From NCBI GenBank assembly GCA_002633005.1, contig NMRA01000494.1, positions 260,878 to 324,877 on the forward strand: 64,000 bases of DNA. Direction: 5' to 3'. Both the position numbers and the translations under genes were made by a program. Shown piece after piece: positions 1 to 64,000 of this stretch (its first letter is position 1; the number at the start of each line of letters is the position of its first letter). This DNA is from Phoronis australis. Its lineage: Eukaryota; Animalia; Phoronida. The notes beneath the pieces were generated by a model. The model had not been told where the DNA came from, did no database searches, and worked only from the letters and a program-made list of their open reading frames with translations.

Positions 1-396
1 GACTGCGATTAATGATGTGATCGTCAGCTTTTTGGATACTTTGCAGTCCCTGTATTCCAAATCAAAATGTCACCCGAACGATTGCACGGATAATTTTGGG
101 AAAACATAAACATGGCCATGGGTGAATGACTGGTGACATGGCCGCCATCACAGCCACAGGGCGGCCTCAAGTCTGTCATGAGTCAAGTTAGAGAATATGT
201 GGGTCTCGGTAAAATGATGAAAAAATCGACATAATTTTAATGTTTCAGTTGGCCCAGGTTGAGCAGCGTGTCAATGAAAACTTAATTCTATGCGCCAATG
301 ATGCGGGGACGCGGCCCTTAAAGTATCCGTGGATCGACATTTGAGTCCTAGTTTTTTAGTTAACACCAATGCAGTGTTGTCTCTGTCACAAGCAAA

Positions 397-425
397 GTAG
401 TGTAGTGTAGTGTAGTGTAGTGTAG
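397..425. repeat. (GTGTA)n microsatellite
   Basis: Direct run gtagtgtagtgtagtgtagtgtag. Confidence 0.9.
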
Positions 426-494
426 GCTACCAGTCTTCTATGAACCTGGTGAGTATGAGGTTTGTTCCTGAGTCTCTCATTGACTTCTGTTCAG

Positions 495-665
495 GTGCAA
501 GCGCTGGGAGCTGACCTTATGAATAGAGATGCAGCCTACATTTGTATTTGTCCAAGAACTGCAAGTTATGCTCTCGTAATTTCTAGGAGTCCATGTTCAT
601 GAATCCGTTGAAGCACACGCTGGTATGGAATGCAGTGCCAACAATATTTGATGTCCCGAATTCAC
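495..665 (+). pseudogene. Degenerate THAP zinc-finger fragment (transposase remnant)
   Basis: Translates to KLCSRNF*ESMFMNPLKHTLVWNAVPTIFDVP. This is the THAP C-x2-HF...AVPTIF signature, with His lost and an in-frame stop. Confidence 0.7.
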
Positions 666-2359
666 TAAAAATGACGATTTCAAAAAGTTCTCCAGAGATT
701 ATGTATATTACGGCTCTGGACTATACTTTTTTGTATTATCGTCTCACAAAGCAAGTGCTGTTACAACACGTGTAGAAAGGACAATTAGTCAAAATCTGGT
801 TTTCATGTTTTACTAAGGTTGATCAGATTGAAACATTTTGAATGGTTAGACTGTGATTTGGAGAGACCCAAAATGAAACTGATGGATCTTTCAGAGTCTG
901 AATGGTGGACTGAAATTTTAATAAACCCAAGGTATCTGCATCAGTTTGCTTCTCGATGACAAACACTTCTATGAGTAAATTAGTTTTCAGCTTTATTAAT
1001 GACGCATTTCTTTGGCGAAAATAGCTGTTGTTTAATAGTGAATCAATAGAGAGTTAGAAGGTTGGTCAGATTTTCTTGTTGTATTGGTATATATGCTGCC
1101 TATTTTTCTACGTTTTTGGAGATTGTGGTTAATTTAAGTCCCAGTTGTTGCTAGGTAACAGATATGATATTGTCTTCTGGCTTTAACTTACCTGAATTTT
1201 TTCCTGTTGTTGATAATAGGAACAGTGGGTATATAAAATTAAATTTTGGTCTTATCATCCAAGTCTTTTTAATTCCGAGTTTTGTTTAAATTTGTGTGGG
1301 TAGTGAATATTTTCATTGCTGTTCAGTTTCTGTTAATTTTTTATGAGTGATGATATACTCAATGTTACTACATTTTGTAAGTTGTGAGCTATTCTACAAC
1401 TTAACAACTGACTTGTAACTATTGGTGATTATAGTGGGAGAGTGGGAAGTTTACCCTGTACTGCCTTGTCTAAGAAATACTGAAATGTTCTAGAATTATA
1501 TGTAAGAGTGCATCAGAATGTATTACAATTTTGTGGTAGTGATGAATTGCTTTACTTTCTTCTTGTTACTTGTGCATGAAACAATTGTCCGCATTACTAG
1601 TATCCTGGTGCATTGGTTAGGGAACACATGCGAAATTGTTGGGTGGAGATGAAACCAGCACTGTGCTAGGAGCAAAATGTTGTCAATGGTCAGGGGAACA
1701 ACCAAATTTGTGACGACTGGAGGGGATTCATCACTCATCTGGCATACTCCATTGGTTTTTATCTGTTTAGCACTGTTCCCATTTAACTGCCCTGGGAGGG
1801 GGTCAACACCCATTTGACGCCGACCTACTTTATGCCTGGTACCCCTTTGTTGGCACCTGGGGGCAATTGCCCTCTGAGCCCCCAGGAACAATCATTCAAA
1901 TTATGTAGTCCATGGAGGAATGAACTGTTATAAGGATCGACAATTTGCCTTGTTAAGAACTCAAACATAAAACAAAACCATGACGGCTTTTGAAGGGAGC
2001 TTTAAGAGAACAAAAACACACTTTTTCATTGTTATTCGATTATAAATAGATGATAGTTTGCGTATTTCAATCATTTCCAATCACAAAGTAATTTTATTGC
2101 ACGTTGACCGTCATTAAAGTATGAATTTATAAGTGTTTACATTGTTCGGACTGCGCTCCTAAGTAAGTGTTGATTATTCACCGATTGGGGCGCCAGTGTT
2201 TCGACCGGTAACCATTGCGGCGAATGGCAAAATGGCGGTGTGAACTCTCCTATACTACTACACTCCTTGGTAGAAATGTTTCGCTGGATTTCCAGGTCAG
2301 TGGCGTTATTTATACCGGACCAAAATTAAAAAAATCAGACCACTGCTTAAATCAGGAGC

Positions 2360-2482
2360 TGCATGATACACATTCAATAGACGTGCGCAGGCAATGCACT
2401 GATCACTTGGAACCATTTTTATGGTTTATTAATATACTGTACAGTTAAACCAAGCTGAGGAGCTTGAAACCTGATTCACGGC
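2360..2482 (-). mobile_element. SINE body fragment (same family as 22830-23047)
   Basis: Clear similarity to 22833-22963 (gacgtgcgca...gcactgat.ac.tggaac.atttttatg.tttattaatata...agctgaggagct.gaaacctg). Confidence 0.65.
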
Positions 2483-3399
2483 AATTTTTGGCAGTGGGAT
2501 ATTCTTAAAAATGCTCGTAAGTTGACAACAAAGTTTGATAGCAATGCACTGCAGTTTTGTAGAAACTCTGTCATAGGTTACAGATTCGTCAAAGAGCGTA
2601 AATTTGATGAATTCTAGCTTATGATTTCACCTCATTCGGAGACCGGGTTTCAACCAATTTTGGGCTACAATGAGCGCCCCCTTCCTGAAGCGGATTTTTC
2701 CAAGCGCCCTGGCCGCTTATTAGGGCGAATACGGTAATATTTCATAAGGGCAATACTTAGTATCCTTTAGGCACGTGACCCATTTGTTACACTAGGAGTG
2801 GGATTGGCTCATTATGTACCTTACATGTGGCATGGGACTTTACAAAACTGGTTGAAAAATTTAATTTCGTCATTAACTTTCGTTTCAATGGCTTAAGTTT
2901 GGAAATGTTAGGACTTAAGGCGGAAATTTAAAAACCATTCGTCCGCTTACAAAAATTTAACATTGAAAAATAAAAACAACCTCCACACCCCTTTGGTGTT
3001 AATGTTCCATGTTTTCAAAGGAGTTGGTTGCATTTTCATAGACTACAGTCGAGAGACTTTGTGCGGCATATATTGAGTAACCTGCTGTTGAATTGCAAGT
3101 TTGACTGGTCCAGGTGGTTATTTCTGAAGTATTAATGCAATCGTTATTTATCTTAAAGGTTTTACCAGCGTTCTATTTATTTGTACACGAATGTGAATTT
3201 GTTGAAGTCGCTGATCCAAATCCTGGCCAAATGTGCGCATTCTGCTGAGATCAACCGTCTGATGAGGGCCAGCGAACAGGAAGTTCCTCGTAAGGACAGG
3301 AGTTCATGAGTCACTACCTTTGGAAGAAATTTAGCGGACGATTTTGGTCAAAAAGTTTACCAGTTTTCATCAAAACGGAGAAAAATGGATTTGTGAGGA

Positions 3400-3620
3400 C
3401 AGGATTAAGTAGTAGAGCCTCATAAAAACATTCATCTTCGAAGTGCCTTGAACAAATGTATAAAGTCTTATTGCTGAGACAACTGCCATTCACGTAGGCA
3501 CAAGAACTATATAAGCTTTTCTTCCCGCAGCCGATTATGCGGTCTTCGGATGGTATGGGACCTAATTCCTTTGCATTTCGTGGGTGTGGCCGAACAACCG
3601 GCCACACAGTAGCCGACGAG
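3400..3620 (-). pseudogene. Degenerate THAP domain fragment in a decayed DNA transposon
   Basis: ORF 3314-3607(-) contains LYICSRHFEDECF (THAP C-x2-HF motif). The upstream part is frameshifted. Confidence 0.6.
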
Positions 3621-4416
3621 GATTAGCAGACGACGTACTTGCCGAAAATTGCACCAGAAAATTTAGCCAGATGTCGCCAGTGAATAATGACGTAAGGGCT
3701 TTTGCCTAAGATCACAGATTTCGTGCATTGAATGTATACGGAGTTGGCGGTCCATATCTGACATAATTCTCGAACGATATCATACATAATTCCTTAATGC
3801 CCATTATAGTTTCATTTATGTCAAACATAACTAACGCCAACAAGTGACCATGAGCACATTACATAACAGATTTCTTTCTTAACTTTGACCTAACTCTGGT
3901 TAACTTAAGTCTAAATTTTCTCAGACTCGTTTCATTAAATTCCTTACGACCAACATTGAAATTAAGACCGAAAAAGGCCTAAGTGAAGATCTAAAGTCAA
4001 CGTGTGACGTAATACTCTTAAGGTTGGACTGTGTGTCTAAACGATCATCTAAGTGGCTACCGCTGTCATCTGTTGAGTAAAATGTCGTTGAAATTTTTCA
4101 CAATATATTGCCCCTGAACAATTTCATATTGGCTTGTCTGCTATCGGTCAGATAACAGGCAAACCGTCAGAAACCTGTTAAGACAATGCAATGCTATTTC
4201 CCTCTAATACCTGGGTCCTCTCAGATAAGCGACTGTAAGCTGAATTCTATTCAAAATCTTCCAACAAAATCCACATTTAGAGTTTCGACGTAACGATTAT
4301 TCTGAAACCGTGCTTCACGTACCACTTTGCTTTGTTACATAAATTCTCAACAGGTGACAAAATGTACAATGCACTTTATTAACTCATAGACTATAGCATT
4401 TTCCACAATTTTAGTG

Positions 4417-4977
4417 CTAGAAGACAAAAACTTGAGATTTTACGAGCACGTTAAGTTGCTTGATGTTGTGATGATGAATACCTTTCGTTCGCAATAACAC
4501 CTCATATTGAACTAACTGAACACTGTGTGTAAGAGATAAAGTCTTGTTATCACGAAGTCTTTTGCCTGATATTCTTTTATACATGTCACTATATACTTTG
4601 AACTTCGGAAATGGTATAGGAAAAACAGCAAATTTCACCTTCTGGTATCAAACAAGTTTGCTGATATGCGCATGTAAAACCTTCCTGCCCATCACATGTA
4701 GTTACCACCAATCAGATTGCACATCCTGACGTGGGCATTGACTATATAATAATAAATTTGTCAAGGAATTACAATTGTGAGATATCCACCCAAATAGAAA
4801 CGTTCCTAACTTGCAGTATATTTTAGGTCAGCATATGTCAAATCGGCTTATTTTGATTCCCATTGGGCTGATTCTTTGTGTCATACCAGTTGGTGTAGTT
4901 TAACTGTGTCGTGTCAGACAACCTCCAGGCGCCCTCTCTCGTTTTGTCAGAGAGACCAATCCAAATTAAATGAATCA
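4417..4977 (-). pseudogene. C-type lectin (+ PAN-like remnant) pseudo-exon
   Basis: Acceptor tttaatttcag precedes 4977. Reads IWIGLSDKTREGAWRLSDTTQLNYTNWYDTKNQPNG (CTL WIGL...YTNW...QP motif), then a stop/insertion, then TTCDGQEGFTCAY (CTL terminal C...FxC) and YKRISGKRL (PAN-like start). AATAAA on - at 4375-4380. Confidence 0.75.
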
Positions 4978-7900
4978 CTGAAATTAAATGCAGAATTTTC
5001 ACGTATTCAGAATTTAAAAAAGTTACTGACGCTAGAAAAATGCAATGACAGCAATCTGACAACAAGAAACCAAAATCTATCTGGAAAGTATTTCATAAAT
5101 TCAATTAGAAATGATTTTTGTAAGCCGTGTAAATTTTAAAAGTTTTGCTTGAAATGCCTCTACATGTAAGTAGAGTGTAATAAAATCATCAACGATAAGT
5201 CAAAACTCCCTTAGGTGTTTCGAAAGTAACGCAAGCTTAATGAAATTTAGTAATCCATAAGGGTTTGTGTACAGGTCATTCGAATCTTGAGGACTACTGT
5301 CGCCTGTAAACAACTGCTGGTACTGTGTATTATCATCCAGTTTCACCTGCATTATCACATCAAGCAAAATAAGAAATAAGCGACATCAAATGGAATCGTG
5401 TTTAACATAAACTTTAAACTTAACCGAAAAACCCCATATTGCCAACAGTGTAAGCATGGAACTCAATCTAAAATTAATCTGAACGCTCTCAGCGAACTCT
5501 TGTCTGTCTAATTCTGTTGGGTGTTCATTTCGAGGAAGCATGAATATGGTAACATAGAATTCAGGTTATTATGACTTCAGAAGTAGACGTCATGTATCCG
5601 TGGTCATAATTTTAACAACATCCTTTATCTATTGTGTTAACGTCTGATATGCGTTCACTAGTTCATGAACCCACCTTATGCTTCTACCACCCAACAACCT
5701 GTTCACATACTCTTGGTTCTCTTACGAATCAACACTAACCAGATAACCGCCATTTTGATTGCAGTCAAATTAAGCAGACGACCATTGTTTCTGCAAAAAA
5801 GACGCTCAATTCTGAGACGTCTGACGTTTGTCCTTTCAAAAACCTTCTTCAGTCAACATGTACCTTGAATAGCACTTGACTTAGGTCATTTATAAACTGG
5901 GTACGAAGTAGCACGAGATCCCATGATTTTGAACAAGGTCTGGCTGATCATACCTCAGGTCATACAATGACCTGAAATTTCGTCGGTCTGATATCAATTT
6001 TTCCCGACATAGAAGATGACTTCTAAATTAATTAGAGATCAAGATAAAACCAAGTCGATGAATACAAATGTGATTTAGGTGAGAATAATTCATTTCGTTC
6101 AGAACTACATACATGTATAACAACTTTAATCTGTATTTTTGATGCTTCAGTTCAAAGAACCTACCGTGGATTGCTTTAGTATGTAGCATCTATCCTCCCA
6201 TTTATTCCATCCATGGAGTAAAGTTATATTAGCGGATATAGGTTGCTTCGAAGGAAAATAATCACGCGTTTTAAGTGGAACATACATGTAATTCGTGCAA
6301 GCATACCATGCTAGGTCTAATTTTACCCGAAGTGGGGCTGTGTACATCAGGAATGCGGCCCCTAAAACCTTTTCATATCGCAATCCACCACCGTGATTGT
6401 CAACTAGCTGTTGACGTCATTATACGTATTTTAAAATAATTCCCTATTGCTTTGGGGTTTGAGGACAAAGCCAAAGATTTGATTTCTTACATAAGTTGCT
6501 TGAACTATTTCCATATGTTTACATTAAAGCGAATGATTCAAAATAGTGCATCAGTTATCGGATAATCATAGTCCAGCACCACATAACCAGAGTCCTGTAC
6601 CACATCATCATACATTTTTTTACCATGAACTCTTACAGATTTTGGTAGGAATCATATATCTTAAAGAGCATAAACTCATGCTTACGAACCACAGAAATAT
6701 AAATGTTCCAATAAACACCATATTAATTATAAGTAATTCATACTTGTACTTTTAAAGAACAAGTTTCGCGGGTCGATTTCTGCGGATTGTATAAGCACCT
6801 TGTATATTTCGTACTGCGATGTTACCGTTATCATTGCAGATTTCACGACAGATTCTAGACAAAATCTCGACAAGTCATGAGTGTGACTGCACGCAGTTTG
6901 TTGAAATTGTGACAACTTGCCGTTGTTTTAAAAGTCCTTTTAAATATATGACACGCGCTTGAGCAAAAAAATTGACTCAAGCCAGTGTTTTAGGGCATGT
7001 CGTAACCAGCTAGAACTCACATACATGTATGTAGTATACAGTGTAGTTCAAGACATGCAGTTACAACCATGAAGTCTCTGATTGTCCCTGTTTTTCAGAA
7101 ATCTCACTCTGATTAGTCATACAACCTGACAACCAGCTTCAGAGCTGTAAGTGGTCTAAAACAAAAGTTAAATTTGTAGTGGAAGGCCTGTTGGGTTTAT
7201 GACCACGTATGATTTGAATAGTCTTTCCTAGCTTGTTTTTTTAAAAGTACTTGCATTCCAATGAGTACTGCTATGTTACTTACATTGTATTTCAACAGGA
7301 AAATTGGTTGCATGGAAGGCATATGAGATCGGAGAGGGGATGGTTTTGGAGAATCCTGCTTAATGCCCTGCTGCATTCTCACTGAGACCCTTCACCAGTT
7401 CCTGCAATCGAAAGACAAAGATGTTCTTGTGTCCCGAAGATGGGTGTAATAGCACTTTGGCCACTCGAAAGAGCTAGAGCAGCATGTTAGCATGGGCTGG
7501 AATGATAAACAGCCAAAAACGCCTGAAGATCGTGGCTATTATGTTGTGCGGAGAAAGTGTGCTGCCAAAGTCACTGGTGATGAAACAGGAAATGAAGTTC
7601 ATGATCTTACAGCATGGTCGTTGAAGTCAATTTGACATCAAAAATCCATAAGTTTGGCATTAATACTTTATAACTTTTGATATGCATTCCAGTCACTAAC
7701 TGTTCCCAATTGACGCAATAGTCAACATGGAAATGTGCTGCATGATGTTCTATATTACATCCCAACAAAAAGTGGAACATGCTACGCAACAGCGTATGTA
7801 TTTGTGGCTTGGGAATTCCACCAAATTTAGGCTGGATTTTTGACGTGGAGTAATGTATCAATCAGACTTATTGAACAGCACGACTCTCTGAACACAACAT

Positions 7901-8484
7901 CTGGATTTGTTAGCTCATTTTGTGAATTCACAAAACATGGCTCACCCATCTAAAAGCCATGGGTCCTAGTCTTGCATCCACTAAGAAAAAAGCTCATGGA
8001 CTGCAAACCCAACTTGGGTACTTATAAACACTTCTCATCCACCCTTCCATGTTTCATAGTCACAGGAGTTTTTGAGCTGTGATTTTTGTGTGTGAACGCA
8101 ATTCGCTGTGTAAGTGTTGTTCACGGGTGTTTGACCATTGCTGTTCAGGTGGACTGCCAATGGACTTGGTATTTTGTACTATCGTATTGAATTTTGCTGC
8201 TGCTAATTATATTCATTTGAGCGTAATATAATGACCTCATTGCTTATTATTTTTTCATATCGTTTCCGACTGAACAAAGTGATCCAACAGCACCTAAAAT
8301 TAGGGTGATTGGTTGAAACCATGACAATCAGTTGATAAACTTTTCAGATCGAGGATTTCAGTATAACCTGGTTCCTAGGTATAACTGACGAGAGTTCCGT
8401 TGTTGACAAATATCGCGCCAAGTCGACAGCCAAGCAGCGACATATTCCAACGTTAAGTGTCAGGCTGGAAAGGCGGTAGTGGCT

Positions 8485-8845
8485 ATGCTTCTGGTTCAGA
8501 TGCTTCTGTTTAAAATCGACAACGCCGTTTCTGCGTTTCTCGTTCTGTTTTTTGTTAAAATCGAAGGCCATGAAATTTGTGTGGGATACTACAACGGCGC
8601 AGAGAACACTCGCGTAGAAGGCCCTAACACCACTGTTGTCCAGTACCCTGTCTGCAGCTCATTCAAATGTGCTGCAGAATGTTCTCGCGACTAATCATGC
8701 GACGCCTTCGCGTTTAATGAGTGTGGTAACCTCTGTCACAAATACTGTATTGACGACTTTTCCCCAGGATCGTTGGTGACTGCAAATGGTTGGAAGTACT
8801 ATAAGAAAGAGTCGAACAACTTTGGTAGTTGTACAACAATGCCAG
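8485..8845 (+). CDS. Exon 1 of PAN-TLDc gene: hydrophobic signal-like N-terminus + PAN/apple domain (in-frame TAA at 8692-8694)
   Basis: MLLVQMLLFKIDNAVSAFLVLFFVKIEG...VCSSFKCAAECSRD*SCDAFAFNECGNLCHKY...GWKYYKK shows PAN Cys spacing. Donor CCAG|gtaaat, phase 1. Confidence 0.75.
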
Positions 8846-10739
8846 GTAAATATTTTTTTACAATAAGTAACTCGTTAGAACTAGATGGAGCAATCTCTTT
8901 GCAGAGATCAACTTCAGATGGTGTTTTATGCGCAAACTCAGACACTGCGTCTAAAATGTATAATCAAAATAGTGCGTTTGCAGGAAGAAAATTGTTAAAC
9001 AATTTCTACTTAACATGTGGCCAGACAAATCTCAAACTATAAATGTTTCATTTTCAGTTTCTTTTAATTTACTATTGAATATCACTTTGAAGGTATGCCA
9101 ACTTCAAGTGTTTCATATAACTCAACCACACTCAGTAAATGTCATTCGGATGTAGATGTAGCTTCAAATGCAGGCGCATTAATGGATGTACATGATTATT
9201 GAACCCGTACGGCAAAACTGACATAACTGTTGACTTCAATCGCTGAATCACTAGTGAATAATTTAAACAACTATAACTCTTAAAGCACAAAACTGTCCAT
9301 TTAAAGACACTCTTTCTTGACATTTGCCAGTTACCATGCCTTTGACTGGACCAAAGCATTACGGATAAAGCACATTTTCTAGCGCCCTCAGTGGACCAGG
9401 AGCCCGTTCCAAGAAAATTGACATAACTAACTTCAAGAGAAATCTCGAATTTCAGTCAATCTGAAGATAAAATTCAGTTTTTGCACCAGCTTTAGAGTTC
9501 TTAGGTTATTAAACAAGCCTCGCTAGTGAAAAACGACTGTTTCAAATTTATGTTCGAGACATTACTTAGTGAGAACGTTTCCTAGTACAATGACGTATGC
9601 TGAAAAGATTAGTCGTTGATTTTGGAAGACTTGAATTTTTGAATAGGTTTCGTAAATGACGGGATATGATTCAGACTGCCTGTAACATGAGCAAAGGGTT
9701 TTGCGCATGCGTATTTGTAAATGCCTTAGGACCACGGACGTTAGGTCAGTTCTAAAACAAACCTTAAATTACTGACCAATGGATTTCTAATTTAGGAATT
9801 AATGAACATTCTTCCAATATCCACTGTAATTGCTTTTGCGTTTCACCACAAATATATAGATAACAATCAATCATGTTTGTTTCGAATTCTTGTTTTCATC
9901 ACCAACACAATGAAGGACGTCGTAAAATAGCTGACTGTGCGGTGATGTTTGATGGAGTGAAAAGTCAAAATCGCACACCATTTTCCCAGCTTCAAGAATT
10001 AAACGGTCATCAACAGCTTGGTGTGCAGCTCGAACGCAGACATCGAGGTTTTTTAACCAATTCACCAAAACAGAGAACAGCTAAAATAACAACTTTAATA
10101 TTAAGCAGTTGAAATAAAAGCGCTCGTGCTGTGATGCACGAGACGTGTGAGTACTGTCAGTTGTGCCAAGTCTGAAAACAGTTCACTTCGATTTCTCTAC
10201 ACACAAATGTGCCATTTTCCACAACTCATTGGACTTACAAAATAAAACTTGAGAACTGATGAAAAACAACGCGTGATTATAATTCAGGAGGTTTTATTAA
10301 GCATTCTCGTTCCGTTTTTTTCAATTAAAAGCCTCATTGAAAGAAATTTGTCCCCAAGCCAATTTCAATAAAACGCTGAACCAAAGGTGCAAATCATTAC
10401 AGAATCAAGATACTTCATACTACCAGAATACATGTATAACCAGCTCAGAATTAACAGAATAACTTTTTTCATTTTCATTACCCGCTGTACAGCAACAAAC
10501 AAGCCGCAACAGTTTAATGGTGCTGGACATTATTTTTATTCTTTACCAGTAAAACACCTAAAAAGAATATGGAATAATGTAATTGATGAAATGTTCACCT
10601 TTTAATGATGTCTCTTAATTGATCAAAGTCTTTTTTACCCTAACCACTGACAATTTAGGACACCTCCATGTGTATGCTGACCAGTTGATACATTGGCTTT
10701 GGAGTTCCTGTCACTCTCAAATGTATTGTTGTATTTCAG

Positions 10740-11249
10740 AATCCACTCTCTTGACGTCAGACCAAGTAGCTCTGTTGTCTAAGTGGTTACCAGGTAAAGT
10801 ATCTAGGCTCCTTTACCGGGCGACCAGAGACGGTATGTCAGCGTCAACGTTCCACGATAAATGTGACTTTAAAGGTGCAACCTTCTCTATCGGAAAATAT
10901 TATGGATCTAATGACACAGTTGGTGGTTATACCTCCATGTCCTGGGAGAGTTCCTCAAGTTTCAAGAGCGACACCACTGCCTTCGTATTTCGGTTGTGTG
11001 TTCAAGGATGCCTGTCAGCAAGGTACAACCATATTATGACAACGCACTATAAAGTGTTCGATACCGCAACTTTGGGTCCAACTTTTGGCTATGGTTACGA
11101 CCTATTATTCTTTTCCGGTACTGCCAGTTATGACAACACCAACAAGTACTTCTTGTCTAACGGTTACTGCAACAAACGAACATACTCCGGTGTCCTCCTC
11201 TGTGGATCAAGCGTTAAATGGACAGACGTTGAGGTTTGGAATGTCAGTG
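10740..11249 (+). CDS. Exon 2 of PAN-TLDc gene: complete TLDc domain
   Basis: Acceptor gtatttcag and donor AGTG|gtaaga, phase 1-1. LLYRATRDG...FHDKCD..G.T...GGYTS.SW...D..AFVF...GPTFG...VEVW matches the TLDc signature. Open throughout. Confidence 0.9.
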
Positions 11250-11911
11250 GTAAGACTCGCTCTTCTCTTGGAACTGAATCAATCATTGAGACCACTGTCT
11301 ATCACGGGATGTGCACACAGATTCTCACTTTTCTTTGTTTGCAGAAAAACGAGTTTTTGAAACAGTTCTATGGTTAATAATTACCGTAGTTTCAGTGTCA
11401 GATACTTTCACACACTCAAAAGTACGCATACCGAATACAAATGATTCAAACCGATGTTGTAATTGCGTGATGCTTTTCTCTTATGGTCAGAAATGCATGG
11501 GTTTTCCGCCAGCTATTTATTGGCTAAATGTGGGTGATCGATTGGATAAAATATCTTACGGCATTGTTTAGTGATATCACGTTCTGTTTCCGTGAGCTTA
11601 GTGACACACGCTGTTTCCCGTCATATATTTTACAAGTTACTAAGTTGTCTGTGATGTTCCGGAATGTCCACGAGGCGACAAACTTCACATAATGCTAAGA
11701 TGAAAAACAACGGCAGCGCTGAGTGGGAAATTCATTAAATTACAGCATGCCGGTAGTACTGAGTAAAGACCAGAAGTACTGACAATAGTCACGAGTGAAA
11801 GCTTGTGAATTTACGTCTTTCGCATATTCGTGGTAGGAAATTTTGCTAAGACGTAAAACTCTAGCCCTATTTATGTCACAGTATGTAAGTAGGAGTCATG
11901 CATGACCGCGT

Positions 11912-14263
11912 TAGTCGGTGGGCCAGATCTCATAGCGTTCATCCTTGTGAGTACTTTGGGGGGCAACCTAGTTTTTTTCTATATGGCTAGATAATATACA
12001 TATAAATCAAATTCCAAAAAGTTCCCACGTCTACACTTGCACATTCTTTTTTAAAAAAAGGTGTTTTTGTTAAACAAAATATGATGCACATTCCTGCCAC
12101 TTGATGGCGCTTTTCTATTGAATTGACCAATCAGAGAGCCAGATTGTATTGTGCTTAGTTTCTTCAATATGGCTGCTCCCAGTTGCCACATCGCCACTGC
12201 TTGCGCTAAGAGAAAATCCTATGGCGTTATACTGTGGATGTGATTTTAAAGCATTTTAATTCAAAAATTTTTGAGAAGGTTAAATGGAGCAGATGGTTGC
12301 AAACAATATGCGCAAGTGGCCGTCATTCCCTGCCGTAGTCTCAATTTTTTGGAAACATTAATTACTTAGGTAGCTGCAATGATAATTAAATTAAAGTGTC
12401 TAAGTAGTCATCGTCCCAGTCAAAATTTGAGGACGAAGTAAGCCACTGTCCATTTTGTCAAACGTCCCTCTTTTACGTTAAGTGTAAATCGATTGACTAT
12501 GGTTTGAGCATCTGATTTAAAAAAATTAAATTTCAATCACTGCAATGGTATATCAGCTGATTTATTTTCAGTTGCATCAACTGATCTAATTATTAGACGA
12601 TCAACATTATTAGGCTACAGATCAGACGGCATGTAAATTTGTTTGGCTGGTGGTGGATCAGTTGCTGATAAGTCCGTCTGAAAAAGTTGCATGCCAACTC
12701 ACTCATAGTTGAATGTTAAATTAGTGTTAAGAGTTCGGGTTTTTTCAGTTGGACTTGTATCGCAAGCAACAGCTCAGTCCAGATCCCTGAATATGCAAAG
12801 GAAATTCAAAGATAATGACCTTGTGTCTTAGAAGCCAAGTACCACAGATCATCATGCTATAAAAAATAGAAAGACAACCATTGTGAAGAGTGACGAATTC
12901 ACAGTTTTCAGAGATGTTTTTCTACAGTTTTGTTTGGAGTTCATTGAATCGAAGCTTCTAACATAAGGAGATGTCATTTGCCTTTCAAAACTAAAGCAAG
13001 ACTTTGAAGCTGATCTTTAGAAAGCTGGTGTGCATGAAGTTATTTGGACAGGCAATCTTAAGAAATATTGTTGAAGCTACTCACTGTTGTAGTTTGTGCC
13101 CGACTAAGAGATACGAAAGTGAATTGAGGCTAGTGTTCAATAATTCACTTGCTGGCTCTAATTAACGCAGCCCATTATAACATATTTTGAATCAAACGTT
13201 TGCCCAAATATTGCCTGCCTCCAAACAAGGACTTAGTGTTTGACCCTTCATTGCCTGCGGGCTAATCACCAGTGTGCAGTGCTGTACCCTCTGTAATCGA
13301 CCATAGTTGGCTCCTTGGCGGTGGAGCTTTGTAGTTAATATGCATGGCATTGACAGTACTAAACGATGAACTCTGCTAGTACAAAAAGAACGTGTGTGCT
13401 GGGAAACTGAGTTTGTGCTGCAATGCTGGGTCAAACTGTACAGAAATGTGCAGCTGTGACAACTGTAGTAACATCGGCAACACTGATTGCATAACATTGG
13501 ATAGTTCTTTGACAAGTCAATCCTAAATAGACCTCCAACCCCGTTATTTCCTTTTTTGTATTAAAAAGTTAATTTTATTTGTTGATTAAGTCATAGAAAG
13601 TACATACTTTGATCATTGTCATGTATTTGTCTCATACTGCTTGATAAACGCTGTCAGAATAATCCATTATTTTCATACAGTCTTTGTGCACATTCACAGA
13701 GATCATTCAACTATATTGTTTTTGTACTATAACGTATTTCTGGTATATTATGCAAACAAGCTGTATTTTACACCGTTAGTCAATGTTTTAGTCATTGAGG
13801 CACAAATTTTGCCCAGTCTCAAGTGTTTTGTGTTATTTTTATTGCTTGACAATGCCAGAATAACTTCCTAGTAACACTTAGTCTTAGTTTGCAATTTTGC
13901 CACTAGGTCTCTCTTTACATTTTTTAAATTTCACTGTTTATTAACAATTTACATAGTAAAACTTGTAATGTGAGTGTAATATTGTTCAATACAATGGCAC
14001 TGATGAGACCATATTACTTGTTTTACAAAAAAGTCACCAAAACTGTTGTTTTAACAAATATAAGTTTACTAAGCTCTTTAGTGATTATTAGGTAACTTCA
14101 AACTCAAATTTCTCAAAAACGTGCAACTTTATATGTGGGAACTTTTTTAGATTTTGAAAACACTCTAATAAATGAAGTAAAAAACACCAAAATAAAATTG
14201 CCCCCCTAAAGTACTCACAAAAAACATTTTCTAGAGGCCCTACAAAATCTGACCCACCGACTA
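11912..14263. mobile_element. Non-autonomous Academ-like DNA transposon in intron 2 of PAN-TLDc gene
   Basis: TIRs TAGTCGGTGGGCCAGAT...ATCTGACCCACCGACTA, subterminal inverted ttgtgagtacttt.gggggcaa, and a 3-bp TSD CGT (11909-11911 / 14264-14266). TAG..CTA ends with 3-4 bp TSD are characteristic of Academ. Confidence 0.8.
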
Positions 14264-14640
14264 CGTGTAGTGAATGGCAATTGAATTCAAACAGGCAGAA
14301 AACGAACCTCCTGGTAAGTTTGCTGACACATTTTAAATGCAGTAATGGTAAATTATGTCAAGAGATCTGTATGTCAATACATGAACAGAATGAAGATTCG
14401 TAGTTATTTAATGAAAAATTGCGATGTCAAGTGAACATCTTGTACCAATTTGGCTTGTGTAGGTAAATGTAGGGCCAGAAAAAAAAATTCTATTGATCAA
14501 TGCTTACACACAGTGTCCAAAACCTTAAAGGGATTCAGTAAAGTCACCTTGCTGCTCATAGGCTATTATGCGAGCATGCAAATTGTAACAGTAATCGTAT
14601 ATTACAGAACATGGTAATTTTTAATCTATCTCTGTTTCAG

Positions 14641-14651
14641 ATGTGTCCTGA
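14641..14651 (+). CDS. Probable terminal exon of PAN-TLDc gene (D-V-S-stop)
   Basis: Strong acceptor ctatctctgtttcag. The phase-1 join gives GAT GTG TCC TGA. AATAAA at 14803-14808. Confidence 0.5.
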
Positions 14652-16339
14652 CTAACTGGAAAAGACGGAGCGTGCGCCATGAACCAACATAGCTCGTTTT
14701 AAGAACGAAATTTAAACGGAGAAAATGTGAATTTGACCTTTATGTCTCAAATATGTTGTCGTATTGATGTTGAAGAGAGAACCCAGGATGAATTTTAAGC
14801 GTAATAAAAACTACGAAGATTAAAAAATGACCCTCCATTCAAAGATTCCGCATGCATCGAATTTTGTTCATTCATTTACCGGTCCATTATTTCTAGAAGG
14901 TAGTCTATTCAGGTTATGATAGCTTTCCTGTAGGCTTCTTTAAATGTAACCAAACAAATACAAGCTGTGAAACGACTAAAAATAGAGAAACCGTGGGTAA
15001 CAAACACCCGTACGTGTAGAAACAACTTCCTTTTGGCATACAAGATACGTCGTAGCAATGTGTGTTCATTAGTATCAGCAGGTGGGTACGGTCAGCTCTG
15101 CACGTGCCCGTAAGCGTATATTCAATGCTCATCAAAGGCGATTGATATTATATTGGGATTCTGTCAAAGTCATTTTTGATGATTTTAATGTCAAACCAAC
15201 TAAATCAAATTGTTTCTTTTTTGTCAGTGACATTATGATTTTAATATAGACGTGAAAAGCACCAGTGAATCATCTGCTTGTAGTTTTTCAGTCAAGAAGC
15301 AAAGTCTTACAAACCCAGCCGTGTCGCGACTTCACTTCCAAACTATAAAAATGAAACTACATGTAGTCCTTAAAACACACAAGGTTCTAGCATCCATAAA
15401 ATGTTTTCCACGCTACGCAGTAACCGTAAGCCGTTCGAATGACCCAGTGTCCCACTGGAGGGGCAGCTGCAACTTTTGAAGAAAAATATTCGCACAACCT
15501 TAAAACGGCATGTCAGCAAAGGCGTTTATTGTCCGACATGTACCTGATTTCCTTGTAGCGCCGCCAGGAGCATTTATTTCCTAACGTACGCCTTTGAATA
15601 TGGAAGCCAGAATAATGACTTAAATTCGAAAATTTAATATTCAGTTTCAAAACAAAAATGAAATATTCATGGTTCAATCAACAGAAGTGTTAAGGCTCTT
15701 ATTATTCGATTTCATACACTACTTTAAATAATTAAATCATAACTGATCCGTGGGGATTTTTGATTTCATGGCGCATCGTCATTTCTCGCAGATAACCGCC
15801 AGTCATTCGTTGAAGTCTATGCCGGCTATTTTATCATTAAAACTCGCTTCAAAATATCAGCCTATTTACCGATAAACTTCTATCCCTCAGATCATACATG
15901 TAAGTTCGAATCCGTCTGCGAGGCTGATCTAAAACTTATTATCTTCCTGCTTTAGTTGTCAGAAACTGCATAGTTTGCAGGACTGTTTTCGTCACGCGTT
16001 CTAATCCTGTTTCAATTAAAATTCATTTGCATTAAAACAACCGGAATTCCATTATGAACTGCGCTGGTTAGGCTCCAGAATCTAAATCATGATGGCAAGC
16101 CAACTTCATGAGCCTGGTCCGGGGAATGCCGAACTGTCACCACTTTCCAAGTCTAGATATCTATTTAAACAGCACAGAAAGCAAAATGTGTTGTTTTGCA
16201 GAAGCCTTGAGTTTATTGCGAATTCAAAATAAATTACTAACACATGGGCAACGCTTATTATTAATAAATGAACTGACGTAGCAATCTAACTAATGGATTG
16301 GGTGCACATTTTGACATCATTGGTTATATAATCAAACAG

Positions 16340-17480
16340 TGCTTCTGATCAATTATTAATTTCTCTTGTGGTCTCAACATGGTTCATTTAGTTTCCTATA
16401 CTGCAGCTCTTAAAGTAACATGGTTAAAAAGATTATAAATGGACAAAATAATTCGGCCTGGATACATATTTTGCGGAATGCAAGTAAGTTTGGCATTGAA
16501 AAGATGTTCGATGGAGTGGTAGTCCAGTCCTCGGGGAATCCTTTTTAGAAGGGTGTGCTTTTGAGTTCGGTTCAATATTAAACGAGGTGAAAGATGAGAG
16601 GATACTGTCTTTTCCTTTATGGCATAACAGAAAGGTTAAAATTCGAGGAAAACCAATATTTTATCCCATTTGGAATGAAACCTGTGTGAGATTCTTAGGT
16701 GACTTATTTGACGGAAACGGAAGCTTCTTGTCATACATCAGTTTTGGTTTTGGTTTGAAAACTTTTTTACATTTACGAACTGAAAAAATGCTTGAAATTA
16801 ACTTTCAAAATTACATCGTTTTCACGTGCAAAAGTGTCTCAACCAGTTAGCCCAAAAATCTGCGAAATTTTGGCGAAAACTTCGAAAGGTGATTTATGTA
16901 TTTTTCTGACAACTACACCTGTATGTTTCAAAAACCAAATGGATTAGAAAAATGGGAAAATACTTTTGAATTTGCAAGATCAATGACCGAATGGAAGTTA
17001 TGTATTCAAACTTCTGTTTTTTGTACTTCAAATGTTACACTCAGATGGTTGCAAATGAGAATTGATCATAGAATTTAGTAACACACAACATTTTAATGCG
17101 AATTGTTATTACTACAACTGACCGACATACCTTTTGTAGGATGAACTTGAAAGTTTAGAACATTTATTTTGGAGTTGCACATTTGTTAAACCTTTTTGAA
17201 AAGAATAGCTAAATATTATATTCACTCAAAAACGTCAATATATCGACAGATTTTCAGACTTTTATATTTGGTAAAACTGGAAAAGCAGGTGAACTGTTGA
17301 ATCTTATTGTTTTTTTTGGCCAACAAGCATATATACTGTAGAAAGCTGAAAGTGGAACCTCCATCTATAACACTTTTCAAAAAAGAAGTGGAAATTCATT
17401 TCACATTCGAAAAATATAATTACTGTAAAAATGGATTAGGTGACAGATTTCTCCAAAGATGGTCTGTTTTTCCCTCTGTA
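16340..17480 (+). mobile_element. L1/Tx1-clade LINE 3' remnant (ORF2 C-terminus)
   Basis: Broken frames give LKVTWLKRL, LWHNRKVKIRGKPIFY, LRWLQMRIDHRI, ESLEHLFWSC (CCHC region) and KYN...FLQRW, followed by a (TG)n tail. Confidence 0.85.
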
Positions 17481-17553
17481 AAAATAACTGCAGATGAGAA
17501 CAGTCTGTACACTTGGTGTATTTTCTTTGTAAAATTAAGTTTTCTGGGAAATC

Positions 17554-17556
17554 TGT

Positions 17557-17627
<71 letters not shown>
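17554..17627. repeat. (TG)n microsatellite
   Basis: Direct run. Confidence 0.97.
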
Positions 17628-17628
<1 letters not shown>

Positions 17629-20600
17629 TGTGTCATTGGGGATTTCTGTCTGTGCAGTGTGTTTTTATTATTGTACTAAATGTTAAAAAATATTACTATA
17701 TCTTTACATCTGGTGCAGCATGGCCTCTATGATGTTTCACGAGTAATTGACTTAAGAACGAAAAACCGTCAATTCCAAATCAAAACGGATTTTTTGCGGT
17801 GCACGTGTAAACTGCACACTAATCAATGACTATCAAATACAGCTGTATATTTAAAAACGATTTTCTGCTTGCACCGTAGACTACGTAATTCTTATTGAGA
17901 AATTCGTATGAAACAGTGCATCTCCGTTTGTGACATGGGAGTTTCATTGATCAGACATCACTCTTTTCCGGCTAACCAGAATGTCATTGTAGTATTGGTA
18001 AGCCATCGCACGTTATTATTCGTTCGACCTTTGAACTCTAGCAATGGGTCCATCCATGTCAAAGGTTAAACTAATGACAGAAAGAAATACCAGCAACAGT
18101 TGATTTCACATTGTGCTTAAAGTGGCATTAAATCTGTGCTTTCTCTTATGAAAAAAGTGTAGGTTTAGGTCACTTTCATTAACCAAAGCGATGCTACTTT
18201 TACGTACTCACTTCATAATCTACCTTTTACCTGTGGAAAGAACTGACAAACCAAGCTCTCAACATGACGCGCTGCTCAATTCACATTCCATTGCAAACTC
18301 TTTGGGGATATTGATGTGCTTAAAATCACACATGACCGCGTTCAAACGTCACACACATCTTCGTTGAGTTAAGACTGAAGCTTTCAACTGAAGACATTTT
18401 TCTTCTCTTGTCTCGTTTCCTGAGTATTAAATTCACGATTTTGATATGCAGTGCTTTAAACGAGGTTTTAACGTTGCTGACAATGTACATGCAGCCACTT
18501 GTCAAATCAAGGTACAGTGTAAATGATGGTATTGAGCATTTTAAAATCGCACAACAGTAAGGGCTCTGTTTTGGGTGTGGTACACAAGTCAAGTCGCCCT
18601 ATTGTGTTTCGCAGGAATTTAGTACAATAAAAGTTTGAACACTATCAGCAAAGACACAGCAATCGCAATTCGGGTGACCCAACGTCTACTCTTTGAGACC
18701 AAAATGTGATTTTTTTAACATTAAGTCAAAAAAATGTCGAAATTAAATATCCAGGCTCTTTATTCTTACATTCGATAGCTTTTAAGCGATGGCTCCTGAG
18801 CCTGTTAATACCAGTCTCGATTTTCCTCCATCAACATGAACCCATCTCGTTTCAGTTTTCTGAAACACCGATTTCTAAGCCTGGCAACCCCTTAACTCGT
18901 TCATTTTATGCGACTTTTTCACATGCATCGGATGATTGATCACACACGTAAAAGATAAAACACTTTTCACCGGGTTAAAATAATAATTTCCTCTAGGCAT
19001 TTTTCAATTAGCGCGATGAATGATAATTAAATTTGTGCAGTTGTAAAAACATGTCGGGAGGTTCAACGATTGCAGAGGCTCTTCTGTCAAATGGAGGTGA
19101 ATTCACTTAACCTTTTTGTGTGACCAAGAGGATTCTGTGTGGATTTTATGTCATCAGTTTTCAGTGATAAGCTAAGAGTAGATATAACGAAATTTGAAAT
19201 GCACTCAAGGATAAAAACTGATTTAGAACTGAGCCCAAACGGCGTAAGACAAGACAATTGGTATTTTTACTGGCCATAAATACACAGTATACTTAGGGAA
19301 TATAGTCGAGTCACTGTTTGGGTCTGTTTCATACAACCGAGCACAGGGGGCCCAGATAGCTGTCGACGACACTCGAAATAGGCGGTGAGGGTGTCAGGCG
19401 GGGGTCGTGGCGATAGCAATTTGAAGGCAACAGACATTTTACAAAGTTGACACCCGTCTATACATAACACCCAACTTACCCGCGGCAGCGCTGTTTAGGT
19501 TCTCTAATCTACGTTACCCGGTACAATCATGGGCAAGACTTTTTAAAATAATCAATTTTGGCTAACTTTGGAACATCATATCCCAGAAACCGGAAATTGG
19601 ATTCATAAGAAACTTTTAAATACCATGCTTTGTTTACTGATCTCCAAAATGTTCTTAAGACTGACATATAACTTCAAATTGCCCCACTTTTGCTGAGGTT
19701 TTTTATGATCGGTTAGAAAACTGTAACAACGCATTTGACCTATCGATTTCAAGTTCTGTGCCCTAATAACAGTGTTTTTGGAGTACCGCCCCGAAATACG
19801 GTATACGCGCACCTTTAACTACACGTGAACTTTTACTTACACACTTTACATTTCTTTATCATAAGCAGTTGTGCTGGGACGGACCTTAAATTTGATCGTG
19901 GGTTCTATCTCTCATTAATTTATGCTCGCAGCTCCTTTTGGAGTACGGTACACGTGTACGTGAAGCCTTGACTTGTGATGGAGTTCTGAGACAGCAACAG
20001 GAACTGGTGACTTTATGAAATGGGGATGATTTTTATAATCTGATTATGTAGGGTTGAATCTATGAAACTGTGCTTGATCTACAAAGTAGGATATCCGGGT
20101 ATCACGTGAAAACTGATTTAAGAATATAGACACATACGCACTTACATTAGGATAGCGTACGCAAATGAATACAGGGGTATGTTTAGAAGTTCCCCAAAGA
20201 CATCGGTTAGTAAACATTTCATTTACAAGTACATAACAAACCCTGGGAAGTTGTTACAGGTACTTATTTATCTGTTTTCAACGCTTAAAACGCATTGCTG
20301 AAGAACTCTCCTAACACATTTAGTTGTTGGACAAGTTGTCTAACTTGGATGCAGATTTTCGATCAGCGCCAATGTTTACGTAATTACACTTATCAAGCAA
20401 ATGTTATGCACACAGATTGCTGTTATAAATCCGGAAGGACCAACATATGGCACGTTTTTGTAAGGAGGACAAGGCCACGTGACCCATTTAGGAACACATC
20501 AGGATAGGTATAAAGTCAAACAAGAAATTTCACAGCTTTTCTACATTCACAAAATATACGTTTTTATCACAGCCATACATATCCATGAAGCACTACATTA

Positions 20601-20867
20601 ACCTTAACCCATTAGTAATGGTCGTTTAATTCAGCATGGGTCTATGCCTTGAAGTGGCTACTGTAGGCTGTTGTTAAAGCTCAGGGATTAAAATCTTCCC
20701 CTCGTGTACTGAATTTGCTGACTTACTAGCGGAAATGCGGCCATGTAACTGAAAGGTAACGGTGATACATGTACCCTGATGGACGAGTATGTTGGACCTA
20801 CAGTGTCAACATTATATCGTCTCTATTCTGTGAAAAATGAATAATACTCCTGGCCCTAGTTCGAAAA

Positions 20868-21040
20868 AATATCGCAACAAATAATTACTCTACGCCACAA
20901 ATAAATACTTTACATTTTAAAAAGTTACATTACGCAGCAAAAATATTTTAAGCCGTATTACTAATTTTTACGCAGCAAATAATTACTTAACGACGCAAAT
21001 CATTACTTTACGTCTCTAACAAGTATCTTACGCAAACAAA
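20868..21040. repeat. Degenerate ~20-bp minisatellite (tacgcagcaaataattactt-like)
   Basis: About 8 imperfect units visible. Confidence 0.6.
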
Positions 21041-22323
21041 GTGGCAACGTAACGCTGCCCCATTCGGCCAACGATACACCTTGGTGTAACAATGGAGTCT
21101 AGAATTAAATGTCTATAATTATCTAAGCTATAAAACTAGTGTGATGTGAATACCTTAATATCGACCAAGAAGCATGGTACGATGTAAAGTGCACTCATTT
21201 TCAAATTTCAAGATTGGAGGTAACTCCCAAGCGATTGTTGTTCACCCAGTGTGCATTTCCGTTATTAAATTCAGTCCTCCGTCGTTGCTCAAACAAAAGC
21301 TAGGCATTTACCTACCGTGTGTTCTTGCACTGTGAACACCCTGACGAGCGTGTTCACGGTATTTGGGAAAATTAGGACTAGACCAAATAAAATCTTTGGC
21401 CAATAAAGAATGAATTCTCTAGTCAATCAGTGCCAATGGTACACATTATCGCAGACTTCATACTATTTACAATTTTGATGGAAAACATTTCTAAACATAG
21501 TTGTCAACATTCTGGATGTTGACTACTTCAAATTCCACTACACCGAATGTTTGCTACTGCGAAGCTTCGCTAACTTCGAAAGCTCACTACTCCAAGTGTC
21601 AACATTTGCGAAACCTGGGACCGGTCTCCAATCTTTTTACTCGAAATGGAACTCGAAATTAGGTTTGGCATTTTATACTCTACTTTTGGGCGAACTCAAG
21701 GCAAGTGTCTATTATTCTATGCTCGAGTAAACAATAACTTGCGTAGATAATATGTTTCCCTTAGTTCACAGTTTGTAAACCCAATATTAAAGCAATAAGT
21801 TCGAGTTTGAACTCGAAATTTCTGATTGTCTGCTCATAAGACGAAACTGGGTTGAATAAAGTATTGTACTTATGTCCGTCATGTAGTCACCATTTAAAGG
21901 ATGTAGAAGATTTGAATAGTCCTAAAACATTAGTTACGTTGTTTACACGTGATCTCAATTCCAAACACTGCCAATCGTGATTCTTGTATCCACCTAACGA
22001 ATCATCATGAGAAGTTCTCAAGCAGGGATAACATCTGTGGTACTGGTCAGGGCTGCGGCGACCAGCGGGACAGTTTTGAGTTTACGAAAACTGAATGGTA
22101 GTCTCTGAAATTGTGAAGACTGGAAGGGACAAGGTACATGTAGCCTTCCACTTACATGTACATTTAGTTTCGACCAGCCGTGCGTACAGTTCCGTTGGGT
22201 GAGGTCGAGGCGCAGCGGCCCTAAACTACAATCTTAGTCGCGCTGTGAAATGATGCGACCTTGACATGGATTTGATGATTGCAACGTGGCTGATAATATA
22301 AAATTATCCCTCATTCATGTTCT

Positions 22324-22751
22324 TTTAAAAGGATACTAAACCCTGTTATGATGGTTTCCACCAATCCTCGTTCGGTCACCTACTAATTCATCACTATCGT
22401 CACTCTTTCAATTGAAAAGTATACAAACCCGGTTTTGGCTTATTAACAAATACTAAAAGCGACTTTCCTATCCAATTCTTTGAAACAAAATAATACTCTG
22501 TAACGACTTGAAAAAATTGGAAAACTTCTTTCATAGTATGCTAAAGGGACAAGCGTGGCCGCCGCTTTTAGCGAGTTACGCGGCAACTACGATAAAAGAC
22601 CACCCACCAAAGATCATGATGTCCAATTTTTGAGATAGCGGATGTGAATTCTTAGGTGATTTCTGCTTTTAGCTTTCAAGTTTGATGCCAATGCTGCATC
22701 AGCACGTGAGAGAATGAGGATTGGTTGTAATCAGGGTTTAGTACCATTTTA
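22324..22751. mobile_element. Old TTAA-flanked MITE (Kolobok-like)
   Basis: ttaaaaggatactaaaccctg ... cagggtttagtaccattttaa form imperfect inverted ends. An inverted internal fragment recurs at ~23050-23180. Confidence 0.5.
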
Positions 22752-22829
22752 AGGAAAGAATCAATCAAAAGTTCATACACCCCATATCAAGGTTTGGACA
22801 TTGTGATCCTTAAAAAAATACTTGCTGGT

Positions 22830-23047
22830 GGTCTGATACACGTTGTACCAGACGTGCGCAAGCCTTGAATGTGGGCCCATTGCACTGATTACCTGGAACT
22901 ATTTTTATGCTTTATTAATATATGGTTAAAACTGAGCTGAGGAGCTAGAAACCTGGCTCAAGGGTTTAGCAGTGTGACCTGGTGGGACTCGAACCCACGA
23001 CCTCAAGTAAAGAAAGCGTGCACTTTTCAACCAGGCCACACTGCCTC
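22830..23047 (-). mobile_element. tRNA-derived SINE
   Basis: The minus-strand head has A box TGGCCTGGTTG and B box GGTTCGAGTCC. The body is shared with 2360-2482. Confidence 0.75.
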
Positions 23048-24175
23048 CTCATTATGATCCTTGGTGGATGGTCTTTTCCCACAGTTGCCGTGTAATTTGC
23101 AAAAAACGTAGGTCACGGATGCCCGTTTAGCAAACTTTGAAAGAAATTCTCTTTCTCAAATTTTCTGGTTGCCAAGTACATGTATTACAGATCATCATTT
23201 CGTTGCACAAAACTGGATGGGAAAGTCATTTTAGTATTTGTCAATAGGTCAAAACCGGATTTATTATCCTTTGAAACTGCAAGAACGTACTCATTTTTCC
23301 GTATTCGTAAGCCATGCGGGCAATTTCGTATGCGCATGAAATCAATAGTACCCGGACGTTGTTTTTGGTATAGGTAACCACTCATAGGTTTTCGGCCGTT
23401 AAGTACACTTAATACAGACTAGTCGAAATCCGTCCTTAAAAATGCATTGAAAAAAATCTATACACCTTTTATAATTAGCGGAATCTTCGATAAAATAAAA
23501 TTTCTAAGTGATCTTCCAAAACAGAATAATACAAAATATAATCTTACCCAACCCGCTTGCAGGTAACTGCGTGTAACTAACATTTACAGAGTCCCTACAT
23601 AAATGACAATAAAATGTAAACAGCCACGGCACAAAACGCATCCTCTGAATAACATGTTGTTGTTGATTTGCTGTTTCGTGGCAATTTACTATTTTAGCTC
23701 ATTACTTTCTAGTAATCAATAGTTTTACTCTATTATCAAAACAGATTTATCTTGTGAAGAATATGTTTACAGTCTACTACCAACACTACGTAGAATTCTA
23801 GACAAATTCAGGTGCTCTTGACACCAACAGAATACAGAAACTGTTAGGCACCATGACATTATAAAAAAGAAGATAGACTGTGTGAAATTTGCAACCGTTC
23901 AGAAATTGAAGACGAAATATACGTATTACTTAACTGCCCCGTACTTAACGACATTAGACTGAATTTTATACCAGAAATATCCCGACAGCATACTGACATT
24001 GAAAACGTCAAATACTTGTTCAAAACAAACTCTGGGAATCTTTTGAAAAGACTATCGTTATTTATGTTGAAGGCTTAGGGTATTAGACAGGAAACTCTAA
24101 TATTGTAACATGTAAATATGTATTGCATATCCGGACATGAAATTGCCACCTACACCAAATGTTGCAACGTAATAT

Positions 24176-24270
24176 GTCTCTCTCTCTCCCTCCCTCCCTC
24201 NNNNNNNNNNNNNNNNNNNNNNNNNNNNNNNNNNNNNNNNNNNNNNNNNNNNNNNNNNNNNNNNCTCCCT

Positions 24271-24307
<37 letters not shown>
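24176..24307. repeat. (CT)n/(CCCT)n microsatellite spanning an N-gap
   Basis: Direct run on both sides of the gap. Confidence 0.9.
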
Positions 24308-24309
<2 letters not shown>

Positions 24310-25758
24310 ATAGTTGAACGGGCTCTTCACGCCAGCTCCTTCAATAAAAAGTTCTTCCATTTGAATGTGACGCCATCGTGCACATTATTCACACAGTATT
24401 ATCAACTTGTGCAACAAATTAAGTGGGACAATCATATTTTGAAATACAAAAACAAAATGAGCTATAGCGTCAAATTTCGATGTAGCCACTGACATATGTC
24501 TTATGGTCTTCATCGCAGCTCCCCTTAATAGCATCTGCGCGTGCGTTTTACTGGAACTTTTATGGAAAGTTATTGACAACAACTCGTTAACCGACATAAA
24601 AAGAATTCTTTAAAACAATAGGATAATTTGATGACTTTTACATTAATTCACCCTTACCGGTGCATTATGAGCCCTGATGAGGGAACAAAAGTAAACTCGG
24701 TGAAAACTTTGATTTATGCTAAGAATCACAGATGTCCTACTTTATGCACTTTAGAATACCAGATTAATGAATTTGTCAACATTTCAGAATAAAAATGCTC
24801 CTAATGACCCCATGATTGCACCAAATGACCTGAAACTTCATAATTCAAACTCAATTGCAGTTATTTAACAGATGTGTAAGAATTTCAATTGTCTACCTCA
24901 AAATCTTAGTTTGCACTCATTGATCTTTGACCTCTGGCTTCTGATTAGAAGGCCATGTTGGTTAGTACAATAGGTTGTTTGATTGGCATGTACATGTAGG
25001 TTTACACCAGTGTGCTGAAATTGAACAGAGGAGCCATTGTAGTCTAGACGCATTTTCAGAAAAGAACCCCGTTTTGTGTTCTAGAAGCATTTTTAGTAAC
25101 AGTTGGGAACTAGACTTGTTCACATAATCAAGGTATGGCGACTTCAACTTACCATGTTCTCAAGCCGAATTTTGCATTTTAAACATCTAATTAGCATAAA
25201 CAAAATGGCGGCAAAATTGTTAAGTTCAGATGTAGTTTCGTAATACAAATCATAATATACCATTTGAAATAGTGCAACGCCTCACCTGTACATATTCTTA
25301 TAAATACTTCGTGTGCAATAAATCACTTATGCAAACTAAACAATTGCAACTCTAAAACCTAATTAGGCAAATTAGGTGCCGCCATTACGATACAATGCAA
25401 TTTTTATCTGCAGGCTAACTTGAAAATTGTGTTATACTTATATTTTCAAGGTCAACAAGCATGCTAAACACATTTCTGAACCAATTAATTTCATATTTAT
25501 TGGGTTATAGATGTATACTCATCGAATGTGGAAAATACAGTCGTTAGTCTGCAATGCTCGTTAAGCAAAGTGTAACTATTTTGACAGAATATAAGGACAA
25601 ATGTTTATACTAACCCGTTATCTTTCATTCATAAAAATCAAAATATTTATTGTTAATGAATACACCATTAGGTTTTCAGTTACATGAATTGTTTTCAGGC
25701 CTGCTAAAAAATAGCATTCACTTTTTGGTACTTTTTAACATGCCTGAAGCCAGGCAAA

Positions 25759-26500
25759 TCAAACTGTTTGCATACAAGGAATCTGATCATGAATGTGCTG
25801 CTGGGATGTGCATAATGATATGCAAAGAAGTCCAGATTTCTTGCATTTGCATTGTGTACTGTTGCGTTGTTTCTGGCATGCAAACAATACCATCTCAAGG
25901 CAGCTGTCTGGGATAGAACTGTGTCTCATCAGTATGGGCTGCAAGTTTGTGTGTGTGCCTCCCATATCAGAGGGTGCTGGGAGCTCAGGTATGGGACAAT
26001 AGGCATATCGCCATACCTTGACCTGCACTCTCATAAAATGGAAACGGAGGGCATTATACGTTGGGGGAAGGACTTCTGGGTTCACTGGTTTGGAGAATAG
26101 TAAATAGCTTGCTAAATCTACAGGTCTGTTTTGGTCGCGTTGAATATTCTACAGACTAATACTTCTGAAGACGTCAAAAGTTTCTCAGTGAGCTCACCAA
26201 TACGCAGGTTCTTATTTAAGCAATCCGTCATGCTCAAGGACCACCTTCCATAATGATTTTTTCATGTGATTGGCAACGTACGAGATGGTGCCAAACCCGG
26301 TCACGGCATGAAAGCAAACAACAAACAAGGATGTTGCTTAGTCTCTTAGTAGTTTGTAGAAAACTGCTTCAATAGGTATGTATCGACGTTTCTTTGATGT
26401 GCCTGACATCATTCATATGTGCGCACATTGCAATTGTTGGAAGTGCGACACGAGAAGCAGTAGAACATCAGTGTACCTGGAAAACATGACTGACTGTGGA
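25759..26500 (-). mobile_element. Academ-type transposase C-terminal remnant (XPG/FEN-like nuclease + Cys-rich finger)
   Basis: YTDVLLLL...GTSKKRRYIP...FHAVTG (XPG/H3TH-like), then LPPTYNALRFH...P.P..G...IPDSCLEMV...CKCKKSGLLCISLC. Contains stops and frameshifts. Confidence 0.7.
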
Positions 26501-26509
26501 CACCTTGCA

Positions 26510-27660
26510 GTATGCGTGATTATAAAAGGTCTAGCTGAAAAATCACCTTTGCACTTACTGACCTTTGACCCGGAAATTCAGTTCAGTTAATACATTCAAA
26601 ATTATATTCAGGCCCTAGTTGCACTTTCATGGCATCAAGCTCTTTGCGAAATATGAAGAGCCCATCTCTCATATTGCAGGAGGAGAAGCAATTGAAATAA
26701 ATGTACTGGTTGAACCTTCTAATCCTGTTATAGTGCATTTGGTTCATGCCCGTATCATCAATTGAATACGGTTACCAAATGGCTCGACCACCATGAATAT
26801 GAACGCTATCCCTAATGTAGTATGTAACTACTAGACTACTGAAAGAGTCAGAAACTTAACAGAAAACTGCACTTAACAACCCCAAAGTAGCACCTAATGA
26901 CCACAAAGTTTGTAAACTAGATTGCTTTTAGAATGGGAAACATGTGTGGTTATAAAAGGCCTAGCGCAAAATTTACTTTTGCACCCACTGACCTTTGACC
27001 ATGAAACTCGGTTCAGTTGGTACAATCGAAACTCCGTGTAGTTTCTAGATGCACTTATACGGCACTAAGCTTCTTACGACATTTAAAGAATCAACATCGA
27101 GAATCACAGGAGGTGAAGCATTTAAAGGAAGAGCACTGGTTGACCCTTCTGGGGTCTCATAGTGTATTTTGGGTCATACCCGTGTAACAGGATATAGTTG
27201 GCTATCAGCTGAACCACAAAGAATATGACCGCTCTCCGAAGTACAACATGAAAGTTCTAGCTTACAAAAGTCTAAAGTTTAAAATAAAATTACACTTAAT
27301 GACCCTAAAGTTTTACCTAATGACCACAAAGTTTGTGACTGAACTTCCTTTATGAATGGAAAACTTATGCGTGATTATGAAACACCTAGCTCAAAAATCA
27401 ATTTTGCTCTTAATGACCTTTACCCCGAAGGTCGGTTCCTTTGATCGGATTCGAAATCCAAGTAAATTTGGGATGCATTTCTCTAGTGCCTAATTGTTTT
27501 CAAATTTTGAAGAGTGTATCTAAAAAAACCCGTAAAAGAAGCATTTTGACTGAACGCATTCCTTCACCCGAATAGCGTCATTCCGTGCATTTTTGGGTCA
27601 AAACATTATAATCAGGAAAAAATCACTTTATTGTCGTATCAACCACAGTGAATATGAGTG
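26510..27660. repeat. Diverged tandem repeat, ~430-bp unit, ~2.7 copies
   Basis: atgYgtgRttat.aaa...ctagc...tgaccttt.acc recurs at ~26511, ~26941 and ~27367. A partial copy lies at ~24800-24935. Confidence 0.8.
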
Positions 27661-30600
27661 TCGTTAGTGAATCGATATCAGAGTAATAAAAATTGAAAAG
27701 AGAAGAACAAGAAGAATAAGAATAAGAAGATAAATCACAGAGAACAGCTAAACTCTACGCTTGCACAACCACAGTAATTAGAATAAAAATAAAACTGAGG
27801 AAAACCCAGGAACAACTTACAGGCGCAGAGTTACTAGTCCTCATAGCCATTTGCTTATTAGATAAATTTCTCAATTGAGCAATGACTGAATTCACATATT
27901 TTCTCAAGACAAGTTAACTCAGTCAATATCGACTATAAATAAATCAAAGCTTTGTAAGCTTTCCAATATGAAATTGGTCCTATAAAATGTATATTTTCAA
28001 CAGATATCCTAAATTTGTATGAGTAGTTCCCACGCACATGATAACTTGCCTATTCTTGATACATGTACAGTTTGAACCAGCTAGGAATTCCAAATTTCTT
28101 TCGGCCCTCAAACATCACCGACCGAACAGGACACTCTCCGAACGTGACCATGTAGGTGACGCAGCTTATACATGTACTGTACGTAGGGCTGCCCATAAAA
28201 ATGGGCAGTTAAGCGTGTGTGTTTGACAACAGGTGGGGCGTCGTTTGTTTAACAAGTTCGACCTTGGGGCAAAACTTACGTAGTCGTGAAAAATGTAAGC
28301 ATGGAGAAAATGTGAAATCGTTCAAGGTAAGAATGATTCGATGCGTGATTGGTTAAACAATGTATTTACTAGAATGCGAGTGATAATCCAGGAATCAGCC
28401 AATCATAAAGTGAAGCAGGGTCTTAAAAGGCTTAAATACAAGCTTTGTCCAAGGATTCTCCCATACGGCGTTCACAACAGTAGTGGTCGTGCAGGTAAGG
28501 AATTAAGTGTCCGTTTCATGTACATGTACGGCTGTGTGATGTTAGTCTAGTGAAAAACAGTTACAGTTCCTTAAAACGCCCTTACTAAAGTTAACGTAAC
28601 TTTTTCGCTGAAAACTTAAGTTTTTGACTGTGATCAGAATTTAGCTTTCATGCTGTCAAAGTTTCGTGGATAGTGCAATACATTTCGTTCCGACGACGAG
28701 TCCCATGAAGCCTCAACAAAATTTCGCTAAATTTGCGTGCAGTTTTTGATCTTTCCCACTCTTGTTAGGCGTCTCTAAGCTGATTGGTCAAACGCCTATA
28801 CAACGAAAACGAGGCGAGATGTATCCACGTAAAAGTTAGTGCATACCGGGAATTTGACGGATCTTGTAAACAGTGAGGGGAATGCAGTGTGCGACTACAA
28901 CAATGGAGTTTTCACACGTATACTGTAACTCAGACTGAGAGCATTTGTACTGTTAAAGCTAAAGAATAACAAAAGAGAACGTGACCTTAGAAAAAGAAAA
29001 AATATGAAGGAAACAGTCGATATGCGAACATAGCGCACTCTGAATCTATGTCACGTGACTCAACGACTGATCGGGACACAGCTGTTCAAGCCAGGGCATC
29101 ACATCACTCTCACAAACATTGCCCAGTTTAACTGAGACCAGAGTAGATAAAGCCAACAGTTGCAACCAGAAAGCCTTTTGAATCATTATCCCTAACTAAC
29201 AACGGATTATGACATCAATTATTCAACACAAATTTCCCTTTTCATTTTTAGAGCCTAGAAATAATGCGTGGTTCAATAGCTAACGTTCGAAATATCCACG
29301 ACTTATTTAAATCCCTAACCCACCAGACAGCGATCGAGTCTTTGTAGGACAGGCCTTCAGTGCAACCAATAGAACCAAAGTAATGCGTTGGGGAGGTTTC
29401 AACCTACAGGTATAAACAGTGTTTTGAACAACTTTCCCGCCATTATAATGCTGTCAAATCAGCACTGCTGAGCTATGGGACGTATCAACGCCTTACAAAT
29501 GGCCAAACTTTTGAAATATCAATTGAAATTTCAAGGAGGTCCTATACCATACATTTCCCGCTGCGAAGTGTCAGCGATAAAGCCAATGACTGCTGCTGAG
29601 AAATCGGGATAATTTCAATAGGTTAATGAACTTTAACTAATCAAACAATGGAAGTGGATGACAGTGAAATTTAACTCCTCTGCTTTTATATTGATGAAAC
29701 GTCTATGTGAAATTCTGTCCAACAAATCTGGGCCGATTGTCAGTTTGGTGCTCTCATATCTCTGGAAAGCGCCAATATGGAAAGTCCTCTATTAATTGAC
29801 ATTGAACTAAACACTTCTTGGCCTACACTAGCGATGCAAATGACAATGGCTATCGTGATGTTACAGTGATCAATAAAACAAAATGACCATTTACAATACT
29901 CGCCGATAAGATTTAGTCTAAATATTAGAGTTGTGGATTATTGAATCCCGGCCTGTAACATTCACAAAAAGACGCTAGCAAGCACCCGCAAAACGATTCT
30001 GTTGGCGAATGGTAAGAACAAAGTAGAAACTTGCAAGCCTACATTTGTGTATGCGCGTTAAAAAATTAAAAGTAGGTCGTTGAACGCCCAGTGTGTTCTG
30101 CAGTTCAGAAAAATGACTTTCATGGTTCTACAACACCCATGAGGCACGATCCACATTTTTATGATTATTGATATAGTGTTTGACACTATTGTTCTTCGTT
30201 TCTATTTTCCTCTCGTTAGAAAATTTTCAACAGAAAAAGTAAGAAAATAAATTTACAGTGTATGTAACTATGTGTCTTAGCTGTTCATTGTAATTTTCTT
30301 AGAAAAAATAACTGCAATTTTGAAATAAGCCCCTCAAATTCCCATCACAAAAGTTCTGAGGTCAAATGCAATCAGGCGTGTTCAGAACACTAGCATTCCC
30401 GAACAACAACATTTTACGTTCTACTCTCAAAACACCGCAATTACCATCTTTGTACTGTGTGTGTGCTTTCAAAATTGAGCTCAAGTGTTCTTATTCAGAG
30501 CACAGGTGACACCGTGTTAAAAGTGGGTTCAAGTGATCTGGTATTTTTACACCTTGGCGTAAGCTGTCGGCTCTACTTGTTCACATGAATCAGACACATT

Positions 30601-32019
30601 ATACACTGTATGAGCTCGTACATGTAGTTCTTCGTCTGTAGTGTTTCTAAGCGGATGTAACAAGCACCAGTATTTTCAAATCAATGAAAAGTTCAGGACA
30701 ACGAGAACTCCCGACGATTGGTCATTAACATTGTTGAATTTGGTTTTATCAGCTCATAGTCTTGGTTGTTTGAGGTGTGGACTCGGTGAAAAACTTAACT
30801 CATAGTCAGGCTTGGTCTTGATGGTACAATGGTCTTAGCTTGGAAATTATATGTGTGATCTATCAACTTTACTGGGAGAACATTTAATAAACGTACTTTC
30901 CATTTAATATTAACTTAATTTCGTCCGCTTGATGTGCAGTCAATTTTTGGCCATGTCCATTGGATTTTTCCTTTCGTACGTCATTCTTGTGTGGTTCAAA
31001 ACTTCCATCACTTTGCCAGAATCTTGCGCCGACTGTCCCCTCCAACAGCTCACCCAGCCCCTGATGTTTTCATAAGCTGCCCAGTGCGATATGATGAAGA
31101 GCTTATTGGTCAAACCTTGAAATTTACGAAGCTGAATGAAGCTCATAAAGTCCTGTAAGACGTACACAGTAGGTATTTAAGAACTGACACTCCACGTTTC
31201 TATGTCGGCCAAGCTCGCTAACAAAAGTTCGTCTTACTTGTTAGTATCTGGATATATAGCTCGGAGCCTACAGTATCTACTGACAATAAACTGGTTTAAC
31301 TTTCAATTAAATGTTATCCTCTCAATTTAAATTTCTGCGAGTGTTCCACTGCTGAATTTTGGGCTTAGCTGAGCTGGAGGTATCTCAGCAGCGTCAAACT
31401 ACAGTAGTTCTTCGCCAAACTAGTCCTTAATTATGCAACCAAAATGACAGCCTCGTTTACGCCATCAGTTAGTAAATCTATAGTTGAAATTTTCCACTCT
31501 AAATAACAGCTCAATACATACAATGTACATAATGAAACAGAAATTGGCTAAATTTCGAATGACAGATGTCTAGCTTTTTCCTTACAGCTGACATTATATA
31601 TAACGTGATGCATCGTTGGTGAAACGTAACTTGCAGTACCGATCGTAGATAACAGTGCAGGTACTGTACATGTATTTGTGTACATGTGTAGTCAGAATAA
31701 GCCATTATTCTTCTAAAAACGCATGTATGCGTAAGAAATTCTCCTGTAACTGTGTGGGGTGGGTGGGAGTGAGGTAGACGTGAGCGCAACCTCTCCCTGC
31801 CCAATCGTACAGTTTAACATCTGCCACAGCCCGTTTCACCAGAAATTGTTTAAAACTGCACCTCCGTCGACAGCAATTACATCCCTGTACAATTCTTCTT
31901 TTTGCGACCCCTCCTTTGATTGATTCTACAAGATCATAAAGACGAATTAAGCATTGTAGGGGAGGGTGTGTGCAAAATCTTATTCCGCTTCGTCAAACCT
32001 GTGCTCTGTGGCCACTCGA

Positions 32020-32027
32020 TATATAAA
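32020..32027 (+). promoter_or_regulatory. Candidate TATA box of defensin gene
   Basis: TATATAAA upstream of a putative non-coding exon that ends at donor GAAAG|gtaatt (32212). The acceptor before the ATG exon is at 32344. Confidence 0.4.
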
Positions 32028-32357
32028 CTAAAGCAACTGCCCATTCTTAACTTACAAGAAGTTTTTCAAATCCACAACTCCCAATGGCAATTCTAAAAGA
32101 GACGCGTCAAGATACTTGACTATTAAACTGCACCTTGAAACCTTGGGGACACAGGGAGTACAGGAGACTTAATATCCACATTTGTTTAAGTTTTACATCA
32201 CAATACGGAAAGGTAATTGCTCTATGGAGGAGGAAAACATTGCGAACACTTATTCCTATTTCCTTTTAATCTAATGTGAAGCCCTTTTTTTTCTTCCTTT
32301 TATATCGTGATATCTCCGTAACTGAATCTTACATTGAATTACAGAAAACTAGAAGCC

Positions 32358-32439
32358 ATGAAGTGCATCGCAGCATTCATTGTATTGATACTGGCTGTGG
32401 GTTGTATCCACGCGCTATATAAAGATGGCAGAGAAGGAG
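32358..32439 (+). CDS. Defensin-like precursor, coding exon 1 (signal peptide)
   Basis: gccATG context. MKCIAAFIVLILAVGCIHA|LYKDGREG is a typical signal peptide. Donor GGAG|gtgaga, phase 1. Confidence 0.85.
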
Positions 32440-33069
32440 GTGAGAACAAAAGCTGTCAATGGTCTGCGCTAAGCTCTGCAAGAATTTAGCATGTAAAATT
32501 TTAAGTGATCACTTGCAGTCTTTTTAATGCCTGGTGTATTTCGTTTTCGAAAGTTTCTTGTGATTTCAAAATGTGAGTATGGTAGAGCTTGGGACTTGGA
32601 TAAATAGATGGTAACACTTAAAATTAAAAACTATATTTGTCCTACAGTTTAACTGGCTAAAAGAAAATCGTATTAGGACTCCTAATCTAATAAAATCGAT
32701 CTCATAATATTTCTTACCGCAATGGTATTCTTTTTCCGCTATCAACTAAACTATCGGAACCATCAATTACTTAAAATCTTTTTAAAGTTTTTTGGGTTTG
32801 ACGACCTTGAAAATTCTGATTTCGAAAATGACCCATCTTTGAAATATTTGTGATTTCAGTTCACAACTCAATATCACACCAGCGTGCTCATGTTTCATAA
32901 CCCCATGACGCTTCGGTTGAGAAGTCGACGATACCTTATATAAGAGTATCGGGTACTATGTGGCACTGTTTAGTATAGTACCACGTGGGTTCATAATACT
33001 AAATGGTATTGGCTGATTGCCTACCAAGTGAGTCAAGGATCTGCAAATTCAATAAGTACCAAATGCTTA

Positions 33070-34900
33070 AAAACTGCCAAAGGGGCAAATATTCTGCATA
33101 GGCGGTGTTATGGGGAGCAGGGTGATTGGTAGCGGATGAGGGGGGAGGCTCAGACCCAAATTGCGGTGGGATCGCGTTCCCGGTGTTTTTTTTTTTGTTC
33201 GTTTTAGTCCATCTACAGATATTCCGAACAGAAGGTCCACATCCCACCTGTGCACACGAGGCAACATGTTGCCCATCCTTCTGGTAGTCTAGATCCCCCA
33301 CTGGTGGGTACACTAAACAGCCTACGGGGCTATAACGCCCTGGCAATCAGGTTATAGACAGACTGAGTGAGCATACATGTACCAGCCAGGATGAGAAACA
33401 TCGGAAGTAACGTGGTGTTGTGGCTTAGATTGTGCGGGAAAAATAGAAAGGCAGTTGAACAATATAATATGGTGATATACCCCAAACAAGTCTACCATCT
33501 AAGAGACACTTATCTAAGCATAGTTGAGAGAGCTATCGACCATACGCCAGAGGTCAACCAGCAGTGAAAATGTCTTTCCCAAAAGGTAACAAGTGGACAT
33601 CATAACATGAAGCAACAACCAGGCGTCCGTTGTAATGTCAGTTTCCCTGATATACAGTTGCATCAAGGATGAGTTATAAACGTCTTAGCCGCCGAGGATT
33701 TGATTCTGGCCCTGGCGGGGTTCCTGACTTCCTTCATACCTCTTCGCCATTGTAACCGTGGAAGTATTGCAGAACAAATCACTGAGTTGTGTGGGAATTT
33801 GTTTTTGAATTCTGGAAATATCTCCCTTTAGAGTGGTGGGTAGGCCATGTAATTTGGTGTGACTGATTTTGTTCCCACCGCAGTGCAGAATGATTTACAA
33901 CGGCTGTTCTTCGAGTCATTTCATCGCCCACAGTTTGGGGATGAACTAGTTACACTGTAAGCCTCCCAAGAGTTGACAAAGATATTCTTTATCCCAATTG
34001 ACTGTAACCACAAGTTCGTGTCACCGGGACTTAGCGTGGGGGAGCAAACGCCCGTTTGATGATCGATGATCCCAGAATCCACAACCAGTCCAAATTTTGA
34101 GCCAGTATTTTTTCGGAGTTAATACAAACATAGTTATATATGCGTGTGAGTGTGTAATCATCTGCCCGGTAGTCTGATTTGTTCTGGTGTCCAGTCAGCA
34201 GTCGGCTTGCCGCTGTGGTAGTATTAATGAAGAATGAATACGCCCGATATCTGCCATGTTCCACATCCAGTTTCTCCATTGCCAAATGGAGGATAGCGGT
34301 AAACCGATAGTGAGTTCTGGCGAAGGTGACGTCGTACGCTTAAAGATCTCCATTGTTTGGGCCAACCAACTCTGCTATTCGGGAAAAAATGAATAGCTTA
34401 GGCTGTCTTGAAAAGCCGCGTCTCAGGTGTTGAGGAGCACATTAGAAGGAACTAGCTGTTAACTATGTGTCACATTACATCAGGAGTAATCAGTGGTCGT
34501 GCGTCAGCAGCTTTTGCACAACGTCTTAAGCTCTCCAGTGTTCCGGTGACGATGGAGTTGGTGGTAACGTCCGGGTGATCGTCCGCCTTGATGAATTGAA
34601 GTACACTCTTGCCAGGTATGATTCGACGGGGCTCACAAACCCCAACATGTAAGAAAAGTACAAATCCAGATGGTCAATTCCAGGAGGCCAGCACAATGTT
34701 ATGCTGTTGTCTAATCGAAATAAATGACTGGAGCCCTTTTCCGTACTCTTCAGGAGTGTTGTTGGAGATGGATGCTCGGATTAGTCTAGCTGCCTCATTG
34801 TGAGGATTTTTTGCAGAAATGGGTGAGGTGTTTGCTCTGGCGATGCGTTTGCCTTTAGTGCTATCGTTCAATATCTTTCCAGCTTTATGAAAGAGATAGC
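33070..34900 (-). mobile_element. DIRS/Ngaro-like tyrosine-recombinase retrotransposon remnant with SGNH-hydrolase-like ORF
   Basis: Minus frames give AARLIRASISNNTPEEY (YR N-terminus), RPLIT, and YRAYSFFINTTTAA (degenerate HSFRIGAAT). They also give WILGSSIIKRA and ICSAILPRLQW (SGNH-like). Many stops. Confidence 0.65.
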
Positions 34901-35276
34901 ACCGGCAACAGGGTTGATCAAGCGCCAGGATTATGACTGACGGCTTAAAGGCGAAGGCAACCTTTTTCCATGTCATTTTGAGCTAAAATAATTTGGTTGG
35001 TTATCCTAGACATATTTTCCACTTAATTACAGCTTTTCGTAATTCTATAAATTACTCGTCCGCTACTCCGGAAGTGACGTTTTAGGAGGCAAGCTTTTCC
35101 CGCCACTTGGTTTTGCGTTGACTTTACCGTGCGAATCTGTTCTATTCTACTTTTGTTTTGTGCTGTTTTTCAACAATTGTCGCCACCACTTTCCATCGGC
35201 GACTGTTCTGCGGCAAGATAGGTTAGAGCTCAACTACTTTGGATTTAGGGATTGTTTAGTGCGTTGTCAGCTGAAA

Positions 35277-35575
35277 ATGGCTGGAGTCGGTGACCCGTAT
35301 CACAGTGACAATAGTGTGAGTAACGGAGACCTTGTTCACAACAGTGGTGACGAGGAACTTTTCGGACATTCAGTGGGTGGGTACATGTTTGAGCCCGAGT
35401 ATAACGAGGCAGAGTACGCACAGGCACAGGCAGCTGTTGAGAGAAACGAGGCGGCTACTGAGGACAGACGTGGTGACACATCTTGATGCAAATGCACTGT
35501 GTGCGTTGTTATGCCTACCTCAATGGAATGCTTGTGCTGTTCAGAGTCCAACGAGGCCAAGCCACTACTGGACAT
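35277..35575 (+). pseudogene. KolX / P2X7-ballast-like (nanor/ZCD) protein 5' fragment
   Basis: GYMFEPEY...RRGDTS*CKCTVCVVMPTSMECLCCSE. The TGA sits at the conserved W of WCxCxxCxxM...ECxCCxE. Confidence 0.75.
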
Positions 35576-35579
35576 GGTT

Positions 35580-36381
35580 AAGTGGACCTCCGGCATAACA
35601 CGGATAGAGGAACAATTGTCCCACTTACCAGAGTGTCCCGCGACACACTCCCACTGGATGGTAACCTGAGCACCCAAACTGCTTACATCGTGTCGTGTGA
35701 CTCCCTCGCCACACACCTGGCACCTTCTAAATAGCTCCAACACTTTAGACAAGTCCACAATAAACTTGTCAAAGTTTGGCTCACCGATCTGTTCACTGGA
35801 CGACGAATTGTCCTCTTCGCTGGGTGTCGAATTGAGCCTGTAATCACTCCCACTACTCAATATCGCTGCAGGGCTGCTTAGAGGCTCTGGGCTGGAGAAA
35901 ACAGCACAGGGCGATTCACTACTGGTTCCAGGAATTGCACGCTCTGGGGTACGTTCGGAGGCACGGGTGACACTAGATGTAGTGCCTCCACTGGCTCCAG
36001 TCACTGTACTGGCCACAGCTCGCGAGGCTTCTCGCTTCAAAAACACACTTCTCAGGGGTGGCGACGGGACACTGCCGGGAATCAACACAGACGGAATGGC
36101 ATCCTTCTTCAGACGTTGTTTCGCAGGGACCTTCATCAGTTCAGCGTACAAATCCCTTTCGTAATCGGACGACAGAAAGTGCTTGCCACACACAGGGAAA
36201 TTCTCCACTGCTTTGTGCGTTGCGTGGACGGGTAACGTTGCGTTCTTCACACGAACGAGCCAAGTACGGCGAAGTATGTATCGGAAAGCGAAGTGTGCAT
36301 CGGAAAGCGATGCAAAGGTACTCCCAAAGCGCGCGTGAGCCGATAATTAGTACATCCTTGTACACACCAACAGTGTGGCAT
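35580..36381 (-). pseudogene. Kolobok transposase 5' fragment with THAP domain
   Basis: MPHCWCVQGCTN...LHRFP [frameshift] RRTWL...VCGKHF...YERDL...LKKDAIPSV, then FIVDLSKVLELFRRCQVC...WECVAGH...W. Truncated. Confidence 0.85.
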
Positions 36382-38696
36382 GTTGACTTACCAGTAAATG
36401 AAAGCAAACGACGACGGAACTTAACACAACCGAGGCAGAACCATGACTGACTCGGCAGCTCTCACAGTCAGACCATATGAAAAGAAATTGGCGCGAAATG
36501 CTTGCCTCCTAAAACGTCACTTCCGGAGAAGCGGACAAGTAATTAATAAAATTTCGAAAAGTTGTAATTAAGTGGAAAATATGTCTAGGATAACCAACCA
36601 ACCTTATTTTAGCTCAAAATGACATGGAAAAAGGTTGCCTTCGCCTTTAACTGATAAATCAGAACGCAGCATTCTTGACACAACTTCGTCTTCGTTTCCA
36701 AGTCGCCATTTTACCCGACAAACAACAAGTTGTCGCGTAGAACTTATTTTAGTCTATAGCTTAGGAAATTGTGCGACGAGAATAGTGAAACGGTTTTGAC
36801 ATGGCGTGTGTGTTATGCAGCTCCAAAAGAAAACCCGTTATTTTTGGGCGTCTCCTATTCCAAAAAGTGATGTCGAAAAGTGTAACCTATGCATCAATGT
36901 GTGTGAACGTCCACAAGAGCAGCTGAACTTGGCAACGTTGCTTGATTTCTCGAAGGTTAAACACAAATATACTTGTTTTTATTTTGGTGGCTATAGTGTA
37001 GTCCTATCTGATTTCGACTCCGGAGTTTCACTCGTCTGGCAACTTTTGTATCGACACCTGCTGGATCTCAGCCGTAGTCTAGCGGTAATCCGAAGAAATT
37101 GCTGTATTTAAGATTATTTTCACCTAATAGACAACGTTTTGTTTCGTAGCGGAGGTAATGTAACATTTTTGTTAATCATATTCGCGTACCCTGGCGTTCA
37201 ACTGAACTTCTCTACAAAATTGAGAGAGTCGATAGGCACAGGGAAGGGCACTGCATTACTGAACTCAAAGCCTTGTTCGAGCTGCGGTCACGAAAAAATA
37301 TACAGCTCAATTACTTTTTGATGAGAATCTATAGAATACGGTCCACCTGTAGGGCTCATTCCGAATTTATTCAAACATTATATTTAGATTTATGAAGAAG
37401 AATTTGTTATTTAGTAAATAGAAATTTTTGCCACTACACCAGACTTTTCATTTTCTGTAACCATACCACAGCTTAGTGATCACGCTACGTTTAAAACTAA
37501 CTGAAAGCTACTTTTATGGTATGAAACTACGAAAATGCGAAGTTCATCAAAAGCTAGGCCAAACTTAAATGTCTTAATGGCGCAATTACGGCGATTTCCC
37601 TGCATTAACTTGACTTGGACACAGCCAAAAGTTTCGTTATAAGATTAGAAATGTACAAACAGTGCTATCGACTCTACTTTCTTTACTAAGGGGGTCCCAC
37701 CAAATCTGGCCTTCTTTTCATTTGGTAGAACTTAGAAGATGGCGGATAAAATCATCGGTGAATTTTCAATGATTTTGTTCGACAGATCACGAAATCTATC
37801 TCAACGTACAGATAATTCGGCATATGCTAACCTAATCACGTGGTGTTCTAAGCCAAAATTAATACCAGTCCTATGATCTACGTGTACATCCCGATGGCAG
37901 AAACAGAAGTTTTTCAGTGATCCAATTTCACAACTCGATTGATCTGAGGAGTAGCTAAAGTTCAATCAGTCGATTCGAAAGTTGGTAAAACCGGATGACC
38001 TACATGTACATGTAAGATAATAGTCATTTTGCCTACACTGTTGTAGCTCTGATTGTGACGCAGGTGAATTCTTACGCCGGAATTCAAAACTTGTACAACT
38101 TTCTTCTTTCAAAACAAAATCATGAGGGATCTACGGAATGAATTTGGTACAAACTTTTCAATACAACTTTTTTGTGATATCACAATCTAAGCGTTCTACC
38201 GACGTTTACCCCGACTATAAACAGTAAATTTCCGTCGCGGATTCTGTGATCTCCCTGAGTAACAGAGACAATGTTATTCGTGATTGACTTGTTATATCAG
38301 GATATAAAGCGTGGCGAAACCAGTCGGTGCTGATTATATTGCCATACAGTGTACTTAAGAGTGCTCACCACAACTATCCTACACAATCCATAGTTTGTTG
38401 AAATACCACTCCAAATCAGTCTGCACACGCCAGAATACGAAAAGCTTCCAAAAATAGTAAGTTTTAAAACGTATAATAAGAATCCAAAACTTTTTCACTC
38501 AAATATTTAACATTGATGTTGTTGTATATGGAATTTTTCAACCGAGCGATAACGGGAAAAGAGGCAATTTTGGAAGTTATAATTGAAAGCTTGAGCTCGC
38601 CGTGACAATCAAATTGCACACACCACAAATTGCACGGACGCTCGCGAGAGTGAAGTACGACTGCATTTGATAAGAGACTCATCCTTATTATTTCAG

Positions 38697-38807
38697 TTCC
38701 ACCGTCAAGTCCCGACAAAAATTGCCAGAGTATCAATTGCTTCTTGAAATGTAGGATGATCGGCAATAACGGGGGATACTGTGCCGCTTCTGGTTGTATC
38801 TGTGCAG
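38697..38807 (+). CDS. Defensin-like precursor, coding exon 2 (six-Cys CS-alpha/beta core)
   Basis: Acceptor ccttattatttcag and donor GCAG|gtacgt bound a 111-nt phase 1-1 exon. It reads VPPSSPDKNCQSINCFLKCRMIGNNGGYCAASGCICA = C-x4-C-x3-C-x9-C-x4-C-x-C with a GxC gamma-core. Confidence 0.88.
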
Positions 38808-39794
38808 GTACGTAAACAAACTGTACAGAACATAGTATAATAACACAATTGCTTCTGTTCCGCAAAGCTGTGTGAAAAGTGCGCCTCAGTGTTTAAAATG
38901 ATCAGCGGCCAACACCAACAATTTTGGTAATTTTTTATCTAAAAGATGCACAACTTAACGTAGCAGAATTGTGTAGTAACTTGGCAAGAATCACCACTTC
39001 CTTAGTTACAAGTGTTATGGCTTTGTGTCTGCCAACTTCCCACACCTCACGTGTGCTGTCACCCCACGGTGTCGACCCTAGTACCACCTGCACCTCGTCA
39101 ATAGATCATTGAGGCAGGAGAAAAGCGTGCATTACTTTTAGGCAAAACGGGTAACTTTAAAAAAAACTACATGCATACCGCGTCACAGCAGCAATTAATA
39201 AAAACACTAACTTGGACCTATTATGCCTGTTTAGCCCATCCGAATTTTAGACATACGATGGAAGGGTAGACATCATAGGACCAGTGTGGAAAATCACGAC
39301 TTTGCGAGATTACGGATATTATGCAAGATTTTGCAATGTATTTTAAGTGGGAACACGTGATTTTTGGTACATGTACTGTAAATGTTTAGACTACAGATAA
39401 CTACTGAACTTCACACTGGAAAAGGCATGCGACGTATCGTGTGCTTCAGAATCTAGTGGTAGCTTATTAAACATCAACGCGGCGTCTGCAAGATGATGAA
39501 ACACAATTCCGGACCAGAGTTTTCATGAAAGTGTCCAAAGAAGGGACTCAACTAAGTTCCCTAAATTAATGAGGACTTGTGACTTGGAAAATACTGATTA
39601 TCATGTTTAGTTTTCCTACTAAGTCAAACCGAGCGTGAACCATACGTGTAGGTTGAATTCTCAATATTATGTAAACGTGAACGGACGTGCAAATATAGAC
39701 CTCAAAAGTCCGTCTGCACGCCACCTATACATATATATGTAAACATTGTATATTACATTACCCCCCCCCCCCCCNCCCCCCCCCCCCCTCCTCT

Positions 39795-40070
39795 CCCGTT
39801 ATCCCCCGTAATCTCGAGCCCTCGTGGATTTTGAAGAATTATCTCCTAAGGGGTGTTAGCCACGAAGGGATAATTCTTCAAAATCCACTAGATGAGGTGG
39901 ATAACGACTGAGAACATGTAAGAAGCAATATATACCACATACTGAACGATAAACATTGCAGTGAATCGGTATACGTACCTTTCTCCATTCGCCTAGACTT
40001 TCTACGTCAGAGGCTCGGGGTCTGAAGAACGTGTAGTGTTTTTTTAAGATACGCCAAGTTACATTGTATT
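39795..40070. mobile_element. Foldback/palindromic non-autonomous element, copy 1
   Basis: Hairpin cgttatcccc...gtggattttgaagaattatc...gataattcttcaaaatccac...gataacg. The flank 39930-40070 matches 46750-46880 in reverse orientation. Confidence 0.75.
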
Positions 40071-41109
40071 CTTGTTAAAATAATTCTTTTGCTCAAAACA
40101 AAATGAAAATATAGCTTGCTTTACACCTTATCATGTCATTCCTCTCAGTGTCTGAAGTCCAGGGTCCGTAAGTTGTGGTAGGTTTTTACGGACGACCACT
40201 TAACAAGTGTGCATGAGTTTGTTTGAGTTACCAGCATCGCATTTGATTTACTGCAGTGATAAGCCCTCTGGCTGTCTGTGAGTGAAATGTGCCTGAGAAT
40301 TTGGTTATTTAAACTGTTGCATCTTTCTCAGATACTTTTGATATTTTATCTTATGTCAACCACAACAATATGTTTTTGGTCAAAATTGAACCCCATTTGG
40401 CAAAGATACGCCTACATATCCGTAATAAATTAAGGTACACATTCCCACGGAATTGTATTAATGTGTATAAAGTTAATGTTATTACATTTCGTTCAATTGT
40501 AGTGGGCTTTAGAGTGATTTTTAAAATTGTCACAAGACTTTACTGTGTAAACATCTGCTTTCCAGAAAATTTTAGCAACGCACAAATTCGACTTCCTGAA
40601 TAAAAAAGTGAAAGAATACTTCAACACTTGGTTTTTGTTGAGACCCTTGATAGTGGAATACATAAAATTGTAACACCATGCATCACTACCAAGAAATAAA
40701 GCTAGCAGTTCGGATAGGCCAAATCCTCTATGCACACATTAAAATAGTTCCATTGAAGAACGCCACTGCCTGTGACCTGGCATAAAAATGTTTTCATGCT
40801 GGGTCTTGGTTAACAGTTGTGTAAGCAACCTATACTCTGGTGGACTGAACTCAGACCCTGGTGGACTGAGCTCAGACCCTGGGCGAAATGGCTAAGCTTC
40901 CGCCGTAAAAATATCGTCTGTTAAAGTAGGATACCACTGGTTACAAAGTATAATATGAAAGGATCTCAACCATATGTTACACGTATTTAAACTAGAGATC
41001 GATGATTTACGCGCACATAATATACACACCGACACAGGCTCACACACACGCGCACGCACGCATTCAAACGCACACACACATGCACACACAGGCATTTCTG
41101 TGTTTAAGC

Positions 41110-41330
41110 GGTGGTCCCAATAGCGCAGTGGCTAGCTAGAACGTCTGCACTTTTATTAGAAGGTCCCGTGTTCCCGGGTCGGTGGTGGCAGAAATGTTTT
41201 TGGAATTATCGTTATTAGGTCACTTGATGTGGCCAACAGGTGATATACAGATCAGTTCAGCTACACAGGTATACCCCAAATTTGGCTCCTGCCTAGAGGT
41301 GCAAAAATAGCACCCAGTCCGAACAATCAT
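41110..41330 (+). mobile_element. Degenerate tRNA-derived SINE-like fragment
   Basis: A-box-like TAGCGCAGTGG and a weak B-box-like gtgttcccgggtc. Confidence 0.4.
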
Positions 41331-41895
41331 CTAATAGTTGCCAAGACAACTGAAGCAAGAAAGAGTCAGGTTTTGGCTTTGATGCAAATTGGGAGTGCAC
41401 TCTACGTTAAATTGTCAAGATTATTGAAAATAATTAGGAATCCTTTCATGTAAGTCCCTATCTATATTCACTGAAATAAGGGCGTCGTTTTAGTTATATC
41501 ATTACAATATGTTATTAGTCAAAGAGGGCATCTTAATAACGATAAAGATAAAGATAAAATGGCGGGAAAAGATTACGTCTGTAAGTAAAGAATGGCACAA
41601 CTACGCAAACGATTTAGGGATCTTGATTGAGCCTTTTCTTGGTATTTTTCATGCAACTGGGAACATGCGGCTTCTCAACATTGAGAGAATTACTTTCAAT
41701 TAAGTTCCAAAAGTTGTTATTTAAGAATTTGTTCGCATTCGGACATGTCGACACTTTTGCTGGAAATCTATTCATCTAACTGAAAATATGAATTGCATTT
41801 TGAAAATTCTTAACTCTACTTCTGTTTTTTTTCAATTTGTACTCGAGTATATCACCACTGTAATTGCGTAATTACCGTTCAAATTTCATTTTCAG

Positions 41896-41906
41896 GCAAA
41901 CGATAA
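41896..41906 (+). CDS. Defensin-like precursor, coding exon 3 (G-K-R-stop)
   Basis: Acceptor aaatttcattttcag. The phase-1 join gives GGC AAA CGA TAA. AATAAA at 41964-41969. Confidence 0.75.
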
Positions 41907-44442
41907 GCCAACAACATCGATGACATTGACACAGTTAAATAACTGTACTGATGACTAAGGCAAAATAAAGATCTTGTCAAAGCGACTTCCATTTGTCTCT
42001 TTATTGTTGCACATCTCGTTCCCATATCGATGGCTGCGAGTTTGGATTTCTACTGTAGCATCCTCAAAACGAGGCTCTAGCTAGACAACTGAACATTGAT
42101 TGCTTGGAAAGGAGTTGGCATCAGATCGCTCAACAAAAACGTGTATGCATCTTGAGTGGAAATTGTTGTACTGCTCACACTGTGACGCTTGTCTCGACTA
42201 CCTAAGGGCCCACCAAACTGGTGCATATTTAGACATGTCATTTTTGGGCGATTATGACAAAAAACTTCCATGGCTTTAATAACACCTGGTTAATCACCAG
42301 TAGTAGTTGGCGTCTACAGACTGGTCGCAATAGTCTTTCTAAGTCCATTCAGAGGTGGTTTCATTACATTGAAGTTAGTGACAGATCGTTACTGATTGAA
42401 ACCAAATTTAAGTGTTTTCATGTTGACTTGCTACGACCTGGTTCGGTGAATTTAAGCACCGTGCTCTAAAGCCCTGCCAATCTAACCAAGCCAGCGTGCA
42501 CTTCTCCTCTGAGTAAGTAATACATGTACATGTAAGCTTAGGTCAAAGGTCAATTGGAGGGCTCAACTAAAACTTAATTCCTTTGACGGAATGTGGGTTT
42601 ACAGTCACTTTGAATGATTTGAAAAACTGTTTGACAAGTAAATACCGTGAAACCTAATTATGTACATTGTATGTGCATGCATGAAGGCATGTCTTCCGTT
42701 CGACAAAAGATGCATGGATATGTTTGCATGTTGCAGAGAACATTTTTAAATCGCATTTTTGTTTATACCCGGATGTCCCGCTTTCTATCCAGAGTTCTGA
42801 TCTTAAATGCAGTTGTTCCGGTTTTTCGTTCTCAAATTTTGACAACTTTACAAGACGTTTCAAAACAACAGTGTCTGTCTCTTTAGTCATGAGGAACCCT
42901 TTCCAGCTGAAAATTGACCGTCGGACGGCCTTCGTCCGACGGTTGGAGTTTGCTAATGCGATCACAATAGCCCATTGAATTCAGTCCAGCTGCCTGGGCT
43001 GCTTGGTCACGTACGTAATCCTTTAATGACATCTCATTATGCCATAAAACTACGTGCCTGTCGACTATTGGCAAAAAAAGAAAGTTTATTTTAAAAATAT
43101 ACCTGCCTAACCGAATTCCTCGCAAAAATCTAAGCATTTTAGAACTTTGAATTTTCTTTCTAGGCCAGAAAATAAAGTTTTTATTAATATAAAAATTTAC
43201 CACCTTGTGTACGAGCAGAGCGCAAGAATTTACAAAGGGTATATTGTGATTCGCCGCCATGAGGCAGCTTATAATTTCCTNNNNNNNNNNNNNNNNNNNN
43301 NNNNNNNNNNNNNNNNNNNNNNNNNNNNNNNNNNNNNNNNNNNNNNNNNNNNNNNNNNNNNNNNNNNNNNNNNNNNNNNNNNNNNNNNNNNNNNNNNNNN
43401 NNNNNNNNNNNNNNNNNNNNNNNNNNNNNNNNNNNNNNNNNNNNNNNNNNNNNNNNNNNNNNNNNNNNNNNNNNNNNNNNNNNNNNNNNNNNNNNNNNNN
43501 NNNNNNNNNNNNNNNNNNNNNNNNNNNNNNNNNNNNNNNNNNNNNNNNNNNNNNNNNNNNNNNNNNNNNNNNNNNNNNNNNNNNNNNNNNNNNNNNNNNN
43601 NNNNNNNNNNNNNNNNNNNNNNNNNNNNNNNNNNNNNNNNNNNNNNNNNNNNNNNNNNNNNNNNNNNNNNNNNNNNNNNNNNNNNNNNNNNNNNNNNNNN
43701 NNNNNNNNNNNNNNNNNNNNNNNNNNNNNNNNNNNNNNNNNNNNNNNNNNNNNNNNNNNNNNNNNNNNNNNNATGCAGTTGTTCCAGTTTTTCGTTCTCA
43801 AATTTTGACAACTTTACAAGACGTTTCAAAACAACAGTGTCTGTCTCTTTAGTATTAATTTTTCTCAGACTACTCTTTTTATTAACATAATTATCCGTAA
43901 AACTGCGTTCCCAAATACCCACACACACACACACTACATACACTGTACATGTATCGGGATCACTAAATTCCATACTCTAATACAGTGTTAATGGTTACGG
44001 TAACACACACCACATACATGTATTGGGATCACTAGTTTTTTTTTTACATTCTGATACAGGGTTAATGCTTACTTTTTTTCCTTCCCGTTCTGTGGACATT
44101 TTTTAAACTATTTAGATTACAGGATCTCTTTGAACAAAAATTGGCCATTTTGGGCCAAAATATTCATGACAGTAATTTAAAACAATGACCCCCAAAAATT
44201 GAAATAACCCTTTGAACCAACCTCACCGGGATGTATGAACGGACTCGCCGAATTACATTTTTATGGGTCAATAAAAAGATCTGAATTCTGGACGGACAAT
44301 CTTTCTGAAAATGTGTACGCTGGCTCTTGAAGACAAAGCGCTTTACAACTAAGAACAGTTGTTCACGTATTTTTAATACTGTGCAAGTGTGCATGTATTT
44401 ACACAGAAATTCCAATGGTGGATAATCTGTAGAGGGGATTCT

Positions 44443-44592
44443 CAACTAGATATCCTTTAAAATACAAGTAACAACTAGATATCGTTAAAATACAAATAAC
44501 GACTAGATGTACATGTAGTTGCTAGGCGAATGACAACTAGATCCTTTCAATACAAATAACCAGGAGTTATCCTTACAATGCAATTAACAAGT
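44443..44592. repeat. ~29-bp degenerate minisatellite (aactagatatcctttaaaatacaagtaac)
   Basis: 4-5 imperfect units. Confidence 0.65.
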
Positions 44593-44972
44593 AATGTACG
44601 CATTTGATGAAAAAACTCATTAAAAATTTCGGTTTTTTCTCTCAATATTAAATTCTACAGTAAAATGTTTAGAAGGTATGAGTGTAATTATTTTTATTCA
44701 CTCAATAAGTCTCAAGCGGTTTCGAAGTATACACATGTATATTATGTATAAGTATGCTAGTTCACTTTAGTTATTTTAAAGCATTACATTTACCAGGAAC
44801 ATGAACATGACTGTATTGTAATAATGCCTCATTGACGAAAATCAACAAGCATAGATAAACTAGCTATGCCTCAAAATGTGGAATAACCCTTAAATATTTC
44901 ATTGAATTTACGAGTTTGATATGTCTTTACTAGTTTAATTTCAGTTCTTTCAAACTCTCTAAATAGAGATCA

Positions 44973-46015
44973 GTGCCCGGTTGCATGAAACAGTCCCTAA
45001 TTAGGAATTTTACCAAGTTCAAGTTCTCAAAATAGTTAGGGAAGACCCTATAAGGATTTTGTTTAAGGACTGTTGCATGAAGAGGTCCTACACTCGGTCC
45101 TTATTGGGGTCGCCCTAAATCCGAAGTTCCCAAAACCGAACAATCCCGATGATTGCCGTGGCTAAGGTCGCTTAATATGGCAAAAAAATACTATCAACGA
45201 GAGAATACCTGTCGCATTTACGTCCTCTGTTCCACCATTTCAATTTGAGTAGAATGCACAGTCAATTTGCATTATCTCAGAATTCCAGTTTTTCTCTGCT
45301 TGTGAGAGATCAGACGATCGATTGTGGCCGCCCAGGCTTAATGTAAATTAAAAAACGGCAAGCTGGTGAGAATACCAGAATCTCCGGTAGGAGTCACCGC
45401 ACTTCCCAACGCGCTGAACAATAAGATCGTCTGTTCGGGGAATTAAGTGAGACGAGGGGTAAGTCATGGCATTATAGTAATCGATAAATTCAGTTTACCA
45501 ATGAACTACTAACCTGTACAGTGGGCGAGATCACTCCTTTCCTGTTCAACAACTCCAGCTTTTCTTCAAGCTCTTGAAAATCTAAATCTTTTGTTTAGCT
45601 AACTGTCGCTAAACAGGGGCGGATCCAGGATTTTGAGTTGGGGAGGGCAGGGCAGAGTATTAGCCAGGATTTTGCCCGTCAGACATTCGCACCCCCCGTA
45701 CTGCCAAATGGAATCTGGGAGAATCTTAGGGGGCATGGCCCTCTTGGCCCCCTCTAAATCCGCCACTGCTAAACGTCTCAAGCGGCTTAGTTCTGTCACG
45801 GAATTTTTTTTAAACAGCAATATGAGCTTAATCAGCCATTTTATTGCTAGGAATTCAACTTAGGGACTAACTTTGAATAACCCCAAGCGTTGAGTCCCTA
45901 TTTAATGCCTAAACTAACTGGGAACTTTTCATGCAGCAGTCCCTAAAAATTATGGACGTCCCTAAGACTTAAGGACATCCCTAACATTGAGGGACTGTTT
46001 CATGCAATTGGGAAC
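44973..46015 (-). mobile_element. Non-autonomous PIF/Harbinger-like element
   Basis: TIRs gtgcccggttgcatgaaacagtccct / agggactgtttcatgcaattgggaac. The minus-strand remnant FRDRTKPLETFSDS.LNKRFRFSR...ISPTVQV resembles a Harbinger transposase N-terminus. Confidence 0.7.
45615..45767. mobile_element. Small MITE nested in the Harbinger element
   Basis: (c)aggggcggatccag...aaatccgccact(g) ends, flanked by a duplicated GCTAAAC (45608-14 / 45768-74). Confidence 0.8.
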
Positions 46016-46257
46016 TTCTCTTTCAAACACAACAGTGCAATAAAAATCCAAATGACATCAGTAGGTAACATAATTTAAAAAGCGATATTTCGAGAAACAC
46101 AGTGAAACGCACATCAGAAATGACAAATACAATATAGCACGTGAAGCATGCGCAACTATGACGATAAAACACATTATACCACGATATTAGCGTCAAATGG
46201 CAGATACAACCGTGTAATAACCCATAAAGTTATCTCACTAGTGAGATAACGATTTGG

Positions 46258-46336
46258 CGGGAAACCGAGGACGGGGTCGAACCCGGGACCCTAATATTGC
46301 TGGTCGCCGACTTTACCACTACACCACGCAGCGACT
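46258..46336 (-). mobile_element. tRNA-like Pol III head (SINE or pseudo-tRNA)
   Basis: A box TGGTGTAGTGG and B box GGTTCGACCCC are present. No convincing anticodon or acceptor stem. Confidence 0.5.
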
Positions 46337-46872
46337 GACTTCATCAAGAGTGAAAATAGAATAATTAAATGAGCACGCGCAAAAATCGCACGTTCAGCAA
46401 ACCGCATTGTACTGTGCTTATACGTTACGGAAAATAAGACACATAATTTCCATAAAAATGATATCTTAATTCCGTGAAATTTTTTCTCATGTCTTCTTAC
46501 TTGTAAATCACCGATCTCTAGTTTGAATGCGGGTATCGTGTCGTCAGGATCTTTGACTTGAGAATTATATTCAGTTACCAGTGGTAACCTATTTTAGCAG
46601 ACAATCATTTCCCGGTCGAAGCTTAGCGTGAAGAAAACGTGTTTTAAGCTATAATAGTTGGTAAACCATACTTTATAAATTCAATTTATTTCTATAATAT
46701 TTAAGTTTTCAATTGGTTTTGAGTAAAAGCAATATTTGACAAAAATAACCGGGATTTTCTTAAAAGGTCACGACCTCCGACCCCGGCCTCTGACATAGAA
46801 AGTAGTTACAAAGCCGTGGAGAGTCAGAAAAGGTAAATCGATTCATTGCAATGTTTCTAGTTTAGTAGGTGG

Positions 46873-47049
46873 TATATATAGATTATTACATGTTCTCAGC
46901 CGTTATCCCCCCTTATCTAGAGCCCTCGTGGATTTTGGAGAATTATCACCCTCGGGGCTGACGCCCCTCGGGCGATAATTCTCCAAAATCCACTCGGGCT
47001 CTAGATAACGGGGGATAACGACTTCGCCATGTAATAATCTATATATATA
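46873..47049. mobile_element. Near-perfect ~175-bp palindrome flanked by (TA)n, foldback element copy 2
   Basis: tatatagattattacatg...ctagagccc..gtggattttggagaattatc / gataattctccaaaatccac..gggctctag...catgtaataatctatata. Confidence 0.85.
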
Positions 47050-47625
47050 CGTCGCTTTGCATCATAATCTACATATCACCTAAATAATGATGGAGTCCTT
47101 CGAATTCCAGTTAGCTGCTCATTCAATCTGGCTTTTCCAAACATTATTAGAAGCGACTGTAATGTTTGTAAACTGTGTACTTCACTTTCAATGTATCTAA
47201 TGACTGTATTGTCAACTATCTTCTGACGAGTTATCTTGCGACCATGAACGTTTTGAAAAAGGTCTTTTATGGAGCCGTTTTATAAATGCATTGAAAGTCG
47301 TCGCGACAAGGAACAGACTGTGCGCCCAATGTAATTTTGTTTCTTATGAGGACGAACAGTGCGGACTTTCTCACGAGTAATAATTAGACACTATTTCTAA
47401 TACTCTTAAAACAGACCAACAGGTCGCCAACATGTCATTACTTCAGATATCCAATCCACTCTTTTTCTACTAGCACCCGTTCCAAAAGTATTCTTCCATC
47501 TGCAAAATCTGGTAAACAAGTTTCAACAGGGTCTTCCGTTAGGGAAAATTTCTATGCATAGCTGCTCGTCAGAATATAGACTGACACTCTTGTTAATTGT
47601 ATTGGTTTGTTCTGTTTTGTTGCTC

Positions 47626-48233
47626 TGTTTAATTGACATGACCCCTGAGTTCAATACAGTGATGATGTAATTTGTTTACTACAGAAGAGTGTAGAACTTT
47701 CTAGAAGGCTGTAGCATGTGAGTGATTAATGTGATCTGGAATATTCTAGAGACTAGTATATGTTTTTAGAATAATCGGGTAGATTCCGGAAAGTTCTGGC
47801 ATGTGCTTGAATTGGTGAAAAGTTCCAGAACGTTGCATTAGTCTATAAATATACAAACACGGGTTTATATTAGTCAGAATGTAAAGCAGTTAAGAGTTCG
47901 GCAGCCAGAGCAAAGAAGTCAACAGTTAAGCAGTTGGAGTTACAGTTGAGTTGCAATGAAGATAATCAGCAGTTACAGTGATAGTGGATATTGAGAGCCA
48001 CCTATAGAGACCGCAGGTTATTAAATCAACGAGTGTAACAGTTGCTGGAAGTGTCTCAGAAGTTCATCACAAGTCAAGGCTTCGTAGCACTGGCTGGAGC
48101 ATAAAACAGGCATTACGTCGGACGTTTTTTGGGGTAGGCTTGTGAACGTACGGTCGAGATTAATGAAAGGATTAACCCGAACCTGTCCTCAGTCTATTGT
48201 CGCACCGAAAGCTATTAGCACCGGTCTGTAACA
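47626..48233 (+). mobile_element. Probable solo LTR (Gypsy-like)
   Basis: TGT...TAACA ends, TATAAATA at ~47844 and repeated ttctaga/ttccgga motifs. The TSD is only partially matched. Confidence 0.45.
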
Positions 48234-48879
48234 ACCTCCGCCCACCCACACACAGGGAAAACGTGACACTGTTTGTCACTCTCACAAATAGATTACTTTA
48301 CGTTATGCCTACCATCTGCATACAATGTAGCGATAATACCCACTGTCGGCTTCTCAAACAGATGAAACTCCGTTTGTCATTTTCTGGGGCCATTCGACTC
48401 CATAATATTAAAACAACTTGGTGAAATTTGTTCGGAAGAAGTTTTCGGTGCTATCAGCTCTTAACGTACTTAGTTTGTATTGAACAAACAATCCACCCTG
48501 AGCTCTCGTACATTGTAACAACAGCGCAACAAGATAATGTAATGATCAAACCAAGTCCAATTCATAACGTTTATCAAACAAAATTTCAAGTGCCGAGAGA
48601 ATAACAACAGTTTGGGTTTAGTCATTGAATTATAGCAGACCAAAATGTTTCGTCAATAATCCTAGTCTCTCATTAACAAAAAGTGGTGAGATCTAAAAAG
48701 AGCGAAGGTGGCCTGGTGTCATTTGCGCTGTATCAAACGTGCACAGTCCTCATGGTGGCGTCCATTGCACAAACCCCTGAGCTAAAAACACGAGAGCCCT
48801 GTTATAGTTGGTCGTGAAGGAAGATTTCAAGTCTACAAATCTCCTTTAAGAAAACGGGCAGACCTAAGATTTAACTTTT

Positions 48880-49620
48880 GGACAACAGTCTTGACCAGAA
48901 AGTCGTTTGAGACGGCAATTCTATGAAGGAACTTATCTGAAATCGGTTTTATCTCGAATCATCAGTTACATTCTCCCACTTTTCAGATGAATCACGAACT
49001 TTAATTTGTGATTCCCACATCATCTCATGTGTTGGTTATCTTGGAAGGCTTAGAAAATCTTATGTTTGGAATGTATGTGATGGTCAAAGAATTACGCGGA
49101 TAAATATATAAAAATTAATTAATTGACTTAAATATTACACAGAAACCACACCTGTTCCAAAATGATACGTAAGACATAAAAGTCAAATATATTGTGAATA
49201 TAATGTTTTATAAAAAAGATGCTTGACTTGATAACAGTTATGTTGTCATTATACCACATTGGACGATATTGAAATTCTTCATTCTTGTCAGTGTTCAGAG
49301 TTTGGGCGCAAAGTGTTTCAACAACTCAGACCAAAATCAAGTTTTCTTTTTCTATGTACTCACACCTTAAAAAGCACTAATAAAGATCTCAACTTTCAAA
49401 CAATATTTTTGTGGAGATGTTCTTATGATTTTAGGTATCTTTATTCTGTCGTTTTGCAACGACAAGCAACGTTTAAAACATTAATCCAACACGTTTAATT
49501 GATTGTCTGGACGGCGATGGCAAAACAAGGGGCAAATGAACTAGCTTAGGTAACAAAATTGACTTAATAACGGTAATACTACCATGACAAATTAGTGAAC
49601 AGGTCTTAATTGCGATTGCC
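48880..49620 (-). mobile_element. L1/Tx1 LINE remnant
   Basis: GSITVIKSILLPKLVHL..VLPSP and KFLHRI motifs of L1-type ORF2. Confidence 0.65.
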
Positions 49621-51014
49621 TTATTCTGATTGCAGCCAATTTGTGCCTGTTGAAAGTGTTTACTGCACACTCCTTATAGACAAGATTGACATTATTACAC
49701 GGGATTTTTCTTAAATTTGCATGTATTGGGTAAATCCGCACATTAAAAAACTACGGGTATTAGTACCCTCAAATTATGCCTCTGAGGTTCTTCAAGTCTG
49801 AACATGTGCGAGCTTCAATTACAACTGCAAAGGGACTTAGTTACCTGAGGGCTAGACTGGTCATCTGCGTAGTGGGTCTCAAAAATGTAATGCTCAGTCT
49901 GTGGTGCCTGCTGGTGTTCTGGGATATATCGCGGCGCATTGGACGTGTTTCCACTTTGACAATCTCATAACTTGTATTCACTTGGAGGGGTAATTCACGA
50001 AAGCCCCAGTGACGACATGCCAGGAAGTACATACCAAAATGTTCGTGCATTGTGCAAGAGAGTCCAACTACACTGTACTAGTACTCACCCAAAAGAAAAT
50101 ACTGCTGTCAATTATGCCATTATGGGACTTGGTTTAGTGACATAATACGCCAGCGTTCCTTGTGTTACCCTGACAGGTTTTTAACCCTTATGAAATGGTT
50201 AGGAAAAGTTACTGTATCAGGAACCAAACAGTACCTATCCCATAACCAATACACAATTCGTATTCGATGAAAGTTTAAGTGAACGCGCCACTCATGATTA
50301 AGACCAGAAGAACACACTGTCATTTTAAACTAACCGCGAAACCGGAAGTATAATTCATTCACTACGGCTTAAAGGAATGCCGGCTGTGAAACTGGAGAAG
50401 TGCCTGGTACCAGCCTGCAAACGGGGGAAAAATAACTGACTGCGGACCTTAACTTTAATAAAATCAAAATAGGAACAAAATCTGTTGAAATGGTTGAGAA
50501 AATGTTGCAAACACATTTATTATTTTGCCGGATTCGGACATGGACCCGGTACAGACCGAGACCAGAACTGCACAAAGGCGAAAACTTGCAGTCGCCGATT
50601 GTTTCATCGGAATAAATGTTTCAAATCATCAATGCCGTGTACAAATAAACTCTGGTAAACAAACAGTATAAACAGAACAACGATCATGCTATATAAAAAC
50701 TAATTGGCAGTTTTTCAGCCACATGCCCCTCTGAACACACGATGTAATTAAAAACTTTTATTGGAAACTGCAGCATGCTAAAACATAAATACGACGTCTT
50801 CTAATCTGTTGAAATTGTACGCTTACACGTTCGAATGGTCAACATCAAGTGAAAGAACGTTGGTATTTCGTCGAAAAGACCTTTGCATTTACGTATATTT
50901 AATTTTTTAATAAGAATTTCGATTTTTGTTAACAAAACGTTAGTTTCAAACTAGCAGTCGGGAATTCTTTATTTCTTTCTTGAGACGCTTTTGTCCCATG
51001 CAGCTCTCTGTCGT

Positions 51015-51624
51015 CTAATGTAAAAGAATCTCTAGCCATAACAGTGTAGATATAGTCACATACTTCACGTGAGCCTGTGGCACCCCGTTATATGCGTAGT
51101 CACAACCCTCGTCCTTCGCCTCAGCCTTTTCCGTCTCAACTGCACGGCTATCATCATTGTTTAACACCGTGCTTCCGTCGCTGGTTATACTGTTGCTTGG
51201 TTGTTCACTACCGGATGAAAACATATCGGTCATCGTTTCCGATGGGCTGTTGTGCGTCGTGGATTCTTTTGTCGGTCGCCTTGATGATGCATCATCCTCT
51301 TTAAGCGTTGTCTCATTCGTTGCACCAACGTTTGGCACTTCACTTGAGGTGCTTTGGTAGGTTGCCGTTTTGGGTGATCGAATTGTTGGGCGTTCTACGT
51401 GTACGTCATTGGCATCTGGGGTCGTTTTGTGTCTGTCTGTCGCCAAAATTGACGTATCTGTTGTACTGCGCTGTGACGTTGCCTTTTTGCTGGATGGTTC
51501 GGGAGGAAAGTCATCATAATGGATAACTGGGCTAACACCTTCCAGTGGTGACTTTGGTCTTTTAGTAATCAAACTTACACTAGGGGGCGTAAGTGTAAGG
51601 TCGAACATAGCGTATGTGTGGAAC
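51015..51624 (-). CDS. SAARP-like gene, terminal exon (Ser/Thr-rich stalk + hydrophobic GPI-like tail)
   Basis: Acceptor ctattttcgtag, phase 2. Reads FHTYAMFDLTLTP, then ~170 aa rich in S/T/P/D/E, ending NGVPQAHVKYVTISTLLWLEILLH*. AATAAA on - at 50968-50973. Confidence 0.8.
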
Positions 51625-52435
51625 CTACGAAAATAGTGTTTTGCATTGACGGATGCATTCTTTAAATAACTCAATTATTTTCAATAAATAATGGTGATAA
51701 ATACAATATTTTTAGTGAAAGCTACGCCTATGTACATGAAATCGGCTGTAGAGAAATATTTGCACATGATTAGTGAATTCCGTTTTGGCACTCAACATCC
51801 GCACTACCGTGACAATGAGACACTTCATTTTCAAGCTCGCCTGCCTTTGAACTAAGAGCCGCTGTAAAGTATCATACACGTCGATGGAGGTTCAAATACA
51901 GTGCGTCTCAAAAATGTTAACAAAAATATTCTAAACTATGAGCACCAAGGTATTGTTTAACTGGAAAAGATTGGTAACTTTCTTGCTGCAGAATTCTCGA
52001 AGTTTATTTTATAGTGTATAATGTACATGTAAAAGTTAGAAAATGTCTCACACTTAAATGTTACCTCAGAAAACTGAACATGTGAGTTTTATTTCCAAAC
52101 GCAAAACCAGCCTCCCGTTCAGCAATGCTAGGACCTTGCTAAAAAGAAGACTTCCTGAGATTACGTGACATACTGTCGTGTATTTTAAACGAGAACACAG
52201 TTTAATACTCCTGAGTTAGCAGTTGTATTGAAGAAAAACTACATGTATTTGGTATTTTCTCTTATAATGAATTGATTTTAGAAATTCAAAAACGTCTACT
52301 GTTTACTTTTCAAATTTAAAAAGTCGTGTTGGTCTTTAGCCTAACTTATTGTTATATTTTTACTTTACAACTCGAAAGACCACAAATATCTCATCCAGCG
52401 AGTCCAGAGACGCTTATGAATAGCGACTACCTCAC

Positions 52436-52635
52436 TTCAATCCTTGATGGCACCATGAAACCTTTGGTGTACCGAGTGCTTTGCTGGATACTCTGCTGTA
52501 AACGGTGCACACTTTCTCGTCCACTTGCGTGCAAATACTAGTAGCGTACGATTTGCGTAATAACCAGCTATGCAAAGTGACAGATACAATTTTCTTTGCA
52601 GTACAAATTGACTGTGGAACTTCCTTAGCGTCTGT
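52436..52635 (-). CDS. SAARP-like gene, exon 4
   Basis: Acceptor ttttttcgctcggcag and donor AA|gtgagg (phase 0-2). TDAKEVPQSIC...GTPKVSWCHQGLK. Confidence 0.7.
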
Positions 52636-53279
52636 CTGCCGAGCGAAAAAATGGAATTTCAGCATCATAAAAAGCCACATTAGTTCCCAATAAAACATAA
52701 AGTTTTATCACACCCGGCCCTACCTGATTTTTGTCTGCCTAGCGCAGGATTAGTCAACAAATTATTTTGCAAGAGTTTTGTCTTTCTGTCGATATCTAAC
52801 ACTAATACATTTCCGAAATCTTGGCCCTATAGGAACAAACAAGAACCTGAGTCTATGACAGTTTCTATAGTGCTCGGTCATTTCCGTACAGTGTATACAT
52901 GTAAGTCGGTGCCTAAAGTTCCGCTCAGATCATTTATTCATCAACTTACTTCGAAAACACACATTGTAGAAATATCGCACGTTTTACCAATCCCTTTTTA
53001 GAATGGTTAAAATTTAGCATCCTCCTCCGATCTCCCAACGTTGAGATGATCGCACGAATAACTTTTTTCCGAACAAGCGGCAAAAGCGCGTGGTCGCTAG
53101 GTGGCGTGACAAAGATTATAGCGTAAACAGCCGATTTTTAAAATGTAGTGCATTCTATAAATTTCTTGTGATCATCATGGCTCTTGCAGTAGTCAAACAA
53201 ATCTCACAGGCCAGGTTAACCTCTATGGATGGAAATTTGAATTACGTTTTACAGTCTGTCGGTAAGTTTCGCATGCTCA

Positions 53280-53400
53280 TGACGTATCGCCAGGATTTTG
53301 ATTGGCGGTTCACTGACCAATCAGAACGCAACATTTTTGACACAACTTCGGCTGCGTTTCCAAGCCGCCATTTTACCCGACAAACAACACGTTGTTGATG
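53280..53400 (+). repeat. Dispersed repeat; uninterrupted homolog of the sequence split by Kolobok at 34945
   Basis: Aligns to 34925-34944 joined to 36651-36735. Confidence 0.8.
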
Positions 53401-53804
53401 GCTTCACAATGGGGAGAGCTTGCGATAGATTAATTACAAACTGGGTTAGACGATCAATTACACTTAGTTTCGTTCTCGATCTCACCAACCACACTAAAGA
53501 ATTGTTTGTTGGGTGATTTTCATTCACAGATAGACCGAGACGCCACTTTTCTCTTGGTTCGCGTAGGAGTATTACTCTTACCGTGGCAATGCAACTTTGA
53601 TGTACAGCGTCGGGTTATCAGAGAAGCTATACCTGACCAACTTTGGGTAATCTGGTGACATCTCATAATACTTCCCGTCCACGTTCACCTAAAACAGGAA
53701 ACCATTGATTGTCACGTGACAAAGGTGACTCTCATTCAAGCCAAATTTTCTTCAATAGATCAAAACCAATTTTGTGCGCATAACATTACTCTATCATCGC
53801 TTAC

Positions 53805-53954
53805 TTTTCTGGAAATAGTTAGCACCCATTGGACGGTATCAAATTCTAGAAGGAACTTTCTTGGGAATTTTTCAGCGTCATCTATGCCTGATGTCTCTTT
53901 GGGTAACTCATAGAAAGTTTTCACTAGCATTTTCTCAGCCTTTGGATGGATAAC
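53805..53954 (-). CDS. SAARP-like gene, exon 3
   Basis: Acceptor ctctctcttcag and donor AAA|gtaagc bound a 150-nt phase 0-0 exon. VIHPKAEK...WVLTISRK. Confidence 0.75.
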
Positions 53955-55113
53955 CTGAAGAGAGAGCAGGAACAACTATCCATTACATATAAATTCAAAA
54001 TTGCTCAGTACAGTTGCTAGTCTTGAATTACAATCATGCCTATTTTAAATAGTAGTCGTTATTGCCGATCGTTGCATATACCTGTACAACAATCAAATAC
54101 AAATTGAGCCCTTCGTCGCCATAAATTGTCTTGAAGTTGACTTTGCTGCCAACAATGTACTGTATCTCACTGGTCATCATATAACGCCGATGTGGGTATG
54201 ATTTAAGGTATGAGGTGATAAAATGCTTTTAAAATCTTGTTTTGTGAAGAAAATGTTCCCCAAAACAAACCGAACTATGTCAGATTTGGGGAGTACGAAC
54301 GATCCCGGGTTACAAAGTGATACTGGAATTTCTCGGACCCACAATGCTGCAGTTCTCTGGCCTCGTATTCGTGCCGTAGAATTTCTCGTGTTATTTGCTG
54401 GTCCTATTTTTTCACGTTTTACTCGGGTGCTTTTGACATTTCAATGTCAGCGATGATTTACCTGGCTGCAGCGTTGACGGCAGCAGTTGAATAAATCTGA
54501 CAAGTGTCCGTGGTGCAATTTTCCCGACATGATTCTCCGATTAACCTTTCCCCAAGCCTTAAGACGACACTGATTGGCTTAGCTATTTGATGGCTAAATT
54601 GATCACCACCATCTTGAGGCTTGGGGACGAGATTGTCCTAAACTCAGCCAGAAGCGGTAGAGCTGAGGGAGACAAATCTCGCAGAAAAATCCCTTTTGAC
54701 TACCACTCAGGATTTTTACTCTCAGTATTTCGAACAAAGAGTCTTTACAGTTTTGATATTGACAAAATAAAATCGACCGTAGTAGTCGACGACTGGAGTA
54801 CTTCGTCGGAGCACACACATCTGCTAGATGTGGCCACGGTCTAACGAGATTTCACTTGCCGACATCAAATACACCTATACATACATTTAGTCAGTCGTGT
54901 ACATCATTTATCTTTATCAGTAGGGGAGCGAAAAAAGTACAAGTCACGAAAATTCACTTGGATGTTGCTGCATACTGATGCAGCACAAAAAGCGCAGTTG
55001 CCGTTTTACCGACCGGAGCCATCATATCTTGCCTCGTCTTGTAAATCCATGTGGTCATTTGACGCAGCGCCGTCATCAGACGTAGTTGTCCATACATATA
55101 TAGAACATAATCA

Positions 55114-55386
55114 CATATGCGCACCGAGAGGGGGCTTGGGGAGCTCGTTCGAACCCCCCAATTTGGCGAATTGGGCAAAAAGGTTCTCCTAGGTGAAACA
55201 AAAAGTGCGAGTAAATGAGACAAAAGTGCACAAAGTCCATAGGAAGTCGGCGCGGATGCACAATTCGAAGGCCTGAACCTAGTGCCCCCCTATTTAATGC
55301 TCGTTGATGTTTTTCAGTAAAACGTCCGCATAACAAAAAACTATAGCCCCCCCTACCCCCTATATTTTAGGCTGGGTGCGCGCATG
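55114..55386. mobile_element. Small hAT-like MITE
   Basis: catatgcgcacc ... ggtgcgcgcatg imperfect TIRs with G/C-run subtermini. No clear TSD. Confidence 0.5.
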
Positions 55387-56464
55387 AATGAAATCTACAA
55401 TAATATCTACATGTAAAGGTATAATTATAATGTACTATCTCTCAGCCACGAGAGATCCGTTGTATTTGTTTTGTCAGGTGCACACCCGCTAGCGTCACTA
55501 CGGTCCATGAAACAACTATGTCCGCCAGTGGCCGTCCTATGGAATTTCGCTAAACCATTTGTCTCCCTTTCCACGGTCTTTGTTAACGCCTTTGATTCAG
55601 CCGGCCGTTTTCTGGTCTCGGGAAAAAGAATATTTCTACCAGAGGATGTCCCAATGAGTGCATGACGCGCCCTATGTTGGCCCGTGTCGAGGTACGTCAT
55701 TGTTGAGTCATCAATTTTAAAAATCTGTTGTTTTCACATTAACTGATCATGTAAATTTGTATAAATACCATTGTACCTTGGTAAGCGCAGAGTGTGAATA
55801 TGTTACTTAAACTGCATTCCCAAGTTACTTGTACATATTGGTATGATTAGGATTAGAGGGCCGTAGGGAGGCAAAAATTATTGGGAAGACACAAACTACT
55901 CCTTATTTTTATCGCCATCACCTAATCGCCCCACCACCTCCCACCCTCCTCCGTTTTCCCGATGCCACCTTATTTGAACCGAACCAAAGCCCTGAAGTTA
56001 ACCATGCGGGAGTAGGTGTAACACCGAGGATGCAGCCATCAGGATTTGAGTAACAGTGAACCATCAAGGTTTCACAGAGAGCCACTGACGGGTAGTTGGG
56101 AGTTGCCTCAAGAACCTGTATCTGAGATTTTCAGTGTGCAAATGTAAAATTCGATGAACTAAAGCTAGTCGCTGGTCAGCTCAGCTCCACCCATGGTTCA
56201 CTTAAGTCGGGCAACTTAGCTCGCGCATGTACCTCGTACCCATGCGTCTGCGCTGGGTCTAAGGTCAAGATTTGTTCTGTTATGGTTCAGTTTCGGGAAA
56301 AAGTTCATTTTATTTTGGTCATTCTTTGATGGAATTTTTGAAAAGGTGAGGTCTTTGTGGCTGTTAAATAATCCCTTGCTGGTTGTCCAGTTTCTGGTTG
56401 CTGACGAAAATGATACAGGGTGTGTCCCAAAAATATACATACTTCACTGGAGTTCAAATTCAGT

Positions 56465-56598
56465 TCCCAGTCGTTATCCCCCTCATCTAGAACCCTAGTG
56501 AGTTCTATACAATTATCGCTAGAGGGGCATGACCCTAAATCCACTAGGGCTCTAGATTACGGGGAATAACCATTTCGTCTTTTAATAATATATATTAT
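56465..56598. mobile_element. Foldback element copy 3 (degenerate)
   Basis: cgttatcccc..atctagaaccctagtg / cactagggctctagattacggggaataac, followed by taataatatata. Confidence 0.7.
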
Positions 56599-56755
56599 AC
56601 AGAAAAACTTTTGGTGGAATTGCCATTCAGGCACTATGACAATGAAAAGGTGACGTCAAAGAACGTCTTAATTTCTTTATAACTGACCTGGATTTCGACA
56701 ATGAGTGTTAGCATTGATCGTTCAAACAAATGTTTGTTGAAACCACTTACTGTAC

Positions 56756-56881
56756 CTTGTATGTCAATTCTAATAGTTCACCGGAAGTTGTCCAGTTCCA
56801 CCCAGACAGGAGTGCCGACATTCTGACGTCACCACTCTTCACTGAAACTATCTCGTCAGCTGTTGAAGTTGTGCCATCTTC
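56756..56881 (-). CDS. SAARP-like gene, exon 2
   Basis: Acceptor ctttcactttctcaccag and donor AAG|gtacag bound a 126-nt phase 0-0 exon. EDGTTSTADEIVSVKSGDVRMSALLSGWNWTTSGELLELTYK. Confidence 0.75.
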
Positions 56882-57796
56882 CTGGTGAGAAAGTGAAAGA
56901 GTGTGCTACTGAGATGAGTCATCAAGTGCAAATGATGACCTTGTCTTTAATAGTGTTGATGTAATTCTGCAGTGGTTTAGACATGTCGTTGTGTTTTGAA
57001 CAGTCCTTATAGGTCCGTAAACGTACATAAAGCTGCAATCTGTGTTAATGATTAATGCAGTGTTCACAATAATTGTTTTTGCTGAGGATGTGTAGCTGGA
57101 ATAAAGACACATCGTTCAATTTATAGGGTGGACTCGAAGAAATTCCATGAAAAGGGTCAGTCACCGTTTTAACAGCCAAGAAATGTTACTTTTGTAGAGG
57201 TTACATGTAATTCCACAGAGCAAACCATTTCGTTGAAATTCGTCATGGCAACCATCTTTAAGCTATTAAGTCTGAAACAGTCCAGGAATAGATACCATGT
57301 TGTCAAAAATGATTGCAACTTTGAACAAACCAGGTTTTCAAAATGTTTAATATCATGAGGTCTGCCTGACTGTACATTCTATTAATAGATCCTTTATAGA
57401 TGTTTGCTGTTCAATAGAAGGGTAATCTTTTGCCGTTAAGTTCCAAAATTCCAAAATAAACCGTTTTAGGAAGTTATGTCACAATGGTACTCTTTAGTAT
57501 GAAATGTGATTAAACAAGAATCGTTTCGTGAAGAGTTTTGTGGGGAGTCTGGTCGTGAAAATGAACTGCAAGTCCCGCACATCTTTAATGATCAATGATT
57601 CAAACAGGCCAGAAATCGGAAGCTATAGTTCCACTTGATGAGACTGACTGCCTTTGCAATCATTTGTGTGAAAGCAGCGGTTTTAGAGTATTTAAAATTA
57701 TCATTAGATGGTCATGCATAAGACCAACACTATCATTCATCCGAATAGGGGATTGATGAAAAAATCCCATAAATTTGTGGACACTTACATGTACTA

Positions 57797-59237
57797 CAAT
57801 GGGGCTATTTGGAGAATTCTCCTCGCGGTGTCGCTGCTGTACTAGTGGTGATTAAATTGCGCATGCGTGGCTGTCTGCATGTAAACAACTGGTAAAAGAT
57901 GGAATTTTTATCAAAATTCGTACTCGCGCTAAGCCTTATTACTGCTAATTTCCCTGGTGCAAGTCTTCGACAGGTGGCCACAAATTCCCAAAAGACCTAA
58001 GGTTACTATATTCGTGGACAATTGTGGTCAACAGGGTCAACTAACTGACAAAAAGTGTGTGGATGCTGAAGCCCCGTGTGTGCTCTATGTCTATGACTAT
58101 GTAGTTCCATTCGGAGACTACACAACATTACTTGGTAAGTTTTTAGCAATCAGTTTCTATCAACATCGTTCGGTGATGTTATCCCCACCAGTTACCCCAC
58201 TGAATAACAGTTTTATTGAGTGGAACTAAGTGTTTCTTTTTGGAAACTCACCCGATGCCGGGTAGGCTAGCAGCACATATTCATANNNNNNNNNNNNNNN
58301 NNNNNNNNNNNNNNNNNNNNNNNNNNNNNNNNNNNNNNNNNNNNNNNNNNNNNNNNNNNNNNNNNNNNNNNNNNNNNNNNNNNNNNNNNNNNNNNNNNNN
58401 NNNNNNNNNNNNNNNNNNNNNNNNNNNNNNNNNNNNNNNNNNNNNNNNNNNNNNNNNNNNNNNNNNNNNNNNNNNNNNNNNNNNNNNNNNNNNNNNNNNN
58501 NNNNNNNNNNNNNNNNNNNNNNNNNNNNNNNNNNNNNNNNNNNNNNNNNNNNNNNNNNNNNNNNNNNNNNNNNNNNNNNNNNNNNNNNNNNNNNNNNNNN
58601 NNNNNNNNNNNNNNNNNNNNNNNNNNNNNNNNNNNNNNNNNNNNNNNNNNNNNNNNNNNNNNNNNNNNNNNNNNNNNNNNNNNNNNNNNNNNNNNNNNNN
58701 NNNNNNNNNNNNNNNNNNNNNNNNNNNNNNNNNNNNNNNNNNNNNNNNNNNNNNNNNNNNNNNNNNNNNNNNNNNNNNNNNNNNNNNNNNNNNNNNNNNN
58801 NNNNNNNNNNNNNNNNNNNNNNNNNNNNNNNNNNNNNNNNNNNNNNNNNNNNNNNNNNNNNNNNNNNNNNNNNNNNNNNNNNNNNNNNNNNNNNNNNNNN
58901 NNNNNNNNNNNNNNNNNNNNNNNNNNNNNNNNNNNNNNNNNNNNNNNNNNNNNNNNNNNNNNNNNNNNNCGACATCGGCGAGTGCCTCAGTTAACAGGCA
59001 TCGGTAGAATAATCATGGAATAATCGTAAAAATAATCACAAACCTTACCTTTGTATGAGGTCGTGTTTACTTCCTCTCATAGAAGCACCCTTTTTACGCA
59101 ATCTCAGATTCAGTTGGCACGGCTGCAAGCCATTTCACCATGTATTTAAAGGGCTCGCGAAATCGAGGCTGTTAATCTATCACCACTAGTACACGCACGC
59201 CCTCTAGTTATTGTAGATTTTCCTAATAGCCCCATTG
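57797..59237. mobile_element. TIR element spanning the N-gap
   Basis: caatggggctatt...gtactagtggtgat / atcaccactagtac...aatagccccattg inverted ends. Confidence 0.55.
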
Positions 59238-59603
59238 TTCTGGCGACGATGCAGAACCCACGCTAAGTTCCGCTCACAAATGAGGATTAATAATTTTCCG
59301 TTTTGTCGTTGATGATTCCAGCAATATTTGAAGGTGAACATAAAGTACTTCGAATGATTCGTTAAAACTTAGGAGAGCGTCGTTGATAAGCTACAGTATG
59401 ATTCACCTGATACTTTAAATACTGCGAATGGATTTCATGATTCTTCAATTCCTTTGATATTGCTACGTTCAAGATCCATAAAAAAACGATTTGTTTCATT
59501 TCTTGGCCTGTGAGCGCGATTCTCACAAAAAAGACGAAATAATGCAGCTTAATCAGACCGGACGCAGTTTTGGTCAACAAAATTCTAATTATTATTAATT
59601 TAA

Positions 59604-61241
59604 AGGAGCATGCCACCCAAAAAACAAACTAAGTTGTATCAATTTAGATGGAGTAGTTCTACTCCATAACGACACGTACAGTTGCGTTACATGACACCTG
59701 ACGGCAGACGGAAGAGTTGAGATTATCCAATGACGTCATCGGTTTCACACGCAGTCTGTTCAGTAGTTCACAACACGGGTTACTGGTGTCAGCTTAACGC
59801 TTGAAGTCATCGTTTAACATCAATAAATCATCAAACTTCAATGTAAAACCCTTAAAAATACACCGAATTCTTATAAAAACGTGTTGTTTTATTTCGCTCT
59901 TACGGTTTAATTGGTGTTTGACCGGACACACCGTAGCTTACAAAGTTTGGCAGGCCAATAAGGTCCGTAGCAGCTAGGAGTTTGGGGTGTGTTCAGAGAT
60001 AATTTCGAAGTATTTTCCTTGAGATACAGACAGGAGAACCTAGATCTGTGTTGTTTAGACTTGTAGACTTGTGATTTTTTTAGTTCTAAACACAAAACGC
60101 TTGTTATCCTGGCCAGTGGCTCGGAAACTGATCAAACATCACGAACATAAACCAGCCAAAGTTCAGTGGAAACTAAACTTCCAGTCAAGAAAATACTATA
60201 ATAGTGAGCTAAAGTAATGTGCCCGTGATTATGTTGGTGAATTAGCCACGAAACTTCAAACCTACTTACTCGTGGGTGGCCGTGAATTCAGGTTCCGCTT
60301 TGGCCACAGTATCGTCAGGGCAGAAGTTGTACATTGACAATCATTTTTTGAGTAATGTAAATGTAAATAAAGATTCCCCTAACACCAGGTCATGGGATGG
60401 AAATCGAGTTGTTTCACAACAGTTTTTGCCAGCCAACACTAAATTAGCATGAGCTCCCCACACGGCCTCGGTGACCCGTCAATTAGTTCTATTGCACCTA
60501 AAGCCGGTAACGCAGTGATTTATTCATTGCTGGCTTCTCAAATCATTTGCTCTCACGAAAACTCCAAAGGAATTACAAATTGCATATAATGAGACAGACT
60601 TTGTTTCAGTTTTATATAAGTATTGGTTAGGGTGAGAATAATTCATTTTGAAACAGAACGTTCAGTAATAAACGCCAACACAGCAATTCGCAATCCCGAC
60701 TTAGGACGAGCTTGAGCTCATCAGTCCCGACTTCGCAGGTGGATCGTTAAGTTTTACAGGCTATCAATTCGAACAGGAATACAGTGATGAAGAAATACTA
60801 GAGAGGCGCCGTGAACAAGCTCAGACAACAGAATGTATGGAGTTATTTGGTAAGCTGGCATTCATGAGGCACTGTCGACGTCTGCATGCCACAGACACGG
60901 AGATGTTTCACGGCCTCATACTTGCTATTTACAGCGTACATTTCATTCTTCATTACCATGAGCCACTTCCTAAGCATTTCAGACTCTCCAGGAAGCAAAA
61001 AAAAAACGATATACCCGCTTTCCTCGGAGCTGCTTAGTTCGGACAAGCCGGAACGATGCACCGCAACATAGCGGCATTCACTCTGGATATGAACCACTGA
61101 CGTCGCTAGCGTTGTTTCTCACATTCCTCACAGGTTAACGCGACACCTCTTGGCAAGGTAAGGTCGACTGTATGCGAGGCGATGTGGATATAGACCGATT
61201 AAGACGGCAAAATAGACTAATAAATCGGGTGGCATTCTCCT
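59604..61241. mobile_element. Second, older Kolobok deletion derivative
   Basis: TTAA TSD and TIR AGGAGCATGCCACCC / GGGTGGCATTCTCCT. + strand GYQFEQEYSDEE (KolX-like start, ~60759) converges on a - strand THAP remnant (MPLCC...FFLLP...RKWL...LRVC, 60880-61080). Confidence 0.75.
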
Positions 61242-62280
61242 TTAAAACCAAAGACTTAGACTACAGGTGTTTCAACAGAACAACATAATTTGGATGTCGT
61301 AAAGGGTCTTTCGTTTAAGATACTTGCGTAAGATCAAAAATTGACATGCAGAGTGTATTTTTGTCTCTTTTTCATGAGGGTTGATTCCGTCTATGAGCTT
61401 AAACAAGAACTATTTTGTAGTCTAGACTTCTACTCCAAAAATTTCCTAGCCTTAAATTGAATATTTTAATAGGGTATTCAATCGGAAATTTTGCTCTTTC
61501 GTGAAAATGGGTCAGTGAAATATCCTATCATCTCTGTGGCACGTCCCGAGCACGTATTACGTCGTGATGGTAATACCCCCCGGGACTTGCACAAACAACT
61601 GAGGAAACAAATGGTATAAATCGTCCAGTGCTACAATTAGAGTAATTAGGCTAGGTAGGTAATCACTTACCAGTCTGAACGTAACTCATTTTTTTTTCTT
61701 TGCTCAAGCCACTGTTTTGTCGTGTATAGAACAAATGGGCGGCGTATCATGGTGATCTCCAGCACGTCTTTACAAGATTCCAAATCTTCAGTTTGATTTC
61801 AATTCGTTACTAATTACATGAAATGACATTTAGTGTTCCTGCTTTTTTAAAATGGCAAAATCGTACGTCCTGTTATTTCGATACGGTCGTTACGCAGATG
61901 AGAGCTTTGGGTTTGTAAGGAATTTTTCAATTTGTTGTTCCTAAAATGGCGCCACGTGACTGACAGGTTACCAAGCTATATGTATAACGAACATAGCAGT
62001 TTGAAGCTCATCGATAAGTTCTGAAACACATTTCGTATAAGCGATAAGTGGTCTGAATCAAACGATGTTTATGAAGTTTATGAAGTTGGAAGGTTCCATT
62101 GTTGCTTTGGTAAAACAGCTGCAGGCGCACAATAATCGGTTTCAGTGGGCAGTTTATCTACAGTATGTTTTTCCTTCGGGTTTTCAGTGGGATAAATGAA
62201 TGGAACTCGGGTGAACTTCTTCATCAAGGCAAGTTGATTTCGAAGTCAACTTATTTTGCATTCAGTGCTTTCAGGCTTAC

Positions 62281-62592
62281 CATAAATACAAAAAAATCTG
62301 CGGACACCATGAAATTGTCTGACACCTTGGGCATGTAGACTTCGACTGGAAGATATTTGGTTGGTATGTCCTGTATACTGTAAAGACTCTCGGACATCAC
62401 GTCAAAGGGAGTCAATTGGAAATCCAAGGCAGTTACTCGATGCCCGCTGTCCACTACAGTTTGCTGACCATCCAGTTCTCTGATGTACTCTATTTTAACC
62501 CCAACCGAAGTTTCGCCAAGGTGTTTCATGTCGTTTATTGTTGTACCAACCGACAACTTGCCGTCTGTGCTGAAAACATTGTCGCCAACCAT
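62281..62592 (-). CDS. SAARP-like gene, exon 1 (5' end uncertain)
   Basis: VKIEYIRELDGQQTVVDSGHRVTALDFQ...IQDIPTKYLPVEVYM...FFVFM. Donor ATG|gtaagc, phase 0, joins exon 2 in frame. Confidence 0.75.
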
Positions 62593-64000
62593 TTATAGAG
62601 ATGTGAGTTAATTCAATAGAACAGATACCCAATAATGAAAAGTCTCAAAGTAGTCCATCCACCTATCTGAAGTTGACTCACACAAAACACATTTTATATT
62701 AATTTGAATTACGGGTACGGAGTTGGTTCGCTAAATCAGTGTAGAGTAGTTCTCTCGCCACTAGGAAAATCTAGCCAAAATTACATGTTCTCGTTTGAAA
62801 AACACGACAATATCTCACGTAATGTGGCAAAATTTGGCTTTTTAGCCCGGTCCTAGCGCAGGCCCAAAGCGTTACTGAACTATACCCAGACCTCCTTTGA
62901 GACAAGACACTATATAAACGCAGCTCACGGTTAGCGAGTAATTACATGTACATAAATATGTGTACGTGTAGTTATTATTTCGCGACCTCTGGCTGTACGT
63001 GTATTTAATATTTTCAAGTTCTCCATTATTCATGTCATTTTCTGTGATCTTCCTGAGATAAATATGTATCATGCTACTACTCAGTAATGCCAATAGGTCG
63101 CAGCTTCTTGTCTCTATGAAATGTTGAAAGTCGCGTAAAAATAAAATGGTAGCTTGCTAAGATTAAAATCTGATCAAATGACATCGTTTTCGTTATGCTC
63201 ACCCTAATAAAAGCATGAACAACATGGTGATTAATAAACCAGGAAATGAAATTTGGATCTAATACGACCCGAAACCTTGCCGCTTAAAGCAAGCTGGAGA
63301 CCTCGGTGCAGCAAAACAGGAATAAAAATATCTAATAAGAAAGGAAAGAAGCATCGGAGGTGATATACGACATGTGTAGATGGATCGTCTGGCGTATCAT
63401 TTGCATCAAATTTCACCCTCGGGATCGATCTATATTCGTACCAAAGTGAAATCTCGTGTAAGCGTGCTGGAAGGAAGTTTAGTTACAAGTTCGAAAGGTT
63501 GATGCGGCAGAGCAATATCAGCGAGAAAACATTTGAGATCAACGAGTGGCTAAAAATCGCCTTTTGATGAAAAATATTGAAGAATTTTTCGTCTCTTACA
63601 TGTACATGTGGTCCAAAACGTACGTGGAATTTCGTCGAAACATGTTATATGCAAAAAATCTCTCAAAACTGCCACAAGATGGATTGTCCAGTTGAGAGAA
63701 AGATCTGACTTATCAAGTGTCATTGACGACCATGGGGGACACTAGAAGAAACACTCTGGGAAAATTGCATTTAATCGGTGAGGTTACGGCACTTGACTGG
63801 TCGTTTGTTACACCAGGAGGGACTTTCACTGTTCTGGTCTGAATGAGTGGATTCGCCATTACAGTGTCCTGGCCTCTAAAGTCCAATAAATGAGAAACCT
63901 GTTGGTGTTACAATGAAACAGTGGACTATCCCGTGAGTATACAACGTTATATGGACCTCTGGAGAGAAATGTTACACCCTCCGTCGGGATCGGTCAACAT

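Follow-up and report, generated by a model that had tools for sequence, protein, structure and literature searches.

Introduction

CS-alpha/beta peptides are defined by a CX3C motif, a CXC motif and a third pair of cysteines (PMC5308243, PMC5116183), and in the genes that PMC5308243 describes a phase-1 intron follows the signal peptide. In oyster defensin genes, as the relevant part of PMC3390580 presents them, the last two residues are split off by a second intron, 14–53 copies are found per individual and the products bind lipid II, and mytilin genes are described as having four exons (PMC7168163). Plectasin is described as docking on the membrane by a long hydrophobic N-loop (PMC8877149), while the alpha-KTx toxins are marked by a Lys-Cys4-X-Asn signature, with toxins active without the dyad also noted in the same account (PMC8252768).

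Here we describe a locus within a window of 64 kb, the whole stretch of DNA that was analysed, that probably represents an intact gene of four exons, coding for a secreted peptide of predicted CS-alpha/beta (cis-defensin-type) fold acting in host defence against microbes, and a divergent copy whose siblings are strongly transcribed. We take the gene to be real and likely to encode a host-defence peptide, and it seems to add one more member to a familiar class, insects and bivalves having already shown this fold and this gene layout. It matters as a small-exon defence-peptide gene backed by a strongly expressed family; antimicrobial leads can be drawn from families of this kind, and the locus offers a test case for exon-module evolution, with a leader exon, a phase-1-flanked cysteine exon and a C-terminal micro-exon.

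Gene structure and splice sites

Three tiny coding exons and a putative untranslated first exon span approximately 10 kb of the plus strand. Exon 1 (32345–32439) contains 13 nt of UTR, an ATG at 32358, an inferred signal peptide of about 19 residues and a short spacer, its 82-nt coding part (32358–32439) being directly followed by GTGAG, a phase-1 donor. Together with this donor, a Lys at residue 2 and a hydrophobic core reaching 3.8 on the Kyte-Doolittle scale are signal-peptide features, and when both strands of the window were screened with an ad hoc filter, written with exon 1 already seen, for ATG exons that resemble signal peptides and end in a phase-1 donor, exactly one was returned. 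Exon 2 (38697–38807, 111 nt), preceded by TTTCAG and followed by GTACG, carries a short Pro/Ser-rich stretch and the whole six-cysteine CS-alpha/beta domain between two phase-1 introns. The coding part of exon 3 (41896–41906), also preceded by TTTCAG, completes a Gly codon and then reads Lys-Arg-stop (TAA), a likely amidation signal.

An earlier, sequence-only reading had claimed these three exons with GT-AG sites and phase-1 junctions, and direct checking of the sequence bears this out: exon-by-exon reading places both junctions 1-2 and 2-3 in phase 1, with Val and Gly as the split codons, and no second copy of any exon was found in the window. That reading had not included the non-coding first exon, the expressed paralogs, the likely amidation signal or the Kolobok-type insertion in intron 1 described below. 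By an ad hoc score, the exon 2 acceptor ranks 4 of 369 within intron 1. Because its acceptor ranks only second of 233 AG sites by the same kind of score, the last exon, which lacks RNA support, is the weakest part of the gene model.

Expressed paralogs and the 5′ end of the gene

Four RNA runs (X1–X4) were chosen by species label, and 18–19% of each raw run was read. Reads mapped to exon 1 alone (32342–32416), on the sense strand and at 80–90% identity, with 866, 1596 and 2499 paralog reads in X1–X3 (68–226 per million), stranded and with no indels listed. Reads of several types at this level of identity point to an expressed paralog family, to a missed non-coding exon and to a TATA box at 31595. 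Read by hand, the paralogs' fixed coding differences number nine, four synonymous and five replacements, of which four exchange one hydrophobic residue for another. Nucleotide 82 is G in all five read types that reach it; beyond this position two of the five continue with TT as in exon 2, and one with GTGA as in the intron. The paralogs' 30-nt read ends stop short of any cysteine domain.

The sequence-only reading had proposed RNA-seq across the junctions 32439/38697 and 38807/41896, and no exon-joining read was listed for either in the four runs. No read matched exon 1 at 95% identity or above in the portions read, and exon 2 depth at 90% identity or above was almost nil (0.1 in one of the four runs). 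With no exon-joining read listed and none of at least 95% identity on exon 1, both the expression of this copy and its last exon are putative. The claim that the gene is intact holds for the DNA, with no transcription of this copy seen in the RNA examined.

The gene model could be right and this copy nevertheless silent, tissue-restricted, dispensable (absent from the sequenced individuals) or a young pseudogene, with the siblings doing the work, as might be suggested by 68–226 sibling reads per million against none at 95% identity, by a 1.7-kb transposon within intron 1, and by the variation of bivalve defence-peptide genes in copy number and presence or absence that PMC3390580 and PMC10138031 describe. 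We regard this as quite unlikely, as the reading frame, six cysteines, six splice sites, TATA box and AATAAA are all intact, the RNA comprises four runs only, and restricted or dispensable genes can still function.

For the preferred reading of an intact defence-peptide gene, a fourth, non-coding exon (exon 0) likely ends at 31660. This exon, likely non-coding and placed at 31630–31660 on the plus strand with an approximate 5′ boundary and a CAG/GT donor at 31660/31661, is based on an 18-nt motif at the paralogs' 5′ read ends, whose single match in the window (31640–31657, two mismatches) compares with matches in 6 of 100 whole-window shuffles. With the exon ending there, the promoter TATA is probably that at 31595–31603 on the plus strand, found by a TATA scan and likely the true core promoter, which sits 37–45 nt upstream of the stretch matching the paralogs' 5′-UTR read ends. 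TATATAAA at 32020 would then be intronic and was rejected as promoter, as no good donor lies downstream and the paralog UTR maps upstream. The AATAAA named at the other flank stands, at 41964–41969 on the plus strand, and is followed by a T/GT-rich tract.

Cysteine motif and predicted fold

All six cysteines are in exon 2 and none in exon 3. Re-read from the exons, their spacing of 4-3-9-4-1 reproduces the pattern first described, C-x4-C-x3-C-x9-C-x4-C-x-C with GxC, and comprises the CX3C, CXC and third cysteine pair of the superfamily. Gly-Tyr precedes the fourth Cys, placing a gamma-core GXC (Gly-Tyr-Cys) within predicted strand 26–29. The strict motif occurs once across six frames of 64 kb, and chance was rejected as its source, with 2 matches in 100 block shuffles and none with GxC.

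Sequence searches and folding used single exons or in-frame genomic stretches as queries. The 36-aa exon-2 frame scored 20.1 bits (E 6e-4) against Pfam Defensin_2 (PF01097), just below the cut-off of 20.4 bits, and a 53-aa frame scored 18.7 bits; of the two families suggested earlier for HMM searches, Defensin_2 thus came close, and Toxin_2 gave no match even at E up to 10. The best PDB sequence matches were plectasin and its variants (E 0.02–0.1), across the helix and GGYC hairpin, with further weak matches to insect defensins and short scorpion toxins; fungal defensins ranked first. For queries this short, blanks carry little weight: a word search of 5.8 billion clustered proteins, with the exon-2 frame and the exon-1 read-through as queries, found no relative, and HMMER against 1.84 billion representatives returned none at E 0.001. 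Metagenome scans gave no exact match and confirmed none of 591 candidates.

The single-sequence AlphaFold2 model (pLDDT 79, pTM 0.50) has a helix at residues 11–20 packed on a two-stranded sheet (26–29 and 32–35). Its best Foldseek match was 1r1g (probability 1.00, rmsd 1.2 Å over 29 columns), followed by insect defensin A and nasonin-1; probabilities to 1r1g, 1ica and 2koz were 0.92–1.00, with no match at E 0.001, and the neighbours were CS-alpha/beta peptides almost throughout. The VIA comparison gave Z of at most 5.0, a range that VIA regards as common, Atlas leads were to Toxin_2 (0.87–0.88), and a viral fold library yielded none of 21 at E 0.001. The closest folds overall were those of BmBKTx1 and nasonin-1. 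The structure prediction called for earlier thus yielded the expected helix and hairpin, and this model, with the sub-threshold Defensin_2 score and the weak sequence matches, supports the CS-alpha/beta reading.

Comparison with related peptides

Nasonin-1 of Nasonia vitripennis (PDB 2koz) aligns 27 residues against 27 with an rmsd of 1.2 Å and 37–39% identity, shares the short n-loop and, as PMC2853521 describes it, has a phase-1 intron after the signal exon; with similarity at a non-significant E of 0.8–1.5, the likeness does not imply orthology. Here too a phase-1 intron lies between the putative signal peptide and the mature domain, as in invertebrate defensin precursors. Unlike the nasonins, which have no propeptide in the account given in PMC2853521, this precursor places 16 residues ahead of the first Cys, counted from the inferred cleavage site, and has Gly-Lys-Arg on an exon of its own. 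The defensins of oysters and mussels (Cg-Defh, MGD, mytilins) share a tiny last coding exon (Cg-defh), a four-exon structure (mytilins) and multicopy families, and MGD-1 and Cg-Defm match in fold with weak scores, but the mollusc peptides, as PMC3390580 presents them, carry eight cysteines and lack an N-terminal spacer. The locus encodes six cysteines, not the eight or ten of mollusc defensins, mytilins, myticins and macins.

Plectasin and the arthropod defensins (PF01097), the best sequence matches, share the helix and GGYC hairpin, but alignments begin at plectasin residue 9–13, leaving its long hydrophobic N-loop unmatched; lipid II-binding defensins (plectasin, Cg-Def) combine membrane contact by N-loop and C-loop with contacts to lipid II, and here the hairpin side aligns and the N-terminal part does not. 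The alpha-KTx toxins (BmBKTx1, Toxin_2) provide the closest match in fold (Z 5.0, rmsd 1.3 Å, 31 residues), the same cysteine span and an equally short n-loop, with four residues between Cys1 and Cys2. Membership of alpha-KTx was rejected, as exon 2 reads Tyr-Cys-Ala-Ala around its fourth cysteine, with Tyr where the Lys-Cys4-X-Asn signature has Lys and Ala where it has Asn.

Probable function and target

Transcription would start from the TATA box at 31595, and exons 0, 1, 2 and 3 would be spliced in that order. The signal peptide would be cleaved near residue 19, a short pro-region possibly lost, Lys-Arg trimmed and the C-terminus amidated via the Gly, and three disulfides (C1-C4, C2-C5 and C3-C6, as in the fold matches) would tie the helix to the hairpin. 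Exon 2 has a net charge of +2, and the weakly cationic product would act at the bacterial envelope via its Gly-Gly-Tyr-Cys hairpin. Given an antimicrobial role, lipid II, a precursor of the cell wall, may be the target, as for plectasin and the oyster defensins, at somewhat below even chances, and other envelope or membrane targets, as the short-loop nasonin-1 suggests, would be somewhat favoured. The spacer is neutral in this copy and acidic in the paralogs, and the low charge and neutral spacer may mean weak or altered activity.

The peptide had been called antimicrobial or toxin-like, and of these two the antimicrobial role is favoured because the alpha-KTx signature is absent. An ion-channel-active defensive or venom peptide working like short scorpion toxins would fit the four-residue first loop, an aligned length equal to that of BmBKTx1 with no gaps implied, 1r1g as top structural match, the Toxin_2 leads from Atlas and the likely C-terminal amide, but the missing signature, the same short loop in antibacterial nasonin-1, the first rank of fungal defensins among sequence matches and the lack of any sign of a venomous host make it very unlikely.

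Expanded, highly expressed families with acidic spacers are typical of antimicrobial precursors. This family is of that kind, and the hairpin is most like those of antibacterial defensins, which leaves even less room for a secreted CS-alpha/beta peptide that does not kill microbes and instead serves immune signalling, the response to wounds or the inhibition of enzymes, a reading to which the low net charge of +2, the non-antimicrobial roles that PMC7203481 describes for myticins and macins, and the remark in PMC5116183 that activity is not tracked by the name 'defensin' might otherwise point. Least credible is that the exons do not form one transcript, with exon 1 a leader cassette joined to another mature domain in the siblings, or exon 2 spliced to another last exon (such as at acceptor 40149, which scores slightly above that of exon 3 by the ad hoc score) or read through into the intron to a stop, since the unjoined reads, the paralog reads ending before the mature exons and the rank of the exon 2 acceptor are set against a single signal exon and a single cysteine exon in 64 kb, ordered, in phase and on the same strand, a first junction that fits the paralog reads, and an exon 3 with TTTCAG, Gly-Lys-Arg-stop and AATAAA 68 nt on.

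For the favoured host-defence peptide, a specialist would find the locus unsurprising unless its host were a deuterostome, fold and layout being known. In the literature surveyed, only big or beta-type defensins are listed for invertebrate deuterostomes, and an open-access word search found no cis-defensins in deuterostomes, which is not proof of their absence from print. It appears unlikely that the sequence comes from an invertebrate deuterostome (lancelet, acorn worm or echinoderm) and that the locus belongs to an expanded family of cis-defensins there, highly expressed, amidated and with six cysteines; were it true, CS-alpha/beta defensins would extend into the deuterostomes and their loss in vertebrates would become datable.

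Other features of the window

Intron 1 contains a Kolobok-type DNA transposon copy (34945–36650) with TTAA at both ends and terminal inverted repeats of approximately 170 bp starting AGG. A TTAA target duplication, RR termini and a THAP domain are the Kolobok features given in PMC6004289, and all three were found, the last as a THAP-like ORF on the minus strand that scores below the Pfam cut-off (21.5 bits, E 4e-4; cut-off 23.9). The element is likely non-autonomous, as no catalytic domain was detected in it. Rfam gave no match, and a word search of the literature for the TACATGTA motif returned nothing relevant. Among 144 further ORFs, one had a Pfam match above cut-off, to a piece of a C-type lectin, and a TLDc exon was also observed, with one protein match at 37%.

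Exon structure and coding potential

The sequence-only reading had proposed three small exons with GT-AG sites and phase 1 throughout, and these are present with canonical donors and acceptors: exon 1 at 32358-32439 (82 nt, + strand, donor GTGAG), exon 2 at 38697-38807 (111 nt, + strand, acceptor TTTCAG, donor GTACG) and exon 3 at 41896-41906 (11 nt, + strand, acceptor TTTCAG), which ends in a stop. Direct reading of the sequence places both junctions in phase 1, confirming the exon observation. When the exons are translated separately, exon 1 begins with Met-Lys and runs through a hydrophobic core into a short polar end, while exon 2 gives the Pro/Ser-rich start previously described as an N-terminal extension and then six cysteines with the claimed 4-3-9-4-1 spacing, Gly-Tyr standing immediately before the fourth Cys to make the GxC. 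This cysteine motif occurs once in the six frames of the 64-kb window; 100 block shuffles yielded two such motifs, neither with GxC. Across both strands of the window, an ad hoc filter devised after exon 1 had already been seen picked out that exon alone as starting with ATG, resembling a signal peptide and ending at a phase-1 donor.

The weak point of the gene model is exon 3, which completes a Gly codon and continues Lys-Arg-stop. Of the 233 AG sites that follow exon 2, its acceptor ranks second by an ad hoc score, behind 40149, and the exon had no RNA support in the four runs bearing the same species label. It was preferred over 40149 because Gly-Lys-Arg-stop results and because the AATAAA claimed to flank the gene, found at 41964, follows it together with a T/GT-rich tract. 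A basic residue pair is removed during peptide processing. Amidation requires a C-terminal Gly (PMC10608444).

RNA reads from relatives of exon 1

From each of the four runs, 18-19% of the raw data was read for a mapping at 90% likeness over 31000-42800; a second mapping used 80% likeness over 31900-32680. At 90% likeness, the spliced-read check turned up no joint between the exons among the joints listed for the four runs (11 weaker joints lay outside the list), three runs had a depth of 0 in the exon-2 bin against 0.1 in the fourth, and the bulk of reads fell on an intronic transposon. At 80% likeness, 866, 1596 and 2499 reads were aligned in the three read-counted runs (68, 141 and 226 per million records read), along with 8 contigs, nearly all of them sense-strand and confined to exon 1. 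Only 2, 2 and 18 of these reads were 90-95% alike to exon 1, and none in the 31900-32680 mapping reached 95%. The reads show that relatives of exon 1 are expressed; as several read types are present, they most likely come from paralogs and point to an expressed family.

The main read type, read by hand, carries 9 fixed coding differences from exon 1 and no listed indels; four differences are synonymous and five are replacements, of which four exchange one hydrophobic residue for another and one changes His to Gln. Nucleotide 82 is G in all five read types extending that far, and beyond it two types continue with TT like exon 2 and one with GTGA like the intron. The spacers of the paralog types hold 2-4 acidic residues, whereas that of the copy in the window is neutral. 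The mature domains of the paralogs are unseen because the 30-nt read ends stop short of any cysteine. The paralog reads support exon 1 and the position of the first junction; they do not support transcription of this copy. In the contig-counted run, sibling contigs matching 32357-32416 had word depths of 13,000-25,000, which suggests a very abundant transcript if that run is RNA.

A probable fourth exon and a probable change of promoter

The 5' read ends of the paralogs have one match in the window, at 31640-31657 with 2 mismatches; the same motif was matched in 6 of 100 whole-window shuffles. A TATA box lies upstream of this match at 31595, a CAG/GT donor follows directly at 31660, and an acceptor is present just before 32345. 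Given this arrangement, the gene likely has four exons, one of which the sequence-only reading missed. Its candidate TATA box, TATATAAA at 32020, would then fall in an intron, and the promoter is probably the TATA at 31595.

Fold and family

Motif, profile and model agree on a CS-alpha/beta peptide, as had been proposed, with no single score being strong. The exon-2 frame matched Pfam Defensin_2 at E 6e-4, though its 20.1 bits fall just below the 20.4 cut-off; Toxin_2 was not listed for this frame in the Pfam search. Among 16 sequences from a PDB sequence search (E up to 10), plectasin and its variants were best (E 0.08-0.3), followed by a charybdotoxin chimera, insect defensins, nasonin-1 and BmBKTx1, with nasonin-1 and BmBKTx1 each aligning 27 residues to 27. 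In the fold predicted by AlphaFold2 from the single sequence (37 residues, pLDDT 79, pTM 0.50), residues 11-20 form a helix and residues 26-29 and 32-35 form strands. With an E limit of 10, Foldseek returned 152 matches, none of which reached E 0.001. Nearly all of the best 50 of the 152 are CS-alpha/beta peptides; BmBKTx1 heads them (rmsd 1.2 A over 29 columns), followed by insect defensin A and nasonin-1. A second structure aligner agreed, with a modest top Z of 5.0. Scorpion short-toxin clusters came up in the ESM Atlas at 0.84-0.88 and serve as leads only.

The gene appears to join a known class; to the sequence-only reading, which is supported, come a probable change of promoter, a likely added exon and an expressed family. 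CS-alpha/beta genes generally, like many others for secreted peptides, carry a phase-1 intron behind the signal peptide, and having one is no proof of shared descent (PMC5308243). Oyster hemocyte defensin genes, present in 14-53 copies per individual, have their last two residues split off by a second intron (PMC3390580), and mytilin genes have four exons (PMC7168163); both peptides have eight cysteines, whereas the Phoronis australis peptide has six. Protein word search, HMMER and metagenome scans with single-exon or in-frame queries gave no database relatives of the exons, a blank that is expected because such peptides are short and unannotated. Deuterostome groups are absent from the reference figure of PMC5116183, and for lancelets the portions of PMC7203481 and PMC10608444 drawn on here mention big defensins alone; the literature searched gave no deuterostome cis-defensins, which is weak evidence.

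Antimicrobial or toxin activity

The peptide would be secreted, processed and amidated, with a putative disulfide pairing, and of the two roles offered by the sequence-only reading the antimicrobial one is favored. Its hairpin resembles that of plectasin, whose N-terminal part is unmatched, and its short loop is the same as in nasonin-1. Plectasin (PMC8877149) and oyster defensins (PMC3390580) bind lipid II, and nasonin-1 was active against two Gram-negative bacteria only (PMC2853521). That the peptide is instead a toxin like the short scorpion toxins is the weaker reading because the Lys-Cys4-X-Asn signature is absent from exon 2, yet some toxins are active without this signature (PMC8252768).

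Other features of the window

The window is 39% GC with a CpG observed/expected ratio of 0.84, and TACATGTA, at 32 copies, is its commonest non-microsatellite 8-mer. Together with the TLDc, C-type lectin and Kolobok-type features described below, this composition would fit several groups of marine invertebrates: molluscs, other lophotrochozoans, lancelets and acorn worms. A Kolobok-type element at 34945-36650 carries a THAP-like ORF as well as inverted repeats of about 170 bp, and its relatives show heavy RNA read coverage on both strands. Some reads jump the entire element (joints 34944-36647), suggesting that it is nested in another repeat that commonly occurs without it. An 87-bp repeat (36647-36733 and 53309-53395, 90% alike), where many loose read ends occur, adjoins its right end. 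A second, weak THAP match lies at 60846-61118 (- strand, E 0.047), and related hairpin-like repeats at 39796-40109 and 46706-47047, one of them within intron 2, are likely a miniature inverted-repeat element. An 81-bp near-identical duplication (42807-42887 and 43773-43853) flanks an N gap at 43281-43772 and is possibly an assembly overlap; other gaps lie at 24201-24264, 39775 and 58286-58969.

On the - strand, a cysteine-rich open frame of 129 aa (25759-26148) has no Pfam match and presumably resembles transposon-associated CXC proteins, and a Thr/Ser/Pro-rich mucin-like open frame of 219 aa (51015-51674) is without a meaningful Pfam match. A TLDc coding stretch at 10619-11377 (+ strand, PF07534, E 2.8e-17) is 37% identical to the nearest longer protein found, and a C-type lectin exon at 4841-5092 (- strand, PF00059, E 5e-6) likely marks another immune-type gene.
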